DNA of 64,000 nucleotides from a virus (taxonomy: Duplodnaviria; Caudoviricetes), in IMG/VR virus record IMGVR_UViG_3300033075_001877, positions 6,842 through 70,841 of that record; one strand, 5' to 3'. A model generated the notes under the pieces. That model was given only the letters and a program-made list of their open reading frames with translations, was not told where the DNA came from and made no database searches. Position numbers and translations under genes: made by a program. Below are positions 1-64,000 of this stretch, one piece after another (position 1 is the first letter of the stretch; each line of letters begins with the position of its first letter).

Positions 1-37
1 CACGTGGCGGAGTCCATACCGAAAGGACCACACCAGC

Positions 38-955
38 ATGGCTGGCAACACCGACTTCCTCTACGACGTCGTGACGAACCGCATCATCGCGGCGCTCGAA
101 GCGGGCACCGTCCCCTGGCGCAAGCCCTGGGACCCAACCACGGGCTTCCCCCGGAGCACCTCCACGAAGTCGCCGTACCACGGCATCAACGTGCTGCTGC
201 TCGGCGGGGCCGCGATGGAGCACGGCTACGAGTCCCCGTGGTGGGGCACGTTCAACAACCTCAAGGCGCACGGCGGCTCGGTGCGCAAGGGCGCGAAGAC
301 GGAGATCGTCGTCTTCTGGAAGCGCCTCATCGTGGACGACAAGAACAACCCGGGTGAGAAGCGCATCGTGCCCATGCTGCGCTACTTCCGGGTGCTCAAC
401 GTCGAGCAGTGCGACTGGCCCGACGGGCTCCCCCCGCGCTTTCAGCCCGAGCCCCAGCGCGAGCACGAGCCCATCGAGGCGTGCCAGGCGCTGATCGACG
501 GCTACATCACGAACGGCCCTGGGCCCAAGGCCTCGTTCGGCTCGGATCGGGCGTGCTACATCCCGGCGCTCGACCGCATCGAGATGCCCGCGCTGGCGCA
601 GTTTCACTCGCCCGAGGCGTACTACGGCACCTTCTTCCACGAGATGGTGCACAGCACGGGCCACGCGTCGCGGCTCAAGCGCGACGGGGTGGTCTCCCCC
701 TCGGGCTTCGGCTCGCACGACTACTCGAAGGAGGAGCTCGTCGCCGAGATGGGCGCGGCCATGCTCTGCGCGATCGCCGGCATCGACGACCCGACCATCG
801 ACCAGTCGGCCGCGTACATCGCCAACTGGCTGAGCGCGCTACGCAACGACCGCAAGCTGCTCATCGCAGCCGGCGGGCAGGCGACGCGTGCCGTCGACGT
901 GGTGCGCGGCATCGTCGCCGACGAGGCCCCCGAGGTCGCGGAGGTGGCGGCATGA
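38..955 (+). CDS. ardC: ArdC-family antirestriction / ssDNA-binding protein (DUF1738 N-domain + zincin-like metallopeptidase domain)
   Basis: N-terminal 'VTNRIIAALEAGTVPWRKPW...YHGINVLLL...WWGTFN', HExxH 'HEMVHSTGH', 'YSKEELVAEMGAAML', 'SAAYIANWL'; SD-like GAAAGGA upstream. Confidence 0.88.
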   Translation: MAGNTDFLYDVVTNRIIAALEAGTVPWRKPWDPTTGFPRSTSTKSPYHGINVLLLGGAAMEHGYESPWWGTFNNLKAHGGSVRKGAKTEIVVFWKRLIVDDKNNPGEKRIVPMLRYFRVLNVEQCDWPDGLPPRFQPEPQREHEPIEACQALIDGYITNGPGPKASFGSDRACYIPALDRIEMPALAQFHSPEAYYGTFFHEMVHSTGHASRLKRDGVVSPSGFGSHDYSKEELVAEMGAAMLCAIAGIDDPTIDQSAAYIANWLSALRNDRKLLIAAGGQATRAVDVVRGIVADEAPEVAEVAA

Positions 956-1182
956 CGTCCCCGGGACGCCGCTACGCCACGTTCTCGAAGACGCTGCTCG
1001 ATCAGCGGAGCGAGGACTGGTGGGACTACGCCACCGCGCACGCCGACGAGGCGACCGAACTGCTCGCCGACACCCCCGCGGGCAACTACGTCATCACCCC
1101 GCCGAACCTCATCGCGGCCCAGGCGCACGCCATGCTCGCTCAGGCCTACGCCACGCTCGCTGCATCGGGAGGGCGATCGTGA
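952..1182 (+). CDS. hypothetical protein (76 aa)
   Basis: ATG overlaps the ardC stop; GC3-rich codon usage; stop overlaps the next start. Confidence 0.6.
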   Translation: MTSPGRRYATFSKTLLDQRSEDWWDYATAHADEATELLADTPAGNYVITPPNLIAAQAHAMLAQAYATLAASGGRS

Positions 1183-1883
1183 AGTGCTGGCGCGTCACTG
1201 GCAACTACGGCACGTTCGAGATCACCCGCGTGGTCGAGGCCGACACCGAGGACGGTGCGATGGCGGCGGTCGGCATCGTGGGCACCCTCGAGTTCGAGGG
1301 CTGGACCTTCACTGAGGGGCCAGACGGCGAGGAGTGGACGATCGAGGAAGTGCCCCCCGTGACGGGCGTTGGTACTAAGTACCAATCCGAGGAGGTCGAG
1401 CGCCTGGCCTTCGAGGCCGCCAGCTACGACTACGAGGACGGCCTGCGCGATCACTGCGTCGACGATCCGCTGTGGGCCGCCGACGAGATCGAGCGCCTAC
1501 GCGCCGTGATCGCCCGTCTACGTCAGCACGTCATCCTGTGGCGTGGGTCGTGCTGCCCGTGCGACGAGGACCCATGCCCACTCGCCGACTCGGGCTCATC
1601 GTGGCCCGCACGACACCAGCTGCAGCGCGACGACACCCCCGAGGTTGCGGGCGACGACGGCGAGATGATCGACCTCGAGCCCCTCGAAGATGACGTCGAC
1701 GCGTGGAAGCTCTGCGTGTTCGGCGCGATGCATGGCGACGTGCGCTGCATGGCGGCGCTCGCGTTCCTTGCCATCGACTCCCCCGTGGAGCACGAAGCGA
1801 TCATCCGCTTCTGCCTCACCAACAACATCGCCACGTACGACGCGTGGCTCAAGACCATCAACGAAGAGTCCGAGGAGGACTGA
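1179..1883 (+). CDS. hypothetical acidic protein (234 aa), possibly a fusion of two small genes at the internal palindrome
   Basis: GTG overlapping the upstream stop; coding-like codon bias; contains VGTKYQ encoded by the 17-bp palindrome. Confidence 0.6.
   Translation: MKCWRVTGNYGTFEITRVVEADTEDGAMAAVGIVGTLEFEGWTFTEGPDGEEWTIEEVPPVTGVGTKYQSEEVERLAFEAASYDYEDGLRDHCVDDPLWAADEIERLRAVIARLRQHVILWRGSCCPCDEDPCPLADSGSSWPARHQLQRDDTPEVAGDDGEMIDLEPLEDDVDAWKLCVFGAMHGDVRCMAALAFLAIDSPVEHEAIIRFCLTNNIATYDAWLKTINEESEED
1369..1385. promoter_or_regulatory. 17-bp pseudo-palindrome TTGGTACT-A-AGTACCAA, copy 1 (intragenic)
   Basis: Perfect 8-bp inverted arms around one A; AT-rich in a very GC-rich genome; recurs at 5544 and 8335. 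Confidence 0.7.
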
Positions 1884-1887
1884 ACCT

Positions 1888-2799
1888 ATGACCACCGACC
1901 GCAAGGTGTGGCTGCTCACGCAAGCCCAGTACGACGGTGCGCTCGCTGCCCTGTGTGAAGGGCTCGAGGACGGCACCACGGCCGACATCGGCGCCGACCT
2001 GCGCGTCGTGCTCCACCTGGAACACGACCCCGACACGTCGATCAGCGACTACGACGGCTACGGCAAGACCGAGAAGTACGCGCACCGCTACGTCCACGGC
2101 GAGTCACGCACCCCGCGCCCGGATGACTTCGATGGCTCGGCGCGCAAGATCGAGGTCGCCCAGGGTTACTGGATCTGGTGGCAGCCCGCCGACGACATGA
2201 AGTCGTTCAAGGCGTGGGGCGGCACCGACCGCGAGCTCTATGAGAAGGCCGCGCGGGAGCACTACGAGATCGCCTGTCGACTGCTGCGCGATGGCTTCAT
2301 GCAGCTGGGCGTCGAACTGCAGCGCAAGTGCGACGCCGACCACTGGCACGAGGTCGAGACCGCGTGGTTGGGCGGCGTCGATGCTGACCCGTACGACGCG
2401 CAGGGCAAGGCCTACCTCCGCGAGCTCATCGGTGAACAGATGACCGAGCTCGCCGAGATCTACGTCGTCCCCGCCTCACCTCCCCCGGTGGACGTCGCGC
2501 CGCCTCCCCCGGCGGAGCCGGCCTTCCTGCAGCGCGTCGCCGCGATCTACCTCAATCCCGAGATGACCGCATCCGAGCGGCTCATCGACCTCTTCGACGC
2601 CGCTGGCTTCTGGTGGCACCCCGACACACCCGCCGCCGACCTGCTCGACACCGACTGGCGGGCCGGCGAGGTCGCGATGGTCGACGCCCTCATGGGCAAG
2701 TGCTTCCGCATGGCCGACGAGGACGAGGACCTCTACGGCGTCGCCCTCGACTACGCGCACCGCGTCGCTCCGCACCTGTTCCCGAAGGAGAGCCAGTGA
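1888..2799 (+). CDS. hypothetical protein (303 aa)
   Basis: ATG after GAGGAGGA; strong GC3 bias; no recognisable family motif. Confidence 0.7.
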   Translation: MTTDRKVWLLTQAQYDGALAALCEGLEDGTTADIGADLRVVLHLEHDPDTSISDYDGYGKTEKYAHRYVHGESRTPRPDDFDGSARKIEVAQGYWIWWQPADDMKSFKAWGGTDRELYEKAAREHYEIACRLLRDGFMQLGVELQRKCDADHWHEVETAWLGGVDADPYDAQGKAYLRELIGEQMTELAEIYVVPASPPPVDVAPPPPAEPAFLQRVAAIYLNPEMTASERLIDLFDAAGFWWHPDTPAADLLDTDWRAGEVAMVDALMGKCFRMADEDEDLYGVALDYAHRVAPHLFPKESQ

Positions 2800-3057
2800 A
2801 CTTCCTCTGCCGCCACCTCACCCCCGAGCCCGAGCAGGCCGCATGGGGATGCCGCGCCATCTTCCGCCCCGGCGACCGCTGGGTCCTCGTCATGAACGAG
2901 CGCATCCGGGAGCTCGCCCTCGACGGTCGCGAGGCCGACGGCTACGTCCGCGAAGGAGAGCCAGTGAACTTCCTCTGCCGCCACCTCACCCCCGAGCCCG
3001 AGCAGGCCGCATGGGGATGCCGCGCCATCTTCCGCCCCGGCGACCGCTGGGTCCTCG
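2783..3057 (+). repeat. 107-bp perfect direct repeat (2783-2889 and 2951-3057) separated by a 61-bp unique segment
   Basis: Identical sequence CGAAGGAGAGCCAGTG...GGGTCCTCG at offset 168 (in frame); each copy includes an RBS and a GTG start. Confidence 0.95.
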
Positions 3058-3170
3058 ACATCGTCCCCGACCGCGTCGACATGCTCTGGACTGACGAGCT
3101 CGTCAACGTCGTCTGCTCGCCCCAGGGGAGCTACGGCTACCTCTACGTCACCGCCGTCTTGAAGGGATGA
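2796..3170 (+). CDS. hypothetical protein with duplicated N-terminus (alternative start at 2964)
   Basis: GAAGGAG RBS + GTG; VNFLCRHLTPEPEQAAWGCRAIFRPGDRWVL occurs twice; ends SPQGSYGYLYVTAVLKG. Confidence 0.65.
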   Translation: MNFLCRHLTPEPEQAAWGCRAIFRPGDRWVLVMNERIRELALDGREADGYVREGEPVNFLCRHLTPEPEQAAWGCRAIFRPGDRWVLDIVPDRVDMLWTDELVNVVCSPQGSYGYLYVTAVLKG

Positions 3171-3547
3171 CCACCATGCCCACGACCAACTCCAACCCCT
3201 ACCGGGACATCGTCCGCAACGGCTGCAAGGAGTGGGAGGCGATCGACGAGGCCGCCGCACTCGTGCTGCCCGCTCTCGCCAACGGCTGCGGCGCCGCGCT
3301 CGTGCGATTCGAGCCCGGCGACGGCACGCAGTACCACGTCGGCCTGTTCTCCCCCACGGCCCCCCGGCACAACCTGCTGACCCAGACCGAGTGGCTCGTC
3401 ACCGTGCTGCCCGGACGGGCCTACTGGTGGCGGCCCGAGATCATGCACTGGGACTACGTCGCCGAGAAGTGGGGCGCCGGCAACCACTGGTCCGGCGTCG
3501 TCATTGCAGAGTTCCTCAACGCGGTCACGCGCCGCCTGCCCGCATGA
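3167..3547 (+). CDS. hypothetical protein (126 aa)
   Basis: Coupled start/stop overlaps on both sides; coding bias. Confidence 0.65.
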   Translation: MTTMPTTNSNPYRDIVRNGCKEWEAIDEAAALVLPALANGCGAALVRFEPGDGTQYHVGLFSPTAPRHNLLTQTEWLVTVLPGRAYWWRPEIMHWDYVAEKWGAGNHWSGVVIAEFLNAVTRRLPA

Positions 3548-3882
3548 GGGCGCCCGTCACCCGACGGCTACTCAACGACCACTCGATCGCCGATGGGATG
3601 CCACGCGTGCGCCTCATCGGCGATCGGGAGGGACTCCTCGTCGCCGTTCGCCGCAAGACGCGCGTCGTCAAGGTTGTCGTCGGCGGTCGTCATGAGACGC
3701 TGCCCATCGAACACGTCGTGGGCATCGGCCCCGACACCCGCACCCGCGAGTTCAGCCTGCGCGACCAGGTCGTGCGCCTCGAGCTCGCCAACGAAGACCT
3801 CGCACACGAGAACCATCGCCTCCGCACCCTGCTGCAGAGGCTCTTCGGAAAGGACCACGCCCATGCCACAGACCAACCCTGA
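3544..3882 (+). CDS. hypothetical protein (112 aa) with C-terminal coiled coil
   Basis: ATGA overlap with the upstream stop; heptad-like 'LRDQVVRLELANEDLAHENHRLRTLLQRL'. Confidence 0.55.
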   Translation: MRAPVTRRLLNDHSIADGMPRVRLIGDREGLLVAVRRKTRVVKVVVGGRHETLPIEHVVGIGPDTRTREFSLRDQVVRLELANEDLAHENHRLRTLLQRLFGKDHAHATDQP

Positions 3883-3951
3883 TGCGCCACCGCGCGCCGC
3901 CGGCCGCTCGAGGCTCGTGCTCGATCGCATCACCCCTGGCGCGGTGACCGC

Positions 3952-4473
3952 ATGACCGCGCACGCCTTGTTCCGCAGGCGCATCGACCGGATGCGCGATG
4001 CGCTGAGGGTGCTGAGCGAGATCCTCGGCGAGAACGCCGAGTGTCTGACGTGCACGGAAGCCGAGGCCGTCCGGTCGCTGTTCGACCTCGCGGGACTCGA
4101 GCCCGAGGGGCTGCGCATCGTGGCCGAGCACCAGCGGCTCGACGCCGAGTGCGTCGGCCACGAGGGCGTCGACCCGGACGCCGACTGCGCGCCGATGCGA
4201 TCCCACTTCGTGACCTTCGGGGTGCAGTACGCCCACGAGCCCCACCCGCGGTGCGCATGGGTGCACCCCGACGGGTGGCTGCGCATCGAAGCGCAGACCG
4301 AGCAGGACGCGCGCCTAGCGGCCGTCGACCTGCTCGGCTCGGCGTGGTCGATGTGCTACACGCCGAGCGACGAGGACGAATGGCGCGACTCGATCAAGTT
4401 CTTCCCGCGCGGCGAGCTCGCCGTGCTCGACGACGGCGTGCTCACCGTCCACGAGACGGGGGGCCGGCTGTGA
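3952..4473 (+). CDS. hypothetical protein (173 aa)
   Basis: Coupled in the + operon; coding bias. Confidence 0.65.
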   Translation: MTAHALFRRRIDRMRDALRVLSEILGENAECLTCTEAEAVRSLFDLAGLEPEGLRIVAEHQRLDAECVGHEGVDPDADCAPMRSHFVTFGVQYAHEPHPRCAWVHPDGWLRIEAQTEQDARLAAVDLLGSAWSMCYTPSDEDEWRDSIKFFPRGELAVLDDGVLTVHETGGRL

Positions 4474-4673
4474 CCGCCTGGATCTGGGATCACCCGGTCG
4501 TCGCGATCGGGCTCGTGGTCATCTCGACGGTGGGCCTGGTCGCCGGCGTCATGCTCGCCGTGTGGCTCGTGTTCAACCTCGACGACGGGCTCGACGCAGA
4601 CTGCACCGGCTACCACGACCACGACGGGTTCCTCTGCCACGACGGCGACACCTGCCCGATCCACGAAGGATGA
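4470..4673 (+). CDS. small single-pass membrane protein (67 aa)
   Basis: Hydrophobic stretch VVAIGLVVISTVGLVAGVMLAVWLVF followed by an Asp/His/Cys-rich tail. Confidence 0.55.
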   Translation: MTAWIWDHPVVAIGLVVISTVGLVAGVMLAVWLVFNLDDGLDADCTGYHDHDGFLCHDGDTCPIHEG

Positions 4674-4677
4674 CGCG

Positions 4678-5154
4678 ATGCCACCCCGCAAGAAGACCAC
4701 CGCCACCCCGAAGCAGCGCTCCAAACCCGCGGACGCCGACAGGCCGTCCTCGATGCTGTACGGGGTCCACAAGGCCGACGGCTACCGGTTCACGATCGGT
4801 GCGTTCGATCGAGACCTCACCGTGATCGTCCTGCACGAGCCGTCGGGCTGGAGCGGCGACCTCAACTACGGCCTCAACGAGGTGGACGAGCAGCTCACCG
4901 AGCTCGCCGCGCTCGGCGTGGCCTACGACGGGCGCGATGACCCGAAGTACGAGATGGACGGAAGCGTCTGGCAGTTCCGCCCCGGGAAGCCCCACTACTA
5001 CCACGATGCCGACGCCAATGGCCAGGTCCACTGGGTCGCGCACCAGATCAAGGAGGTGCTCGAGCGCCACGGCTACGGCGACCTCATGCGCCTGTTTGAG
5101 GCCGAGGACGAGGCCGGCTTCAAGGCTCTCGACGACGCGCCCATCACGTACTGA
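4678..5154 (+). CDS. hypothetical protein (158 aa)
   Basis: GAAGGA RBS; coding bias. Confidence 0.65.
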   Translation: MPPRKKTTATPKQRSKPADADRPSSMLYGVHKADGYRFTIGAFDRDLTVIVLHEPSGWSGDLNYGLNEVDEQLTELAALGVAYDGRDDPKYEMDGSVWQFRPGKPHYYHDADANGQVHWVAHQIKEVLERHGYGDLMRLFEAEDEAGFKALDDAPITY

Positions 5155-5180
5155 CCGATTTCCGCGCAGTGTAGCTATCG

Positions 5181-5209
5181 TGCTATGCTGTTGTTATCAA
5201 CCAAGGAGG
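5181..5209 (+). promoter_or_regulatory. putative SigA-type extended -10 promoter (TG-C-TATGCT) followed by SD AAGGAGG
   Basis: AT-rich intergenic gap 5155-5216; TGnTANNNT at 5181-5189; SD at 5203-5209; no clear -35. Confidence 0.55.
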
Positions 5210-5216
5210 TCCGGCC

Positions 5217-5543
5217 ATGCCCGGATTCGTCGTCCTCACGGAGGACTACCACGTCGGCGACGCGACCCACGAGGTCGTCATCGCGATCGCCCACCGGCAC
5301 ATCCAGTCGGTGCAGGTGCTGCCGTACGCGCCGCCGAGCAGCTTCGGCGGCGCCGAGCACCTCGGATGGAGCGTCGCCATCCGCACCAGCCGTGACCGCC
5401 ACGTGAAGAACTACATCGCCAACCCCACCGACCCCGATGGCCCCACCCTCGACGAGTGCCGCGCTGCGGCGTACGCGTTCGGCGAGGAGATCACCAGCCA
5501 GACCCTCAACCCCGACACCCTCAACGAAGCCAACCCGTTCTGA
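5217..5543 (+). CDS. hypothetical protein (108 aa)
   Basis: Strong SD and upstream promoter-like sequence. Confidence 0.7.
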   Translation: MPGFVVLTEDYHVGDATHEVVIAIAHRHIQSVQVLPYAPPSSFGGAEHLGWSVAIRTSRDRHVKNYIANPTDPDGPTLDECRAAAYAFGEEITSQTLNPDTLNEANPF

Positions 5544-5562
5544 TTGGTACTAAGTACCAATC
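5542..5562. promoter_or_regulatory. 21-bp pseudo-palindrome GATTGGTACT-A-AGTACCAATC, copy 2 (intergenic, longest)
   Basis: Perfect 10-bp arms; overlaps the stop of 5217-5543 and lies 35 nt upstream of the next start. Confidence 0.75.
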
Positions 5563-5596
5563 GCCACAGCAGACACAGCAAAGGACCACGATCAAC

Positions 5597-6262
5597 ATGG
5601 GTACCCGCGGAGCCATCGGCTTCTACCGCAACGGCCAGACTAAGGCCACCTACAACCACTGGGACTCCTGCCCCTTCGGGCTCGGCGTCTCCTTCCTCGG
5701 CCAGATCCTGGCCTTCGACCTCGAGCAGATCGCCGGCGCGATGGACCGCATCGAGCTCGTGAGCGAGCAATCCACGCCCTCCCCCGAGGCGATCGAGCGC
5801 TACACGCCCTTCGCCGACACGGCGGTCGGCGGCCAGCGCATCGACGACTGGTACTGCCTCCTGCGCAACGTGCAGGGCGAGATCACGCCGTTCATCGACG
5901 GCACCGTCGACCACATGATCGACAGCACGGACTTCCTGCGTGACTCGCTCTTCTGCGAGTGGGCGTACATCGTGAACCTCGACACCGGCGAGGTCGAGTG
6001 TCACCGCGGCTTCAACACGAACCCGGAGGCGAGCGGGCGCTACGTAGCCGTCGAGAGCATCGACCCCTCGGCGCCAGGCGACACCTACTACGGCGTGCGC
6101 CTGTTGACGAGCATCCCGTTCCTCACGCTCAAGGCGAAGGTCGACGAGCTCCTCGTCGCCGGGTGCGAGGCCGAGGATGCCCGCAAGATCGTGGCTGAGG
6201 CCGTGGCCAGCACCTGGGAGCAGCTCGACGACAACGAGCGCGCTGCGGCGGGGGAGGACTGA
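5597..6262 (+). CDS. conserved phage hypothetical protein (MGTRG...YNHWDSxPxGLG type)
   Basis: N-terminus 'MGTRGAIGFYRNGQTKATYNHWDSCPFGLG' and 'DSLFCEWAYIVNLD' resemble a widespread phage family; AAAGGA RBS. Confidence 0.7.
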   Translation: MGTRGAIGFYRNGQTKATYNHWDSCPFGLGVSFLGQILAFDLEQIAGAMDRIELVSEQSTPSPEAIERYTPFADTAVGGQRIDDWYCLLRNVQGEITPFIDGTVDHMIDSTDFLRDSLFCEWAYIVNLDTGEVECHRGFNTNPEASGRYVAVESIDPSAPGDTYYGVRLLTSIPFLTLKAKVDELLVAGCEAEDARKIVAEAVASTWEQLDDNERAAAGED

Positions 6263-6810
6263 TGCACTACGTCGCCCTCGTCATCGGCCCGAACCCCGAC
6301 CAGCAGCTCGCCCGCTACGACGAGAACCTCGAGGTCGCCGAGCACACGGTCACCTGCTGGAACTGCGATGCGCGCCCGGAGCTCATCGAGTCGTGCGAGT
6401 GCTGCGGCGGGCGCGGCACCTGCCTCTCCACGTCGAACCCCGACGGCCACTGGGACTACTGGCGCATCGGTGGGCGCTTCGCCGGCCGACTTCACCTCAA
6501 GCCGGGCGCCGTGGGCGAGCTCGGCGCGAAGGCATGGGAGTACGAGGACCACCCGGATCGCTGGGCGGAAGTCAACGACGGCACTCGGGCCGACCAGGCC
6601 AAGGCTGGCGCCGTCAACTGGGCCGAGTTCAACCTGCCGTATGCCGTGGTCGCTGAGGGCGCATGGCGCGCACGTGAGCGCTACGAGCCCAGCGGAGCGA
6701 CGATCGACGACCGCTTCGTGCAGGACCCCCACTACGAAGACTTCGTGCGCGACCTCGTCACGAAGCTGCCCCCCGACACCCTCGTCACCATCATCGACTA
6801 CCACTGCTAG
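6262..6810 (+). CDS. conserved phage hypothetical protein with Cys cluster
   Basis: CxxC...CxCCxGxGxC segment followed by 'NPDGHWDYWRIGGRF'; ends 'TIIDYHC'. Confidence 0.7.
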   Translation: MHYVALVIGPNPDQQLARYDENLEVAEHTVTCWNCDARPELIESCECCGGRGTCLSTSNPDGHWDYWRIGGRFAGRLHLKPGAVGELGAKAWEYEDHPDRWAEVNDGTRADQAKAGAVNWAEFNLPYAVVAEGAWRARERYEPSGATIDDRFVQDPHYEDFVRDLVTKLPPDTLVTIIDYHC

Positions 6811-6818
6811 GAGCAGTC

Positions 6819-8423
6819 ATGGCACTCACCCCAACCGACGAGCAGGCCGAGGCGATCCGCCTCGCCCGCTCGGGCGTGCACCTCGCCATCGAGGCGCTCG
6901 CCGGCACCGGCAAGACGAGCACGCTGGACCTGATCTCGCGTGACCTCGACACGAAGACCGGCACCTACATCACGTTCAACCGGGCGATCGCCGACGACGC
7001 AGCGCGTCGGTTCCCCCGGAGCGTGGACTGCCGCACCGCGCACTCGCTCGCCTTCGGCGCGGTGGGCAAGCGGTTCCAGCACCGCTTCAAGTCGCCCCGC
7101 ATGTACGGCAAGGCGCTCGCCGAGATCATCGGGATCGACGCGCTCGACGTGCCGCTCGAGGCCGGCGGGCGCAAGCGGCTCATGCCGGGCAAGCTCGCCA
7201 CGCTGGCCATGCGCGCCATCGACGAGTTCTGCCGCACGGGCGACCCGGTGCCCAACCACACGCACGTGCCGTGGGTCGACGGCATCGACCCGCCGCGCGG
7301 CCCGGGCTCCAAGCGCGACAACAACCGGCTCGTTGCCCGCCACGTGGCGGAGTGGCTCCCCCGGATCTGGGCCGACCTCTGCAACGTGGACGGCCGGCTG
7401 CCCTACAACCAGGGGTGCTACCTCAAGCTCTGGCAGCTCAGCTCCCCGCGCATCAACAGCGACTACCTGCTCTACGACGAGGCCCAGGACGCCAACGGCG
7501 CGATGCTCTCGATCGTCGAGCAGCAGCGGGACCACGCGCAGCTCATCTTCGTGGGCGACAAGTTCCAGCAGATCTACGCCTGGAACGGCGCCGTGAACGC
7601 GATGGCCAAGGCTCCGGTCGACGCCCGCACGTTCCTCAGCCAGTCGTTCCGGTTCGGGCCAGCGGTGGCCGAGGCCGCCAACCTCGTGCTCGAGGACCTG
7701 GGCGCCGAGGTGCTCGTGCGCGGCTTCGACAAGATCCAGAGCGTCGTGGGCCACATCGACCGGCCGAGCGCGTACCTCTGCCGCACGAACGCGAAGGCGC
7801 TGTCGGTGGCGATCGACCACATCGACCGCTCGATCCCTGTTGCCATCGTCGGCGGCGTGGCCGAGCTCGTGTCCTTCGCCGACGCGGCCGAGCGGCTCAT
7901 GGAGCACAAGGGAACCGACCACGCGCTGCTCTGGTGCTTCTCGTCGTGGAGCGAGGTGCTCGACTACGTGAAGCTGGATGAGCACGGCGATGCGACGGAG
8001 CTCAGTCAGGCGGTGAAGCTCGTCGAGCGCTTCGGCGCCGCCGGCCTGCGCCGCATCATCGCCATGCTCGCGACCGAGGACCACGCCGAGGTCGTCGTGT
8101 CGACCGCGCACAAGTCCAAGGGCCGGGAGTGGTCGGCGGTGAAGCTGGCCGACGACTACCCCGACATCACCCCTGACCGCATCGACATTGGCGAGGAGGA
8201 CAAGCGGCTCATCTACGTGGCGACGACGCGCGCCAAGCTCGCCCTCGACTACGAGCAGGTCGGCTACCTGCGCCTGCGCCGCTTCGAGAAGCAGGAGGTC
8301 GAGGCGGTGCAGGTCGACGACGCCGAGCCCGAAGTTGGTACTAAGTACCAGGCCGACGAGATCGACGGGCCGGCGACGGTGCGCATGGTCAACGGCAAGC
8401 TCGTGATCGAGGGGCGCTCGTGA
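6819..8423 (+). CDS. UvrD/Rep-like superfamily 1 DNA helicase
   Basis: Walker A ALAGTGKT, Walker B YDEAQD, motif III VGDKFQQIY, SQSFRFG, LCRTN, STAHKSKGREW, IYVATTRAK. Confidence 0.92.
   Translation: MALTPTDEQAEAIRLARSGVHLAIEALAGTGKTSTLDLISRDLDTKTGTYITFNRAIADDAARRFPRSVDCRTAHSLAFGAVGKRFQHRFKSPRMYGKALAEIIGIDALDVPLEAGGRKRLMPGKLATLAMRAIDEFCRTGDPVPNHTHVPWVDGIDPPRGPGSKRDNNRLVARHVAEWLPRIWADLCNVDGRLPYNQGCYLKLWQLSSPRINSDYLLYDEAQDANGAMLSIVEQQRDHAQLIFVGDKFQQIYAWNGAVNAMAKAPVDARTFLSQSFRFGPAVAEAANLVLEDLGAEVLVRGFDKIQSVVGHIDRPSAYLCRTNAKALSVAIDHIDRSIPVAIVGGVAELVSFADAAERLMEHKGTDHALLWCFSSWSEVLDYVKLDEHGDATELSQAVKLVERFGAAGLRRIIAMLATEDHAEVVVSTAHKSKGREWSAVKLADDYPDITPDRIDIGEEDKRLIYVATTRAKLALDYEQVGYLRLRRFEKQEVEAVQVDDAEPEVGTKYQADEIDGPATVRMVNGKLVIEGRS
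8335..8350. promoter_or_regulatory. palindrome copy 3 TTGGTACT-A-AGTACCA (16/17 match, in the helicase C-terminal tail)
   Basis: Same motif and orientation; again encodes VGTKYQ. Confidence 0.65.
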
Positions 8424-8605
8424 AGCTCCACGTCCACGTGCCCACCCTCGACATCTGGCTCGGCCCCTACGACGACGAGGACACCCCTCGCGAGCAGCTC
8501 GAACTGCGCATGGCGGCGCTGTACCCCGGCATGGACGTCGAGATCCACGAGGATTCCCCCTTCGTGGTGCGCCGACGTGAGCGGGCCGCCACCACAACGG
8601 ACTAG
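8420..8605 (+). CDS. hypothetical protein (61 aa)
   Basis: GTGA overlap with the helicase stop. Confidence 0.5.
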   Translation: MKLHVHVPTLDIWLGPYDDEDTPREQLELRMAALYPGMDVEIHEDSPFVVRRRERAATTTD

Positions 8606-8631
8606 CGTTCACAGCAGGAGGTGAACACATC

Positions 8632-8901
8632 ATGGGAGTGACGAAGATTCCCGTTCGGGAGTTCAAGAAGACGGCGGGCAACGGTGCGGTCAACTGGCTC
8701 AAGATCTTCGGGATCGAGAGCTGGCAGGAGCACATCGTTCCCGGCAACACGATCGAGCTCACGCCATCTCGATCGCTGTCGGACTACGAGCGCAAGCAGA
8801 TCACCCGCGTGATCCGCAACGTGGCGGATCGCAAGGGCCTGCGCGTGTCGATCCAGACCGAGGCGCGCCGAGTCCGAGTGAGGACCACGGCCAAGGCCTG
8901 A
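8632..8901 (+). CDS. small basic hypothetical protein (89 aa), possibly nucleic-acid binding
   Basis: SD CAGGAGGT; Arg/Lys-rich. Confidence 0.6.
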   Translation: MGVTKIPVREFKKTAGNGAVNWLKIFGIESWQEHIVPGNTIELTPSRSLSDYERKQITRVIRNVADRKGLRVSIQTEARRVRVRTTAKA

Positions 8902-9122
8902 TGGGCGCGTGGCGTCGCCTGTTCGACGGACAGGTGATCCACGACTGTGCCGGCGAGATGCGATTCGGCGACACCTGGGCCGTGTGCTCGGGGTGTGGAG
9001 CCGAGTGGCGCGCTGTGTTCAAGACCAACGCACGCGGTGATGAGGAGCCAGTGAGGTGGGACCGCATCGGTCCCCTCTCCTGGCCCGAGTCCCGCTTCTA
9101 TCCCCCCGACGAACCGTTCTGA
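8901..9122 (+). CDS. hypothetical protein with CxxC zinc ribbon (73 aa)
   Basis: HDC...CSGC; coupled start. Confidence 0.5.
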   Translation: MGAWRRLFDGQVIHDCAGEMRFGDTWAVCSGCGAEWRAVFKTNARGDEEPVRWDRIGPLSWPESRFYPPDEPF

Positions 9123-9136
9123 GAGGACCACATCTC

Positions 9137-9430
9137 ATGGGAAGCAAGGATCCGGCGGCCGACGACTACCGCCAGATGCAGCAGCGGAAGGCCCTCCGGC
9201 TGATCCGCGACGGCGGCGACGTGCGCATCGACTGTGCGCATCGCACGCTCTGGAAGCCAGACAACAGCGACCTCTCGGTCGTCGTCGTCGAGATCTACGA
9301 ACGCCAGCCCGGCGGGCTGTGGCGCCGCACGCCAACGGCGACGCTCATGGTCGACGCCGAGACGACGATCGGCGCACTGGCGACCGTGACCCGCATGGCC
9401 GCCGAATACACGGAAGCGAGCGCAGCCTGA
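9137..9430 (+). CDS. hypothetical protein (97 aa)
   Basis: GAGAGGA RBS; stop overlaps the erf start. Confidence 0.55.
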   Translation: MGSKDPAADDYRQMQQRKALRLIRDGGDVRIDCAHRTLWKPDNSDLSVVVVEIYERQPGGLWRRTPTATLMVDAETTIGALATVTRMAAEYTEASAA

Positions 9431-10629
9431 TGGAGACCCAAGAGGCCGAAGCACTGGCCGAACACGACGCCGAGCTCGCCCGGGAGGCCGAGATCGACGC
9501 ACCGATCGCCGTGCTCCTGGGACGCGTGAGCCGAGCCATCGGCGCCATCGCCAAGGCGCGCACCGCGAATGCCGGCGGCTCCTACCAGTTCCGCGGGTTC
9601 GATGACGTGCTCGACGCGATCCACGCGCCGCTCGCCGACCACGGGATCATCACCGTGCCCGTGGTGCTCGACTACCGCCAGGAGATCGAGCGCTGGCAGG
9701 AGTCGACGAACCAGGGGACGCGCATGCGTTCCCAGGCCAACGTCCGACTCGAGTACGGCCTCGACTTCATCGGGCCGCGCGGCGACTGCATCCGCGCCTC
9801 GATCGCTGCCGAGGCGCAGGACTTCGGCGACAAGGCCACGGCGAAGGCGAACTCCGTCGCCTACCGCACCATCATGATCCACACGTTCTCGATCCCGGTG
9901 AGCGACGAAGCGGTGAGCCGCGACCTCGAGGACGACAACGACCAGCGCGTCACGGTCGACCCGAAGATGGCGCACGCCAACGCCTACAACGCCGCCAAGA
10001 GCGCGCTCCGCGAGATGACCGACGCGACCAACGACGACCGCATGCGGCTGTGCTCGATGGGCTCCGGCGGCGAGGTGTCGGACTCGAAGCAGCTCATGAC
10101 GATGGAGGTCGCCCAGCTCGATCGGATCCGCAACCTGGCCGAGCTGTGGAACACCGGCGTGCGCTTCGGGTTGCCGTCCGCGCCGCCGCCGGCCGAGCCC
10201 GTCGCTCCCCCTGTCGAGCCCGCCGGTGGTCCGGCCATGAGCGCCGCCGAAGAGGTCGGCCAGCGCATGATCGGCCGGCCGTCCGATCACCGGCCCGCCG
10301 GGGTTGGCCATGCCATCGCCGTGCTGCGGGTTCTCGAGCAGACCCAGCTCGTCGAGACGCCCGACCCCGAGGCTGAAGCACGGCGCGCCGCGCTGGCCGA
10401 GAAGGCGCGTGCTGACGTCGAGGCTGCGAAGGCGGCACGACCCGTCGAGGCCGGGGCCGCGAGGGCCGAGGAGTACCGCTCGACGCTGGCCGGATGGTCC
10501 AAGCAGCAGTTGGTCGAGGAGCTCACGGCCTTCGGCCTGCCGACCGCCGGCACGCAGCAGGCGCTCCGCCAGCGGGTGCAGGAGGCGTGGATCGCCCGGG
10601 CGAACGAAGCGGCCAGTGCCGAGGCGTAA
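9430..10629 (+). CDS. erf: ERF-family single-strand annealing protein with C-terminal SAP-like domain
   Basis: 'AIAKARTANAGGSYQFRGFDDVLDAIHAPLADHGI', 'AEAQDFGDKATAKANSVAYR'; C-terminal 'WSKQQLVEELTAFGLPTAGTQQALRQRV' fits the SAP pattern. Confidence 0.82.
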   Translation: METQEAEALAEHDAELAREAEIDAPIAVLLGRVSRAIGAIAKARTANAGGSYQFRGFDDVLDAIHAPLADHGIITVPVVLDYRQEIERWQESTNQGTRMRSQANVRLEYGLDFIGPRGDCIRASIAAEAQDFGDKATAKANSVAYRTIMIHTFSIPVSDEAVSRDLEDDNDQRVTVDPKMAHANAYNAAKSALREMTDATNDDRMRLCSMGSGGEVSDSKQLMTMEVAQLDRIRNLAELWNTGVRFGLPSAPPPAEPVAPPVEPAGGPAMSAAEEVGQRMIGRPSDHRPAGVGHAIAVLRVLEQTQLVETPDPEAEARRAALAEKARADVEAAKAARPVEAGAARAEEYRSTLAGWSKQQLVEELTAFGLPTAGTQQALRQRVQEAWIARANEAASAEA

Positions 10630-10840
10630 GCGCGAGATCCCCACCGACAAGGTGGCGGCCTACGTGTACCACCTCTCGCACTCGCGCATCGCCTTCACCG
10701 TCGACACGGTGGCGGACTACGCGAAGTGTGAACCCGAGGTGGCGCTCGCCGTCATCAAGGCCGGCGTGGCTGACGAGTGGTGCTACAAGACGCATCCCAT
10801 GCGACTCGGCGACCCGGACCTCTATGTCGGGAAGCTGTGA
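10616..10840 (+). CDS. hypothetical protein (74 aa), possibly winged-helix
   Basis: GTG start; helical pattern 'FTVDTVADYAKCEPEVALAVIKAGV'. Confidence 0.45.
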   Translation: MPRRKREIPTDKVAAYVYHLSHSRIAFTVDTVADYAKCEPEVALAVIKAGVADEWCYKTHPMRLGDPDLYVGKL

Positions 10841-11058
10841 TGGACGCGAGGATCGAGCTCGTCCGCGTGCTGCTGCAGGCGGAGGGGTTCCCGGTCACGA
10901 AGGTCTACCGCGACGTCGATGGCGAGGTCGCGATCGACTGGAAGATCACCGGCTACGCCCAGCGCGACGAGGCGTGGCTGCGGGTCGCTCACCGCGTGCT
11001 TGTCAGCGTCGGGGAGTCTGACGAGGACATCCCGTTCGAGGAATGGAGGGACCGATGA
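10840..11058 (+). CDS. hypothetical protein (72 aa)
   Basis: Coupled start/stop. Confidence 0.55.
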   Translation: MDARIELVRVLLQAEGFPVTKVYRDVDGEVAIDWKITGYAQRDEAWLRVAHRVLVSVGESDEDIPFEEWRDR

Positions 11059-11300
11059 GCGGATCGTCTCCGCGCCGCATGATCTGGGCGCGTACCCCCG
11101 AGGGTGTCGTGCGGCACCTGCTGCCATCGCACTCATCGAGCCACACGTTGTGTGGTCTCAAGCAGGAAGGCAAGCCCTGGTTCAAGGGCTCCGACGAGGA
11201 AGGGTGGCACATAGCTGTGTGCAAGAACTGCTGTGACGTTGTGGCGCAGGCCGGCGAGATGCTGGCTGTGGCCGTTACCCGGACAGGGGTGAGGTCGTGA
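11055..11300 (+). CDS. hypothetical protein with putative Zn site (H...C...CxxC)
   Basis: 'RHLL...HTLCG...AVCKNC'. Confidence 0.5.
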   Translation: MSGSSPRRMIWARTPEGVVRHLLPSHSSSHTLCGLKQEGKPWFKGSDEEGWHIAVCKNCCDVVAQAGEMLAVAVTRTGVRS

Positions 11301-11650
11301 GGCGCGTTCGGCGAGCGCGCGAGTTCTCCGACACGCGCAACCCGAAGCCGAAGATCGGGCGCAACGACTACTGCCCGTGCGCCTCAGGCGAGAAGGCGAA
11401 GCACTGCCACCTGCAGGGCTCCACGTGGCGCGTCGAACTCGACGTGCTCGGCGAGGGCGCGCCGCTGGCGGTGCTCGAGCGCGACATGGCGCTCGCCTAC
11501 CTCACGAGCACACCTGACCAGAAGCGCCGGTGGGAGGAGCTCATGGTCCAGCGCTGGGCCGAGCACCAGCGCGCCGAGGAGAAGGCGCAGGCCGACGCCG
11601 AGGCCGACATCGCCAAGGTCATCAACGCAGGAAAGAGGATCACCCCATGA
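11297..11650 (+). CDS. SEC-C metal-binding motif protein
   Basis: 'KIGRNDYCPCASGEKAKHCH' matches the SecA C-terminal zinc-binding motif. Confidence 0.8.
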   Translation: MRRVRRAREFSDTRNPKPKIGRNDYCPCASGEKAKHCHLQGSTWRVELDVLGEGAPLAVLERDMALAYLTSTPDQKRRWEELMVQRWAEHQRAEEKAQADAEADIAKVINAGKRITP

Positions 11651-12312
11651 CGACGACCGTCGAGTCGCGGCACCTCGCCGCGACGTACTGGAAGAACAAC
11701 AGCGAGCTCATCAAGGCGTGCGCGGACCTGCGCTACCTCAAGCCCACCGACAAGATCATCGACCCCACCTACGGCATGGGGAACTGGTGGAACGCGTGGC
11801 AGCCCGAGGTGCCGATCGTGAAGCACGACCTGCGCCTCGACGGCGTCGACTTCACCAACCTGCCGCACGAGGCCGACGAGTTCGACGCGTGCACCTTCGA
11901 TCCCCCCTATGTGGCCAAGGGCGGGCGCGCCACGTCGGGGATCGCCGAGATGGACGACCGCTTCGGGCTCGGCGACGCACCGAAGACGCCCGAGCTCCTG
12001 CAGGAACTCATCCAGCTCGGCATGCGCGAGATCGACCGCGTCGTGAAGCCCCGCGGCTTCGTGCTCGTGAAGGTCATGGACTACGTCTCGTCGGGCACGC
12101 TGTGGCCCGGCGTGATGTACACCTGGGACTACGCGACCCGCGTGCTGCAGTGGGATCTCGTCGATCGTTCGATCCACCTCCGCAAGGCCAACGCGCTGCA
12201 GCCGAAACGATCGCGCGGTGACGGCCAGCCCGTGCGCCAGCACCACTTCGGCGCCAACTACTCGACGCTGCTCGTGTTCTCCACGGGCAAGGTGCGGCGG
12301 TGCGACTCGTGA
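11647..12312 (+). CDS. orphan amino-DNA methyltransferase (N6A/N4C type)
   Basis: SAM-binding-like 'IIDPTYGMG', catalytic 'FDPPY', 'REIDRVVKPRGFVLVKVMD'. Confidence 0.75.
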   Translation: MTTTVESRHLAATYWKNNSELIKACADLRYLKPTDKIIDPTYGMGNWWNAWQPEVPIVKHDLRLDGVDFTNLPHEADEFDACTFDPPYVAKGGRATSGIAEMDDRFGLGDAPKTPELLQELIQLGMREIDRVVKPRGFVLVKVMDYVSSGTLWPGVMYTWDYATRVLQWDLVDRSIHLRKANALQPKRSRGDGQPVRQHHFGANYSTLLVFSTGKVRRCDS

Positions 12313-12635
12313 AGGGCGGCACCATCACCATCCCGGTGAAGGGTGAGCGCACCTTCAAGGTCGGCGGCTCCCCCTGCGAGGCCACGCGCAACGAGTGGAT
12401 CGTCATGCAGCTCGAAATTGGTGACGACGTCGCGGTGCGCCGCTACAAGCGAGAGCCTCATGACATCGAAGTGCTGCGCGTCACGGAGCGAGCCTGGATC
12501 TATGACGGGCTCATCCTCGGCGTCGGCTTCGTCCGCGAGCGCGGCACGGAGCGCGAGCACGTCGAGCGCGCGCCGGCCGTGCACGCGGACTTCGACGACG
12601 TGATGCCTCTGTGCCGCGAAGTGGTCGACGCATGA
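12309..12635 (+). CDS. hypothetical protein (108 aa)
   Basis: GTGA coupling at the start, ATGA at the end. Confidence 0.55.
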   Translation: MKGGTITIPVKGERTFKVGGSPCEATRNEWIVMQLEIGDDVAVRRYKREPHDIEVLRVTERAWIYDGLILGVGFVRERGTEREHVERAPAVHADFDDVMPLCREVVDA

Positions 12636-12805
12636 AGGGCCGGCGCAAGACCACCAGCATCCGCCTGCCCGACGAACTCATGGGACGCATCCGCGTCGCT
12701 GCCGAGGAGCGCGATCTCTCCGTCAACTGGCTGATCGTCAAGGCCACCGAGGAGTTCATGGACCGCCTGATCCCTGCCGACGAAGTGAGGCTCACCCGTG
12801 ATTGA
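12632..12805 (+). CDS. ribbon-helix-helix (Arc/CopG-like) DNA-binding protein
   Basis: 'KTTSIRLPDELMGRIRVAAEERDLSVNWLIVKATEEFM'. Confidence 0.8.
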   Translation: MKGRRKTTSIRLPDELMGRIRVAAEERDLSVNWLIVKATEEFMDRLIPADEVRLTRD

Positions 12806-13127
12806 TCTCCGGTGTCGACCGATCGACGAGTGGATCGGTCCCCGCACATGGGGCCCGAACATGAAGAAGGCGCCGTTCGGTGCCACCTGGGAGCGCACTC
12901 GGAAGGACCTGATCCGCGAGCTCGAGATCCTCGATGCGCGTGACGTGCTGATCGGGCTCGACGTGCGCGCCGACCAGATCCGCCAGGGTGGACGCCACAC
13001 CCTGATGGCCGATTGGCAGGGGATGTCTGGAACTTCCCTACCCTGGCCGGAGCGAGGCGCCGTGCTCACCTCTGACCCCATCACCAAGAGCGTGTGGGAC
13101 TACCCACTGCCGAAGAAGGAGCAACCC
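12798..13127 (+). pseudogene. truncated 5' part of a conserved phage gene, fused in frame through a 63-bp foreign patch to downstream sequence
   Basis: 'LRCRPIDEW...PFGATWERTRKDLIRELEILDARDVLIGLDV..DQIR' resembles the N-terminal domain of a common phage protein family (often J-domain associated). The resemblance stops exactly where the 63-bp copy of the 58-kb methylase begins. Confidence 0.55.
12988..13050 (+). repeat. 63-bp sequence identical to 58306-58368 (inside the foreign methyltransferase gene)
   Basis: GTGGACGCCACACCCTGATGG...CCCTACCCTGGCCGG matches base for base, same orientation. Confidence 0.95.
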
Positions 13128-13628
13128 GTGGACCCAACCCCTCGCATCACGCGTGAGCCTCGTGTGCTCACCGAGCGTGAGCTGTTTCGCGGGGTGACCG
13201 CCCGCAAAGTGGCCCACCGGCTCGACAAGAGCACCCCGATCCTGAGCGTCGGGTGGAACGCCTGGGCCGTGGTGGCGTGCACCAACCGCCGGGTGAACAT
13301 CACGGCCGCCCGGGCCGACAACCTGCCTGAGGGCGTGCGGCTGTGCCAGCACTGCCACCCCGAGACCAAGATGCAGCGCCTCACCAACCCTCGGGTGATC
13401 CCGGCGACCTACACCAACACCCCCGAGGCGCCCGAGCCCATGCTCCAGTTCTTCGCCTACGCCCATCTGCCCGAACGCTTGCAGACGGTCTCGGCCTCCT
13501 TCAGCGAGCTGGCCCACGCCATCGTGGCGAAGCTGCCCCGCAACCCCGAGCGCACTGTGGCGTTGCGCAAGCTCCTGGAGTCCAAGGATGCGGCGGTGCG
13601 GGCCATGATCTACCGGGACCCCTCATGA
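13128..13628 (+). CDS. two-domain protein: Zn-binding segment + conserved helical-hairpin domain (QFFAYAHLP...RNPERTVALRKLLESKDAAVRA)
   Basis: Own SD AAGGAG at 13116-13121 + GTG; C...CQHC; C-terminal domain starts at M13440. Confidence 0.65.
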   Translation: MDPTPRITREPRVLTERELFRGVTARKVAHRLDKSTPILSVGWNAWAVVACTNRRVNITAARADNLPEGVRLCQHCHPETKMQRLTNPRVIPATYTNTPEAPEPMLQFFAYAHLPERLQTVSASFSELAHAIVAKLPRNPERTVALRKLLESKDAAVRAMIYRDPS

Positions 13629-13795
13629 GCCCCATCGTGGAGGCTATGTCACGATGCTCACCTCGGGCATCCTCTACGGCTCGGTCCTCGGCGCGATCTA
13701 TGGCCAGTGGGCCGTCATCATCTCGGCCAGCGCGTTCACTCTCATGATGACGCCGGCCGTGCTCATCGTCTACCGCTGGTCCAGGGAGGCCTTCG

Positions 13796-14143
13796 ATGCG
13801 TGATCCCCGTGCGATCTGGGCCGAGGTACCCAGCCCTGGGTGCAAGGGCCTCTGCACCGACAACTGCACCGTGGTACCGGTGGCTGAGCGCGAGGTGCCA
13901 CTCATCGGCGCCGAGCGCACCGTGAAGGTCGACCGCCTGCACCTCATGGCCACGACCGAGAAGTCCGTGTGCGCATCGCTCGACCAGTTCGGTCGGTGCG
14001 CGGTCTACGACAACCGACCCCTGCTGTGCCGCCTGTACGGAGCCACCCCGCAGCTCGCGTGCGACCACGGCTGCCAGCCCACCATCACCCACGAACACGC
14101 GTCCGCGCTGACGCGCGAGATGTTCGGAATCGAGGAGTCATGA
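13796..14143 (+). CDS. YkgJ/CxxCxxCC family Fe-S or Zn cluster protein
   Basis: 'CKGLCTDNC...CASLDQFGRCAVYDNRPLLCRLYG'. Confidence 0.78.
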   Translation: MRDPRAIWAEVPSPGCKGLCTDNCTVVPVAEREVPLIGAERTVKVDRLHLMATTEKSVCASLDQFGRCAVYDNRPLLCRLYGATPQLACDHGCQPTITHEHASALTREMFGIEES

Positions 14144-14424
14144 CCCCACCAACCACCATGCTGCAGGGCCGCAACGTCCTGGTCCGCGACACCCGCATCC
14201 TGCTCGCCCTCGGCGGCGGGCCGGCGTCGATGACGAAGCTCATGGACGCGCTCGGCCGGCGCTACAGCACCGTGCACGACACGCTCCACCGGCTCAAGCG
14301 CGCCGGGCTCGTCGAGAGCGTGAAGGGCGAGGCTGGGTCGTTCGGCCGGCCGCCGCTCGAGTGGCGCCTCACCGACGACGGCGTGAGCGCCAAGGCCGAG
14401 CTGATCCTGGGTGAGGGCATCTGA
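14140..14424 (+). CDS. winged helix-turn-helix DNA-binding protein
   Basis: 'ASMTKLMDALGRRYSTVHDTLHRLKRAGLVES' plus a beta-wing; GAGGAG RBS. Confidence 0.78.
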   Translation: MTPPTTMLQGRNVLVRDTRILLALGGGPASMTKLMDALGRRYSTVHDTLHRLKRAGLVESVKGEAGSFGRPPLEWRLTDDGVSAKAELILGEGI

Positions 14425-14521
14425 CGCGCGCCGGCGCGCGTGTGGCACTCTCTCCTCCCACAACGAATGCGCCCCGGCGACCGCGTCAACGGCCCCGGGG
14501 CATGATCGAGAGGACTCCTCG

Positions 14522-15385
14522 ATGGACGCTGACTCTACAAGCGCTGTGCTCGTTGAAGGGGCATATCGCTACGCCAGGATCCCCGAGTGGGTCCTGTTCC
14601 ATGACGAGCTGACCGCCACGGCGAAGCTCGCCTACGCGGCCCTGGATCGCTACGCGGGTGCCACGGCCAAGGCGTGGCCGGGCATCCCGACGCTCGCGAA
14701 GCGCCTCGGGATGGACACCTCGACGGTGCGCCGCGCGATCCGCTCGCTCGAAGAGGCAGGGGCGCTCGTGACGACGCCGCGCTTCGTCGATGGGCGCCAG
14801 ACCAGCAACCACTACCGGCTCGTCGGTGATGCGCCAGTGCCCACCCGCCCAGGCGCTGGTGCAGGGGTCCCCCCAGGCGCTGGTGCAGGGGGGGAGGCAG
14901 GCGCTGGTGCCTGGGGAGAGAACGAGAGCCAGAAGGATCGAGAGCCAGACGAACGAGAGCCATGTTCCGTCGAGGTCGCTGACGCTCCCACGCCGAAGCC
15001 CCGCTCGCCGCAGCAGCGTCTCGCCGATGCACGGATCGAGGCGCTCGCGCTCGTCACCCGCGCCGACGCCACGCGACCGCCCGCCTGGTACAAGCGAGCG
15101 AGCAAGGTGCTGCGCGACCTCGGCCAGCCCGAGCCGGGCGAGCTCATCGTGAAGGCGGCCCTCTACCGCCGCCAGTGGCCGACGATGACGCTCACGATGG
15201 AAGCGCTCGCGAAGCACTGGGCCGAGCTCACGCCGCAGAACGCGCTGACCGAGAGCGAGCGGTGGGCACTCGAAGACCCGAAGCTCACCGACGAGCAGCG
15301 CAACACCGAGCTCGCCGCCGTGCTCGGCCCGAAGGTCATGAACGCACTCCGCCAGATGGCGGAGCTGGTTGAGGGCAAGAGCTGA
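14522..15385 (+). CDS. phage replication initiator (lambda O/DnaD-like, N-terminal HTH_36-type domain)
   Basis: 'YARIPEWVLFHDELTATAKLAYAAL...AWPGIPTLAKRLGMDTSTVRRAIRSLEEAGAL...QTSNHY'; internal repeats in the linker. Confidence 0.82.
   Translation: MDADSTSAVLVEGAYRYARIPEWVLFHDELTATAKLAYAALDRYAGATAKAWPGIPTLAKRLGMDTSTVRRAIRSLEEAGALVTTPRFVDGRQTSNHYRLVGDAPVPTRPGAGAGVPPGAGAGGEAGAGAWGENESQKDREPDEREPCSVEVADAPTPKPRSPQQRLADARIEALALVTRADATRPPAWYKRASKVLRDLGQPEPGELIVKAALYRRQWPTMTLTMEALAKHWAELTPQNALTESERWALEDPKLTDEQRNTELAAVLGPKVMNALRQMAELVEGKS
14850..14962 (+). repeat. probable replication-origin iterons inside the initiator gene
   Basis: CAGGCGCTGGTGC x3 (14850, 14874, 14898; 24-bp period), then purine-rich CGAGAGCCA x3 (14923, 14939, 14954). 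Confidence 0.72.
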
Positions 15386-16221
15386 TGGCCACGCGCACGA
15401 CGATCTCGCGCGGCATGGAGGCCATGTACGCCGCGCTCTCGCGGTACCCGCCGGAGAAGGAGAAGGCGCAGGCGAAGGAGGTCTGGGCCGCGGCCTTCGA
15501 CACCGTGCCCGACGAGATCTTCCTCGACGTGCTCGAAGAGTGGTGCCTCCACAACGACCGGCTCCCCACGGTGAGCCAGATGATGGAGCGGTGCCAGGCG
15601 GCCAGGAGAGCCGTTCCTGAGCCCGTAGCGCTCCCCGGGGGCCCCGCGCCGGTACAGACCTACCCCGTGAGCTCTCGGCGACGCGTGGGCGGCGTTCTGC
15701 GCCGCCTCGTGGCAGATGCGGCGAACGCAGCGCTGATCGTCGAGACGGTGATCATCCCCGGCGACCCGCCGACGTCGAGGATCGTGGTGCACTCCCCCGA
15801 CCGCCACGCCGGCGTGCACTCGCTGCACGACCACGGCAACGCCGACCGTTGCCCGGCCTGCAACCGCCACGACATCGACGAGAACGGACGCCACCTCCCG
15901 GACTGCGCGCGCTGCGCCATGCTCGCCCGGGACCGGATGATGTCGGTGTCCGCGCTCTTCGACCCCGACTACGAGCCCGGCTTCGAGCCCGAGACGGGCG
16001 AGGGTGAGCCCCACGGCGCCGTGCTCGTGTCGTGCAAGACGTGCGCGGGCGAGCGCTTCATCGCGAAGCCCGATGGGTCGGTGTGGCCCTGCCCGCACTG
16101 CAACCCCGAGGCCTACGCCCGCTGGTCGACGAAGCATTACGCCGCCGGCCACGACTGCCCCTCCTGCAGCGACGTCCGCCGCGGGATCGCCCCCAAAGCC
16201 AGTGAGAGGACCACGCGATGA
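15385..16221 (+). CDS. putative helicase loader/inhibitor (lambda P/G39P-like N-terminus) with C-terminal Zn fingers
   Basis: Directly after the initiator; 'EVWAAAFDTVPDEIFLDVLEEWCLHNDRLPTVSQM'; several CxxC pairs. Confidence 0.6.
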   Translation: MATRTTISRGMEAMYAALSRYPPEKEKAQAKEVWAAAFDTVPDEIFLDVLEEWCLHNDRLPTVSQMMERCQAARRAVPEPVALPGGPAPVQTYPVSSRRRVGGVLRRLVADAANAALIVETVIIPGDPPTSRIVVHSPDRHAGVHSLHDHGNADRCPACNRHDIDENGRHLPDCARCAMLARDRMMSVSALFDPDYEPGFEPETGEGEPHGAVLVSCKTCAGERFIAKPDGSVWPCPHCNPEAYARWSTKHYAAGHDCPSCSDVRRGIAPKASERTTR

Positions 16222-16907
16222 CCGACAACCCCTGCCCCTACTACTGCTGGGTCGACCTCGAGACGACCGGCCTCGATCTCGAGGATGACGCGATCATCGA
16301 GATCGGCGCCGTGCTGTGCGAGGCGCTGCCGGCGTCCCTCGACACGGGCGACCGCTTCCCGGGCCGCATGAAGGAGATCGACCGCTTCCATATCATCGTC
16401 CCGCCAGCGCGGCACTGGACCCCGGTGCGGTGGAACAAGGTCGTCGTGAAGATGCACACCGAGAGCGGCCTGCTGGCCGAGGTCGAAGAGGCGCGGGCCT
16501 TCTTCAACTCCGCCGACCCGCCGGCACAGCCCACGCGCAGTGACGGGTCGCAGTGGTGTCGCGCGATCGCCGAGGCGGACGCCTCGCTCAGCCACTGGCT
16601 TGGCGCGCACATCGGGACCAAGTGGCTCCATGAGGTGCGCATGGCCGGGTCGGGCGTGTCGCACTTCGACCTCGAGCGCGTGCGTAAGTGGATGCCGCAG
16701 ACGATGACGTGGTTCAGCTGGCGCCCCTTCGATGTCGGCCAGATCGAGGAGTTCTTCCACCTCTTCGAGCTTCCGACCTTCGGCGAGATCCACCCCGAAG
16801 CGCGCGAGCAGTTGAAGACCCACCGCGCGCTGAGCGACCTCGAGTACCACCTCGCCGAGTACGAGTGGATCCGGGCGTTCTTCGAGGGCGCGGTGCTGGA
16901 CTCATGA
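16218..16907 (+). CDS. DEDDh 3'-5' exonuclease, oligoribonuclease (Orn)-like
   Basis: ExoI WVDLETTGLD, 'VKMHTESGLL', 'MAGSGVSHFD', ExoIII 'HRALSDL'. Confidence 0.85.
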   Translation: MTDNPCPYYCWVDLETTGLDLEDDAIIEIGAVLCEALPASLDTGDRFPGRMKEIDRFHIIVPPARHWTPVRWNKVVVKMHTESGLLAEVEEARAFFNSADPPAQPTRSDGSQWCRAIAEADASLSHWLGAHIGTKWLHEVRMAGSGVSHFDLERVRKWMPQTMTWFSWRPFDVGQIEEFFHLFELPTFGEIHPEAREQLKTHRALSDLEYHLAEYEWIRAFFEGAVLDS

Positions 16908-17004
16908 CGGCTGCCAGCATCCTCCGCCCGTCGCTCGTGATGATCGGCCTCACCGGCCAAGCCGCCTACGGCCACAAGAAGCGCGCCGCCAAGGCCGGTG
17001 CGCG

Positions 17005-17301
17005 ATGAAGCGTATCGAAGACCTCGTGAACGTCGAAGTCGAGCACCTCCTCGGCCTCGTCTCCGGGCTGCCGCTCGTGAAGCTGCGCGCCGAGTCGAAG
17101 GGCACGGTGCTCGTCGGCCAGCTCGAGCCGGCGCAGGCCCGCGAGATCGCGTGTCACCTGTTCGAAGCCGCGGCGCGCGCCGAGTACGAGCACGACCTGT
17201 ACAGCTCCATGATCGCGGCCGGGTTCGGTGACGACCTGCTCGGCCCGATGCTGCACCTCGTCCGCGAGGGCGAGCGCCGCCGTCTGCAAGGCGGTGCGTG
17301 A
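17005..17301 (+). CDS. hypothetical protein (98 aa)
   Basis: Coupled in the operon; coding bias. Confidence 0.6.
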   Translation: MKRIEDLVNVEVEHLLGLVSGLPLVKLRAESKGTVLVGQLEPAQAREIACHLFEAAARAEYEHDLYSSMIAAGFGDDLLGPMLHLVREGERRRLQGGA

Positions 17302-17732
17302 TGTGCGCGTACGATGACGGCGAGCTCAACGACTTCACCTCGTTCGAGATGCGGCGTGCCGGCAAGGAGCACCGCTGCATCGAGTGCGGGCGCACGATCG
17401 CCAAGGACGAGCGGCACGAGCGCTACGGGGCGCTCTACGACGGACGCATGAGCTCGGGCCGCACGTGCGCCCACTGTGTCGAGGCGAGGCGCTGGCTGAT
17501 GAAGGTCTGCAACGGCTGGCTCTTCGAGGGGGTCGAGACCGACCTCGGCGAACACGTCGGGCGCGGCGACGAGTGGTGGGTCGGCGACCTCCACCTCTAC
17601 CGCGTCGTGCGATGGATGGGCGACGACTGGAAGAGTCGGCGCACCGGCGAGCTCATCCCGCTCGAGCGCGTGGCGGCCGAGGTCGACGCAGCGATCGCCG
17701 CCTACGTAGCGAAGGAGGCGAAGGCGGCGTGA
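17298..17732 (+). CDS. Zn-ribbon hypothetical protein
   Basis: 'RAGKEHRCIECGRTIAKDERH...TCAHC'. Confidence 0.65.
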   Translation: MMCAYDDGELNDFTSFEMRRAGKEHRCIECGRTIAKDERHERYGALYDGRMSSGRTCAHCVEARRWLMKVCNGWLFEGVETDLGEHVGRGDEWWVGDLHLYRVVRWMGDDWKSRRTGELIPLERVAAEVDAAIAAYVAKEAKAA

Positions 17733-17883
17733 ACCGACTCATCTCGCGCTTCGTCTACGAGCACGGCCTTTGACGGCCGGAACGTCGCGGTCGCCAGTTT
17801 GGCGACACTCGCATGGGCGCGCCGAGCGCTGATCTAGGGTCCATCACGCCCACCGAGTGGGCGCTGTCGACGAGAGGGAGAGC

Positions 17884-18264
17884 ATGAGACGATTCACGGC
17901 GATCAGCGTCGCCCTGCTGGCCGCGTGGCTGGCGGCGACGTTCGCCTTCACCACCGTGCAGGCGAGCGCCTGCAACGGCCCGGCATCGGGTGCCACAGGC
18001 TCGGGCGCGATGGGCTCGGGCTCCACGGGCCCCGGCTGCGTGCCGGCAACGACCCAGGCGCCGAGTACCACCGTGCTCCCAACCACGACCGCGGTTGGGA
18101 CGACGACGACCTCGAGCACCTCGACGACGACGGTGGCGCCCACCACCACGACCGTGCCCGCGACGACGACCACGGCGCCGGCAGGTGGCGCCGGGTCGGC
18201 CGTGGCAGGACGCACGGTCGAACTTCCGACTCCGGTCGAGATCCTTCCCCGCTTCACCGGATGA
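17884..18264 (+). CDS. secreted Thr-rich (mucin-like) protein ending in PRFTG
   Basis: Signal peptide 'MRRFTAISVALLAAWLAATFAFTTVQASA', Thr/Ser/Pro-rich core, C-terminal LPRFTG; GAGGGAG RBS. Confidence 0.72.
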   Translation: MRRFTAISVALLAAWLAATFAFTTVQASACNGPASGATGSGAMGSGSTGPGCVPATTQAPSTTVLPTTTAVGTTTTSSTSTTTVAPTTTTVPATTTTAPAGGAGSAVAGRTVELPTPVEILPRFTG

Positions 18265-18728
18265 GGCGCTCGGGACCGCCGGCCCGCAAGACCCCGCTTC
18301 GGGCCGGCGGCTCGAGCATGAAGCGCTCGCGGGTCTCCCCCGTGAGCGCCAAGACGAGAGATCGCAACCGTCGACTGGCGGAGCTGTGCGCAGAGGTGCT
18401 CGCGGATGAGCCCCTGTGCCAGCTCCGCCTTTCGCGTTGCACAGGTCAGGCGACCACCTGCCACCACCGGAGTGCGCGCTCGACGCGCCCGGATCTGGTA
18501 GTCGTGAGGGCGAACCTCGTGCCGTCGTGCTCGGCCTGCAACATGCAGCTCGAGGAGCTGACGGGCGAGGAGCTCGAAGAGGCCCGCGCTCGCGGGCTCA
18601 AGCTGGCGGCGTGGGAGGACCTCGATGAGCGCCCGGTGCAAGGACCTGCTGGCAGTCGGCTCCGCCTTCCTCGTCGCGGCGACGCTGATGACGGTGGCCC
18701 TGCGGACCCTGGTCCGCTACGCGGATGA
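18261..18728 (+). CDS. HNH endonuclease (small, packaging-associated type)
   Basis: 'CQLRLSRCTGQATTCHHRSAR...NLVPSCSACN'. Confidence 0.78.
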   Translation: MRRSGPPARKTPLRAGGSSMKRSRVSPVSAKTRDRNRRLAELCAEVLADEPLCQLRLSRCTGQATTCHHRSARSTRPDLVVVRANLVPSCSACNMQLEELTGEELEEARARGLKLAAWEDLDERPVQGPAGSRLRLPRRGDADDGGPADPGPLRG

Positions 18729-19337
18729 GTGGCTTCGGGGCACGCGGTGAGGGTGCCCATCGCGATGCCGCTGTCGGTCGCACGCGACATCGTGCAGGCA
18801 TCGGTGACCGCCGAGTCCGACGTGCACCTACAGTGGGCGCAGCGCCTCGTTGGTGAGGCGCCCTGCAAGGAGAACGGCGGGCGCTGGCAAAGCGTCGCGC
18901 CGATGATGCTGCCCGACACGTGGGCGATCGTCGGCATGTGGCTGGCGGACCACTCCGTGCTCGATGCCGGCGCACGGGGAGCGAAGCGCAAGCGCGCCGA
19001 CCGCTTCTACCGCCAGAGCGAGCGCATCAGGGCCGAGCTCGTGAAGCTGGTGAAGCACCCCGGGTACCACGGCGTCGCCATGCTCGGCGTGCGCACCGAG
19101 GTGCTCGCCGCGTGGCGCTCGGATGCCGGCGCGCTCTCACCTGTTCGCAAAGCTGCGACCCAGGAGGGCGTGATGTACCCGACGCCCCTGGTCCACCGGG
19201 GCCGACGGATCACGCGCTGGGACTTCGTCGAGCTCGAGGACGGAGGCCAGATCGACCTGGCCTACTCCCATACCGAGGAGTCCCGTGCTCAGTACCTCCG
19301 TCTGGCCCGCCAGAAGCAGCGTGTTGAAGGCACCTGA
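18729..19337 (+). CDS. hypothetical protein (about 200 aa), 3' end overlaps terL antisense
   Basis: Follows the HNH stop directly; coding bias; exact start uncertain. Confidence 0.55.
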   Translation: MASGHAVRVPIAMPLSVARDIVQASVTAESDVHLQWAQRLVGEAPCKENGGRWQSVAPMMLPDTWAIVGMWLADHSVLDAGARGAKRKRADRFYRQSERIRAELVKLVKHPGYHGVAMLGVRTEVLAAWRSDAGALSPVRKAATQEGVMYPTPLVHRGRRITRWDFVELEDGGQIDLAYSHTEESRAQYLRLARQKQRVEGT

Positions 19338-20789
19338 CGCGGCGTCCACCTGGTCGTCGTGGCGGCCGCGCGGGAACCGCGTGTGCTCGCGCACGAAGGT
19401 CTTCCACTTCCGGTCGGCCTTCTCGCCCACGATGCGGATGCGCCGGTTGCGCTGCGTCGCCGCGTAGCGGAAGGCGCGCTGCTCCTTCGTCCCCTCCGCC
19501 GGCACGCCGAGGAAGTCGTGGCCGATGAGGAGCTTGGCGTAGTTCGCCGTGTTCGTCTTGCCCGAGCCGGCGCGCTCCTGCTCCATGCGGATCGGCACGC
19601 CGTAGCCATCGCGCTCGGCGGCGGAGAGGATGCGCGCCTCGACGTCGGCGGGGTGGCCACGGAAGCGCTCGATGTCGAGCACGTAGACCCAGTGCTCCCA
19701 GTCGTCGATGCCCAACAGCGCGCCCACGGTCCAGTCGGCGCCGGCCTCCTCGGATGCAGCGAGGTCCCACCAGCGGCAGAAGCGCATGCGGTCGTGCACC
19801 TCGTCGTGCACGAAGGGCACGTACTCCCAGTGGTCCGCCGTGAACCAGTTGTTGCTCGCGAGCACGGGCTTCTGCTGGTACAGGCCCGACCAGGCGAGCG
19901 GGTTCGTGGAGCCGCGGATCTGGGCGAGCTGCTGCTCGTTGAAGCGCTCCGGCCACAGCGCCTCCCCCTCGGCGCGCCCGAGCTCGTCGCGCCACTCGGC
20001 GCGCTCCGCCGGCTCTTCGATCTCCTCGGGCGCCTCGGCCAGCGCGGGAAAGTGGATGATCTCGTAGCGGTCACCCTCGTAGCCCTGCTCGGCCATGCGG
20101 TCGCGGATCACGCCGATGAGGTCTTCCTCGTGCCAGCGCGCCATGAGCACCACGAGCGTGCCGCCGGGCTCGAGGCGGGTGCGCAGTGTGGAGTCGAACC
20201 ACTCGACGAGGTTCGAGCGGATCTTCTCCGACAGTGCCTCCTCGACGTTCTTGATCGGGTCATCGACGATGATGAGGTTGCCGCCGGTGCCGGTGATCTC
20301 GCCACCGCGACCGACCGAGCGCATCGTTCCCCGGTGGCCGGCGACGCGCCAGTTGTCGGCGGCGCGCACCTCGGGATCGACCGAGTGCCCGAAGAGGCGA
20401 GGGCCTATCGAACCGAACAGGTCGCGGCAGTCGCGGCCCCAGCGCTTCGAGAAGTTGTCCGAGTAGGTGACCAGGATGACGTGGTCGTCGGGGTACATCC
20501 CGAGGTACCACGTCGGCAGCGCCCACGAGCAGAAGAAGCTCTTGCCGTGGCGCACCGTGATCTCGACAAGGATGAAGTGCCACTTCGTCTTGTCGGTGAC
20601 CGCCTCAACGATCTTCTCGTTCAGGTACCTCAGATGCCTCGGGGCTGTCAGGGGCTGGGAGGATCCCGCCGACGACGACACCATGAGATGCAACGGTGTG
20701 GCCATCTGCTCCAAGTGCTCGCGGAGCTCGCTCGGCAACTGGGAGGGATCGAACAAGTCCGAGTGCGGCGTCTCGAGTTCCGTTGTCAC
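19137..20789 (-). CDS. terL: terminase large subunit
   Basis: Walker A-type 'VRHGKS', Walker B 'IIVDDPIK', 'VLMARWHEEDL', nuclease 'WDLAAS..ADWTVG', 'HDDQVDAASGA'; start uncertain. Confidence 0.93.
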   Translation of the reverse strand: MTTELETPHSDLFDPSQLPSELREHLEQMATPLHLMVSSSAGSSQPLTAPRHLRYLNEKIVEAVTDKTKWHFILVEITVRHGKSFFCSWALPTWYLGMYPDDHVILVTYSDNFSKRWGRDCRDLFGSIGPRLFGHSVDPEVRAADNWRVAGHRGTMRSVGRGGEITGTGGNLIIVDDPIKNVEEALSEKIRSNLVEWFDSTLRTRLEPGGTLVVLMARWHEEDLIGVIRDRMAEQGYEGDRYEIIHFPALAEAPEEIEEPAERAEWRDELGRAEGEALWPERFNEQQLAQIRGSTNPLAWSGLYQQKPVLASNNWFTADHWEYVPFVHDEVHDRMRFCRWWDLAASEEAGADWTVGALLGIDDWEHWVYVLDIERFRGHPADVEARILSAAERDGYGVPIRMEQERAGSGKTNTANYAKLLIGHDFLGVPAEGTKEQRAFRYAATQRNRRIRIVGEKADRKWKTFVREHTRFPRGRHDDQVDAASGAFNTLLLAGQTEVLSTGLLGMGVGQVDLASVLELDEVPARDPSAPVDQGRRVHHALLGRSFANR

Positions 20790-21156
20790 TGAGCACTTCC
20801 TTCAACGATCCAGCAACGATGGCAGCAATAGCGATGGGCCCGCCGCCCGCCCCGGTGAGCTCGGTGCGCACCGTCTTCATGTCCCGCCAATTCTCAGGGT
20901 CGCGGTTGAACAGCCACATCTGGATGGCCGTCATGTTGCCGTCCATGGCGCGCTCGTAGAGCACGCCGGCCACGTTCGAGTCGAGGATGGCGTTCGCCTC
21001 TGCGAGCGCCTCGCGGAACAGTTCGTCCATCGCCTCGTGCTTGCGCACCGTGGCGAGCGAGAACCCCACCTTCTCGGCGGCGACCGCGAGCGGCTTCCCA
21101 TCGGCAACCATGCGCACGACGCGGCGCTTCTCGGCGGCGCCGAAGGGCTTGCCCAT
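20605..21156 (-). CDS. terS: terminase small subunit
   Basis: N-terminal HTH, helical core, 'GNMTAIQMWLFNRDPENWRD...ELTGAGGGPI'; immediately upstream of terL. Confidence 0.82.
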   Translation of the reverse strand: MGKPFGAAEKRRVVRMVADGKPLAVAAEKVGFSLATVRKHEAMDELFREALAEANAILDSNVAGVLYERAMDGNMTAIQMWLFNRDPENWRDMKTVRTELTGAGGGPIAIAAIVAGSLKEVLSDNGTRDAALGLVRSLPVAERAPRALGADGHTVASHGVVVGGILPAPDSPEASEVPEREDR

Positions 21157-21566
21157 CAGACGACGGCCCGGTTCGTGGCGAGCAGCGAGCGGAGCATGTC
21201 GGCCTGGTACCCCATGGCGCGCATCGCAGCACGCTTCGAGTCGACCACCGCCTCAGCGACCTCCGCCATGTATCGGAGGTCGCCGACCGTGACCTCCTCA
21301 CCCTCGAAGTCGGTGGTCGAGAAGTGGACCATCGCTTTCTTGGTCGCCTCGGTGGCCTTCGTGCCCTGCACGGCGAGCCACGCGCTCGCCTGCGCCTGCT
21401 CGTAGGCCCGGCGCGTCGCGGCGGCGCGCTGGGCGAGCGAGAGCAGCTCGCACGCGACGGTGTCCATCTCCTCGATCACGAGCGTCATCGACTGCTCGAT
21501 CTCGTAGGAGCTCCATGGCTGCTGCCGATCACGTCGATCCGCGAACTTCACCGGGTCGCGCTCCAC
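21156..21566 (-). CDS. helical hypothetical protein
   Basis: All-alpha pattern; stop overlaps the terS start; start uncertain. Confidence 0.55.
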   Translation of the reverse strand: MERDPVKFADRRDRQQPWSSYEIEQSMTLVIEEMDTVACELLSLAQRAAATRRAYEQAQASAWLAVQGTKATEATKKAMVHFSTTDFEGEEVTVGDLRYMAEVAEAVVDSKRAAMRAMGYQADMLRSLLATNRAVV

Positions 21567-21841
21567 TGGTAGATCAGTGTGGCCATGCCCCAGATGCTCA
21601 GCCAGAGCACGATGGGCGCTGGCGTCGAGACCGAGACGTTGAGCACGGCCACCACGCCGGCCGCGAGGTACGCGCTGACGCACCACGGGCACGTGATGAG
21701 CTCGACGAACCACTCGGGCGCACGCCCCACGATCCACCCTCGCGGGCGATCGAAGATCGAGTCCCTCACCACCAGCCGCGTGAGCCGGAACGTCGCGAAC
21801 GCCGCGACGATCAGCACCTCTAGCGAGCTCCGCATCCGCAC
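21548..21841 (-). CDS. DUF1360-family membrane protein
   Basis: 'ATFRLTRLVVRDSIFDRPR...ELITCPWCVSAY' with hydrophobic segments. Confidence 0.82.
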   Translation of the reverse strand: MRMRSSLEVLIVAAFATFRLTRLVVRDSIFDRPRGWIVGRAPEWFVELITCPWCVSAYLAAGVVAVLNVSVSTPAPIVLWLSIWGMATLIYQWSATR

Positions 21842-22071
21842 CCCTTGTCCCTCGTGATGAAGGCGAGCTGCACCGAGTCGCCCGCCTCGTTGGTTGCCAC
21901 GTAGGCGAGGCGCTTCGTGTCCTCGCGCACGGTCGACGTGATCGTGAACGAGCCGAGGTCCGGCCCGTCCTTCTGGCTCACCCGCACGGTCCCGAACGCC
22001 ACAGCGACGTCCACACCCTTGCCCTCGAGCGCGCCGTTGAGGTAGTAGTCCGCTACCCGCCGAATGGCCAC
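21820..22071 (-). CDS. hypothetical protein ending KGCGCG
   Basis: GTG start after GGAGG; coding bias. Confidence 0.55.
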   Translation of the reverse strand: MAIRRVADYYLNGALEGKGVDVAVAFGTVRVSQKDGPDLGSFTITSTVREDTKRLAYVATNEAGDSVQLAFITRDKGCGCGAR

Positions 22072-22268
22072 TGCTGCTTGTCCTCCATCGTGTGGTAGGT
22101 CGACGGAGCGACGAACAGCGACGCCAGCACGGGATCGACCGTGGCGAGCTGATCCGCCTCCTCGACGAGCCCTGCGGCGACCAGGCGAGCCGCGCGCTCG
22201 TCGGGCACCTCCATCACCTTGCCGGGTCGGATCCCCCCGGCCAGATGGCATCGACCGATGATGAGCAT
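22053..22268 (-). CDS. hypothetical protein (71 aa)
   Basis: SD CAGGAGGT; 'GKVMEVPDERAARLVAAGLVE' resembles small phage beta/alpha domains. Confidence 0.6.
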   Translation of the reverse strand: MLIIGRCHLAGGIRPGKVMEVPDERAARLVAAGLVEEADQLATVDPVLASLFVAPSTYHTMEDKQQWPFGG

Positions 22269-22294
22269 GCGCACCTCCTGGTTGGCATGCGAGC

Positions 22295-22654
22295 TTACGC
22301 GGCCGGCGTGAACGCCAGCCGGACCAGGTCCGTCTTCCCTCGCACGGGCGCATGGAAGCGCAGGGACTTGACCCACTTCCCGTTGTCGTCGGGCAGCTTG
22401 CCGGCGTGCACGATGCCGTCGATGAGCGCCTTCACCGCGAGGAACATCGAGCCAGCGTCACCGAGCGAGCTCGCGCTCGACACCTGGACGCACTCGATGT
22501 CGACCGGGAAGTCGAACTTCGGCAGCTTTGGGGCGAGCTCGAACTGCCCGTACTCCACCCAGGTGCGCGTCAGGCCGGCGACGGTGAAGCGGTTGGCCGC
22601 CAGGGCGTCATTGACCGTCCACGGGCGCTGTCCCCGTAGCTCCACCACCCACAC
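22295..22654 (-). CDS. rusA: RusA-like Holliday junction resolvase
   Basis: 'DAGSMFLAVKALIDGIVHAGKLPDDNGKWV' (DxxN/S...K..D...DD). Confidence 0.75.
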   Translation of the reverse strand: MWVVELRGQRPWTVNDALAANRFTVAGLTRTWVEYGQFELAPKLPKFDFPVDIECVQVSSASSLGDAGSMFLAVKALIDGIVHAGKLPDDNGKWVKSLRFHAPVRGKTDLVRLAFTPAA

Positions 22655-22967
22655 GTTCCCTCCACATGCGCATCAGCTCGACGGCCTCGTAGCCGCCCCA
22701 GATCCCGTCCACCTGGCGCGTGCGCAAGGCGAACTCGAGGCACTCCTCGCGCACCACGCAGAGAGTCCAGCAGATGCGCTTCGCCTCCATGACGCGCAGG
22801 GCGCGCTCGGCCCCGCGGTCGCGCTCGCTGTAGAAGAGGCTGAGCTGGTATTCCCAGTCCACCACCTGCCCGAGCTCGAGGATGGCCTCGGGCTTGCACG
22901 CCGCCTTGTCGTGCCACTTCAGGTCGGCACCGGGTGACGGCCGCTTGTGCCGGTATGGGCGACTCAT
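22608..22967 (-). CDS. whiB: WhiB-family Fe-S transcription factor
   Basis: 'WHDKAAC...LFY...AKRICWTLCVVREECLEFAL...GIWGG'. Confidence 0.9.
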   Translation of the reverse strand: MSRPYRHKRPSPGADLKWHDKAACKPEAILELGQVVDWEYQLSLFYSERDRGAERALRVMEAKRICWTLCVVREECLEFALRTRQVDGIWGGYEAVELMRMWRERVGGGATGTAPVDGQ

Positions 22968-23761
22968 GGCCCGGCCAGGATCGCGCCAGAAGGAGGACTT
23001 CCGCCATCCACGATGTAAGAGGAGGTTCCTTCGAGAAGCTCGTACGTGAACCAGAAGGACAACACGTCGCCGACTTCGATCTGGAGCAACGGGTCGTCCG
23101 ACAGGCCTGGATCTCCGCCGCGCTGCGGATCACAGAACAGTACGAACAGGACGGTGACCTGCACGATCCCGATGATCACCGCGACCCCGGAAACCTGAAC
23201 GACGCCGGACGAGATCGAAGTGCCCGACCTGCTCACCGAGTAGGTGCCTGCCGTTCCGATTGTGGTCGAGAAGTCCCCACCGACCATTGCGATGCCCATG
23301 TTGCGTGGCGGCAGGTACACGTAGCCGCCAAGGAGAGCGTTCAGTGAGGCAGGGGTCGCGCCGACAGCATCAGCGGTGATGTTCGCCTCTATGAAGCAGC
23401 GATCCCCGTAGGCATGCCAGCGAGCAAAGGTGGGCACACTCGCAACCTCGCTGTCGAAGACAGTCGCACTCTGGTCGACCTCAATCTCGAGGTCTCCGCG
23501 CTTTTCGCGTAGATCGCTGATGCTCGAACTCGTCGTGGGCCCCTTGTGGCTATCACTGAGACACCGCACGACTCCGCTCTTGGTGTTCCTCACGCAGAGC
23601 CCGGCGCCATCCTCAAACCAGAGCCAATCGCCGATCTGGAACGGCAGGCCGAACGACGACCCAGGCCCGCGCCCTGCGCCGGCTTCAAGCGCGCTGATCT
23701 GCTTGGCGATCGTACGGATCCGATTGGCCAGCTCGCCGGACATCGGTGAACGGGTGCTCAT
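22964..23761 (-). CDS. tail-tip / putative receptor-binding protein, paralog B
   Basis: Last of the post-tape-measure genes; N-terminal coiled coil + GAGRGPGSSFGLPF; beta-rich C-terminus; atypical codon usage. Confidence 0.6.
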   Translation of the reverse strand: MSTRSPMSGELANRIRTIAKQISALEAGAGRGPGSSFGLPFQIGDWLWFEDGAGLCVRNTKSGVVRCLSDSHKGPTTSSSISDLREKRGDLEIEVDQSATVFDSEVASVPTFARWHAYGDRCFIEANITADAVGATPASLNALLGGYVYLPPRNMGIAMVGGDFSTTIGTAGTYSVSRSGTSISSGVVQVSGVAVIIGIVQVTVLFVLFCDPQRGGDPGLSDDPLLQIEVGDVLSFWFTYELLEGTSSYIVDGGSPPSGAILAGP

Positions 23762-24387
23762 GTCAGCTCGTAGTTGAACGAGAAGGTGAGTTCATCGCCT
23801 TCGGTGAGAACCAGGGGCGTGTCACCCGCGCCGGCGTTGTCGTAGCGCGCGGGATCGATGAACAACGCCAAGATCAGGGTGAGGCTGGCCACCATCAGCC
23901 CGGTGACTTGTACGACACCAGAGGACGGAATCCCTTCACCGAATCGACGCACCGAGTAGACGCCGGACGTCGAAAACGTAAACGGCCCTTCGGAGCCACC
24001 AGCGACAGCATTCCGCGGAGAGAACGCCCCCTCGAAGCTGAGCGTGGCCGAGATCGATCCTGCTGCGGCTGTCGCTGGAATGGTGAGCCCGGCTTCCACG
24101 AACAGGCGGGACCCGATGGCTTGGTAGCGCGAGTAGATGGGGACGTCGGACCCAGTGTCGCTGTTGAAGACCGTGCCGTCCTGAAGAAGGAGGATCCGAG
24201 CATCACCGCGGTCGGTTGCGAGCGGTCTGGGGGTTTCAGCACCTCCCCCTTCGACGTCACTGACGCACAGGCGTACGCCGGAGACGACGTTCGTTGCGCA
24301 GAGCTCTCGCTCGTCTCCATCCCATTCCCAATCGCCCATGCGGAACGGCAGGCCGAACGACGACCCAGGCCCGCGCCCTGCGCCGGC
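23638..24387 (-). repeat. 46-bp perfect direct repeat (23638-23683 and 24342-24387) shared by the two tail-tip paralogs
   Basis: GGAACGGCAGGCCGAACGACGACCCAGGCCCGCGCCCTGCGCCGGC is identical in both genes, whose other regions are diverged. Confidence 0.92.
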
Positions 24388-24498
24388 CTCGACATTGCGC
24401 AGGCGGCGAGTGATGTCCCTCAGCGTGTCGCCGAGTGGATCGACCGCCGACCCGGAGTTTCGCCGGCTCACCCGGATGCCTGTCTCGCTGCGGCCCAT
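23758..24498 (-). CDS. tail-tip / putative receptor-binding protein, paralog A
   Basis: Alignable along its length with 22964-23761 (e.g. SSGVVQVTG vs SSGVVQVSG; LTFSFNYEL vs LSFWFTYEL). Confidence 0.6.
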   Translation of the reverse strand: MGRSETGIRVSRRNSGSAVDPLGDTLRDITRRLRNVEAGAGRGPGSSFGLPFRMGDWEWDGDERELCATNVVSGVRLCVSDVEGGGAETPRPLATDRGDARILLLQDGTVFNSDTGSDVPIYSRYQAIGSRLFVEAGLTIPATAAAGSISATLSFEGAFSPRNAVAGGSEGPFTFSTSGVYSVRRFGEGIPSSGVVQVTGLMVASLTLILALFIDPARYDNAGAGDTPLVLTEGDELTFSFNYELT

Positions 24499-25547
24499 TC
24501 AAGGGCTCGCTGGGACGTGGCCCCGACGGGCTCGACCGAGATGCTGACGCGCTCGTGCTCGGGACCCACGCTGCCTTCCACGGAGACGAGACGATACGCG
24601 CCGTAGATGCCGATGGTCTCGATGCTCACCGGAACGACGCGACCAGGGACCAGGTCCGCGATCGTCACTGGCGCCTCACCACTGAGCGACCCACCGTTGA
24701 AGCCGATGGCGGGGTGCTGGTTCAGCAGCGCTCGTGAGCGGGCGAGACGGATGGCTGTGGTGGTGTCGCGAATGTCGCCGGAGTTGTAGGTCGACTCGTG
24801 CACTCCGTAGAGCTCGGCGGTGTCGACCGTGTGCCGACCCACGATCGTCGCACCCGCCTCACCGACGCCGGCACCAGTGACGACCTGGTCGGTCGTGAGG
24901 TCGACTCCATCCTCGATCACTTCCTCGAAGTCGATGAAGGCCTGGTCGGTGAGCGTGGGCAAGGGCGGCAGGTTGATCTCGACACCATGGGCCATCACCG
25001 TGCGGTCGATGACCGTCCAGTCGAGCTCGGTATCGGCGAGCTCGCGCAGCACGTCATACGCGGTGCGGTACTGCGCGGCAAGCCACCGACGCGAGCCGAG
25101 CACGCCGCAGGGCGGAGCAGCGACTCGCAAGCGTGGCGAGTTGTCGACCGACATGGCATCGCGGATCACGCTGTTGAACATCACGGCTAGGTCGATGTTG
25201 GTGTAGTTGTGATCGCTATGGATCCGGCGTCGCCGCGTCCACTGCATGAGGTCGCGAGCCGAGATCGTCATGCCGTCGTTCTGCGGGCCGGCGCGCCAGG
25301 ACTTCGCGACGATGGGACCAGACCATGCGCGCTCACCGGAGCGCAAGATCGAGAGCTCGTGCATGTAGGGATGGATCCCGCGCGTTTGGCCGAAGCACTC
25401 GAAGGCCGTGCCGGTGAGTTCGAGTGATGCCGAGCTCACCTCATCGACGAGGCGACCCCAGCGGAGAGACGTCCATGGCAGCTCTGCCACCGTTTCACGT
25501 CCACCTCGCGTGGTGATGAAGGCTGAGTACGACCCCGGGCCGAGCAC
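24468..25547 (-). CDS. minor tail protein (Tal/baseplate-hub-like)
   Basis: Second gene after the tape measure; beta-rich; 'LRWGRLVDEVSSASL', 'LRELADTELDWTV'. Confidence 0.7.
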   Translation of the reverse strand: MLGPGSYSAFITTRGGRETVAELPWTSLRWGRLVDEVSSASLELTGTAFECFGQTRGIHPYMHELSILRSGERAWSGPIVAKSWRAGPQNDGMTISARDLMQWTRRRRIHSDHNYTNIDLAVMFNSVIRDAMSVDNSPRLRVAAPPCGVLGSRRWLAAQYRTAYDVLRELADTELDWTVIDRTVMAHGVEINLPPLPTLTDQAFIDFEEVIEDGVDLTTDQVVTGAGVGEAGATIVGRHTVDTAELYGVHESTYNSGDIRDTTTAIRLARSRALLNQHPAIGFNGGSLSGEAPVTIADLVPGRVVPVSIETIGIYGAYRLVSVEGSVGPEHERVSISVEPVGATSQRALEWAAARQASG

Positions 25548-25548
25548 G

Positions 25549-26778
25549 TCAGCCTGCTCGGATGACGAAGTACGACGTCACGTTGGTGTTCGACGCGAAG
25601 CACACGCGTCCAGGGAACACGTCGAACCCAACGCCGAGCGGAGAGGCCATCAGGTCCCACCAGCCAACTTCCGGCCAGCCAGGACCACTCCCATACGCGC
25701 CGTCGATGAATGCTGAACCGTCGCCAATCTCAGCACCGCCAGTCGACTCAATCTCGGTGGCCCTGTGGCGCGACCCATCGAAGCGGATGCCGCGACCCAC
25801 GGGGATGGGAAGCGTGCGGAAGGCGACCGCTTCGCCGTTTCGCGTGGTTCGGATCACCACCGGTGCCGTCTCGTCGCTGGTGCCCGAGTAGATCTCGAGG
25901 ATCAGGCAGAGTGACTCATTCTGACGGAGTGGTGGGCTGATTGGACTCGCTCCGCTGTACGTGTACGTGAGCGGGCCCACGGCCTCCTCGTTGCAGAAAT
26001 ACTGCTCCCACGTGAAGCAACCGCCCGCGCCTGCCGGATCCGGCGCCACCAGTGCCGAATCGGCATCGAACTGCGGGCGTCGATAGAGGTGTCCATCCTC
26101 GGCGCCAAGGGTGAACTGACAACGCCGCACGAAGCAGTCCATCGCTGCGCTCACGGGCTCGACCCAGCGCGGCGCGTCGAGGAGCGATCCGCCCTCAATG
26201 CGCCACGTGGCGGACTGGGCATAGTCGCCGTCGAGCGGTGAAGGGCCGCACTCGTCGGCCAGCCAGAAGCGACCTTTCGAGCATCCATCTGGCCCCATCA
26301 GCATGCCAGTGAGGTTGGCCAGGCCAGCATTCAACCCGGGCTCGCTCGTGGCGAGGATCGAGACGACGTACGTGATCGCGAGATGGTTCGGCCGACGACG
26401 CGTGAACGACGCTCCACCGAAGCTCCACGCGCGCTGATTGATGGACCGGCTGTATGTGGTCGGGAAGCCGTCGACCGACTCACACACGAAAGCCATGAGC
26501 TGACCCGTGCCGGGTGCTGGCGTGAAGGGATCTCCCGTCACGAGTGCGGTGTCACCAAGCAGGAGCATTTCGTCGCCCGAGTAGAGGTTCGGGTTCGGCC
26601 CATAGTTGTGGATCCAGCACGCGTCGAGGACATCGGTGTTGCGCATCATGATCGTCGGGCCGTTCGGCACCTGCATGTTCGCCGACGCGAAGTTCCTGAG
26701 ATGCCACGCATCATTCAGGATCTGGTGGGCCGGGCCACCTTCGTACCACTGCACCCAGAGCCAGCCGACGCCTCTCAC
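25549..26778 (-). CDS. minor tail protein (distal tail, Dit-like)
   Basis: GTGA overlap with the tape-measure stop; position; Cys- and beta-rich. Confidence 0.68.
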   Translation of the reverse strand: MRGVGWLWVQWYEGGPAHQILNDAWHLRNFASANMQVPNGPTIMMRNTDVLDACWIHNYGPNPNLYSGDEMLLLGDTALVTGDPFTPAPGTGQLMAFVCESVDGFPTTYSRSINQRAWSFGGASFTRRRPNHLAITYVVSILATSEPGLNAGLANLTGMLMGPDGCSKGRFWLADECGPSPLDGDYAQSATWRIEGGSLLDAPRWVEPVSAAMDCFVRRCQFTLGAEDGHLYRRPQFDADSALVAPDPAGAGGCFTWEQYFCNEEAVGPLTYTYSGASPISPPLRQNESLCLILEIYSGTSDETAPVVIRTTRNGEAVAFRTLPIPVGRGIRFDGSRHRATEIESTGGAEIGDGSAFIDGAYGSGPGWPEVGWWDLMASPLGVGFDVFPGRVCFASNTNVTSYFVIRAG

Positions 26779-29700
26779 CGCAACGCCTCCTGCACGATCG
26801 CCCGAATCTTGTGGCCAACGAGCGTACCTGTGGCGATCGGGTCGGCTGCGACCTCGTGCACGTGGAGCTCGCCCACGACCGGCCCGCCGAAGGTCGATGC
26901 CGCGCTGACCGGAGCGGCGGCGCTCGCCGTCGTGCTGCCGCCCGAGCTCGAGGTGCCGGCCAGCGATGCGAGGAGCGCGCGATCGAGGTTCGTCTCGCGC
27001 ATGAGCTGCAGCGCACGCCGCGGGTTCGAGAGCGGAATCACGACCTCGGGCTTCGAGCGCTCTCCGATCCACGAGAGCGTGGGACGCGTGACGACGCGTC
27101 CGTTCTCGCTGTTCACCGGGTCGAGCCCGGCCACGGCGAAGGCATCCGCGATCGCTGCAGCACCAACGCCGGCATCGACGTTCGACGCCGCCGACGCGTT
27201 GGCCGCGGCGATGAGTGCCTTCTTCGTCTTCTCGTCCACGATGAGGCGCCAACGCAGGTCGAAGGTGATCGCGTTGCTCGACAGTTCCTTGAGCCCGAGC
27301 ATCGTCGCGGCGATCTTGTCGGCCTCCTCGCGCGGCAGCTTGAGGCTCTTCTGGATGTCGCCCGAGACCTTGTCGAAGATCTCCTGGATCTTGCCGGTGG
27401 CCGTGTCGAACCCACCCGGCACGTCCTTCGCTCCATCGAGCAGCGCCTTCACCTGAGTCTGGAACGAGTCGGCGATCTGCTGGTTGTTGATGGCGAGCTG
27501 GTTCGCCGCGACGACGTCGCCCTGCAGGGCCTTCTGGTACAGCTCCTTGTTCGCCTTGACCGTCGAGAGCACGTCGTTCGACAGCGAGGCGGCCGACACG
27601 GACACGCGCCCCGTCAGCTCGGCGAAGGTGCGGATGGCCGCATTGAGCCGCTCCTGCTCTTCGCGCTGGGTCTTGACGTAGGGGCCCGCAGCCTCGGCCG
27701 CATCGGCGATCTGCTGGGCCGAGATCGAATACATGCCGCCGTACGTGGCCGCCTGCTTGAGCACCTCGGGGTCGACTTGGCCGCCAGCACTGCGCGCCTT
27801 GGCCACGCGCTCCTGGGCCTCCGCAGCGCCGAGCGCTGCCTTGCGCTCCTCGCCGAGGAACCGGATGAGGTCGGAGCGGCCGTTGTAGCCGAAGTTTGCC
27901 GCCTCAGCGGCAGCGTTCACGCTTGTTCTGAACGACACGAAGCTCTCATCGGAGCCGCGCACCGCAGCATCGAGCTGACCGAGCGAGAAGCCCAGGCCCG
28001 TGAGGTCGTTCAGGATGCGCTTCTGCGTGCCCGACCCCGACTCGAGCTTCTGCTCGTAGCGCGAGAGGGCCTCCACGGCCGGGATCGACGACTTGAGGAT
28101 CTCGGCGTACTCGGCCTGACGAGCGCGTGCCTCGGCCGCCTTCTTGGCGTGGTTGCCGAGGACCGTGCCGAGCACCGCGACGCCACCCGCCAGCACGCCG
28201 GCTGCCGGCCCGCCGATGGCGAACGCGGTGCCCACCGTGCCGATGACTCCGGCATAGCTGACCGCCTTCTCGATGCCGTTGGACTGGGCGGCGTTGTACC
28301 CCGCCACGCCTGCCCCGGCGATCGTGGCAGCGAGCGCGACGCCATCGAAGGCCTTGCTGAGCGCACCGGCGAACCGCGTCGTCTCCTGCATGGCGTTCGC
28401 GCTCGCCACGGCCTGCTGGGGCGTGAAGAAGGAACTCAGTACGGACTGCTGGCCCGTCTTGATGGCCGTCTGGCGAGCGGCATCGCGGGCGGCCTGCGCC
28501 TGCCCCGCGGCCGTCGCCTGGGCGGGGAGGAAGAAGGAGTTGCTCACGCTCGATGCGGTCGCGGCCGCCGTTGCTCGAAGTGTGGCGGCCCTCACGTCGG
28601 CGGCGGCCTGCGCCTGCCCCGCGGCCGTCGCCTGGGCGGGGAGGAAGAACTGGCCGGCAACGGCGGCGGGCGAGATCGACAGCGTGCGCTGCGCTGCCGC
28701 CACAGCCTGTTGTGGCGTGAAGAACTGGCCGGTGAGGCCGGCGTTGATCCGCGCCGTCGTGCTGCCGATGACCGCCTGCTCCCGCCGGAGCTGTGCGGCG
28801 AGCTCGGGCGGGAGAGTCGGGCCCGCAGCGATCGACATGGCTCCCGTGCTGCCGAGCTCGGCGCGCACTCGCGCCGCGACCGCGCTCGTGGTGGTGGCGA
28901 CCGATCGGATCTTCTGCAGCGATTTCTCGACGTCGGCGCCGAGCTGAATGAAGCCCTGGCCGAGCCCCTTCACACCCTGCAGCGCGCCGTCGGCGCGCTG
29001 CTTGTTGAACTCGGTGATGAGCGCCTTGGCGCCAGCGACGTCACCATGCAGCGCCTTCCACCCTGCGCGCACGTTGACGAGGAACACGTCGGCGTCGGCC
29101 TTGAGTGACCCGAACACCTTGATGGTCTTGAGGATCGCGAAGCCGGCCACGAAGGCCGTCACGACGCCGCCGATGATCGGGTTGATGTCGAACAGGGCCT
29201 TGAAGATGTCCTTCACGGCCTTCGCGATCTCGCCGCGCTGGGCGATGATCCCCTGCACCATGCCGAGAGCGAACTGCCCGCCGATGACGACAGCAGCAGC
29301 AGCCACAGCACCACCAGCAGCCACCACGGCCTCGATCGTGCGGTGGTCAAGGAGGATGGTCGGGATCAGCTTGCCGGCCTGATAGATGCCGTCGAGCAAG
29401 AAGGTCCCGAGCTCCTTGCCGAACTGAATGATCTGCTCGCGCGGCGGGATGATGTCGTTGATGAACCCGACGACCTTGGGGAGGATCTCGGCTCCACCGT
29501 CGAAGATCGCGCGGTAGGCGTCCGCGATCGCGTGGCCGGCCGAGCGCAGTGCCGGGAGGATGAGCGTGTTCAGCGCGGCGAGTGACTTCACGAACTCGCC
29601 GTTGAAGGCGAGGCCGGCAGCGACGCCGAGCGTGCCGAACACGCGCTGGGCGGAGAACCCGAGCGCATCGGCCTTCTGCTGGTCGATCTGCTCGCCGTTC

Positions 29701-32132
29701 TTGCCCGAGCTCACCCCGGAGTCGAAGAAGGCCTTGGAGTTCTCGAGCGCCTTCTGGGTCGCAGTGGCACCATCGACGATCGCGCGGTACCCATCGGCGA
29801 TGTTGCGGCCGGTGCGCGTGAAGAAGTTGTCCTTCGGCGGCTCCTCCTGCAGGGTCGCGAGGAACTCCTGGACCTTCGGGTCCTTCGAGAGCGGCTTGAG
29901 GTCGCTCGGCAAGAGCAGCTCGCGGATCTTCGCCGGGAGCGGCGAACCGGTGATGCCTCGCGCCAGATCGTTCAGTCCGCCGACGAAGGACTTGTTGAAC
30001 TCGTGCGACTTCTGCACCGCCGTGGCGAGGCCGACGACGATGCCGCCGAGGCCGAGCGTGACGAGCGCGGTCGGCGACGTCGCGAGCGCCTTGATGCCGA
30101 GTGACGCGAGCTGCATTGCCTCGCCTGCCGACTTGAACACGAGCAGCGCTGCGCCGGCAGCGGCGAGCGCGACGATCGTGCGGCGGAGCGTGCCCCACTC
30201 GGGCGCCGTGGCGAGCGCGCCGATCGCGGTAGCGATGCGCAGGATGGCGTTGCCGAGCGGCTTGTCGAGCAGGCGGAAGATCTGGATTTGGAACGTCTCG
30301 AACTGGCTGCGGATCGCGTCGAACGCGCCCTTGAGGCCGGTGTTCTGCGCCTCGGCGAGCTTCTGTGCGAACCCCTTGCCGCTCACCGATCGCTGCGAGT
30401 TGCGCAGTGAGACGATGGCCTGGTCGAGCCCTGTCACGTTCGACGTCAGAGCATTGACGGCACGCGTGGCATCAGAGCCGAAGATCTGCGTGAACTTCGC
30501 CTCGCGCTCCTCCTGCGTCAACCCCTTCACGGACTTGGCGAGCAGCTTGATGATCTCGTTGAAGGGCCGAGCCGAGCCGGTCGCCTCGTCGTAGGCGATC
30601 GACTGCACGCCGGCCTGCTCGGCCAGGTCCTTCAGCGCCGAGCGCACCGGCAGACTCGAGTTTGAGAACGCGAGGAGGAACTGCTTCAGGGACGTGCCGG
30701 CGTCGGATCCGCGGAGAGCGTTCTTCGCGAGGATCGAGATGGCGGCGGCCTGCTGGATGTAGGCATCGGTGCCCTTGCCGATCTCGCGCTGGTTGGCAGC
30801 GAAGACGGTCGTCGACTGCTTGATGGCGTCGGACAGATCAGCGAAGCTCGTGCCACCCGAGATGCCCACGGTCTTCGCGAGGATGTCGGCGACGTCGTTC
30901 GAGTCCTTCGCCTGCAGCTTGAACACGTTGAGCGCGACGCCGACCTGGAAGGCGGTCTCGGCGTAGTCGGCGTTCACGGCGCGGCCGAGCTGCAGGGTGG
31001 CGTTCGCCGACCCCAGGGCGTCGTTGACGCTCAGGCCAGCCTTGGCCAGCTGCAGGATCGCGTCGGCGGCGTCGCGCGCCGAGACGCCCGGGAGCTTCAC
31101 GTCGTTGCCGAGCTCGAGTGCTTTCTGGCCGAGGAGATCCATCTCCTTGGACGTCAGGCCGAGCTGAGCCCGAGCCACCTCGAGACCCGTGGTGAACTCG
31201 CTGCCGATCTTGAAGGTGTTGAGCGCGCCGAACGCTCCGCCGCCAGCGATCGCGAGATTGCGCAGGCCGATGCCGAGTCCCGAGCGGCCGAGCACGGCGC
31301 CCGTGACGCCCGAGTTCGCCACGCTGGTTGCCTGGCCGGCGAGCGTCGCCTGCTGGACCTGCAGCTGCTCCTTCGCCGCGCGCTCCGCCTCGATGGCGGC
31401 GAGGCGGTTCGCCTGGCGCTCGTCCTCACGCCGGCGAGCGTGGAAGTCGCGCCAGGTGACGCGGAGCGAGTCCGTGATGCTGCGCGTGAGGTCGTTGAGG
31501 CGGGCGTTGTGGGCGCGTCGGTTGGCCAGGTCGATCTTGTCGTCGGCCATCTGGGCTTCGAGGATCTGGCGCTGGCCGAAGCGCACGGCCGCGAGCTGCT
31601 CGCGGTTGCCCTGCTTCGTCGCCTCGGTGCGGCGCTCCTCCTCGGCGCGCTTGGTGATGGTGAGGCGCTTGTCCTCCTCGTTGAGCGCCTTGTTCGTCGC
31701 CTGCGTCGCCGCGAGCTGCTCGCGCTTGTTGCGGTTCTGCTCCTGCGTGGTGGCGCGCTCATCGGCGCGCCGGTTGCGCTCGCGCTCGGCGGTGTCGAGC
31801 TCGATGCGCCGCTGGATCTCGTTGTTCTGGCGGTAGAACTCCTGGACCACCCGGAGCTGGGCGTTGAGCTCACCCTGTAGCTCGGCGCGCTGGCGGCGCG
31901 CTGCGGCGCCCGTGCCCTTGATGGTCTGGTTCGAGAGGACCTCGAGCCGGGCGCGCACGATGCGCATGGCGTCGTCGAGCCCGTTGACGAGCTCGCGCTG
32001 GGCCTGCGTGGCCGCGCTGGCCATCGTGCCGGCGAGTAGCGGGCCGAGGGCGTCGAGCTGAGTCTGGACCGCCTCGGGGATCAGCTCGAGGTCAAGGTCT
32101 GCCTCGATCTTGAGGTCGTTCTCGCCAGCCAC
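26775..32132 (-). CDS. tape measure protein (1785 aa)
   Basis: Longest ORF; Ala/Gly-rich helical; TP901-type core 'LGQKALELGNDVKLPGVSARDAADAILQLAKAGLS', 'LRGSDAGTSLK'; follows the chaperone genes. Confidence 0.95.
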   Translation of the reverse strand: MAGENDLKIEADLDLELIPEAVQTQLDALGPLLAGTMASAATQAQRELVNGLDDAMRIVRARLEVLSNQTIKGTGAAARRQRAELQGELNAQLRVVQEFYRQNNEIQRRIELDTAERERNRRADERATTQEQNRNKREQLAATQATNKALNEEDKRLTITKRAEEERRTEATKQGNREQLAAVRFGQRQILEAQMADDKIDLANRRAHNARLNDLTRSITDSLRVTWRDFHARRREDERQANRLAAIEAERAAKEQLQVQQATLAGQATSVANSGVTGAVLGRSGLGIGLRNLAIAGGGAFGALNTFKIGSEFTTGLEVARAQLGLTSKEMDLLGQKALELGNDVKLPGVSARDAADAILQLAKAGLSVNDALGSANATLQLGRAVNADYAETAFQVGVALNVFKLQAKDSNDVADILAKTVGISGGTSFADLSDAIKQSTTVFAANQREIGKGTDAYIQQAAAISILAKNALRGSDAGTSLKQFLLAFSNSSLPVRSALKDLAEQAGVQSIAYDEATGSARPFNEIIKLLAKSVKGLTQEEREAKFTQIFGSDATRAVNALTSNVTGLDQAIVSLRNSQRSVSGKGFAQKLAEAQNTGLKGAFDAIRSQFETFQIQIFRLLDKPLGNAILRIATAIGALATAPEWGTLRRTIVALAAAGAALLVFKSAGEAMQLASLGIKALATSPTALVTLGLGGIVVGLATAVQKSHEFNKSFVGGLNDLARGITGSPLPAKIRELLLPSDLKPLSKDPKVQEFLATLQEEPPKDNFFTRTGRNIADGYRAIVDGATATQKALENSKAFFDSGVSSGKNGEQIDQQKADALGFSAQRVFGTLGVAAGLAFNGEFVKSLAALNTLILPALRSAGHAIADAYRAIFDGGAEILPKVVGFINDIIPPREQIIQFGKELGTFLLDGIYQAGKLIPTILLDHRTIEAVVAAGGAVAAAAVVIGGQFALGMVQGIIAQRGEIAKAVKDIFKALFDINPIIGGVVTAFVAGFAILKTIKVFGSLKADADVFLVNVRAGWKALHGDVAGAKALITEFNKQRADGALQGVKGLGQGFIQLGADVEKSLQKIRSVATTTSAVAARVRAELGSTGAMSIAAGPTLPPELAAQLRREQAVIGSTTARINAGLTGQFFTPQQAVAAAQRTLSISPAAVAGQFFLPAQATAAGQAQAAADVRAATLRATAAATASSVSNSFFLPAQATAAGQAQAARDAARQTAIKTGQQSVLSSFFTPQQAVASANAMQETTRFAGALSKAFDGVALAATIAGAGVAGYNAAQSNGIEKAVSYAGVIGTVGTAFAIGGPAAGVLAGGVAVLGTVLGNHAKKAAEARARQAEYAEILKSSIPAVEALSRYEQKLESGSGTQKRILNDLTGLGFSLGQLDAAVRGSDESFVSFRTSVNAAAEAANFGYNGRSDLIRFLGEERKAALGAAEAQERVAKARSAGGQVDPEVLKQAATYGGMYSISAQQIADAAEAAGPYVKTQREEQERLNAAIRTFAELTGRVSVSAASLSNDVLSTVKANKELYQKALQGDVVAANQLAINNQQIADSFQTQVKALLDGAKDVPGGFDTATGKIQEIFDKVSGDIQKSLKLPREEADKIAATMLGLKELSSNAITFDLRWRLIVDEKTKKALIAAANASAASNVDAGVGAAAIADAFAVAGLDPVNSENGRVVTRPTLSWIGERSKPEVVIPLSNPRRALQLMRETNLDRALLASLAGTSSSGGSTTASAAAPVSAASTFGGPVVGELHVHEVAADPIATGTLVGHKIRAIVQEALR
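28488..28649 (-). repeat. 48-bp perfect direct repeat inside the tape measure gene (28488-28535, 28602-28649)
   Basis: Offset 114 bp; encodes FFLPAQATAAGQAQAA twice, flanked by two FFTPQQAVA variants. Confidence 0.88.
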
Positions 32133-32138
32133 TGACCG

Positions 32139-32147
32139 ATCCTACGC
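32139..32147 (-). promoter_or_regulatory. putative -10 element (GCG-TAGGAT) for a leaderless tape-measure transcript
   Basis: TANNNT ends 6 nt before the GTG at 32132; no SD. Confidence 0.5.
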
Positions 32148-32534
32148 AGATGGCAAGCCTGGGCCAGTCGATCCAGGTAGGTCGGGGAGTCCCATGTTCT
32201 TTCGCATGGCGAGGAGGCGATCCATCTCGGCGCCGAGGCCGCGGTCATCAGCGAGCGGCTCGTCCGATGCGGCGGCGCGGCGCACGAGCGCGCCGAGCTC
32301 GTCGAGCGACTCGACGTCCACGCCGGCGCTGGCCGGCTGCTCGCCCGCAAGCTGGGCGTCGAACTTGGCCCGCTCCTCGGCGTCCTTGCCCTTCACGAGC
32401 AGGTAGTAGATGACGTCGATCGCGTCGACGAGCGGCAGGTGCCGCAGAGGCGTGCTGCCGTTCAGGATGAGGCGGCCGTTGACCTCAGAGGCGCTCGCGC
32501 CGGCGATCGCCGCGAGGGTTACGACCTCTCGGTA
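32142..32534 (-). CDS. tail assembly chaperone, frameshifted C-terminal extension (lambda gpGT-like)
   Basis: Open -1 frame with no own start/RBS that begins at the CGC CCT AC site; sits between the chaperone and the tape measure gene. Confidence 0.78.
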   Translation of the reverse strand, partial: YREVVTLAAIAGASASEVNGRLILNGSTPLRHLPLVDAIDVIYYLLVKGKDAEERAKFDAQLAGEQPASAGVDVESLDELGALVRRAAASDEPLADDRGLGAEMDRLLAMRKNMGLPDLPGSTGPGLPSA

Positions 32535-32890
32535 GGGCGGCTGGCCACGATCTCGGCCAGGCGGTTGCTGAGCTTCGTGAGGTAGTCCCAGCCGATCGAG
32601 CGGGTGGGGTTCTTGAGCTCCGCGTGGAAGGCGGAGCGCTCGTCCTCGGCGATGTAGCTCAGGATGTGCTCGACGATGTCGAAGTCCTCCTGGGCCATCT
32701 CGTTCACCGCGACGATGTTCGGGCCGGCCGTGAGGACCCACTCGCGCCCGAAGATGCGCACGCGCTTGTTCGGCATGGCCTCGCGCTCGGCATCGAACTC
32801 CGCGTCGAGGTCGGTCATGACCACGGCGCCACCTTCGATGGCGGTGAGCTTGCGGGGGGTGGTGCGGCCGCCGGCCTTGCGCGTTGCCAT
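32519..32890 (-). CDS. tail assembly chaperone (lambda gpG-like)
   Basis: Acidic small protein upstream of the tape measure gene ending ...RPTERS; GAGAGGA RBS. Confidence 0.78.
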   Translation of the reverse strand: MATRKAGGRTTPRKLTAIEGGAVVMTDLDAEFDAEREAMPNKRVRIFGREWVLTAGPNIVAVNEMAQEDFDIVEHILSYIAEDERSAFHAELKNPTRSIGWDYLTKLSNRLAEIVASRPTERS

Positions 32891-32934
32891 GGTGGGGTCC
32901 TCTCGTCAGGGGTGAGCGGGACTATAGCGACGCG

Positions 32935-33618
32935 TCAGCGTCGCGCTCGGGACCGGCTGGCCGCGAAGCGGGTGCGTCGGCGCTCGGCGTTGCGGAATGC
33001 ACGCGTGCGCGCCTCGGCCACCTTCGGGGTCCGGCCGAAGGTGTTCCTGCGGATGGCGTCCGCCGTGCGCGCCAGGAAGCGGTAGGGCCGTGTGCCCGGG
33101 TGCTCGAAGGGCCCTTGCGCTGCCGAGAACGGCGGGCCGTTGACGAAGAACCTGCCCGACCCACTCGACGGCGGGAAGGCGTAGATGCGGTGAGGGTCCG
33201 AGCCCTTCTTCGGCATCGTGTGGGGCGCCGAGCCCTTCTCGAGGATCCAGGCGGCGCGGTGCCGGTTGACCAGCGTGACGCGGATGCGCTGGCGCGATAC
33301 CTCGACCTCGACCTCGAAGCTGTCGGCGAAGCGCGGCGCGTTGATGCGCCCGGACAGCTGCCGGCGGGACTTGCCGGTGGCCTTCCCGTCGGGTCCGGCG
33401 CCGAGCTGGCGCGACTCAGTGGAGAGCTCGCGCAGCGCCAGGTTCCGGGCGTACACCGCGGCCTTCTTCATCACCGAGGTCAGCTCGGCCTCGGCGTTCT
33501 TGGCGATGCGCGCCCGAGCGCGCTCGCTGTCCATCGTGATCGCCACGACGGCGACCACCTGCTTGCCGCCCCGCATGGTGAGCGCCGGCCGGCCGTTGGA
33601 CGCGGCCCGGGTGGCCAT
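32935..33618 (-). CDS. HK97 gp10-like neck/tail completion protein
   Basis: Basic; 'AAWILEKGSAPHTM...EHPGTRPYRFL'. Confidence 0.7.
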   Translation of the reverse strand: MATRAASNGRPALTMRGGKQVVAVVAITMDSERARARIAKNAEAELTSVMKKAAVYARNLALRELSTESRQLGAGPDGKATGKSRRQLSGRINAPRFADSFEVEVEVSRQRIRVTLVNRHRAAWILEKGSAPHTMPKKGSDPHRIYAFPPSSGSGRFFVNGPPFSAAQGPFEHPGTRPYRFLARTADAIRRNTFGRTPKVAEARTRAFRNAERRRTRFAASRSRARR

Positions 33619-34160
33619 CAGAGCAAGAGCGCGGCGCCCGAGACGCGCCAGCCGACGGTGGGCCCGTTCGGGCCGACGAGCTCGAGGCCGGCGAAGGTGA
33701 GGTTCGTGCACAGGCCGAGCACGTCAGGACGCCCGGCGCGATTCGCCGCGACGGCGGTCACGAGGCGGTTGTAGAGCGCGAGGCCCTGCGAGTGGTGCAG
33801 CGCGTTGGCCGCGTCGTAGGTGGCGACGGACGGCGGCTCATCGGGAGCGTCGGGCACCGGGTAGCAGCCGGTCCACAGCTCGACGCCGAAGTTCACGCGC
33901 ACCCGCGGCACGAGCAGCTGCACCTTCGATGTGGTGCCCTCGATGGCCAGCGCCGGGTTGCGGGCGTACACCGCGAGCACGTGCTGGCCGCCAAGGAGGA
34001 TGGGCGGCGGCCCGAGCGACACGTAGCGAGCGAACTCTCCGCCACATGGCGGAGAGCTGAGGCAATCGACGAGCGCGCCCTCTTCGCCCGTCGTGCCCCA
34101 GACGTAGCCCAGGATCCCGCGCAGCAGATCATCGAGCTGGGTGCAGCACGGGTCGGTCAT
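33618..34160 (-). CDS. putative tail terminator
   Basis: Position, size, and C-terminal 'GPNGPTVGWRV' pattern typical of actinophage terminators. Confidence 0.55.
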   Translation of the reverse strand: MTDPCCTQLDDLLRGILGYVWGTTGEEGALVDCLSSPPCGGEFARYVSLGPPPILLGGQHVLAVYARNPALAIEGTTSKVQLLVPRVRVNFGVELWTGCYPVPDAPDEPPSVATYDAANALHHSQGLALYNRLVTAVAANRAGRPDVLGLCTNLTFAGLELVGPNGPTVGWRVSGAALLL

Positions 34161-34170
34161 GGGCCGGAAC

Positions 34171-34413
34171 CTACGCCTGATCGAGCTTCTCGAGCCAGCG
34201 GATGGCGCAGGGGACCGAGCAGCAGAAGCCGCGGCCCTCGCTGTGCATGCGGGTGCCGTCGATCGTCTCGACCGGCCGCGAGACCTCGAGGTTGATGCGG
34301 CGCGAGCTGCGTGGCGACTGCTGGCCGCACGACGAGCACGTCGGACGCGAGGAGAGCCCCGTCTCCTGCGTCCGACGTGCGCCGAGCGAGCCTCGTCGGG
34401 GTGACGACGCCAC
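34171..34413 (-). CDS. small Cys-containing hypothetical protein
   Basis: CSSC...FCCSVPC; fills the gap between holin and terminator. Confidence 0.4.
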   Translation of the reverse strand: MASSPRRGSLGARRTQETGLSSRPTCSSCGQQSPRSSRRINLEVSRPVETIDGTRMHSEGRGFCCSVPCAIRWLEKLDQA

Positions 34414-34850
34414 TAGCCGATGCCCACGTTGGGGGCGAGCTTCGCGTAGAAGCCGGAGGGCTTCCAGACGCCGTAGTAGGTGGCCACCTGAGCGACCCAG
34501 GTCAGGGCTGCAGCCACGAGCGTCGTCCTCGAGAACACCGCCACGCCGTTCATCTCGGTCGCTGTGCCGAGCACGCCCGACACGCCGGAGAGGACGAGGC
34601 CCACGAGCACGTTCACGCGACTGGCAGCACCGAGCTTGGTGATGAGGCCGTGCGCGACCGGGAGGATCGTGCCGCCGATGATCGTCACGAGCGCGAGGTT
34701 CATCGTCACGACCTCATCGGTGCGCGGAGCGACGAGCTCGCCGGCCGCGTGGGCCTTCGTGGCGAACGCCATGAGCACGAGCATCGCCGTGCTGGCGAAC
34801 AGCACGGCCTTGAGGAGCAGGCGCTCCACGGTGGACAGGGTCAGTGGCAT
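34413..34850 (-). CDS. holin
   Basis: Four hydrophobic segments; directly after the endolysin; 'GTILPVAHGLITKLGAA...YYGVWKP'. Confidence 0.78.
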   Translation of the reverse strand: MPLTLSTVERLLLKAVLFASTAMLVLMAFATKAHAAGELVAPRTDEVVTMNLALVTIIGGTILPVAHGLITKLGAASRVNVLVGLVLSGVSGVLGTATEMNGVAVFSRTTLVAAALTWVAQVATYYGVWKPSGFYAKLAPNVGIG

Positions 34851-34866
34851 GGTGGTTCCTTCCTGG

Positions 34867-35703
34867 TCAGCCCGCGCGCCAGATCTCGCGGGAGAACGCC
34901 TCGACGCCAGCGCCGACGATCGAGCACAGCCCGGGCCGGGGCACGGCGAGCATCGCCGGCCGGCCGTCGGGCGAGAGGTTGACCACCTGCGGCGCGCCGT
35001 CGAAGAAGACGACCACCTCGCCGCCCCCCGGGCGCCGAAGGATGATCTTCGAGTCGATCACGTAGCCGAAGACGCTCTGGCCCTGCGTGTCGAGCTCGGC
35101 GTAGGCGAAGTCGAGCACCGGCTGCTCGCCGGGCTTCACCGGGCGCTGCGTCGGGTAGCGATAGGTCGGGGTCAGGCCCATGTCGTCCTCCTGAGAATGT
35201 TCCACGTGAAACATCGCGTCGCCGGCCCAGTAGTGCAGGTGCCAGGGCTCCTCGATGTCGATGCCGGCCTCCCAGGACCAGCCGTACGCCACGGCGTGCT
35301 CTTCGAGCCAGCGCAGGCACCAGGTCTGGCTCTGCGTGTCGAGGTCGACGGCGAGGCCCAGCCCGTGGTTCGAGCGCCCCGGGCACGCCGCGCTCGATCT
35401 GCCCGGCAGGCGGAACCAGGTGCGCCCCATGCAGGTCACCACGGCGCCCCCGGTGGGCACCAGAACGTGGCGCTCGAGGAAGTAGCTCATCTGCGTCGAC
35501 AGCGGCCGGTAGCCGTAGCTGGCGCGCAGCTCGTGGTTCGTGGCGCGCTGGCAGTCCGCGGCCATGGCACGCCACGAGCGCGCGGCCCGCGTGTGGAGAG
35601 CGACGCCCGGAGCGATCTCCTCGAGCAGCGCCGGGTCGATGGCCCCATTCGTCTGGCCGACCAGGTCTGCCGGCAGGACGATCGAGATGATGGGGCGGCT
35701 CAC
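34867..35703 (-). CDS. endolysin, M15-family (LAS) Zn peptidase + uncharacterised C-terminal domain
   Basis: 'SYGYRPLSTQ', 'PGRSNHGLGLAVD', 'EEPWH'. Confidence 0.88.
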   Translation of the reverse strand: MSRPIISIVLPADLVGQTNGAIDPALLEEIAPGVALHTRAARSWRAMAADCQRATNHELRASYGYRPLSTQMSYFLERHVLVPTGGAVVTCMGRTWFRLPGRSSAACPGRSNHGLGLAVDLDTQSQTWCLRWLEEHAVAYGWSWEAGIDIEEPWHLHYWAGDAMFHVEHSQEDDMGLTPTYRYPTQRPVKPGEQPVLDFAYAELDTQGQSVFGYVIDSKIILRRPGGGEVVVFFDGAPQVVNLSPDGRPAMLAVPRPGLCSIVGAGVEAFSREIWRAG

Positions 35704-35951
35704 GTCAACACGGTAGCCGGTGGCTCCTCATCGGGCGGGACCTCGATGCCGTGGCGCGCCAGCTCGACGGCGTAGCGGTTCGCGCGCCGGCGCTCGCGGT
35801 CGCGGTCCTCGATCGTTCGATGGAGCTCGACGGCGTAGCGGTTCGTGAAGTCGCGCTGGAAGCGCACGACCATGTGCGCCAGATACGTCGCAACGAGGCC
35901 GCCGCCGCCTGCGAAGCCGAGCTGAGGGTAGAGGTTGGCGAAGTCCTTCAT
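35700..35951 (-). CDS. lysis-cassette membrane protein (1 TM + coiled coil)
   Basis: Hydrophobic N-terminus; NRYAVEL duplicated (22-bp repeat at 35761 and 35824). Confidence 0.6.
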   Translation of the reverse strand: MKDFANLYPQLGFAGGGGLVATYLAHMVVRFQRDFTNRYAVELHRTIEDRDRERRRANRYAVELARHGIEVPPDEEPPATVLT

Positions 35952-36382
35952 CCCCTGGCCCGTCGGTCGATGGCGATGGCTACCTGGATCAGGTGGAGGA
36001 TCACCTCGGCCAGGGTCAGCACGACGTAGATCGACGCGCCGATCAGGTTGGGCCAGAGGTCCTCGAGCGAGGAGGCGCTGTCGCCGTAGTAGGCGAAGGA
36101 CACAGCGCGCCCCATGAGCGTCCAGGTGGTCACCAGCATCGCCACCGTACCGAAGCGGTTCACGTCGGGACGCGCCGCCGACGCCACGAGCGCGCTCGCG
36201 GCCAGCCACAGGAAGAGGTCGGCCATGGCGTGGCTCGTGAAGCCGTAGATGCCGCGCCCTGACGGCGCGAGCGCGAGCTCGACGCAGTAGGCCGCCAGCG
36301 CCAGTGGCCAGATGCGCAGCGCGAGCACCTCGATGGTGTGCCCGCGCCCATCGAGCACGATGCGGACGATGCGGGCGGTCAT
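35948..36382 (-). CDS. lysis-cassette multi-pass membrane protein
   Basis: About four TM segments; coupled to its neighbours. Confidence 0.65.
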   Translation of the reverse strand: MTARIVRIVLDGRGHTIEVLALRIWPLALAAYCVELALAPSGRGIYGFTSHAMADLFLWLAASALVASAARPDVNRFGTVAMLVTTWTLMGRAVSFAYYGDSASSLEDLWPNLIGASIYVVLTLAEVILHLIQVAIAIDRRARG

Positions 36383-36972
36383 GGCACGAAGGACGTCGTC
36401 GCGCCGAGTGCCCGGATCCCCACACCCATCGCCGTGAACCGGCCGGAGCCGGTGCCGGACTCGATGCGGGGAGTGACCTCGACGGTGAGGGTGGCGCCGC
36501 CGGTGATGTACGTCGCGAACGAGTCGCCGATCATCTCCTCGGTCGTGTGCGCGCCAGGGAACCCGTGGAACTTCGCCAGGTCTCCGGTGTCGCCGTTGAC
36601 GTTGTAGGCGACGTAGAGCGATGCCGGGGCCGTCACGATCTCGAACTGGAACTTCACGGTGATGAGCACCATCAGCGCCATGGCGCGCACCGGGCTCGGG
36701 TTCACCAGCGTGCCGGTGATCTTCGGGCCAGTGGCGGTGTAGCTCGCATCGAACACCGCGCCGAGGCCCTGGCTCGACGACACGTTCATGATCTGCGCGT
36801 CGTGCTCGGGCGCAGCGCGGAGCTGGCCGGACTCGTCGCAGTAGATCGGGCCGCCGACGAGCGACGAGGAGCCGAAGATGTCGAGTGGCGCGTCTTCCCA
36901 TGTGCCTGATGTGGCGACCAGGACGTTGTCGCCGTCCTCGGTCAACCCTGCGCCAATACAGACGGCCATCAC
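36379..36972 (-). CDS. minor virion protein, paralog 2
   Basis: 'GGPIYCDESGQLRAAPE' parallels 'GSPVYADEDGLLRTVPE' of the upstream gene; beta-rich. Confidence 0.62.
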   Translation of the reverse strand: MMAVCIGAGLTEDGDNVLVATSGTWEDAPLDIFGSSSLVGGPIYCDESGQLRAAPEHDAQIMNVSSSQGLGAVFDASYTATGPKITGTLVNPSPVRAMALMVLITVKFQFEIVTAPASLYVAYNVNGDTGDLAKFHGFPGAHTTEEMIGDSFATYITGGATLTVEVTPRIESGTGSGRFTAMGVGIRALGATTSFVP

Positions 36973-37598
36973 GGCCTCCCTTCGATGGCGAGCATCCTGA
37001 GCCCGACCGCATAGCCGGACACGTCGACCGTCGCCGTGCGGTCGGCAACGGTGACGCTCTCGGACGCACTGATCGTCAGCGCGGTGCTTGGTGGCACCAC
37101 GACGGTGTAGTGCTCATTGATGATGACCTCGTCGCTCCACGGGAACGTGAGGGGCGCGCCGGACAGGTCCACGTCCGGCCGGCACATGAGCTTGGCGAAG
37201 TCGAGGAAGTTGTCGCCGATACGCAGGTAGCCATGCAGTGCCAGGCCACTCGCGCCCATCTCTTGGATGTCGAGCGTGAACTTGAAGGTCACGGCGAAGA
37301 GGAGCTTCGTCCAGCGGACATCACCCGTGGTGTAGGTGTCGTCCACCAGTAGTGACGAGATGTGCGTCGTCGTGCCGCCAGGGTCGAGCGACACCGCTGG
37401 GTCGTAGCCGTCGGTCCATGACATGACGAGGGCCTGGCGCTCGGGCACGGTACGGAGCAGGCCGTCCTCGTCGGCATAGACCGGCGAGCCGACCGTGTCG
37501 AGCGCGCCGTAGTTCAGCGGGTCTACGCCGAACTCACCCGAGGTCGCGATGGCGATCTCGCCGATCGTGTCGACCAACCCGCAGCCCGTGCACCCCAT
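36969..37598 (-). CDS. minor virion protein, paralog 1
   Basis: N-terminal CxxC; beta-rich jelly-roll-like C-terminus. Confidence 0.62.
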   Translation of the reverse strand: MGCTGCGLVDTIGEIAIATSGEFGVDPLNYGALDTVGSPVYADEDGLLRTVPERQALVMSWTDGYDPAVSLDPGGTTTHISSLLVDDTYTTGDVRWTKLLFAVTFKFTLDIQEMGASGLALHGYLRIGDNFLDFAKLMCRPDVDLSGAPLTFPWSDEVIINEHYTVVVPPSTALTISASESVTVADRTATVDVSGYAVGLRMLAIEGRP

Positions 37599-37599
37599 C

Positions 37600-37941
37600 T
37601 CAGATCCCTCCCACCGCGGTCGCGGCCACTGCCGACAGGTACTGCTCCCGATTCAGGTAGACGACTCCGCGACGTGGCGGAGCACCACCTCCACCGAACA
37701 GCGGATCGCCACCTTCCGTTCCCGGGATCCAGCTCGCATTCACCGTGCGGTGCACGATCCACTCGTTCGAGAGGTGGTCGGCGAGCGCACTGGCGAGCGC
37801 ACGGGCCGGCAGCCGGACGGCCCGTGCGTCGCCCGGAGCGTGCCGGTAGGTGACGCGCTCCTCGCGAGGCAACTCGCGCATGCCGTCGGCCATCGCGACG
37901 GGTTCGAGGTAGTAGCGGGTCAGGGTGAACTCGAGGGCCAC
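37600..37941 (-). CDS. hypothetical structural-region protein (113 aa; probably leaderless)
   Basis: GTG 7 nt after TACGGT (-10-like), just downstream of the tail-tube terminator. Confidence 0.55.
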   Translation of the reverse strand: MALEFTLTRYYLEPVAMADGMRELPREERVTYRHAPGDARAVRLPARALASALADHLSNEWIVHRTVNASWIPGTEGGDPLFGGGGAPPRRGVVYLNREQYLSAVAATAVGGI

Positions 37942-37970
37942 AGCGCACACCGTATGAGGCGGAGAACACG

Positions 37971-38000
37971 GAAGGGTGGAGGCCGGAGCCTCCACCCTTC
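37971..38000 (-). terminator. intrinsic terminator-like hairpin after the major tail gene
   Basis: 13-bp perfect stem GAAGGGTGGAGGC / GCCTCCACCCTTC with a 4-nt loop; weak U-tract. Confidence 0.75.
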
Positions 38001-38029
38001 GCATGGCGTCACCCCGACGATCGTTGGGA

Positions 38030-38719
38030 TCAGGTGGCCGAGACCAGACCGCAGCCCGTGGTGGGCAGGTGGGTTGCGAGCAACATCGCGTAGGGAGCGT
38101 CGTCGCCCAGCGGGGCGTCGGCCTCCCACTCCGCCGGCACCGGACCCTCGCCCCACGCGGAGTTCGCCGTGGACCAGCCCTGCAGGCGCAGGATGGCCGC
38201 GGCGTCCTCGAAGGTGCGCTCGGCGATGTGGAACTTGCACCGCGGGAAGATGTGGCGGGCGTACTGCGGGTTCGACCCGACATCGCCGCAGGGGCCGCCC
38301 TCCTTCGAGGTGCGGGTGAAGATCTCGAGCGAGCAGCCGTTGTACGGGTCGGCGTTCGGGCCACGCGACTCGTAGCCGATCACCTGGGTCGGCCAGGTGG
38401 TGCCGGAGTCGCCGATGAGCAGCGTCGAGCCGGTCGCGATCTCGATGAGCTCGAGGTCGAAGAGCACGAGCTGCAGGTCGAGGTTGTACCGCTTGATGAT
38501 GTCCTCGGACTCGGCGGTGTAGGCCACCTTCCCGCAGCCGGTCTTCGGCTCGTAGCGGGTGCCCTGCTCGACCTCGGGCGTCATCGTGAGCGACACGAGC
38601 GCGCCGGTGACGACCACGTCGCCGGAGGCGCCCGAGGGCACACACGTTGCGCCCAGGCGCGCCACGCGCAGCGCACACGCCTGGTACTGACCGATGCAGG
38701 CGACCTGGTTCGTGGTCAT
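38030..38719 (-). CDS. major tail tube protein
   Basis: 'CALRVARLGATC', 'YEPKTGCGKVAY', 'FDLELIEIATG'; strong RBS GAGGAG; followed by a terminator. Confidence 0.8.
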   Translation of the reverse strand: MTTNQVACIGQYQACALRVARLGATCVPSGASGDVVVTGALVSLTMTPEVEQGTRYEPKTGCGKVAYTAESEDIIKRYNLDLQLVLFDLELIEIATGSTLLIGDSGTTWPTQVIGYESRGPNADPYNGCSLEIFTRTSKEGGPCGDVGSNPQYARHIFPRCKFHIAERTFEDAAAILRLQGWSTANSAWGEGPVPAEWEADAPLGDDAPYAMLLATHLPTTGCGLVSAT

Positions 38720-38802
38720 GATTCTCTCCTCAGGGAGTCGGACTGGCGCCGATCCTGGCGTCCGTCCTTGGGGAATGTCAGATCGAGCGCGAGCATGGGC
38801 CG

Positions 38803-39150
38803 GTGAACCTGCGCGACCGCATCCTGCGCCACATCGACCGCGAGGGCCCGCACCCGAAGTGGTGGTGGGACGGCGAGGCCTATGTGCCGGCGCCGGCCAG
38901 CGTCGGCCGATGCTGGGTCTGGACCGGCAAGACCGACGAGAAGGGCTACGGCCGCTTCCGGGTCGAGACGCGCGTGATGCAGGCGCACCGCGTCGTGTGG
39001 AAGGCCGTCGGCCGGATCGTGCGCACGAACGAGCACCTCGACCACCGCTGCCTGACGCGCAGTTGCGTGCGACCTGACCACCTCGAGCCCGTCACCCCGA
39101 CGGAGAACGCACGCCGAGCGCGGCTGAGCTCAGTGCTCGGGGTGAGCTGA
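38803..39150 (+). CDS. free-standing HNH endonuclease (HNH_3-type), antisense within the late operon
   Basis: 'CWVWTG...GYGRF...AHRVVW...LDHRCLTRSCVRPDHLEPVTPTEN'. Confidence 0.9.
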   Translation: MNLRDRILRHIDREGPHPKWWWDGEAYVPAPASVGRCWVWTGKTDEKGYGRFRVETRVMQAHRVVWKAVGRIVRTNEHLDHRCLTRSCVRPDHLEPVTPTENARRARLSSVLGVS

Positions 39151-39151
39151 C

Positions 39152-40081
39152 TCACCAGCAGGTGATGATCACGAGCCCGCCACCGCCGTCGCCGCCGCGG
39201 CCACCAGTGACCCCGCCACCGCCGCCTGCGCCGCCGCACCCGTAGCCCCCGTCGCCGCCGCGGCCCCCGGTGCCGGCAGCGCCGTTCGTGCCGCCCCCGG
39301 TGCCGCCCTGGCCGCACATGAGCGGCGAGAACCGGAAGGTACCGGGGTTCCCGGCGCCGCCACCCGAGGCACCGCCGTTGATCCCGGTGAGGAACGAGTT
39401 GCCGGCCGGGATGGACTGGCCGCCGCCAGCGAAGTTCGTGTTCGCCGCCGGGGTCGTGCCACCACCTGCGCCACCGGTGGTGATCGCCGCCGCGAACGCG
39501 ACCGGGGCTACGCCGGCGGCGCCGCCGACAGCGCCTGCAGCGGCGCCGATGCACCCGACGGACGCTCCGAACGAGCCGAGTGCTCCGAGGAACCCGAGTG
39601 CTTGCGTCGCGACGGTGCCCGCGGCGCCGCCGGTGCCCGCCGCAGTGGACCCGCCGACGCCGCCACCGGCGTTCGCGGCGCCCGACGAGAGGAACGTGTT
39701 GCCAGCGGCCTGGGCAACAGGGAGGGCCTGGATGTAGGTGCGCGCGCCGGCGCCACCGGTGGAGCCCGTCGCGCCAGCGGCGCCGCCTGCGCCGCCCGGT
39801 GGGACGGTGAGGTGCAACGCGTCCGGGATCGCGTGCGCTGGCAGGACCAGCGATGCGGCCCCGCCGGACCCACCACCACCACCACCACCGCGCACCGTGC
39901 CCGTAGCGCCGGTCGACCCGCCGCCGCCGCCCGCGCCTGCGCCGAGGACCCACAGGTGCACGAACCGCACCCCGGACGGCTTCACCCACCGCTGGAACCC
40001 GGCGGTCCCACCGACCGGGGCCACCGGGTAGAAGACCTGCCGGTGCAGGATCTGCTCGGACGCGAACGGAGGAACGAGCAT
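39152..40081 (-). CDS. glycine-rich virion protein
   Basis: 'WVKPSGVRFVHLWVLGAGAGGGGG' start and 'GGDGGGGLVIITCW' end, typical of the phage glycine-rich domain. Confidence 0.78.
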   Translation of the reverse strand: MLVPPFASEQILHRQVFYPVAPVGGTAGFQRWVKPSGVRFVHLWVLGAGAGGGGGSTGATGTVRGGGGGGGSGGAASLVLPAHAIPDALHLTVPPGGAGGAAGATGSTGGAGARTYIQALPVAQAAGNTFLSSGAANAGGGVGGSTAAGTGGAAGTVATQALGFLGALGSFGASVGCIGAAAGAVGGAAGVAPVAFAAAITTGGAGGGTTPAANTNFAGGGQSIPAGNSFLTGINGGASGGGAGNPGTFRFSPLMCGQGGTGGGTNGAAGTGGRGGDGGYGCGGAGGGGGVTGGRGGDGGGGLVIITCW

Positions 40082-40530
40082 CAGTAGTCCCCCGTGCCGA
40101 GCGCGAGCGCCTGCACCGCGGTGTTTGCCGCTGGTGCGTGGTGCATCGAAACGAGGAGCGTCTGCCCCGCGGCGAGGAACGAGTTGACCTGCACCTCGAA
40201 GAAGTTGGTCTGCACGGTCGCCTGGTCGGTGGTCACTGCCGGCATCGCGACCTCGTCGACACGGAACGTGTCGCCCTTCGTCGTCGTGCCCGAGGTGATC
40301 GTCGAGATGTAGACGCGGCCGACGGTTGCGGTCGATGCCGTGGACGCGGTCGAACCGGAGATGACGAAGCGGACCTTGCCGACGTAGGAGCCGTTCGCGC
40401 CTGCGGTGTGGAGGATGAAGATGTCAGTGCCGATCGTGCCGGCGCCGTCGTTCTTGACGTTCGCCGCGGTGAGCTCCACGGCTGGCGACTTCGGGGTCGC
40501 GATGTAAATGGGCGTGACGCCTGCGGACAT
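40081..40530 (-). CDS. virion structural protein (beta-rich, 149 aa)
   Basis: Within the fibre cluster; TAGGAG RBS. Confidence 0.62.
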   Translation of the reverse strand: MSAGVTPIYIATPKSPAVELTAANVKNDGAGTIGTDIFILHTAGANGSYVGKVRFVISGSTASTASTATVGRVYISTITSGTTTKGDTFRVDEVAMPAVTTDQATVQTNFFEVQVNSFLAAGQTLLVSMHHAPAANTAVQALALGTGDY

Positions 40531-40542
40531 GCGGGGATGCTC

Positions 40543-41382
40543 CTAGATCGAGGGGACGTTGCGGGTTACGGCGAGTGCGACACCGGCGAACGTGAGGGCG
40601 TGCTCGGTGTCGGTCAGGTCGCGGTAGTAGGGCTTGCCGTCGGTGGCCTTGACGTAGAGCTGCGCGCCGCCCGTGGTGGACGGGACTGGCGTGGGGGCGA
40701 CGCCGGGGGTGAGGGCGAGCCACGCGGAGTCGGTGTTGCTGGCGAAGATCGCCGCCCAGTGGCTGGCGCCAGCGTCGGTGCCCATGACGCTGATCGACGC
40801 GCGCGCCTCATGGGTCGCGTTGTCGACGTAGGTGTTGATGGTGATCGTGCCGACGTTGTCGGTGCCGATCTCGCTGGACTCGATGAGCCCGGCCGACTCC
40901 GCCCACGCCCCGGCGGTGTCGATGGACGGACCCAGGCCCATGTAGCCGCGGACGTTGTCGCCGGCGTCTTGCGCGTACCCGGCGATACCGGCAGAGCTGA
41001 GGCCGCTCGAGGTCGTGGCATCCGTGGCGACGAGCTTGAGCGTCGAGTGGTCGTCGGCTTTGGCACTGAGGGTGACGATGATCTCGTCCTGGTCGGCGTC
41101 GGTGGAGTAGCCGAACTTCACCCACGCCTGGTCGTCGTCGCCGGTGCCTGCCGGGTCCGACAGGATCAGCGACGCGTCGGTGTGGGTTCCTGGATCGCCA
41201 AGCCGGGCGCGCAGGGCGGCGTCGCCAGCCCCGCCTCCGGTGAGGTCGGTCTCGGTGCCGGCGTCGTCCTTCCAGTAGACCTTGCCGTCCGTCTTGGCGT
41301 AGAGCGCACCGACGCCACTGTCCGGGGTGCCCGGGGCGGTCTGCTCAGCGATCTCGATGGGTCCCACGAACCGGTTGCCCAT
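40543..41382 (-). CDS. fibre/decoration protein
   Basis: Two copies of the 'AP.TP.SG...LYAK.DGK.Y.K.D.GTE..LT' module. Confidence 0.65.
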   Translation of the reverse strand: MGNRFVGPIEIAEQTAPGTPDSGVGALYAKTDGKVYWKDDAGTETDLTGGGAGDAALRARLGDPGTHTDASLILSDPAGTGDDDQAWVKFGYSTDADQDEIIVTLSAKADDHSTLKLVATDATTSSGLSSAGIAGYAQDAGDNVRGYMGLGPSIDTAGAWAESAGLIESSEIGTDNVGTITINTYVDNATHEARASISVMGTDAGASHWAAIFASNTDSAWLALTPGVAPTPVPSTTGGAQLYVKATDGKPYYRDLTDTEHALTFAGVALAVTRNVPSI

Positions 41383-41389
41383 GCGTACC

Positions 41390-42745
41390 TCAGCTCGTCG
41401 ACGCGATTGAGATGATCGCGCGAGGGATGTTGGCGGTGGTCACGTTGATGATCCCAGTGGTGGGCCACGAGGTGCCGAAGACGTACGCGTACGCGACGCC
41501 GTTGGCGTGGTAATTCGGGAAGTGCCGCTGCAGGGTCGTCCACTCCTCAGCAAAGGTGAGAGCAGAGCCGGCCACGAGGCCGCCATCGGTGCCCGAGTGC
41601 AGAAAGACGAGGTTGGGGTGGAACGTGTTCGTGCCGGTCGGGGCGTCGGCGTTGCCGGTGGTGGTCGACGCCGTCTCGTCGACCGACAGCCAGTTCTCGA
41701 CCTCGACGAGGATCACGGAGTTGAACTCGGCGGTGCTGTCCCAATCGAACTGGTAGCTGTTCGATTCGGCCGCCCCGACGGTGTGCGTCCAGCATTCGAG
41801 GCTCGTGCTGTCGGTGACCGCGACGTCGTAGCGGTTCGTCCATGAGCCCGAAGCCGGCGTGCACGTGCGCGCGCCAACGGAGTGCACGAAGGCCACCAGC
41901 AGGTTGCCTTCGGTTGGTGCCGCGTCCATCACGATGGTCGTGGTGGTGACCGTGGCGCCACCGCTCCCGCCGCCCACCTTGTGCTGGACGACCTGTGGGG
42001 GCGCGTCCGCGCTCGCACGCGTGACGAGGCGCTGGGCGATCCACGTCGAGCCGTCTGCGCAGAGGAAGCGCCAGACGTCGATCACCGCGATGCCGGCGCT
42101 CGGCTGCTGGGTCACGCCGTCGGGCCAGAGGACGGTGCCCGGCCAGGTGACCGTCCAGTCGCCGGTCGAATCCTGCTCGGTGGCGAGCACGAAGGAAGCG
42201 CCGACGGCAGCCGTCGGGAAGGTGATCGTGCAGTCCGCAGTGAGCACGAAGCGGTTGACCTCGTCGATCGTCGCTGCCAGCACGGTCTCTGACGCGCCGG
42301 TGGCCGCGACGTCGTTGACGTCGTAGACCGCAGGCAGCCCACTCACGCCACCGATCACCGTGACGCGCAGCGACGACGACGCCGGTGCGTCAGGGAAGCC
42401 CAGAGTGATCGTGTCATCCGTGGCGTGCACAACCGACGTCGCCACCTCGGTGTAGGGCGAGGCGGCCAACGTGAGGCCCACCAGTACGGCACGCGTACCG
42501 AGCCCGTGAGTCACCGTGATCGAGGTCGAGGAGCCGTCACCGATGAGCGCCGTGTAGACGCCGCCGCCTCCACCGCCACCAGTCAGCTCGTACTCGGTCC
42601 CCGCATCGTTCTTCGCGTAGAGCTTCCCGTCGCTCTTCGCGTAGACGCGCATCCGCCCCGAGGCCGGCGTTGCCGGGGCGGTCTGCTCGGCGACATCGAC
42701 GAAGCCGTTGACGTCGATGTCGCCGTTGAGGGGAAGGGTGCCCAT
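41390..42745 (-). CDS. fibre/decoration protein
   Basis: Same N-terminal module, a 'GDGSSTSITVTHGLGT' module, and a Ser/Thr-rich beta C-terminus. Confidence 0.68.
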   Translation of the reverse strand: MGTLPLNGDIDVNGFVDVAEQTAPATPASGRMRVYAKSDGKLYAKNDAGTEYELTGGGGGGGVYTALIGDGSSTSITVTHGLGTRAVLVGLTLAASPYTEVATSVVHATDDTITLGFPDAPASSSLRVTVIGGVSGLPAVYDVNDVAATGASETVLAATIDEVNRFVLTADCTITFPTAAVGASFVLATEQDSTGDWTVTWPGTVLWPDGVTQQPSAGIAVIDVWRFLCADGSTWIAQRLVTRASADAPPQVVQHKVGGGSGGATVTTTTIVMDAAPTEGNLLVAFVHSVGARTCTPASGSWTNRYDVAVTDSTSLECWTHTVGAAESNSYQFDWDSTAEFNSVILVEVENWLSVDETASTTTGNADAPTGTNTFHPNLVFLHSGTDGGLVAGSALTFAEEWTTLQRHFPNYHANGVAYAYVFGTSWPTTGIINVTTANIPRAIISIASTS

Positions 42746-42749
42746 GCGG

Positions 42750-44042
42750 TCAGCCGATCACCGTGATGCGGTACTGGTTCGACGTGATCGTGGTGTTCGG
42801 GTTGAGCGTGATGGTGTTCGCGTCCGTGACCTCCCACGGCACGAGCACCATGTCGCCGCCCGCGCCGGGCGTGCGGATCTCCACCTGCACGTCGGTGGTG
42901 TTGAGGCTGTGCACGACGGGCAGTGGATTCGTCGCGCCGTCGCCGATGGTCGCGGAGAACTTCTTCGTGAAGGTCGACGCGAGCATCGCGTCGGTGATGC
43001 CGCCGGCCTTCACGCGCAGCGTGTCCGAGTTGATCTCGAGCGACGAGCCGTCCACGTTCACCGAGAACGTGAGGCCCGTGAGCGTGAGGCCTGCGCCATC
43101 GACGTAGCTGCCGGCGCCGAACTGGGAGAAGGACAGCGACGTCGAGCCGACGGTGATCGGCAAGTTCGTGGTGAGGATCCACACTGTGCCGGCGTTCGTG
43201 GTGCCCTCGTCCACGATGACCGCGCTCGAGGCGATCTCGGTGTCGGCGTCGTAGTCGGTGGCGCGGGTCGGCGCGCCCGACGCGTTGACGGTGTAGATGC
43301 CGTTCTCAGCGCCGGTCGACTGGTTCTTGAGGAGCACGCGATCGCCGGTCGCCAGCGTCACGCCGTCGATCGTGTCGCCGTTCTCGACGCCGCTCGCGAG
43401 CGTGACGTTCGCGGTCGACGCGACGCGCACGTCCTTCCATGAGAGGCCGGCGATCGCGTTGTCGACGTACCCCTTCGTCGCGGCGTCGCTCGCCGCGGTC
43501 GGGGTCGCGAGGTTCGTGATCTTCTGGCTGTTCAGCGACAGGTCGCCGGTGGGTGCAGGTAGCGAGTTCAGCACGCTCACGACGAAGTCGAAGCGGGCAT
43601 TCGTGTCGTCGTAGGTGACCGTGATGCCGGTCTCGGTCCCGCCGGAGACCATCGCACCGATGAGGTCCTGCAGCTCCTCGTCGGTCAGCCCGAGCTCGGT
43701 GCGCGCCTCGGACGGCGTCATCGCGGTGATGTCGCCGGTGCTCTTGCGGCCAACGAAGCGCGAGGCTGCAACCGTGAGCGCGACCGGCGTGTTGTCGGTC
43801 GTCGCGTAGAGCATCGTGTTCGCGTCGAACAGGCTCTTCGCGACGTAGTCGGCGAGATCCCCCTCGGCGAGCACCTTCGTCGTGGTGCCGTTGTAGAACT
43901 CGATGTGCTTGGTCGAGGAGTTGTACCAGAACTGGGCCTCGGCGGGACTCGACGCCGAGCCGACGATGAGCTCCATGAGTGCGCCGAGGAGCTGGCCGGC
44001 CTTCTGCAGGTCCAGGTTGCCGTTGATCTTGATGTCGGCCAT
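42750..44042 (-). CDS. fibre/whisker-type virion protein
   Basis: 'DAATKGYVD', 'VRVASTANVTL...IDGVTLATGDRVLLKNQSTGAENGIY', 'GDGATNPLPVVHSLNT'. Confidence 0.75.
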   Translation of the reverse strand: MADIKINGNLDLQKAGQLLGALMELIVGSASSPAEAQFWYNSSTKHIEFYNGTTTKVLAEGDLADYVAKSLFDANTMLYATTDNTPVALTVAASRFVGRKSTGDITAMTPSEARTELGLTDEELQDLIGAMVSGGTETGITVTYDDTNARFDFVVSVLNSLPAPTGDLSLNSQKITNLATPTAASDAATKGYVDNAIAGLSWKDVRVASTANVTLASGVENGDTIDGVTLATGDRVLLKNQSTGAENGIYTVNASGAPTRATDYDADTEIASSAVIVDEGTTNAGTVWILTTNLPITVGSTSLSFSQFGAGSYVDGAGLTLTGLTFSVNVDGSSLEINSDTLRVKAGGITDAMLASTFTKKFSATIGDGATNPLPVVHSLNTTDVQVEIRTPGAGGDMVLVPWEVTDANTITLNPNTTITSNQYRITVIG

Positions 44043-44055
44043 GTCGGTGTGTCTC

Positions 44056-44517
44056 CTAGGTCAGCACAGCTTTGCCAGAGAAGGCCGCGTTGAAGCGCAC
44101 CGTGACGAACCCTGGCGAAGGGTCGTCGTAGGTCTCAGCGCCCCACTGCACCCTGCCCTGGGTGTCGATACAGGTGATGGTCGGGTAGCCGGGGGAGGGC
44201 CACGCCGAGACGTCGAGGACCCACGTCGTGGACGCGAGCCCGACGGTGATGATCTGTGAGGCCGGGCCCTGCGGACCCGTGTCGCCAGGCGCGCCGTCTG
44301 CGCCGGCCGCACCATCCGCCCCAGGCGCGCCGTCCGCTCCGGGGGCGCCATCCGCCCCCGGAGCGCCGTCCGCGCCAGCAGGACCGCGGGGCCCGACGCT
44401 CGCGGTCGAGACGACCGTGGTCGCGTCCTCGGTCGTGACGACGGCCTCGGCGGGAGCACCATCGACGATCACGGTCGTCTGGACGTTGCGCTGCGTGACG
44501 GTGGAGGCCTGCGTCAT
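44056..44517 (-). CDS. collagen-like (Gly-X-Y) virion protein
   Basis: GPRGPAGADGAPGADGAPGADGAPGADGAAGADGAPGDTGPQGP. Confidence 0.82.
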   Translation of the reverse strand: MTQASTVTQRNVQTTVIVDGAPAEAVVTTEDATTVVSTASVGPRGPAGADGAPGADGAPGADGAPGADGAAGADGAPGDTGPQGPASQIITVGLASTTWVLDVSAWPSPGYPTITCIDTQGRVQWGAETYDDPSPGFVTVRFNAAFSGKAVLT

Positions 44518-45587
44518 CGCGTCACGTCCCGCTGCACGGGCACCACGCCGGAGACGATCGTGCGAGCGTGGCCGTCGATGGTCTCCTCCACGTCGAAGAA
44601 GTAGCGGCCCGGGAGCAGCGTCGCGGTCACCGCCTCCTCGATGGTGAAGAGCACCTGGTTGTCGAGGCAGTCCGCGAGGCTGACGTCGCACGTCGCGTCG
44701 GGGTTGGTCTGCCCCTTCGACCGGCGCAGCTGCATGCGGTACGTGCGGTCGCAGATGTCGGTCACGCCCACCGCGTCGATCGTGATGAGGTACTCGAAGA
44801 AGTCGCCCGTGTAGAGCGTCTCGAGCGTGACGAGGTCCGACGTCGCCGGGGCGTCGATCTGCTCGCTGCGGAAGGCGACGAGCTTGGGCATGTCGGGCGA
44901 GTAGACCTCGGACGGGAACCGCCGGCCGTCGGGGTTCACGATCCCGAGGAAGCGCGCGACCTTCTTGAAGCGGCCCTCGGTGGCCGCCTCGCGGATCTCG
45001 TCGGCGGCCTCGTCGAAGGCGTAGCTCGCGCCCTGCAGCGACAGCGAGCGGATCGTCGCCGGCAGCGTGCAGGCATCGTCGGCGGCCGGGTGCAGCTCGT
45101 CCCAGATCGCGCACGCGAGCTCGATGCACGCGGCCTTGGCCCAGTGCGGGATGTCGGTGCCGTAGCTGTAGGTCACCTGCAGCGTGCCGACCTCGGTGGC
45201 CGGCAGGTCGAGGCTCTGGCGGCAGTAGGACCAGCCGCGGTTGCGGCGCGTGCCCGGGTCGACCAGGCGCACGAGGAACTCGTCGTCGATGACGTCGTAG
45301 CTCGCCGGGTCGATGCTGGCGCCGTCGATCATGACGTCGAGGATCTCGCGCACCGGGTACTGCAGCGGGATGGCGTCGAGCCCGTGCCGGCAGATGTAGC
45401 CCGTCGGGCGCACGACCGCCGTGCACGTGCCGTAGACCGTGAAGCCCGAGAGCATCGCGAGGATGGAGCTCGCAGCGAGGATCGCCTCGTCGGGGTCCTC
45501 GGGCGGGCTCGAGGCAGCGAACGACGGGCAGTGGAGCGCCAGGTCCTCGGACGTGCAGAACGGCGTGCAGGCGCTCCGGTCGTACAT
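44514..45587 (-). CDS. head-to-tail adaptor fused to a C-terminal beta-sandwich (fibre-anchoring type) domain
   Basis: 'AILAASSILAMLSG...YG.C...VRP', 'YSYGTDIPHWAKAACIELAC', 'IRSLSLQGASY'; extra about 100-aa 'YTGDFFEYL...LLPGRYFFDVE' domain. Confidence 0.75.
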   Translation of the reverse strand: MYDRSACTPFCTSEDLALHCPSFAASSPPEDPDEAILAASSILAMLSGFTVYGTCTAVVRPTGYICRHGLDAIPLQYPVREILDVMIDGASIDPASYDVIDDEFLVRLVDPGTRRNRGWSYCRQSLDLPATEVGTLQVTYSYGTDIPHWAKAACIELACAIWDELHPAADDACTLPATIRSLSLQGASYAFDEAADEIREAATEGRFKKVARFLGIVNPDGRRFPSEVYSPDMPKLVAFRSEQIDAPATSDLVTLETLYTGDFFEYLITIDAVGVTDICDRTYRMQLRRSKGQTNPDATCDVSLADCLDNQVLFTIEEAVTATLLPGRYFFDVEETIDGHARTIVSGVVPVQRDVTR

Positions 45588-45597
45588 GGCGGCGATC

Positions 45598-46305
45598 CTA
45601 CGATCCCCGTGCCAGCGGAGCCCTCTCTTCGACCAGGGAGCGCATGCGTTCTCCGTACCCGGACGCCGCCGTGTAGCGCGCGACCAGCTTCTCGCTGGCG
45701 ATCGAGCCGCGCCCGTGGGGTGCCGCGGGCGGGTGCCAGAGGTGCACGAGCGGCGCTCCGACGCGCCCGGGCGCGCCGTGGAGGGTCTTGAGGCACATCC
45801 CGAAGGAGATGTCCTCGCCCCCCCAGCCCTCGAAGCGCTCGTCCAGGCCGCGCACGTCGGCGTAGACCTCGCTGCGCACGACGACGATGCCGCCGCCCGG
45901 GATGCCTCGATAGGTGGGTCGCGTCAGCTTCGCGCGGTACGCGAGCTCGAAGTCTGAGCGGAACTGGGCGCTGAACAGGCGTGTGGCCGCCTCGGTGAGG
46001 CGGTAGACGTCGCCATGCGGCGTGCACCACGCTCGGCCCTCCTGGGCCCAGCGCACGGCCGTCTCGAGGTCCTCGGGCGGCACCACGGAGTCGGCGTCGG
46101 CCAGGATGACGATGTCGTGGTCAGCGGCGCGCGCCTCGGTGAAGGCCCGGTTGAGCGCGGCGGGCTTGTTCCAGGTCCCCTCGATGGGCTGGATCCACAC
46201 GTCCCAGGACGGATGGAAGTGCTCGTAGTGGCCCTCGACGTAGTGCGCGGCCCAGCCGCGCGCCTCGTCGAGGTGGGAGCTGACCGGGATCAGGACCGCG
46301 ACCAT
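45598..46305 (-). CDS. glycosyltransferase (GT-A; GT2/GT7-like C-terminus)
   Basis: DxD 'ILADADS'; 'GLDERFEGWGGEDISF'; start could be 46311 or 46314. Confidence 0.88.
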   Translation of the reverse strand: MVAVLIPVSSHLDEARGWAAHYVEGHYEHFHPSWDVWIQPIEGTWNKPAALNRAFTEARAADHDIVILADADSVVPPEDLETAVRWAQEGRAWCTPHGDVYRLTEAATRLFSAQFRSDFELAYRAKLTRPTYRGIPGGGIVVVRSEVYADVRGLDERFEGWGGEDISFGMCLKTLHGAPGRVGAPLVHLWHPPAAPHGRGSIASEKLVARYTAASGYGERMRSLVEERAPLARGS

Positions 46306-47132
46306 CGGCACCACGGCGCAGGATCGAGCACCATGCCGCTGTCGGTCGGCGACCGGTACCAGAAGTGCTCGCGGAAGACCTCCCGGAGCGCCTCCTCGCC
46401 GTGTTCGTCGATGATGCGACCGTAGGCGCGCCAGTGCGCGCCCTCGCTCTCGGGCAGGCTGGTCGCGCGGTACGCCGCGGCGCCGTTGCGCGCCTTGCGC
46501 ACCATCTGGTTCGCCGAGCGGTACGGGAAGTGGCGAATCTCGAGCGTGTCGGCCGAGTCGGGGACCAGCTGGGTCGGCAGCGTGACGCCGTGGTTGCCCT
46601 GGTGGATCACCGCGCCCGGCTCCCACCGGAAGGCGACCTTCGGCAGGCCGGCGCGCACCGCCTGGCGCCACCGCATCGCGAGGAATGGGTTGGAGTCCTC
46701 GCGATCGAGCAGCGTGCAGAAGTGGTTGAAGAGCGAGGCTCGGGCGACGCGCGTCGTGCGCGGCAGACCCTGCAGCACCATCGCGACGCGATCGCGCGCC
46801 AGCCAGAGCTCGTCCGCGTCGAAGGGCACGATCCAGGTGCCGATGCCGAACTCCTGGCCCACGCGATCGGCGAGCGCCGACATCTTGGCGCTCTGGTAGT
46901 ACGCCGGGTCGGGGTCGTCGGTGACCTCGAGCTGGAAGAGCTCCGCGGGGATCTGCCACGTGTCGGCGTAGACCGCAACCGTGTGCGTGAGCGCCTGCCG
47001 CGTGCCGTCGCGCGAGCCGTTGTCGATGACGAAGATCGCGTCGAGGCCCTCCTCCGCCATGTGGCGGAGGGTGTGCACGATGACGTCGGCTTCGTCCTTC
47101 ACCATGCAGATGCCGACCACTGCGGGGGTCAT
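46290..47132 (-). CDS. glycosyltransferase family 2
   Basis: 'MVKDEADVI', 'IDNGSRDGT', 'PFDADELW', 'IHQGNH', 'IRHFPYRS'. Confidence 0.9.
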   Translation of the reverse strand: MTPAVVGICMVKDEADVIVHTLRHMAEEGLDAIFVIDNGSRDGTRQALTHTVAVYADTWQIPAELFQLEVTDDPDPAYYQSAKMSALADRVGQEFGIGTWIVPFDADELWLARDRVAMVLQGLPRTTRVARASLFNHFCTLLDREDSNPFLAMRWRQAVRAGLPKVAFRWEPGAVIHQGNHGVTLPTQLVPDSADTLEIRHFPYRSANQMVRKARNGAAAYRATSLPESEGAHWRAYGRIIDEHGEEALREVFREHFWYRSPTDSGMVLDPAPWCRWSRS

Positions 47133-47761
47133 CCGCAGACCACCATCTGCGTCGCGGCCACGGAGGTCTGGTCGCTTCCCGGCACGAGCTCGTGGGAGAG
47201 GATCGTGAAGCCCGCGTCCTGCACGACCTTGGCGAACTCGCTCGATCTCCACTCGCGCACGTGGCAGAGGTTCTGGGGCGGGCCCATGTGGCCCTTGGGG
47301 TACTGCACCTCGCGCGCTGGCGTCGACAGCACGACGATCGGCTGGCCGAGGTTGGCGAGCTTGCGGAGGAGTCGGTCGGGGTCGAGGACGTGTTCGACCA
47401 CGTCCGCGCAGATCACGACCGCGGGCGGCGCGCCGGTGAGTGAGGCGCTGAGCGCGTCGCCGTCAAGGTCCGCCTCGTGCCACCGACCCCACGGATGGGT
47501 CTGGCGGCAGTGCTCGATGTTGTCGCCGTAGTCGACGCCCTCGATGATCCAGTCGGGGTGCGCCTCGTGCAGCTTCGCGAGCTTGTCGCCCCAGCCGCAG
47601 CCGACGTCGATGATGCGCTCGATGCCGAGCTCGACGGCAAGCCGCTCAGCCTCCTCGTACACCGCGGCCTGGAAGACGATGCCGCGCGTCGAGGTGACGT
47701 CGTCGAGGAAGTAGACCGGCCCGGGGTTCTCCCGATACTTGGCCGGCAGGTGGTACGCCAT
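47129..47761 (-). CDS. class I SAM-dependent methyltransferase (small-molecule/glycan type)
   Basis: 'IIDVGCGWG', 'ICADVVEHV', 'VLSTP', 'HVREW'; no DNA-methylase DPPY or PC motif. Confidence 0.88.
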   Translation of the reverse strand: MAYHLPAKYRENPGPVYFLDDVTSTRGIVFQAAVYEEAERLAVELGIERIIDVGCGWGDKLAKLHEAHPDWIIEGVDYGDNIEHCRQTHPWGRWHEADLDGDALSASLTGAPPAVVICADVVEHVLDPDRLLRKLANLGQPIVVLSTPAREVQYPKGHMGPPQNLCHVREWRSSEFAKVVQDAGFTILSHELVPGSDQTSVAATQMVVCG

Positions 47762-47762
47762 C

Positions 47763-48443
47763 TCAGTAGCCCTTCCCGGCGCGCTCGTCGCCGATGTGTT
47801 CGACCCACGGCGTGTCGTCGCGGGTGCCCCAGTAGGCGAAGACCGCGTCGGGGTCGTCGCGGATGATGCCGTGGCCGAAGAGGCCTTCGCTCTGCGCGCC
47901 CGCCGGCCACTCGCGCCGGCACAGCGTGCGGCGGAACATCGACGGGTTCGTGGTGAAGAAGAGGCGGTGCTCGAGCCACGCGTTGCCCAGGTGGTCGCGT
48001 CGCTCGGCGTAGGCCTCAGGGTGCTGCTCGATCACGCCACCGGCGAGTCGCTCGGTCGCGCTCCACGCCTGCCGGCGGAGCGCGATCTGCACGACGTCGG
48101 GGTTGCGTTCGAGCACGCCTTGCATCGAGAACAACTCGACGGGGCGGTTGAACGTGAAGTCGTCCTCGAGCAGGAAGACGTAGTCGGCGAGCTCGGCCCT
48201 GTTCGAGTCCAGCCACTCGAACGTGTGGCGGTACGCGCCGCCGAAGCCGCGCCGGTCGCCCTTGCCGATGTGCACGAAGTCGGGGTACTCCGCCATGAGC
48301 CGGCGCCGATGGAAGTGGTCGCCGGAGTCGTCGTGCATGATGCGGTGCGCGATCTCGCCCTCGAGCATCTCGCGCGCCGACGCGATCGTGCGGGCGAGCA
48401 CGTCGTCTCGCCCGTCGGTCATGACCACCAACGAAACGCTCAT
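47763..48443 (-). CDS. glycosyltransferase (GT-A/GT2-like)
   Basis: 'LVVMTDGR', 'MHDDSGD', 'FLLEDDFTF', 'FTTNPS'. Confidence 0.8.
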   Translation of the reverse strand: MSVSLVVMTDGRDDVLARTIASAREMLEGEIAHRIMHDDSGDHFHRRRLMAEYPDFVHIGKGDRRGFGGAYRHTFEWLDSNRAELADYVFLLEDDFTFNRPVELFSMQGVLERNPDVVQIALRRQAWSATERLAGGVIEQHPEAYAERRDHLGNAWLEHRLFFTTNPSMFRRTLCRREWPAGAQSEGLFGHGIIRDDPDAVFAYWGTRDDTPWVEHIGDERAGKGY

Positions 48444-49105
48444 CCCTGTTGAAGCTCCTGCGCTCTGCGCCAACTTTCGTTGGCTCGGATGATCTCCTCG
48501 AACAGCTCCTTCGGCCGGTCGATGTTGCGGTTGCGACCGTTCGCGTTCGTGGTCGCCTGGTAGATAGCGGAGGGGACGGCGCAGGTGTGCGCGCCGACCA
48601 TGATCGCTCGCATCCACAGCGCCCAGTCCTCCCATGCGCGCTCGGGGCCAAAGCTGCCGGCGCGCCAGAACAGATTGCGGTGAATCGCCGTGCCGATGAC
48701 CATCCAGTTGCCGTCGAGGATGGCATCGCGCACGTGCGCGCCGGGGCGTTTCGGCGTCAAGATTCGCGGCGCTTGCGCGTCGTATTGCACCGCGGGGTAG
48801 TAGAGGGCCCATGTGGCCGAAATCGGCCCAGGGGCCTCCATGCGCTCGTCGATCGCCTCACTCATGGCCGCGAGGTAGCCCGGCTCGAGTCGATCATCGG
48901 CGTCGAGGAAGATGAGGTAGTCGCCTTGGGCGCGCCACGCGGCGCCGTTGCGCGCCTCCTGCAGGGAGCGACTGTGCAGTGCAATGACCTCGACCTCGCT
49001 CGCGTCGAAGCCGCGTTGCGCCTGCACGCTCGCGCAGGCGCGCGTCTGCGCGAGCTCGTGCCACCACTCCTCGCCGAAGGTGCCCACGATGACCGAGAAC
49101 CTCAC
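48440..49105 (-). CDS. glycosyltransferase family 2
   Basis: 'ARNGAAW', 'LIFLDADD', 'AWEDWALW'. Confidence 0.88.
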   Translation of the reverse strand: MRFSVIVGTFGEEWWHELAQTRACASVQAQRGFDASEVEVIALHSRSLQEARNGAAWRAQGDYLIFLDADDRLEPGYLAAMSEAIDERMEAPGPISATWALYYPAVQYDAQAPRILTPKRPGAHVRDAILDGNWMVIGTAIHRNLFWRAGSFGPERAWEDWALWMRAIMVGAHTCAVPSAIYQATTNANGRNRNIDRPKELFEEIIRANESWRRAQELQQG

Positions 49106-49767
49106 ACGAACTCCCAGAGGCGCCGGCGCGAGCGGAAGAGCTTGCGGTCGGCCTCGAACCCGCTCAACCCGAGCTCGTAGACGCCGTCCATCTCGCTCTT
49201 GCGCCAGTGTGGGTGCAGGTGCTCGACGCGGCTCGACAGCGCCATGCGGAACGTGCGCCGGAAGCGCGCCGTCGCCACGAACTCGTCGTCCACGAAGTTG
49301 TGTGTGTAGCCCTCGTGCAAGAGCACCGAGGGGTCGTCGATCGAGCCCTGCTCGACGTACTCGCGCGCCACGAGCGAGTGCGTCGCGTGCTCGCCGCGCT
49401 TCACGCGGTCGTTCCCGAGATCGTTCGTGCCCACCACGCTCACCGACGCGCTGATGCGGTTGGACGCGGCGTCCAGCCACCCGGGGTGGAAGTGGAGGTC
49501 GTCAGCGCCAAGGAAGAGGAGCGGCGCACTCGTCTCGCGCACGCCGAGGTTGATCTTGCGGGCGTAGTCACCGGGCGCGCGCTCGCCGGGGAGCACGAGG
49601 TGCGCCGCTCCGACGCGCTCGAGCTCCGCCCGCGTCAGCAGGTCGAACTCGGACGCGATGAACCAGACGTGCGCACCCGGCGTGCCGGCGAGGGCATCGG
49701 CGAGGGCACGTTCGATGCGATGAGGGCGGCCGAGGACCGGGATGAGGATGTCGACGGCGGGGGGCAC
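49102..49767 (-). CDS. glycosyltransferase family 2
   Basis: 'ILIPVLGRP', 'YARKINLG', 'FLGADDLHF', 'HNFVDDEF', 'VEHLHP'. Confidence 0.85.
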   Translation of the reverse strand: MPPAVDILIPVLGRPHRIERALADALAGTPGAHVWFIASEFDLLTRAELERVGAAHLVLPGERAPGDYARKINLGVRETSAPLLFLGADDLHFHPGWLDAASNRISASVSVVGTNDLGNDRVKRGEHATHSLVAREYVEQGSIDDPSVLLHEGYTHNFVDDEFVATARFRRTFRMALSSRVEHLHPHWRKSEMDGVYELGLSGFEADRKLFRSRRRLWEFV

Positions 49768-49773
49768 GGGGCG

Positions 49774-49782
49774 AGCTTACGC
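49774..49782 (-). promoter_or_regulatory. putative -10 (GCG-TAAGCT) for a leaderless transcript of the glycosyltransferase block
   Basis: TANNNT ends 6 nt before the GTG at 49767; intergenic; no SD. Confidence 0.55.
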
Positions 49783-49806
49783 ACGCCGCCGGGCGACGCC
49801 GGGGGA

Positions 49807-50835
49807 TCAGGCGTCGGCGGCCTGACGCTTCCAGCTCGCGTAGCCGGCGACCACGCCCGCCGGGTTGAACGTGAGGAGGCCGAAGCGCTGGAACCGACGG
49901 GTCTGCAGGTTGCGCCCGAGGCCGAGCACGTCGCCCACCTCGCCGACGACGCCGAGATCGATGATGTCCGACATCGCCCAGCGCAGCCCGGCGACGCCGT
50001 AGACCGTCTCGAAGGCCGTGTTGTAGCCGGCGTCGAGCTCGTAGCCGACGAAGCCGGCGTCGGCGATGATGCGCGTGCCGAGCGGGGTCACGAAGCCGTC
50101 GATGGACGGCTCGTAGACGGCGACGTCCTGCGCCACGGCGTTCGTGAGCATGCCGGGCGACATGAGGATGTGGTACTCGCTGTGGCCGAGCATGCGGTAG
50201 CTCGTCAGCCCGGCGACCACCTGCATCGCGTTCTCGATCGCCGCAATGACGGTCACGATGCTCTTCGCGGTGCCGACCACGTTCAGGCTCCCGCTGTCGG
50301 CCACCTGGTTCACGTTGCGGAAGCCGATGTCCGGCGAGTCCGGGCCCGCCTCGAGCTGACGCGCGAACCACGGGCTCGAGTAGGCATCGATCAGGGCTCG
50401 CATGAGCGCCGGGTCGTCGGTGCTGCGGTCGAGGGCGATCGAGGGCACGTCGAGCTCGATCATGATGGGAGCGAAGTAGTCACCAGCCAGGCACTTCGCG
50501 ATGTCGAGGGTGGCCGGCTGCATCACCGTGTCGCCGACGTCGTCGGGGTCGATGCAGCCCGTCGGGCTGTCGGCCCCGTCGCTGATGACCGGCGACTCGT
50601 TCTGGCCGAACGCGGTGGCCATCTGGGCCCCCGGGCCGGCCGCCATGATGTCGCGCACCGTCACGCCGTTCAGCCAGCGCATCGCCGAGTCCGTGCTCGA
50701 CGGGAAGACGTCCTCCGGGAGGCGCGCCACCGTGTGGAGGAACGTGCCGGCACGGCGCAGCGCGGGCAACGGCGCGTCGTAGATCGGGGCCAGACGGGGG
50801 ACGGTGTAGACCTGCGAAGTCGCCATGGTCGGCAT
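49807..50835 (-). CDS. second capsid protein (candidate pentamer/minor capsid protein)
   Basis: Directly after the major capsid gene; 'RWLNGV' and C-terminal 'YGVAGLRWAMSDI...NLQTRRFQRFGLLTFNP' suggest an HK97-like fold. Confidence 0.6.
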   Translation of the reverse strand: MPTMATSQVYTVPRLAPIYDAPLPALRRAGTFLHTVARLPEDVFPSSTDSAMRWLNGVTVRDIMAAGPGAQMATAFGQNESPVISDGADSPTGCIDPDDVGDTVMQPATLDIAKCLAGDYFAPIMIELDVPSIALDRSTDDPALMRALIDAYSSPWFARQLEAGPDSPDIGFRNVNQVADSGSLNVVGTAKSIVTVIAAIENAMQVVAGLTSYRMLGHSEYHILMSPGMLTNAVAQDVAVYEPSIDGFVTPLGTRIIADAGFVGYELDAGYNTAFETVYGVAGLRWAMSDIIDLGVVGEVGDVLGLGRNLQTRRFQRFGLLTFNPAGVVAGYASWKRQAADA

Positions 50836-50889
50836 CCCACTCCGCCACGCGTCGGAATGTCAACTCCCGTGCCCACGCCGTGGGAACGC

Positions 50890-50926
50890 GAAGAGGCCCC
50901 GGCGGGGGGAGTGCCGGGGCCTCTTC
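50890..50926 (-). terminator. hairpin after the major capsid gene
   Basis: 14-bp perfect stem GAAGAGGCCCCGGC / GCCGGGGCCTCTTC, 9-nt loop. Confidence 0.75.
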
Positions 50927-50948
50927 TACCTGTCAGGCGTGCTCAGGA

Positions 50949-52613
50949 TCAGGACTGCGTGGTCTCGCAGTCCAGCGTCACGTCGGCGACCTGGTGGCCG
51001 CCGGGGCACACGTCCACGAGCGTGAGCTCGAGGGAGCGGGCGCCGAAGGCGACGAGGCCCTCGAAGGACTCCCAGAACATCGTGAAGTTGTTCTTGGAGA
51101 GCGAGGTCGTGTCGCGCACCGTGTTGCCGCCGACGCCGAGGTTGAGCTCGCCGCCGTCGAGCCGGCGGAAGTTGCCGGTCGGCGTCATGAGCATCTTGAC
51201 CGTGGTCGGCCACTGCGGGATCGCCGAGCCGTTCACCAGGCTCGACAGGGTCGGCCAGCCCGACGCGGACTCGTAGGTCCAGGTCGGGTTGACGCCCGCC
51301 GACGTGAAGGCCGCGGTGATCTCCTTCGACGCCGACACGATGTCGCCGAGCGACACGTTGTCGGTGCGCTTGCGGCGCAGCTGGTCGACCACGAGCATCG
51401 TGCGCACGTGGCGCGGCAGCCAGCAGTCGAAGCCGATGTCGTCGCCGTAGCGCTCCTGCTCCTTGTACGACTGGATCGTGCGGAGCAGGGTCTCGAGGAG
51501 GGCGATCGACATGCCCACGTTGATGCCGTCGCTGTGCACCTTGATGGTGTTCACGTCGGTGCGCATCGCGTTGAGCAGCGTCCGCTCGCCGAGCTGGGCC
51601 TGGGTGGCCTGCAGGCGGTTGAGGAACGCCGCCACGAGCTCGGGGTAGGTCATGGCGGCCATGTTGGTGACCGTCATGCAGCGGTAGATGCCGTAGATGT
51701 CGTAGTCCTCCGGCGAGCCGCAGGTGATGACGGCGCAGTCGGCCTTCGTCGCGGCGTCGTCGGCGTCGTCGTCGCGGGTCCAGATGCCCGTGCCGTCGCT
51801 GATATCGCTCAGGCGCGGGGTCGGGTAGATCGAGACGCCACCGCGGGGCGCGCCGTAGCTCGCGAGCGACGCCGCGACGGGCCGCACGACCGAGGAGCCG
51901 AAGCTCAGGTCGTAGATCGGCTCGCGCGGGGCGCAGATGGCCGCCTGGACGTCGGCGTCGAGGAAGTCTGCGCCGCCGAAGATGGCCATGTCGTGGTCGA
52001 AGTTGCCGTTGAGCTGGCGATCGTCCGGCACGGTGCCGAGCACGCGGGCGACCACGAACTTCTCCGCCGTGTTGGCGTTGCTCGTGGCCTTGATGCGTGC
52101 GGAGAACGCCTTGGCGATGTCCGCCATCGACTCGAGCGGCGCGCCGGCGTCGTAGCCGCCGCCGGTCACCGCCGCGACGACGCGGGACGGGTTCCGGGCC
52201 GGTGCGGGTGTGCTCGATGCGGCGGGGGTCGCGCCGGCGGAGGCCGCGAGCGCGCCGGCCGACGGGGCCGCGGGCGCCGGGGCGGGCGGGGTCGAGGCGG
52301 CATCGGCCGCTGCGGCGGGTGCCGGGTCGGTGGTGGCCTCGTCGGCCGGCGCTGCGGGCGCCGAGTCGGCGGCCGGCTCGTCGAACGAGTCGAAGAGGCC
52401 CGACGCGTCGCCGTCGGCGGAGTCGAGCTCGGCGATGCGAGCGTTCACGGCGTCGGCGAACTCGCGGGCCTCGCGCAGGCGAGCGACGAGCTCGGGCGTG
52501 CGGGGCAGCGAGCGGGCGCCGAGCACCGCGGTGCGGATGCTCGCGGCGAGCGCCGACAGCTCGGTGCGGGTCAGGCCGCTGAGGTCCTGGGGACGCTCGG
52601 GAAGCTCGAACAT
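50949..52613 (-). CDS. major capsid protein with N-terminal scaffold-like helix and Ala/Pro linker
   Basis: After the protease; strong RBS; 'AAICAPREPIYD', 'APRGGVSI', 'NNFTMFWESFEG'; followed by a terminator. Confidence 0.88.
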   Translation of the reverse strand: MFELPERPQDLSGLTRTELSALAASIRTAVLGARSLPRTPELVARLREAREFADAVNARIAELDSADGDASGLFDSFDEPAADSAPAAPADEATTDPAPAAAADAASTPPAPAPAAPSAGALAASAGATPAASSTPAPARNPSRVVAAVTGGGYDAGAPLESMADIAKAFSARIKATSNANTAEKFVVARVLGTVPDDRQLNGNFDHDMAIFGGADFLDADVQAAICAPREPIYDLSFGSSVVRPVAASLASYGAPRGGVSIYPTPRLSDISDGTGIWTRDDDADDAATKADCAVITCGSPEDYDIYGIYRCMTVTNMAAMTYPELVAAFLNRLQATQAQLGERTLLNAMRTDVNTIKVHSDGINVGMSIALLETLLRTIQSYKEQERYGDDIGFDCWLPRHVRTMLVVDQLRRKRTDNVSLGDIVSASKEITAAFTSAGVNPTWTYESASGWPTLSSLVNGSAIPQWPTTVKMLMTPTGNFRRLDGGELNLGVGGNTVRDTTSLSKNNFTMFWESFEGLVAFGARSLELTLVDVCPGGHQVADVTLDCETTQS

Positions 52614-52615
52614 GA

Positions 52616-52686
52616 TCGCTCCTCGGTGGGATCTCGGGGCGCTTCCCCGGAAGTGGTGGCGATCCTCGCGGACCCACCGGGAGCGA
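52616..52686 (-). promoter_or_regulatory. branched RNA structure in the major-capsid leader, covering the SD
   Basis: 14-bp outer stem (one bulge) enclosing two small hairpins; SD GAGGAG lies in the 3' strand. Confidence 0.65.
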
Positions 52687-52702
52687 AATCAAGTCGAGCG
52701 CG

Positions 52703-54031
52703 CTACGCCTCGAACGCCTCGAACGACGCGAGCAGCGCGTCGGCCTCTTCGGCCGTGCGCTTCACCATCTCGCCGCGCACGAAGTCGGCGAGCGCCTCGA
52801 TGTTCGCGTGCAGCTCCGGCGAGAACGCCGCAGCGCTCGCGCTGATCGGCGCGAGCGCGCCCGCTGCCGCGAGATCGAACGTGCCGGCCTCGTCCGCGAA
52901 GCCCACCGGGCGCGGCACCTGGAAGCCTGGCGCGTTCACGCTGAGCACCGCGAGGAGCTCGAGCGCGCCCTTCTGGCGCTTCCAGTGGCCCGACACCGCG
53001 CTGTGCGCGCCGGCGTGCAGGTCGGCCTCGGTCACGCCCGGGCGCGGCGCGCCCGAGACCCAGATCCCGAAGGCGTCTTCGCCGATCACGACGTCGCACC
53101 AGGCGCGGCAGGTGTTCGCGTAGAACTCCGCCGTCTCGGCGCTCGACAGCTCGGGGCGGGCGTGCGCGTTGCCGAGCACGAGCGGGCCGGTCCAGACCGT
53201 CTCGCCGTCGGCGCGCCGGCGCGGGTGGGTCGCGAAGTGCGCGTAGTTCGAGCGCGAGCGCGGCGGCGTGACGCAGCGGCCGTCCACGCCGACGTGGCAG
53301 GTGTCCCACGTCGCGATGTGGCCCATCACGCGGCCCTCGGGCGTCACGTGCACGGGCGTCGCGCGCTCGAGCTCGGGGTTCGAGAACATCTCGGTCGGCA
53401 GGTCCGCGAGCACGGCGGACGCCTGCAGGTCCGACACCTCGCGGACCTCGAACTCGTCGGCGGCGAACTCGAGCATCTCGGGCAGCATCACGGCCGCGGC
53501 GGCGAGATCGTCGGTGCCGTAGTGCTCGGCGAAGCTCGCGAGCATCGCCTTCGCGTCCGGGAACGCGGGCTTGGCCACGCCGGTGACGCCGCGGAAGCTC
53601 GACTGCAGCAGGTCGATCTCGAACGAGTCGGTCTTGTCGTTGTAGTTGAACTTCACCTTCGACACGGACAGGTCGACCGACATGCCTTTCTGCACCTTGG
53701 TGTCGATCATGAACGCGGCCATGTTCCCGTCGGGCGTGTCGGCGATCCAGCCGTAGCCGGTCACCTTGCCGCTCTTGTCGATCTCGAGGCGATCAACGCG
53801 GCCCACGGGCACCGACTCCATGTGCGCCGGCAAGTTCTTGAACTGGAACGCGAAGGTGTGCGGGAAGTGCTGGGCGCTGAACCCGTCCTTCACGATCAGG
53901 CGGCCGTCGGGCGTGCGCTTGTCGACGTGCATCATCGGCGAGAACTTCACCGCTCGCAGCATGCCCGTCGGGACCTTGGCGGCATCGAACTCCTCGCCGA
54001 ACGCCGCGACGATCTCGGTGGTGTCGAACAT
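52703..54031 (-). CDS. capsid maturation protease
   Basis: Between portal and capsid; 'SVDL', 'GVTGVAKPAF', 'GRVMGHIATWDTCH...YAHF'; GAGGAG RBS. Confidence 0.8.
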   Translation of the reverse strand: MFDTTEIVAAFGEEFDAAKVPTGMLRAVKFSPMMHVDKRTPDGRLIVKDGFSAQHFPHTFAFQFKNLPAHMESVPVGRVDRLEIDKSGKVTGYGWIADTPDGNMAAFMIDTKVQKGMSVDLSVSKVKFNYNDKTDSFEIDLLQSSFRGVTGVAKPAFPDAKAMLASFAEHYGTDDLAAAAVMLPEMLEFAADEFEVREVSDLQASAVLADLPTEMFSNPELERATPVHVTPEGRVMGHIATWDTCHVGVDGRCVTPPRSRSNYAHFATHPRRRADGETVWTGPLVLGNAHARPELSSAETAEFYANTCRAWCDVVIGEDAFGIWVSGAPRPGVTEADLHAGAHSAVSGHWKRQKGALELLAVLSVNAPGFQVPRPVGFADEAGTFDLAAAGALAPISASAAAFSPELHANIEALADFVRGEMVKRTAEEADALLASFEAFEA

Positions 54032-54033
54032 GG

Positions 54034-55860
54034 TCAGCTCTCCTCGTCGGTCGACTCGATGATGGCGTGGGCCTCGTCGATTGTCAGGCTGGGCGCGCGA
54101 TGGCCGACCACGTCGGCGACCATGCGGCGCGTGAACGCAGCGATCTCCTCGGGCGTGCACACGTCGGCCAGCAGCTCGTCGAGCACGCCTCGCGTGGCTT
54201 GGCGCGCCGTGGCGAAGTCCATCTCCGGCAAGTGCGTGTGCACGAGCTGGTTGGGCACGCCCTTGACCTGCGCGGCAAGGTCGGCGTGCGACGGCTGGGC
54301 GAGCATGGCGCGCAGGCGCGCGCCCACGTGCGTGAAGGCGGCGCGGTAGCCCACGACGGCCGCCGGCGCGAGCTCTGCGGCGCGCCCGGCACCCTTCACG
54401 CCCCCGGCGTTGCCCCCAGCGCCGCCACCCGGCCGGCCGGCGGTCGAGTTGCCCGGCCCGACCTTGGCGCGCACGGGCGTCGCCGCTCCGGGAGGCCCGG
54501 CCTTGGCCGCCGTCTTCACCTTGGCCCAGTCGATCTTCGAGGCGATGGGCAGGCCGAGGGTCGCGAGGTATGGGTCGCCCTGCTGCACGCCGAGCCAGCG
54601 GACGTACTCCTCGTCCTCCATGCGCTCGGACTCGTCGATGCCGGTGCGCGCCCGGAGCGCGGTGCCGCTGAGCGTGCCGCGGTCGTGCATCTCGAAGGCG
54701 TCCTGGCCCTCGGTCGGACGCGCCACGAGGTCGCTGCCGTCGGCCACGATGTAGAGCTCGGACACGTCGGTCGCGCTCGCGCCAGCGGCCACGAGCGAGG
54801 GCTTGAGCACCACGCTGGTGAGCGCCATCGCCCACGCGTCGCCCACGGGCTTGAGGCTCGCGCGGTAGCTCGAGTCCTGGATCGACCACGTGGACCAGTG
54901 GTTCGCGTCGCCCATGCCCTGCTGCATCTCGCTGGGCATGTCGAGCCCCTGCGCGATCGCATCGCGCAGCTCGCGCCGCTGCGCCATCTCTGCCTCGCTG
55001 ACGAGACGGTCGAGCGTGATGTGCACGATCTTGTCGCCCTCGCCAGACGGGCCCGAGACCATGATCGGGATGCGCGCCGCGGCGGTGTCGTGCGAGGCCA
55101 TGGAGAGCTCCATGACGTCGGCGATCTGCTGGATGATCGGGCGCGCCGTCTTGCGCCCGGTGCCGTTCGGCCGCGACACCTCGCCGGCCATCTGGATCGT
55201 GTTCGGCACGAAGAGGATCCCGGCGGAGGCCAGGCGCGAGTCGAGTGACGCCGAGATGACGTCGTACAGCGTCTTGAGCTGCTTGCACGGCTCGTGCAGC
55301 GCGGTGAGCGAGCTGTCGGCCTGCACGCGCCGGCCCGGGTGGCGTCGCCAGACCCGGCGCACGTAGTCGGTGCTCTTCACGAGCTTGCCGTCGATCTTCA
55401 TGCCGACGCGGCCCGTCGCCGTGAACGCGTCGAGGATCTCGACCTCGTTGTTCGACCAGAGCGACCAGTGGGTCTGCCCGCTGATCTCGGTGCCGTACAG
55501 CCAGCAGTCGGCATCGACGGTCCACATCACGCCGAAGAGGCGCGCGAGCTCGCTGATCCCGTCGCCGTTGTCGAGGTCGAGCAGGATCTTCCAGGCCAGC
55601 GCGTTGTCGTCGTCGGCGAACTCGATCTTCCCATCGCGCACGACGCGCCGGGCGATCTTGAAGTCGAAGCGCTGCAGGGCCGAGCCCATGAACGTCGCTG
55701 GGTAGTGCACCTCGGGGAGCGCGTCGTACCAGGTCCAGTTGTCCTTCGCGTTCTTCGGCGCGTTGGACTTGATCTTGCGCAGCGCCTCGTGGTCCGTCGG
55801 GTCCACGATCGCGGCAGCAGCGCGCAGGTCAGCATCCTTGTCGCGCCGGAACAGCCCCAT
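54034..55860 (-). CDS. portal protein
   Basis: First late gene; 'RVWRRHP...ADS', 'SRLASAGILFVP', 'GDANHWSTWSI'. Confidence 0.82.
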   Translation of the reverse strand: MGLFRRDKDADLRAAAAIVDPTDHEALRKIKSNAPKNAKDNWTWYDALPEVHYPATFMGSALQRFDFKIARRVVRDGKIEFADDDNALAWKILLDLDNGDGISELARLFGVMWTVDADCWLYGTEISGQTHWSLWSNNEVEILDAFTATGRVGMKIDGKLVKSTDYVRRVWRRHPGRRVQADSSLTALHEPCKQLKTLYDVISASLDSRLASAGILFVPNTIQMAGEVSRPNGTGRKTARPIIQQIADVMELSMASHDTAAARIPIMVSGPSGEGDKIVHITLDRLVSEAEMAQRRELRDAIAQGLDMPSEMQQGMGDANHWSTWSIQDSSYRASLKPVGDAWAMALTSVVLKPSLVAAGASATDVSELYIVADGSDLVARPTEGQDAFEMHDRGTLSGTALRARTGIDESERMEDEEYVRWLGVQQGDPYLATLGLPIASKIDWAKVKTAAKAGPPGAATPVRAKVGPGNSTAGRPGGGAGGNAGGVKGAGRAAELAPAAVVGYRAAFTHVGARLRAMLAQPSHADLAAQVKGVPNQLVHTHLPEMDFATARQATRGVLDELLADVCTPEEIAAFTRRMVADVVGHRAPSLTIDEAHAIIESTDEES

Positions 55861-55900
55861 CGGTCTCCTCGTCCCCCGCTAGGCGGTCGGTGTCGGGAAC

Positions 55901-56389
55901 CTACACGCGGGCGTCAACCCGCAGCCCGAGCGCGAGGAGCTCGGCCATCCGTGCCGGCACGGCGTTGCCGATGAGCTTGAACTGCATCGTGCGCGTGCCC
56001 TCGAAGCGGTAGTCGGGCGGGAAGTCCTGCAGGGCGGCAGCCTCGGCGGGCGTGAGGCGCACGGCGTCGGGGCCGCGGCGCTCGGCGTAGTGCAGTCGGC
56101 CGGCAGCGATGTCGTCGGCATTGAGCTTGTGCCCTGGCGGGTGGTTCCGGGCGCTGGACGCCACCGTGGTCGCCGGGGCGTCGAAGGTCCACGCCGGGAC
56201 CTCGCGGCCGCGCCACATGCGCGCCTTGCTTGTGACGGCGTTGGCGGGCTCGGTGATCGGGACCCAGTCGCGCCCGCGCTTGCCGTCGGCCGTGTCGTGC
56301 CCGAGATCGTCCTCGCGCGGCCAGCCCACGTGCGATACGAAGCGCCCCGGCTCGCGCTCGGCGAAGACGGTCGGGTCCGAGTTGCTCAT
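55901..56389 (-). CDS. C5-cytosine DNA methyltransferase, C-terminal half (TRD, motifs IX-X)
   Basis: 'RLTPAEAAALQDFP.DY.F', 'IGNAVP'; frame open only up to 56452; ATG 56389 has GGAG upstream. Confidence 0.82.
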   Translation of the reverse strand: MSNSDPTVFAEREPGRFVSHVGWPREDDLGHDTADGKRGRDWVPITEPANAVTSKARMWRGREVPAWTFDAPATTVASSARNHPPGHKLNADDIAAGRLHYAERRGPDAVRLTPAEAAALQDFPPDYRFEGTRTMQFKLIGNAVPARMAELLALGLRVDARV

Positions 56390-56646
56390 CTGGCGGGCGC
56401 TCCACTCGCGTCCTTCACGTCGTCGCTGGGCAGGGGCCAAGCAGCAACTCTGTCATACCCCCCGGTTATGGTCATGGCGACGCACCCGACGGGCACCGTG
56501 CCACCGCGGCTACCGTGCATCACCCACCATGTGATCAGTATCCCCGTATCTCGGTAGGCGGGGATCTAGAGTGCGGATCGGGTCCTCCGGGGCCCCCGGA
56601 GTTCGCCGTCACCGTCATCCGGTGACCAGAACCTGGAAGCAGTGCA

Positions 56647-56919
56647 ATGAAGCGGCCACCCCTTTCCGCCTTTCCGGAGCGTCCACAGAACATGCCCGAC
56701 TCGACTACTCATGACAGCCCTCGCAGCGGTCGCGTGAAGCCCATCAGAGTCACAGTTGACCTTGATCCGGTCGACTACGACACACTTAGAGAGTTCGCCT
56801 TCGGGGCGCGTATGACTCACACTGATGTTCTGCGATCCCTGGTACGGCTCCTCGGCTCGGAGGAGATCGGTGACCAGGTGCGCCGCTCGACCGCAATCGC
56901 AGGCGGTGCCACCCGATGA
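56647..56919 (+). CDS. ribbon-helix-helix protein (candidate controller of the cassette)
   Basis: 'IRVTVDLDPVDYDTLREFAFGARMTHTDVLRSLVRLL'. Confidence 0.7.
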   Translation: MKRPPLSAFPERPQNMPDSTTHDSPRSGRVKPIRVTVDLDPVDYDTLREFAFGARMTHTDVLRSLVRLLGSEEIGDQVRRSTAIAGGATR

Positions 56920-57818
56920 GCGCGCCACGAGGCGGAAAGGTCGGCGCCAACGGCGAACAGACCGATGACGGCGAGCGTGGCGTACAAGTATCCCCGCGCA
57001 ACAAGCTCAACGACCTCACCGCTCGGGAGTGGCTCCCTGAAACCGTGTCTGTGTGGCGCCAGAAGGGGCTGGGAGCGAATCATCCGGATGCGCAAATCGA
57101 GAAGCAGCATCCCGCACCTTTCTCCTTCACGGACATCTCTCGGTTGGTCCGATTCTTCACCAAGGCCGATCAGCTCGTACTCGACCCGTTCGTCGGAATC
57201 GGCTCGACGCTCAAGGCTGCGGCGGTTGAAGGCCGACGCGGCGTTGGGATCGAACTCAGTCCGTTCTTCGCCGATCTGGCTCGGCAACGTCTAGAGACGG
57301 AGCTGTCGGGAGGCCTATTTCCGGTCCCCGAGCAGACCGTGCTGGAGGGCGACGCCCGCGAGGTGCTGCCGACGCTCGAGACTGACTCTGTCGACTTCGT
57401 CGTGACGAGTCCTCCCTACTGGCAAATCTTGCACAAGAAGGACCACAAGGCCCGACAGGAACGGGAGGATAAGGGCCTCGCGACGCGGTATAGCGAGGAC
57501 GACCTCAGGGATCTCGGGAACATCGAGAGCTACGAGACGTTCCGAAAGGAGCTCACGAGCATCTTCAGCGAGTGCAGTCGCGTCCTGCGCCGCAACCAAT
57601 ACTTCTGCGCGATCGTCGGTGATTTCCGCGACGGCGGTCGCTACCACATGTTTCACGCTGATCTGGCTGCTGACCTCGAGGAGGCTACGCCCTTCGTCGT
57701 CAAGGGCCTCACCATCCTCTACCAGACACACAAACGCGTTTTCCCCTACGGATATCCAGCTGCTTTCGTGCCAAACCTGCACCACCAGTACATCGTGATT
57801 CTGAGGAACGAGAAGTGA
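56916..57818 (+). CDS. DNA amino-methyltransferase, N4C-like (motif I before motif IV)
   Basis: 'QHPAPF', 'VLDPFVGIGST', 'GIELS', 'TSPPY'. Confidence 0.9.
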   Translation: MSAPRGGKVGANGEQTDDGERGVQVSPRNKLNDLTAREWLPETVSVWRQKGLGANHPDAQIEKQHPAPFSFTDISRLVRFFTKADQLVLDPFVGIGSTLKAAAVEGRRGVGIELSPFFADLARQRLETELSGGLFPVPEQTVLEGDAREVLPTLETDSVDFVVTSPPYWQILHKKDHKARQEREDKGLATRYSEDDLRDLGNIESYETFRKELTSIFSECSRVLRRNQYFCAIVGDFRDGGRYHMFHADLAADLEEATPFVVKGLTILYQTHKRVFPYGYPAAFVPNLHHQYIVILRNEK

Positions 57819-58618
57819 AATACTCAACTGAGTTTCCACAGGACTTCCCCATCGACGCGGTGCATCTCGGTGACTGCGTCGAGCTATTGCGGAAGCTGCC
57901 GGATAGCTGCGCCCAGCTAGTCATCGCCGACCCGCCCTACAATCTCGGCCCGCGATTCGGGCTGGAGAAGGAGTGGGTCAGGGACGAGAAATGGCTGCCA
58001 TGGTGTCGGGAGTGGCTTGCTGAGTGCCGGCGAGTGCTCACGGATGACGGCAACATCCTCGTCTACGGCATCCACCACTACCTCTGCTACCTACAGGTCC
58101 ATCTCTACGAACTCGGCATGGAGTACCGGCGACAGATAATCTGGTTCTACGAGAATGGATTCACGACATATCGCCGCTCGTTGGCGACTCACTACGAGCC
58201 GATCCTTTGGTTCTCCAAGTCAGGTGACTACTACTTCAGGGAGATCCGCGAGCCCTACAAGAGCACCGAGAGGTTGAAGAGTCCCGTCACAAAGAACGGG
58301 AAAGTGTGGACGCCACACCCTGATGGCCGATTGGCAGGGGATGTCTGGAACTTCCCTACCCTGGCCGGCCGTCGGTTCCGCGACGAGAAGGTCGACCATC
58401 CGACGCAGAAGCCGTTGTCGCTCACGGATCGGATCGTCAACCACTTCTCAGAGCCAGGTTCGGTTGTCGTGGTCCCCTTTGCGGGTAGTGGAACCGAGTG
58501 TGTAAGCGCTGCACGCAATGGTCGGCACTTCTGGGGCTGCGAGATCAAGCCGGAGTACGTGGCGCTCGCCGAATCTCGCCTCGGGTCGAGCCTGTCGGCT
58601 CAAGAGGCCCTCTGGTAG
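57815..58618 (+). CDS. DNA amino-methyltransferase, beta class (motif IV before motif I)
   Basis: 'GDCVELL', 'ADPPYN', 'HEP/YEP', 'HPTQKPLSL', 'PFAGSGT', 'GCEIKPEY'. Confidence 0.92.
   Translation: MKYSTEFPQDFPIDAVHLGDCVELLRKLPDSCAQLVIADPPYNLGPRFGLEKEWVRDEKWLPWCREWLAECRRVLTDDGNILVYGIHHYLCYLQVHLYELGMEYRRQIIWFYENGFTTYRRSLATHYEPILWFSKSGDYYFREIREPYKSTERLKSPVTKNGKVWTPHPDGRLAGDVWNFPTLAGRRFRDEKVDHPTQKPLSLTDRIVNHFSEPGSVVVVPFAGSGTECVSAARNGRHFWGCEIKPEYVALAESRLGSSLSAQEALW
58306..58368 (+). repeat. 63-bp segment duplicated at 12988-13050
   Basis: Exact identity; this copy is in its native in-frame context (WTPHPDGRLAGDVWNFPTLAG). Confidence 0.95.
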
Positions 58619-58620
58619 GC

Positions 58621-59274
58621 CTACTTCGCAGGAACCAAGCCCGCCGCGATCAGGTCATCGATTTGGCCGAACCGCGTTAGCAGTGGGACCACGCCATCCG
58701 GTTCCCCGAGCCCCTCGGCGAGCGAGCGCCATGGCGCCAGGCCGTGCGCGCCGCCGCGGGCATGCGTCGGCTCTGGCCAGACCAGGGCACCCCCGTCGTT
58801 CCGAGCGATCACGAAGACGCGCTGGCGGCGCTGGGGCACGCCGAAGTCGGCGGCATCGAGCACGGCGGTGCGCGCCTCGTAGCCCAGGTCGACGAGAGCG
58901 TTCACGATGAAGTCGAGGTACCAGCGGTGCTTCGACGTGGCCAGGCCCATGACGTTCTCCATCGCGATCGCTCGCGGGCGGAGCGCTACGACGGCGCGCA
59001 GGAAGGCCGGCACGCCGTTGCGATCGTCCGTGGCGCCGAGGCGCGATCCGCTCTTCGAGAACGGCTGGCAGGGCGGGCTCGCCCAGAGCAGGTCCGGGGC
59101 GTCGAAGCCGGCCCAGTCCGTCTCGTCGAGGTCCCCGCGCACCGTGGCGAAGCCGTTGAGGTCGTGCACGCGGCACGCGGCGTCCCAGATCTCGAAGCCG
59201 AGCACCTCAAACCCGGCGCGGTGCAGCCCGACCGAGGCGCCGCCCGCCCCGCAGAACAGGTCGAAGGCCTTCAC
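58621..59274 (-). CDS. C5-cytosine DNA methyltransferase, N-terminal half (motifs I-VIII) with a foreign 28-aa tail
   Basis: 'DLFCGAGG', 'SPPCQPFS', 'ENV', 'DFGVPQRRQR'; lacks motifs IX-X. Confidence 0.88.
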   Translation of the reverse strand: MKAFDLFCGAGGASVGLHRAGFEVLGFEIWDAACRVHDLNGFATVRGDLDETDWAGFDAPDLLWASPPCQPFSKSGSRLGATDDRNGVPAFLRAVVALRPRAIAMENVMGLATSKHRWYLDFIVNALVDLGYEARTAVLDAADFGVPQRRQRVFVIARNDGGALVWPEPTHARGGAHGLAPWRSLAEGLGEPDGVVPLLTRFGQIDDLIAAGLVPAK

Positions 59275-59642
59275 GACGCCCGGGCGAGCAGTCGGCGCGA
59301 CGCGCTCGCGCGGTTGGGCTTCACCGGGGGCTCGCCGAAGGTGGCCAGCTCCTCGTCGACCATGGCCTCGTACAGCTCGGGGTAGAGCGCGACGAGCCGG
59401 CTCAACGCCCGGCGGCGCGCCTTGTGGTAGGCCTGGGTCCGCTCGGGAGACTTCCGCCCCCCGCGGTGGCGCTCCCGCTTGCGACGAGGACCACCGACGG
59501 AGACGACATGACCGGCGACCAGGACGTTGACGCGCTCAACGGCTTCCACCCCGACGCGCTTCCGGCAGGGGCCGCACTGCCGGCCGCCGTCGGCAGGGAA
59601 CAGCTCCCCGCACCCGCACTCGGTGTACCCGTGGACTTCCAC
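59271..59642 (-). CDS. hypothetical protein with Zn ribbon and basic helix
   Basis: 'CGCGELF...CGPCRK', 'KARRRALSRLVALYPELYEAM'; stop overlaps the methylase start; start uncertain. Confidence 0.55.
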   Translation of the reverse strand: MEVHGYTECGCGELFPADGGRQCGPCRKRVGVEAVERVNVLVAGHVVSVGGPRRKRERHRGGRKSPERTQAYHKARRRALSRLVALYPELYEAMVDEELATFGEPPVKPNRASASRRLLARAS

Positions 59643-59651
59643 GGCCTCATC

Positions 59652-60146
59652 ATGCCGCTCGAGGAGCGCAAGGCGCGGATTCTGGCCCGGCTGAGCGCCA
59701 CCGCGCTCGAGATCGGCGCCGAGCTCCTGGCGGCGCGCACCGAGCACGAGGGCGAGTTCATGGCGTGGGTCGAGCGCGAGCTGCCCTTCGGCATCGACAA
59801 GGCGGAGCGCCTCATGGCGATCTCGCGCTCCTTCGCCGAGGTCGATCCCGCGGTACGCGGCGCGCTGCCGGCGGCATGGACCGCGCTCTACGAGCTGCAG
59901 AAGCTCCCGCCCGCCGCGCTCGCGCGCTCGGTCGACCTCGGCGTGGTGCGCCCCGGCATGACCGTCGAGCAGGCGAAGGAGCACGTGCGCGAGCAGCTCG
60001 GCGCCCGCAAGGCCGAAGAGGTCCGCCAGGTGGCGGACACCTCACGTACGATCGCTGAGGCGCACGCACTCGCGCTGCTCCGGCACTACCCGAGCGACAT
60101 CACCGACTCGACGATGGAGGCGCTCCGCTCATGGCTCAATGGCTGA
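59652..60146 (+). CDS. DUF3102-family protein
   Basis: 'ALEIGAELLAAR..HEGEFMAWVERELPFGIDKAERLMAI', 'TALYEL'; start may be further upstream (59508). Confidence 0.78.
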   Translation: MPLEERKARILARLSATALEIGAELLAARTEHEGEFMAWVERELPFGIDKAERLMAISRSFAEVDPAVRGALPAAWTALYELQKLPPAALARSVDLGVVRPGMTVEQAKEHVREQLGARKAEEVRQVADTSRTIAEAHALALLRHYPSDITDSTMEALRSWLNG

Positions 60147-60457
60147 TCGTCCCCCGCTCCTTCGTCCACCTGCTGGACGAGGAGCGCATGGCCGCCCGCT
60201 CGCTCGCCGAGGGGCTCAACGGCTACGCCCGGTGCCGGGAGGGCCAGCGCGGCTGGACCTACACCTCAGTCGAGGCGCTCGACAAGCGCATCGCCGCGAG
60301 CGACGACCCGCCGCCGGCCGGCGTGGTGTGCCCGAGCTGCCTCGCGCTCTGGGGCGAGCAGATCGTCATAGACGAGGAGCTTGATGAGGCACTGGCGCGC
60401 GGCTACCGGGTCGCCGGCCCAGCTTCTCTTCCAGAGCATCTCGAACGAACTGGCTGA
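60131..60457 (+). CDS. hypothetical protein with C...CPSC
   Basis: Coding bias; follows the DUF3102 gene. Confidence 0.45.
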   Translation: MAQWLIVPRSFVHLLDEERMAARSLAEGLNGYARCREGQRGWTYTSVEALDKRIAASDDPPPAGVVCPSCLALWGEQIVIDEELDEALARGYRVAGPASLPEHLERTG

Positions 60458-60554
60458 CGTTCCCCTCGCCGCCCGCCGCCTTCTCGACGCGGTCGCGCAG
60501 CTCGCTCGGGATCCGCAGCTTCAAGATGGCGTCGTTGTTGACCGCGCCTGCCAT
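60366..60554 (-). CDS. ribbon-helix-helix DNA-binding protein
   Basis: 'ILKLRIPSELRDRVEKAAGGEGNVSQFVRDALEEKL'. Confidence 0.78.
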   Translation of the reverse strand: MAGAVNNDAILKLRIPSELRDRVEKAAGGEGNVSQFVRDALEEKLGRRPGSRAPVPHQAPRL

Positions 60555-60556
60555 GG

Positions 60557-60802
60557 TCAGTCCCCTTCGATGTCACTGGCCGTCACATCTTCGCCGATCT
60601 CGATGCCGCGCTCGCGCTCGTACTCGCGCACGGCGGTGACCAGCTTGTAGATGAAGTCGAGCTCTTCCTGCTTGCTCACGAGCATGGAGGCGTTCACCTC
60701 GAGCCGGACGATGCCGCCGCTCGCGAGGTGCAGCGTGTGGTCGACGTGGAAGTAGCCCATCCCGTCGCCACGGGTCATCGGCAGATCGTCGCGTTCGGCC
60801 AT
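60557..60802 (-). CDS. hypothetical protein (81 aa)
   Basis: GAGGA upstream; coding bias. Confidence 0.55.
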   Translation of the reverse strand: MAERDDLPMTRGDGMGYFHVDHTLHLASGGIVRLEVNASMLVSKQEELDFIYKLVTAVREYERERGIEIGEDVTASDIEGD

Positions 60803-60858
60803 GTGGCGATCCTCGCCTACTTGTGCCCACGTCATGTGCCCACGTAAGTTGCAGTTCC

Positions 60859-61347
60859 ATGACGAACCGACTTCGCCTCCTGCTCTGCGCAGTGGCCATC
60901 TCCGTCCTGTCTGCCTGCACGCCCGCGCAGGTGGCCCACTTCATGAGCCTCGAGCGCGCCGAGCGCGACCCGCTCATCGAGCACGTCATCGCGTCGGCGG
61001 CCGAGGAGTTCGACGTCCCGCCGGCACTGCTCATCGCCATGGCGCGCTGCGAGTCGGGCCTGCGCCCGGACGCGAAGAGCCCGCTGTCGAGTGCAGCCGG
61101 CCTCTTCCAGTTCCTCGACGGCTCGTGGAACGGCTGGCCGCGCCCAGACGGCACGCTGAGCCGCGGAGCGCGCTTCCGGCTCTTCGATCGCGGCATCGAG
61201 CCCGAGCCGTACGCGCCCGAGGACGTCTGGAACCCGGTGGCGGCGTCGCGCACCGCGGCGAGCATCGTCAGCGAGGGCGGGCTCACCTGGTGGGACGAGA
61301 GCATCCACTGCTGGGGAAGCGTCGCCGTGCGCACCGGCATGCGGTAG
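60859..61347 (+). CDS. lytic transglycosylase (SLT-like) lipoprotein
   Basis: Lipobox LSA-C; catalytic 'ARCESG', 'AAGLFQF..SW', C-terminal 'GGLTWW...CW'. Confidence 0.85.
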   Translation: MTNRLRLLLCAVAISVLSACTPAQVAHFMSLERAERDPLIEHVIASAAEEFDVPPALLIAMARCESGLRPDAKSPLSSAAGLFQFLDGSWNGWPRPDGTLSRGARFRLFDRGIEPEPYAPEDVWNPVAASRTAASIVSEGGLTWWDESIHCWGSVAVRTGMR

Positions 61348-61397
61348 CTTGCGACCGCTCCACGGTCAGTGGTCCTCTCCGTGGAGCGCGACGGACG

Positions 61398-61429
61398 ACG
61401 GCCCCGGGGTCCCGCCACCCCGGGGCCGT
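61398..61429. terminator. bidirectional terminator-like hairpin between the convergent SLT and lsr2 genes
   Basis: 13-bp perfect stem ACGGCCCCGGGGT / ACCCCGGGGCCGT, 6-nt loop. Confidence 0.75.
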
Positions 61430-61436
61430 TGCGCGT

Positions 61437-61790
61437 TCAGGCGGCGTTGGCCGCGTCGTATGCCGCGAGCACGTGCGCCGGGATGCGCCCGCGGTTGGAC
61501 ACCTGGTAGCCGTTGTGGCGTGCCCACTCCCGCAGGCCGGCGCTCGTCGCCGCCCGGGGGGCGGAGAGCCCGCGAGCGACGCGCTGCGCCTTGGCCCGCA
61601 TGTTCAGCGGCACGCCGGCCGTCAGGTAGGGCTCGACGGCCTTGCGGAGCTTGGCGGCGTGCTCTTCGCACAGGTCGAGCCGCGAGCCGCGATCGCCCGC
61701 CACGAGCTCGAGCGTGGCCAGCTTCTGCCCGCTGGCGGTCTCTTCGCCGCACAGGTCGCAGTAGTGGACCACGAGGTGCTTGGTTGCCAT
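61437..61790 (-). CDS. lsr2: Lsr2-family nucleoid-associated protein
   Basis: N-terminal dimerisation pattern 'LDLCEEHAAKLRKAVEPYL' and C-terminal 'LREWARHNGYQVSNRGRIPAHVLAAY'. Confidence 0.92.
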   Translation of the reverse strand: MATKHLVVHYCDLCGEETASGQKLATLELVAGDRGSRLDLCEEHAAKLRKAVEPYLTAGVPLNMRAKAQRVARGLSAPRAATSAGLREWARHNGYQVSNRGRIPAHVLAAYDAANAA

Positions 61791-61792
61791 GG

Positions 61793-62524
61793 TCAGCCCT
61801 CCTCGGTCGTCTTGGCGGCGGCGCGGGCGTCGCGCTCGCGCTTGTTGCGGTCCTCGCGCCGGCGCTCGTGCACCTGGAGCTGCTCGCGCGCCTCGCGGAG
61901 GAGGTCCCGCTGCTCCTGGAGCGCAGCAAGGGCACGCTCGCGCTCGGCCCGCGTCTCGTCGAGGAGGAGTCCGCGGCTCTCGACCAGTCGGAGGTACTCG
62001 TCGCGCTGGTCGCGGGTGCGGTTGAGCACCTGTCGGACGTCGCGTTCGCGCGTCAGCGCCATCTCGACCTCGAGCCGAAGTTCGCCGATCAGGTCGTCGT
62101 TGCTCATCGCGAGGAGTGGGACCACGTGCTCGACGGTGCGCTGGTCGCTCAGCAGGATGATCTGGGCGATCACGTTCGCCCGGAGCGACTCGTACTCGAG
62201 GCGCGGCCCGGGCTCCCAGTTGGCCTCCACGGTCTCGCCAGGCATGAACGTCGAGGCGAACTCCGCTTCGTTGCGCTGGCGCAGGATGGCGGCGGCGAAG
62301 ACGGCCAGGGTGGCGATCGTGGTCTCGGGGACTGCCGGCACGCTCGTGATGGGCAGCGGCGCGATGCCGGCGGCAAGCTCGCAGAGCCGCAGGATTGGCG
62401 TGGCGGCGTCGATGTGCACGACGGGCACATCCCAGAAGTGCACGTCGCCGTTCTCGTCGGCCTTGGCCGTCACGAAACCGCCTCTGCGTTCCGCGACGGG
62501 CGCGACTTTCTTTCGCTTTCTCAA
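61793..62524 (-). CDS. hypothetical protein with long C-terminal coiled coil
   Basis: TTG start after GAGAGGA; Glu/Arg heptads. Confidence 0.6.
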   Translation of the reverse strand: MRKRKKVAPVAERRGGFVTAKADENGDVHFWDVPVVHIDAATPILRLCELAAGIAPLPITSVPAVPETTIATLAVFAAAILRQRNEAEFASTFMPGETVEANWEPGPRLEYESLRANVIAQIILLSDQRTVEHVVPLLAMSNDDLIGELRLEVEMALTRERDVRQVLNRTRDQRDEYLRLVESRGLLLDETRAERERALAALQEQRDLLREAREQLQVHERRREDRNKRERDARAAAKTTEEG

Positions 62525-62574
62525 GGTTGGTCCTCTCAATTCGTCAGGGTGAGACGAGGGTATTCGGTTGCGAC

Positions 62575-62655
62575 TCAGTACGCAAGAGAGTCGAGCAGTA
62601 CAGCAAGAATCATGCCGGCAGTAAATCCGATCATGAAGAGAGCCATCACGCGCAT
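62575..62655 (-). CDS. 26-aa hydrophobic peptide MRVMALFMIGFTAGMILAVLLDSLAY
   Basis: Below the ORF-track cutoff; ATG adjacent to the upstream stop with GGGGGA before it; single TM helix. Confidence 0.45.
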   Translation of the reverse strand: MRVMALFMIGFTAGMILAVLLDSLAY

Positions 62656-62856
62656 TCAGTCCCCCCTTTCGGCGACGTGGCGGAAGGGGCGACGGATCGT
62701 GTGCCCGGTGGCCGCCGTGGGCTGGCCGGGCGCGACGTCGTCGAGGCAGAACACGGTGGAAGGCTCCTCGTCGGGCGGTGCGTGGTACACCACGTCCTCG
62801 CCACATCGCCGGCACGCCGTGGTGCGCTCCTCAAGCCCGAGATCGACGGCGCTCAC
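62656..62856 (-). CDS. small Zn-ribbon protein
   Basis: 'TACRRCGE...FCLDD'. Confidence 0.5.
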   Translation of the reverse strand: MSAVDLGLEERTTACRRCGEDVVYHAPPDEEPSTVFCLDDVAPGQPTAATGHTIRRPFRHVAERGD

Positions 62857-63053
62857 AAGTGCCCCTGCACGAAGATCATCACGCCACGGCCGTAGACGCG
62901 GAGCATATCGGCCATGACCGATTCGAGTGAGCCCGCCTCAGATAGCGCGCAGCGGGCTCGGGCGCGCTGCAGTGCCTCGGGCTCCACCTCGATGATGAGG
63001 TACTCCTTCTGGGCCGGCGCCGCCGGCAATTCGGTCTTATCGGCTTCGTCCAT
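62853..63053 (-). CDS. small hypothetical, possibly RHH-like
   Basis: 'YLIIEVEPEALQRARARC...SLESVMADML'. Confidence 0.45.
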   Translation of the reverse strand: MDEADKTELPAAPAQKEYLIIEVEPEALQRARARCALSEAGSLESVMADMLRVYGRGVMIFVQGHL

Positions 63054-63056
63054 TGG

Positions 63057-63284
63057 TCACTTTCTGCTCGCGAGGCACCGGATGCACGGCACCCCGATCT
63101 TGCGCGCCCAGTCGAGGCGCAGGCGGATCATTCGATCCCGTATGTGGGTCGGGGCGACCCATTCGTAGATGACGAGGCCGCAGAGCGTGCGCACGTTGCC
63201 GTCGGCGCGCCGGGCTCCGCCTGGCAGGTGATACACCGGCACCGCCACCTCGCGAGCAACGTAGACGGGCGTCGCGGCGCTCAT
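63057..63284 (-). CDS. small Zn-binding hypothetical protein
   Basis: 'VYHL...TLCG...PCIRC'. Confidence 0.5.
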   Translation of the reverse strand: MSAATPVYVAREVAVPVYHLPGGARRADGNVRTLCGLVIYEWVAPTHIRDRMIRLRLDWARKIGVPCIRCLASRK

Positions 63285-63625
63285 GGGATGATCGTCAGGG
63301 TCGCGTTGGGCGAGAGCACGAGGACCCATGGCGCCGGCACGTCCTCGGTGTCGCGCACGAAGCGGGCGAGCTGCTCGACGGCCACGGTGAAGTCGCTCCC
63401 TCCGGTGAACTGACCCACGGCGCGGATGAGCAGCGCGGCGCGCTCGAACCGCGCGATGTGCCTCGCGTCGAAGCGGCGCTGCGTGCCCTGTCCCATGCCT
63501 TCGACGGGGCGCGGCTCGAACAGCTCCGGCTCGGTGCGGCACCAGTAGTCGATCTGGCGGTAGGTCAGCCCGGTGTGGTCGGCGAGCTCGTACGTGCTCA
63601 GCGTGCGGGCGGCGACGTCGTTCAT
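63281..63625 (-). CDS. MerR-type HTH DNA-binding protein
   Basis: 'LSTYELADHTGLTYRQIDYWCR...GQGTQRRF..HI'; GAGGAGG RBS. Confidence 0.85.
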   Translation of the reverse strand: MNDVAARTLSTYELADHTGLTYRQIDYWCRTEPELFEPRPVEGMGQGTQRRFDARHIARFERAALLIRAVGQFTGGSDFTVAVEQLARFVRDTEDVPAPWVLVLSPNATLTIIP

Positions 63626-64000
63626 GGCCCCTCCTCGTGGGCGAGCACCAGGTCGTCGAGGTTGACGACCCAGATCGTGAAGCCGGCCAGCACGCGCTCG
63701 GCGCGGTAGGCCAGCACATCGTCGCGCTGCTCGACGATGTGGAGAGCGAGCGGAACGACGAGCAGTGTCGGTGGGTTCACGGCGTCCACTCCCACACCCG
63801 CTGGCGGCCGCGCGCCGGGATCGGCGCACACCGGCCTTGGCCGTCGCACGCCGAGCACGCGACCCAGTCGCCCCAGCACGCGGGGCAGCGTTCGGTGGTC
63901 AGCGCGGCGTCGCCGAGGAGCCACGCCCACCGGCCCGGCGCGAAGTCGCCGAACGGGAGTTGGTCCGACACGTCGTCGGCGTTCGCCGGGTGATCGCCGC

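Follow-up and report, generated by a model that had tools for sequence, protein, structure and literature searches.

Which molecule is modified by a set of five glycosyltransferases (GTs) and one methyltransferase that a phage encodes between its capsid genes and its head-tail adaptor gene? The window (the whole 64,000-nt stretch analysed) contains such a set, for which an earlier note had proposed virion glycosylation and glycan methylation with sugar donors taken from the host. We found this core reading to be the best supported one, on indirect evidence, whereas the acceptors and promoters proposed with it were not supported and the description as a "self-contained operon" is doubtful.

Gene layout of the block

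The source phage is uncultured and high in GC, and its complete record is an IMG/VR contig of 70,841 bp (~71 kb).

Through a GC3 frame plot and a codon-usage gene finder, six consecutive minus-strand genes (G1 to G6) were found to fill positions 49767-45598 (Table 1), in agreement with the six tightly packed genes described earlier. The junctions G1/G2, G2/G3 and G4/G5 each overlap by 4 nt, G3/G4 has a 1-nt gap and G5/G6 overlap by 16-25 nt; 10 nt separate the G6 stop from the adaptor ATG. Upstream the block is flanked by the major head protein gene and a gene of 342 aa, downstream by the head-tail adaptor gene. The head protein showed 24-29% identity with the "major capsid hexamer protein" of Gordonia, Arthrobacter and Microbacterium phages. 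The 342-aa protein had no Pfam, PHROG or NCBIfam match and no similarity to the capsid protein by BLASTP.

Table 1. Positions of the block genes and of the neighbouring or related features in the window.
Feature	Position	Strand	Basis
Major capsid protein, 554 aa, "hexamer-type", ends ...CETTQS	50949..52613	-	phrog_777, E 4e-50
14-bp GC-rich hairpin directly 3' of the capsid stop codon	50890..50926	-	RNA fold
342-aa protein, between capsid gene and cassette	49807..50835	-	
G1, GT-A glycosyltransferase, 221 aa	49102..49767	-	family name "glycosyltransferase family A", motif alignment
G2, GT2 glycosyltransferase, 221 aa	48440..49105	-	PF00535 Glycos_transf_2, E 4e-8; phrog_14775
G3, GT-A glycosyltransferase, 226 aa	47763..48443	-	phrog_3047, E 7e-15; weak Glycos_transf_2
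G4, class I SAM-dependent methyltransferase, 210 aa	47129..47761	-	PF13489 Methyltransf_23, E 2e-11
G5, GT2 (Glyco_tranf_2_4) glycosyltransferase, 280 aa	46290..47132	-	Pfam, motifs
G6, GT2/GT7-like glycosyltransferase, 238 aa	45598..46314	-	PF02709 (Glyco_transf_7C), PF13641, PF00535; phrog_1721
Head-tail adaptor, 357 aa	44514..45587	-	phrog_783, E 1e-30, and phrog_1084
Major tail protein, 229 aa, ends ...GLVSAT, without terminal Ser	38030..38719	-	phrog_792, E 3e-21

The RNA fold of 50830-50960 reached -65.4 kcal/mol (z -2.6), and the hairpin in it likely attenuates or terminates transcription ahead of the 342-aa gene and the cassette. Since this strong hairpin precedes the block and the block passes into the adaptor gene with no break, it is doubtful that it forms an operon of its own. 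The putative -10 elements once assigned to the block and to the adaptor are no more than TANNNT words: the G1 GTG is preceded by TAAGCT at a distance of 6 nt and the adaptor ATG by TAGGAT at 7 nt. A sigma-70 consensus scan found no such element.

No hydrophobic or membrane segment was detected in any of G1-G6 (maximal 19-residue Kyte-Doolittle mean <=1.54), and the block therefore lacks the Gtr-type feature of a flippase, a bactoprenol-linked GT and an integral-membrane GT. Nucleotide-sugar genes had been reported absent, and this holds in the whole record for the families searched, NTP_transferase and Epimerase.

The glycosyltransferases

Five of the encoded proteins are GT-A glycosyltransferases whose acidic motifs are intact, and the sixth is a class I SAM methyltransferase. 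G1, G2, G3, G5 and G6 were placed as GT-A/GT2-like by Pfam, PHROG and motifs, and for G3 and G5 also by AF2 models compared with GT-A structures. The family labels of the earlier note were right in substance according to Pfam and PHROGs (for G1, the family name), with a slightly different order. The catalytic motifs of DxD/ExD type are not degenerate in any of the five GTs and are kept across 45-94 homologues. From their sequences the G1-G6 enzymes look active and soluble.

G1 had no Pfam match but more than 1900 homologues, some of which bear the name given in Table 1. In the alignment A88 and D90 of the motif ADD (88-90) are invariant and D89 nearly so, and the motif VEH.H (181-185) is invariant, with L184 nearly invariant. 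The G1 profile matched GT2 enzymes in PDB (best E 2.5e-4), including lipid-linked-oligosaccharide GT2 enzymes. We found no relative of G1 among 50,697 deposited phage genomes; 264 IMG/VR contigs encode one.

G2 conserves LDADD (67-71) and ED (159-160), and it is weakly similar to the N-terminal GT2 domain of Che8 gp108 (E 5e-6) and to Phendrix gp79 (E 2e-6). TDGR (9-12) and ExD (93-95) are invariant in G3. The best Foldseek matches of its AF2 model (pLDDT 95) are GT-A enzymes such as RmlT, TarP and GnT-I, at a level generic for this fold (TM about 0.6, 10-15% identity), and hhalign gave a probability of only 23% against the GT25-type proteins gp110, gp38 and Phendrix gp80. G6 contains DAD (73-75), GWGxED (163-168) and H191 and shares 25-26% identity with Che8 gp109 (E 1e-8) and Corndog gp37 (E 7e-8); its closest cultured homologue is gp80 of Streptomyces phage Frankenweenie, located in the replication module.

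G5 carries the motifs DNGSxDGT and DADE (105-108), and its AF2 model (pLDDT 93.5) matches GT-A structures. Its nearest solved relatives glycosylate polypeptides directly, namely GmaR (Listeria flagellin O-GlcNAc transferase) and the glycocin S/O-glycosyltransferases SunS and ThuS, at 15-18% identity, with the other GT-A enzymes GalS1 and WrtF about equal by Z. These three enzymes have extra acceptor-binding or TPR regions that are absent from G5. We propose G5 as a candidate initiating protein O-glycosyltransferase.

The methyltransferase G4

The class I assignment of G4 follows from PF13489 and motif I (IDVGCGWG). Four further families (Methyltransf_12, 25, 11 and 31) matched beside Methyltransf_23, and weak matches to the O-methyltransferases UbiG and Hen1 were obtained. 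One other cassette (locus L018) carries an orthologue of 50% identity in the same slot, with motif I conserved. We propose G4 as a candidate sugar O-methyltransferase. The slot before G5 holds a methyltransferase in about a third of the cassettes (16/47), and these belong to two lineages only distantly related.

Conservation of the cassette

The gene neighbourhood, on which the earlier proposal could be checked, proved to be conserved. At least 46 further loci, viral or proviral and for the most part of Actinomycetota type, keep the order G1-G2-G3-(slot)-G5-G6, and the five GTs form a portable, conserved module. The cassette invariably lies among the head-neck genes of the late operon and points the same way as they do. 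In small siphoviruses the layout is terL-portal-protease-MCP-adaptor Ad1-[cassette]-...-tape measure, and in the clade of the window it is portal-p442-[cassette]-MCP or MCP-[cassette]-adaptor. Six PHROG families (283, 10, 1328, 1650, 777 and 267) are represented among the adjoining capsid genes. Some copies are found in proviruses, e.g. in Parafrankia soli.

Terminal serine of the capsid protein

A capsid gene was identified in 29 cassette loci, and in 28 of these its product has a C-terminal Ser, mostly as Gly-Ser; the exception (L079) ends ...VSTL. Only 3 of 79 portal, terminase, protease, tape measure and similar proteins from the same loci end in Ser. For phrog_10-type capsids, 13 had both Ser and GT, 4 Ser without GT, 4 GT without Ser and 17 neither; the corresponding numbers were 13, 15, 0 and 23 for phrog_283-type capsids and 5, 2, 0 and 27 for phrog_777-type capsids, to which that of the window belongs. 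The pooled Fisher test over the three families gave 3e-11, uncorrected for phylogeny. On the capsid trees the cassette switches between present and absent only about four times in each family, so that independent-pair tests have no power. A minimal pair was also found, with ...GCCP in the absence of the cassette and ...CCPS or ...CCHS in its presence.

The rule works in one direction: capsid relatives without terminal Ser almost never have the cassette, and many Ser-ending capsids have no detectable GT nearby. Five records of the latter kind had zero PF00535 or PF01755 matches anywhere. A [G/A/S]-S end occurs in 18% of the neck and tail ORFs that lie downstream of GT-bearing capsid genes, compared with 6% in loci without GTs and 2% in loci with neither GT nor Ser-ending capsid. 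In the window the capsid protein ends in -QS and not in -GS, and the tail tube ends in -SAT.

This evidence favours the capsid C-terminal Ser as acceptor over the Ser/Thr-rich fibres suggested earlier. The other suggested acceptor, a Thr-rich secreted protein (17857-18264), has a signal or lipoprotein-type N-terminus and so would leave the cytoplasm, where the soluble G1-G6 work.

Comparison with known systems

Virion O-glycosylation systems are described for the mycobacteriophages Che8 (gp108-110) and Corndog (gp35-38), as reported from Freeman et al. (2023, Cell Host Microbe) by the citing papers PMC12363180, PMC12619734 and PMC13313380; according to PMC12619734, citing Freeman 2023, the glycans are carried on the C-terminal ends of the capsid and tail-tube proteins. 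In Che8 the capsid ends ...TGS and the tube ...DGS, and in Corndog ...VGS and ...GDS. The window capsid is also Ser-ending but its tail tube is not. Both systems share with the window soluble phage-encoded GT-A enzymes and an O-methyltransferase function, which in the window is the one proposed for G4, and the Corndog genes likewise have their place in the head operon, with portal on one side and protease on the other. G6 resembles gp109/gp37, and G2 resembles the GT2 domain of gp108. However, Che8 and Corndog have two or three GTs instead of five, with no detectable counterpart of G1, G3 or G5 (Corndog gp36 matched neither G5 nor G3). The O-methyltransferase domain of Che8 gp108 and Corndog gp35 is of TylF/Methyltransf_24 type (PF05711, PF13578), and that of the window is Methyltransf_23. 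The combination of GTs and a methyltransferase is therefore already known from these systems and is not new as an idea.

The Gordonia phages Phendrix and GodonK (Godonkavirus) are distantly related to the window phage, with 27-46% identity in the capsid, p442 and adaptor proteins. Their structural operon includes only two GTs, gp79 and gp80 (one GT2 and one GT25-like), without a methyltransferase and in a different position, between the adaptor and the major tail gene. Four head proteins of Phendrix (the capsid and three others) end in -GS; Atuin has no GT in the structural operon and no head protein ending in GS. The uncultured soil phage "Caudovirales GX15bay" (MK557849) has a multi-GT block comparable to that of the window, a seven-gene GT and methyltransferase cluster in which one gene is 41% identical to G5, but there is no G1 relative, the cluster lies upstream of the terminase and not at the head-neck junction, and the likely capsid protein ends ...NLAP. 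This cluster was interpreted as carbohydrate auxiliary metabolic genes of host carbon metabolism (PMC6460857).

Possible targets of the cassette

Considering co-occurrence and homology together, we read the cassette as probably a module that is expressed late and O-glycosylates, in the cytoplasm, proteins of the phage's own particle, with glycan methylation, because it is conserved in head-neck operons, is linked to the capsid C-terminal Ser, includes a GT2 resembling protein-glycosylating enzymes, and has a methyltransferase parallel in Che8 gp108 and Corndog gp35.

The cassette might instead modify a host cell-envelope polymer (wall teichoic-acid-like, arabinogalactan, lipoglycan or capsule) during infection or lysogeny and thereby block superinfection or alter the surface, like the prophage-encoded TarP of Staphylococcus aureus. 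The best fold matches of G3 include TarP and RmlT, both soluble GT-A wall teichoic acid glycosyltransferases, but they are of the generic GT-A kind. The lipid-linked-oligosaccharide enzymes matched by the G1 profile, the proviral copies and the published annotation of GX15bay, the sole GenBank record with a related cluster, also fit such a role. We nevertheless consider it unlikely, as the cassette is always co-oriented inside the late head-neck operon, unlike lysogeny genes or morons, and has neither membrane nor flippase nor polyprenol-linked components, and the Ser endings of the linked capsids would be left unexplained.

These endings, and the location in the structural operon and not in the replication module, likewise speak against a glycan built on hypermodified phage DNA bases for evading restriction. 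Neither a thymidylate-synthase-like nor a dNMP hydroxymethylase gene was found in the complete record, where PF00303 had no match (the control search matched in 10 of 14 genomes). We judge DNA a very improbable target, although phage GTs, including multi-GT sets, do glycosylate DNA (Pyle et al. 2024, as cited in PMC12619734), the nearest cultured G6 homologue lies among replication genes, and the phage encodes several DNA methylases and an anti-restriction protein. Hardly more credible is that G5 and its partners glycosylate a small secreted, glycocin-like peptide or another non-virion protein of phage or host: SunS and ThuS are among the best structural and sequence relatives of G5, but no precursor peptide, export or maturation genes occur in or beside the cassette in the window and 46 related loci, and the conserved neighbours are capsid and adaptor genes.

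Proposed mechanism and significance

For virion glycosylation, we infer the acceptor, the enzyme order, the methyl acceptor and the benefit as follows. G1-G6 would draw on nucleotide sugars of the host. One enzyme, most likely G5 as the GmaR/SunS-like GT2, would put the first sugar on a structural protein, with the last residue of the major capsid protein (Ser, in ...TTQS) as the most likely attachment site. G1, G2, G3 and G6 may then extend or branch the glycan, and G4 may O-methylate a sugar, probably as the terminal cap. The benefit could be shielding, stability or adsorption of the particle.

To our knowledge, virion glycosylation has been demonstrated only in a few mycobacteriophages, in which it changes antibody recognition. 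With the cassette, such modification would also apply to a large group of uncultured Actinomycetota phages, whose enzyme set is both bigger and different in make-up. The prediction is that the capsid terminal Ser is the acceptor, that G5 begins the glycan and that G4 adds 14 Da. Any phage genome can be scored for the cassette and for a terminal Ser. Our findings also speak against labelling viral glycosyltransferases of this kind as a matter of routine as carbon-cycling "auxiliary metabolic genes".

A wider and fairly plausible reading is that, in actinobacterial phages, capsid, neck and tail proteins use a short C-terminal -(G/A)-Ser-COOH as a general, portable glycosylation tag, with the cassette as its widespread and so far uncultured reader, G5 as the founder of a new family of C-terminal-Ser protein O-glycosyltransferases, and an interchangeable methyltransferase capping the glycan. 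If this is true, glycan-coated virions would be common in soil phages and sequence alone, through a Ser-ending capsid together with the cassette, would suffice to predict them.

The six proteins

The block described in the earlier note, five glycosyltransferases (GT; G1, G2, G3, G5 and G6) and one methyltransferase (G4), was confirmed by the gene models and by Pfam and PHROG matches. G2, G5 and G6 belong to Pfam families of GT2 type (Glycos_transf_2, Glyco_tranf_2_4 and Glyco_transf_7C), G3 showed a weak GT2 match together with a clear PHROG match to "galactosyl transferase", and G4 is a Methyltransf_23 protein retaining the IDVGCGWG motif. G1 matched no Pfam family; it has more than 1900 homologues at 45–60% identity, some of them named "glycosyltransferase family A". 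In the G1 alignment A88 and D90 are invariant and D89 is nearly so, and the VEH.H motif at 181–185 is invariant except L184. For comparing G1–G3 with the PDB, single-protein phmmer was uninformative and profiles were needed. AF2 models of G3 (pLDDT 95) and G5 (pLDDT 93.5) are GT-A folds.

Degenerate catalytic sites would have spoken against the earlier proposal; the acidic motif was found intact in every GT across 45–94 homologues from related loci. The motifs are LDADD in G2, ExD in G3, DADE and DNGSxDGT in G5, and DAD and GWGxED in G6. No hydrophobic segment was found in any of G1–G6. The G5 homologues of some contigs (L045:7393-8166 and L028:2948-3715; also L046) carry one in-frame stop in an otherwise well-aligned gene, possibly a sequencing error, a pseudogene or recoding.

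Gene organization

The window covers bases 6842-70841 of a 70,841-bp IMG/VR virus record that was rated complete by CheckV, and GC content is about 69%. All genes between 40 and 56 kb of the window lie on the minus strand. Their order was obtained from a GC3 frame plot combined with a listing of start codons and a gene finder based on codon usage; a crude caller that scored length by GC3 was discarded because it over-extended ORFs in high-GC DNA.

Features of the window discussed in the text
Feature	Position	Strand	Family or remark
Portal	55860-54034	-	
442-aa head protein	54031-52703	-	
Major capsid protein	52613-50949	-	phrog_777
Hairpin 3' of the capsid stop codon	50890-50926	-	perfect 14-bp stem
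342-aa gene	50835-49807	-	no family assigned
G1–G6, six tightly spaced genes	49767-45598	-	
Methyltransferase (G4)	47129-47761	-	Methyltransf_23
Head-tail adaptor	45587-44514	-	phrog_783
309-aa protein	39152-40081	-	glycine-rich domain (PF21722), Gly-rich tail
135-aa Thr-rich protein	17857-18264	+	signal/lipobox-like N-terminus (...TTVQASAC...), long Thr/Ser/Pro/Ala-rich tract, end ...LPRFTG

The junctions within G1–G6 are 4-nt overlaps, a 1-nt gap and one overlap of 16–25 nt, and the ATG of the adaptor follows the G6 stop by 10 nt. Directly 3' of the capsid stop codon there is a GC-rich hairpin without a U tract, likely an attenuator that sets the expression ratio of the capsid to the downstream genes. 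The tight junctions, the adaptor spacing and the hairpin place G1–G6 inside the late structural operon, which makes the independent operon proposed earlier doubtful. The -10 elements claimed for the block and the adaptor are TANNNT words only; a scan for sigma-70 consensus promoters returned 0 sites, which is uninformative for actinobacterial or leaderless promoters.

A reading with two capsid genes finds no support in the sequence, the 342-aa protein having no similarity to the capsid protein by BLASTP. Megablast of window 44–53 kb gave no match among deposited phages. In the interval from the adaptor to the major tail gene, the gene of the 309-aa protein lies amid five fibre-like genes rich in Ser/Thr, which together make an unusually large group of decoration or fibre candidates. 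The window phage also encodes several DNA-methylation and anti-restriction functions. An anti-restriction protein (phrog_7245, E 2e-75) and a fragment that matches no more than the C-terminal end of a C5 DNA methylase (PF00145) are encoded at 38-955 (+) and 55901-56389 (-).

The cassette as a portable module

Relatives of the G1 profile were found in 264 IMG/VR contigs and 24 species genomes, mostly from Actinomycetota (a Parafrankia soli provirus, Solirubrobacterales, Acidimicrobiia and Nostocoides). A tblastn search with G1 turned up no relative in 50,697 deposited phage genomes, and among deposited phages G5 matched only the metagenomic "Caudovirales GX15bay". When the window proteins were mapped onto the fetched loci, the order G1-G2-G3-G5-G6 was seen in 46 loci, about half of which consist of the five genes alone (3.3 kb).

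The G3–G5 interval is the main variable slot. Of 47 cassettes, 16 carry a methyltransferase there, and about half of the cassettes have none. These methyltransferases form two lineages, both Methyltransf_23 and only distantly related: that of the window, shared with L018 (11969-12586), and another present in 14 loci (for example L006:12075-12701 and L007:3029-3688). BLASTP between the lineages gave E values of 0.002 to 0.02, against 47% identity within one lineage. The occupation of a single slot by two lineages is an argument for a functional tie between methylation and the GTs.

Neighbouring genes were clustered and representatives scanned against PHROG. Small siphovirus-like contigs showed one layout of terminase, portal (phrog_104), protease, major head protein, adaptor Ad1, cassette, neck and tail genes, and tape measure. 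Two placements occur in the clade of the window: the cassette either separates the gene of the 442-aa protein from the capsid gene or, in the window and contig L010, separates the capsid gene from the adaptor. Six PHROG families (283, 10, 1328, 1650, 777 and 267) are represented among the capsid genes next to the cassette. Since the cassette moved among such different phages and is always co-oriented at the head-neck junction, it most simply acts on the virus particle.

C-terminal serine of the capsid protein

In 28 of the 29 cassette loci with an identified capsid gene, the last residue of the capsid protein is Ser, usually preceded by Gly; the single exception, L079, ends in ...VSTL. Among other structural proteins from the same loci, 3 of 79 have a terminal Ser. 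Capsid relatives were compared after fetching them regardless of the cassette, counting only distinct capsid sequences with adequate flanks. For IMG/VR relatives a single-protein search gave none and alignments were needed, one of which (A4) was too diverse as a seed.

Capsid C terminus and presence of GT genes, in numbers of distinct capsid sequences
Capsid type	Ser, GT	Ser, no GT	Other end, GT	Other end, no GT
phrog_10	13	4	4	17
phrog_283	13	15	0	23
phrog_777 (window)	5	2	0	27

The four other ends with GT are ...TST, ...TSA, ...ASA and one frameshift artefact. Within the capsid family of the window, minimal pairs were found, with ...GCCP in the absence of the cassette versus ...CCPS, ...CCHS and ...CCDTVGS in its presence. 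The pooled Fisher test of Ser end against GT gave 3e-11. Relatedness inflates this value, as each capsid tree shows only about four changes in cassette presence; independent-pair tests on these trees had 2–4 contrasts, lacked power and did not reach significance. Among neck and tail ORFs 3' of GT-linked capsid genes, 18% end in [G/A/S]-S versus 6% in loci without GTs, a threefold difference, and 2% in loci with neither GT nor a Ser-ending capsid.

The rule is one-way, as Ser-ending capsids exist without any detectable GT. Searches for GT2 and GT25 proteins with PF00535 and PF01755 in five Ser-ending cassette-free records (L202, L204, L251, L238 and L199) gave nothing over threshold, so terminal Ser does not predict these GT families. 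In seven phrog_283-type contigs (L202, L204, L198, L205, L199, L212 and L238) the capsids end in -GS or -SS and the neck and tail ORFs are likewise enriched; no cassette was found near these capsid genes. Such phages may use another GT family or a host enzyme, or carry no glycan. No paper describing a C-terminal serine motif for glycosylation in phages turned up in a literature search.

Acceptors and alternative functions

Glycosylation of DNA by the cassette is unlikely, considering that a search of the complete genome found no thymidylate-synthase-family enzyme and that nothing beyond helicase, Erf, initiator, exonuclease and DNA methylases was seen in the replication module. Modification of the host envelope is improbable too: the fold matches of G3 include TarP and RmlT and some cassette copies sit in proviruses, but this function would explain neither the operon position nor the serine rule. 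A glycocin-like peptide as target finds no support in the neighbourhood, and we consider it very improbable.

Virion glycosylation with methylation of the glycan, the core of the earlier proposal, is supported as the more probable function, and details such as its acceptors and its operon needed correction. The Thr-rich protein had been named as an acceptor, yet its N-terminus would take it out of the cytoplasm where the cassette enzymes act; its sequence suggests a lipoprotein that is exported and possibly O-mannosylated by the host, and not a cassette substrate. The Ser/Thr-rich fibre-like proteins are possible but less well supported acceptors. The tail tube of the window ends in ...VSAT. 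Searches of the whole record for families such as NTP_transferase and Epimerase found no nucleotide-sugar genes, which fits the earlier suggestion that the sugar donors would come from the host.

Comparison with known systems

The findings of Freeman et al. 2023 are taken here as relayed in citing papers (PMC12363180, PMC12619734 and PMC13313380). According to one of these, the glycans of mycobacteriophages Che8 and Corndog were reported at the C termini of capsid and tail tube (PMC12619734, citing Freeman 2023). The capsid and tail tube end in ...TGS and ...DGS in Che8, and in ...VGS and ...GDS in Corndog.

In Che8 gp108 a GT2 and a TylF-type methyltransferase are joined in one protein, and Corndog encodes a methyltransferase of TylF type as gp35, so GTs combined with an O-methyltransferase are a known architecture. 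Corndog gp35-38 are located between portal and protease. Che8 gp109 and Corndog gp37 are homologues of G6 of the window, and G2 shares homology with the GT2 domain of Che8 gp108, whereas G1, G3, G5 and the methyltransferase family of G4 differ. G3 has at best a remote likeness to the GT25-type Che8 gp110 and Corndog gp38, and by hhalign neither the G5 nor the G3 family showed any relation to Corndog gp36. Particular to the cassette studied here are its five-GT family, how widely this is spread, the slot with interchangeable methyltransferases and the association with a terminal Ser on the capsid protein.

GX15bay (MK557849) has a seven-gene GT and methyltransferase cluster upstream of the terminase, which was published as carbohydrate AMGs (PMC6460857), and an "epimerase" among the tail genes. 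Its likely capsid protein ends in ...NLAP and not in Ser, so this related but differently placed cluster may have another role.

Gordonia phage Phendrix (MN096369), distantly related to the window phage, has two GT genes in its structural operon. They come after four consecutive head proteins with Gly-Ser at the C terminus (8461-12277), namely the capsid hexamer protein, gp75, gp76 and the head-to-tail adaptor. The related Arthrobacter phage Atuin has no GT in the structural operon, and its corresponding proteins all lack a terminal Ser. The reading of the cassette as a virion-modifying system matters because an experiment to test it would be both sharp and cheap. Phendrix would be a ready cultured test case.
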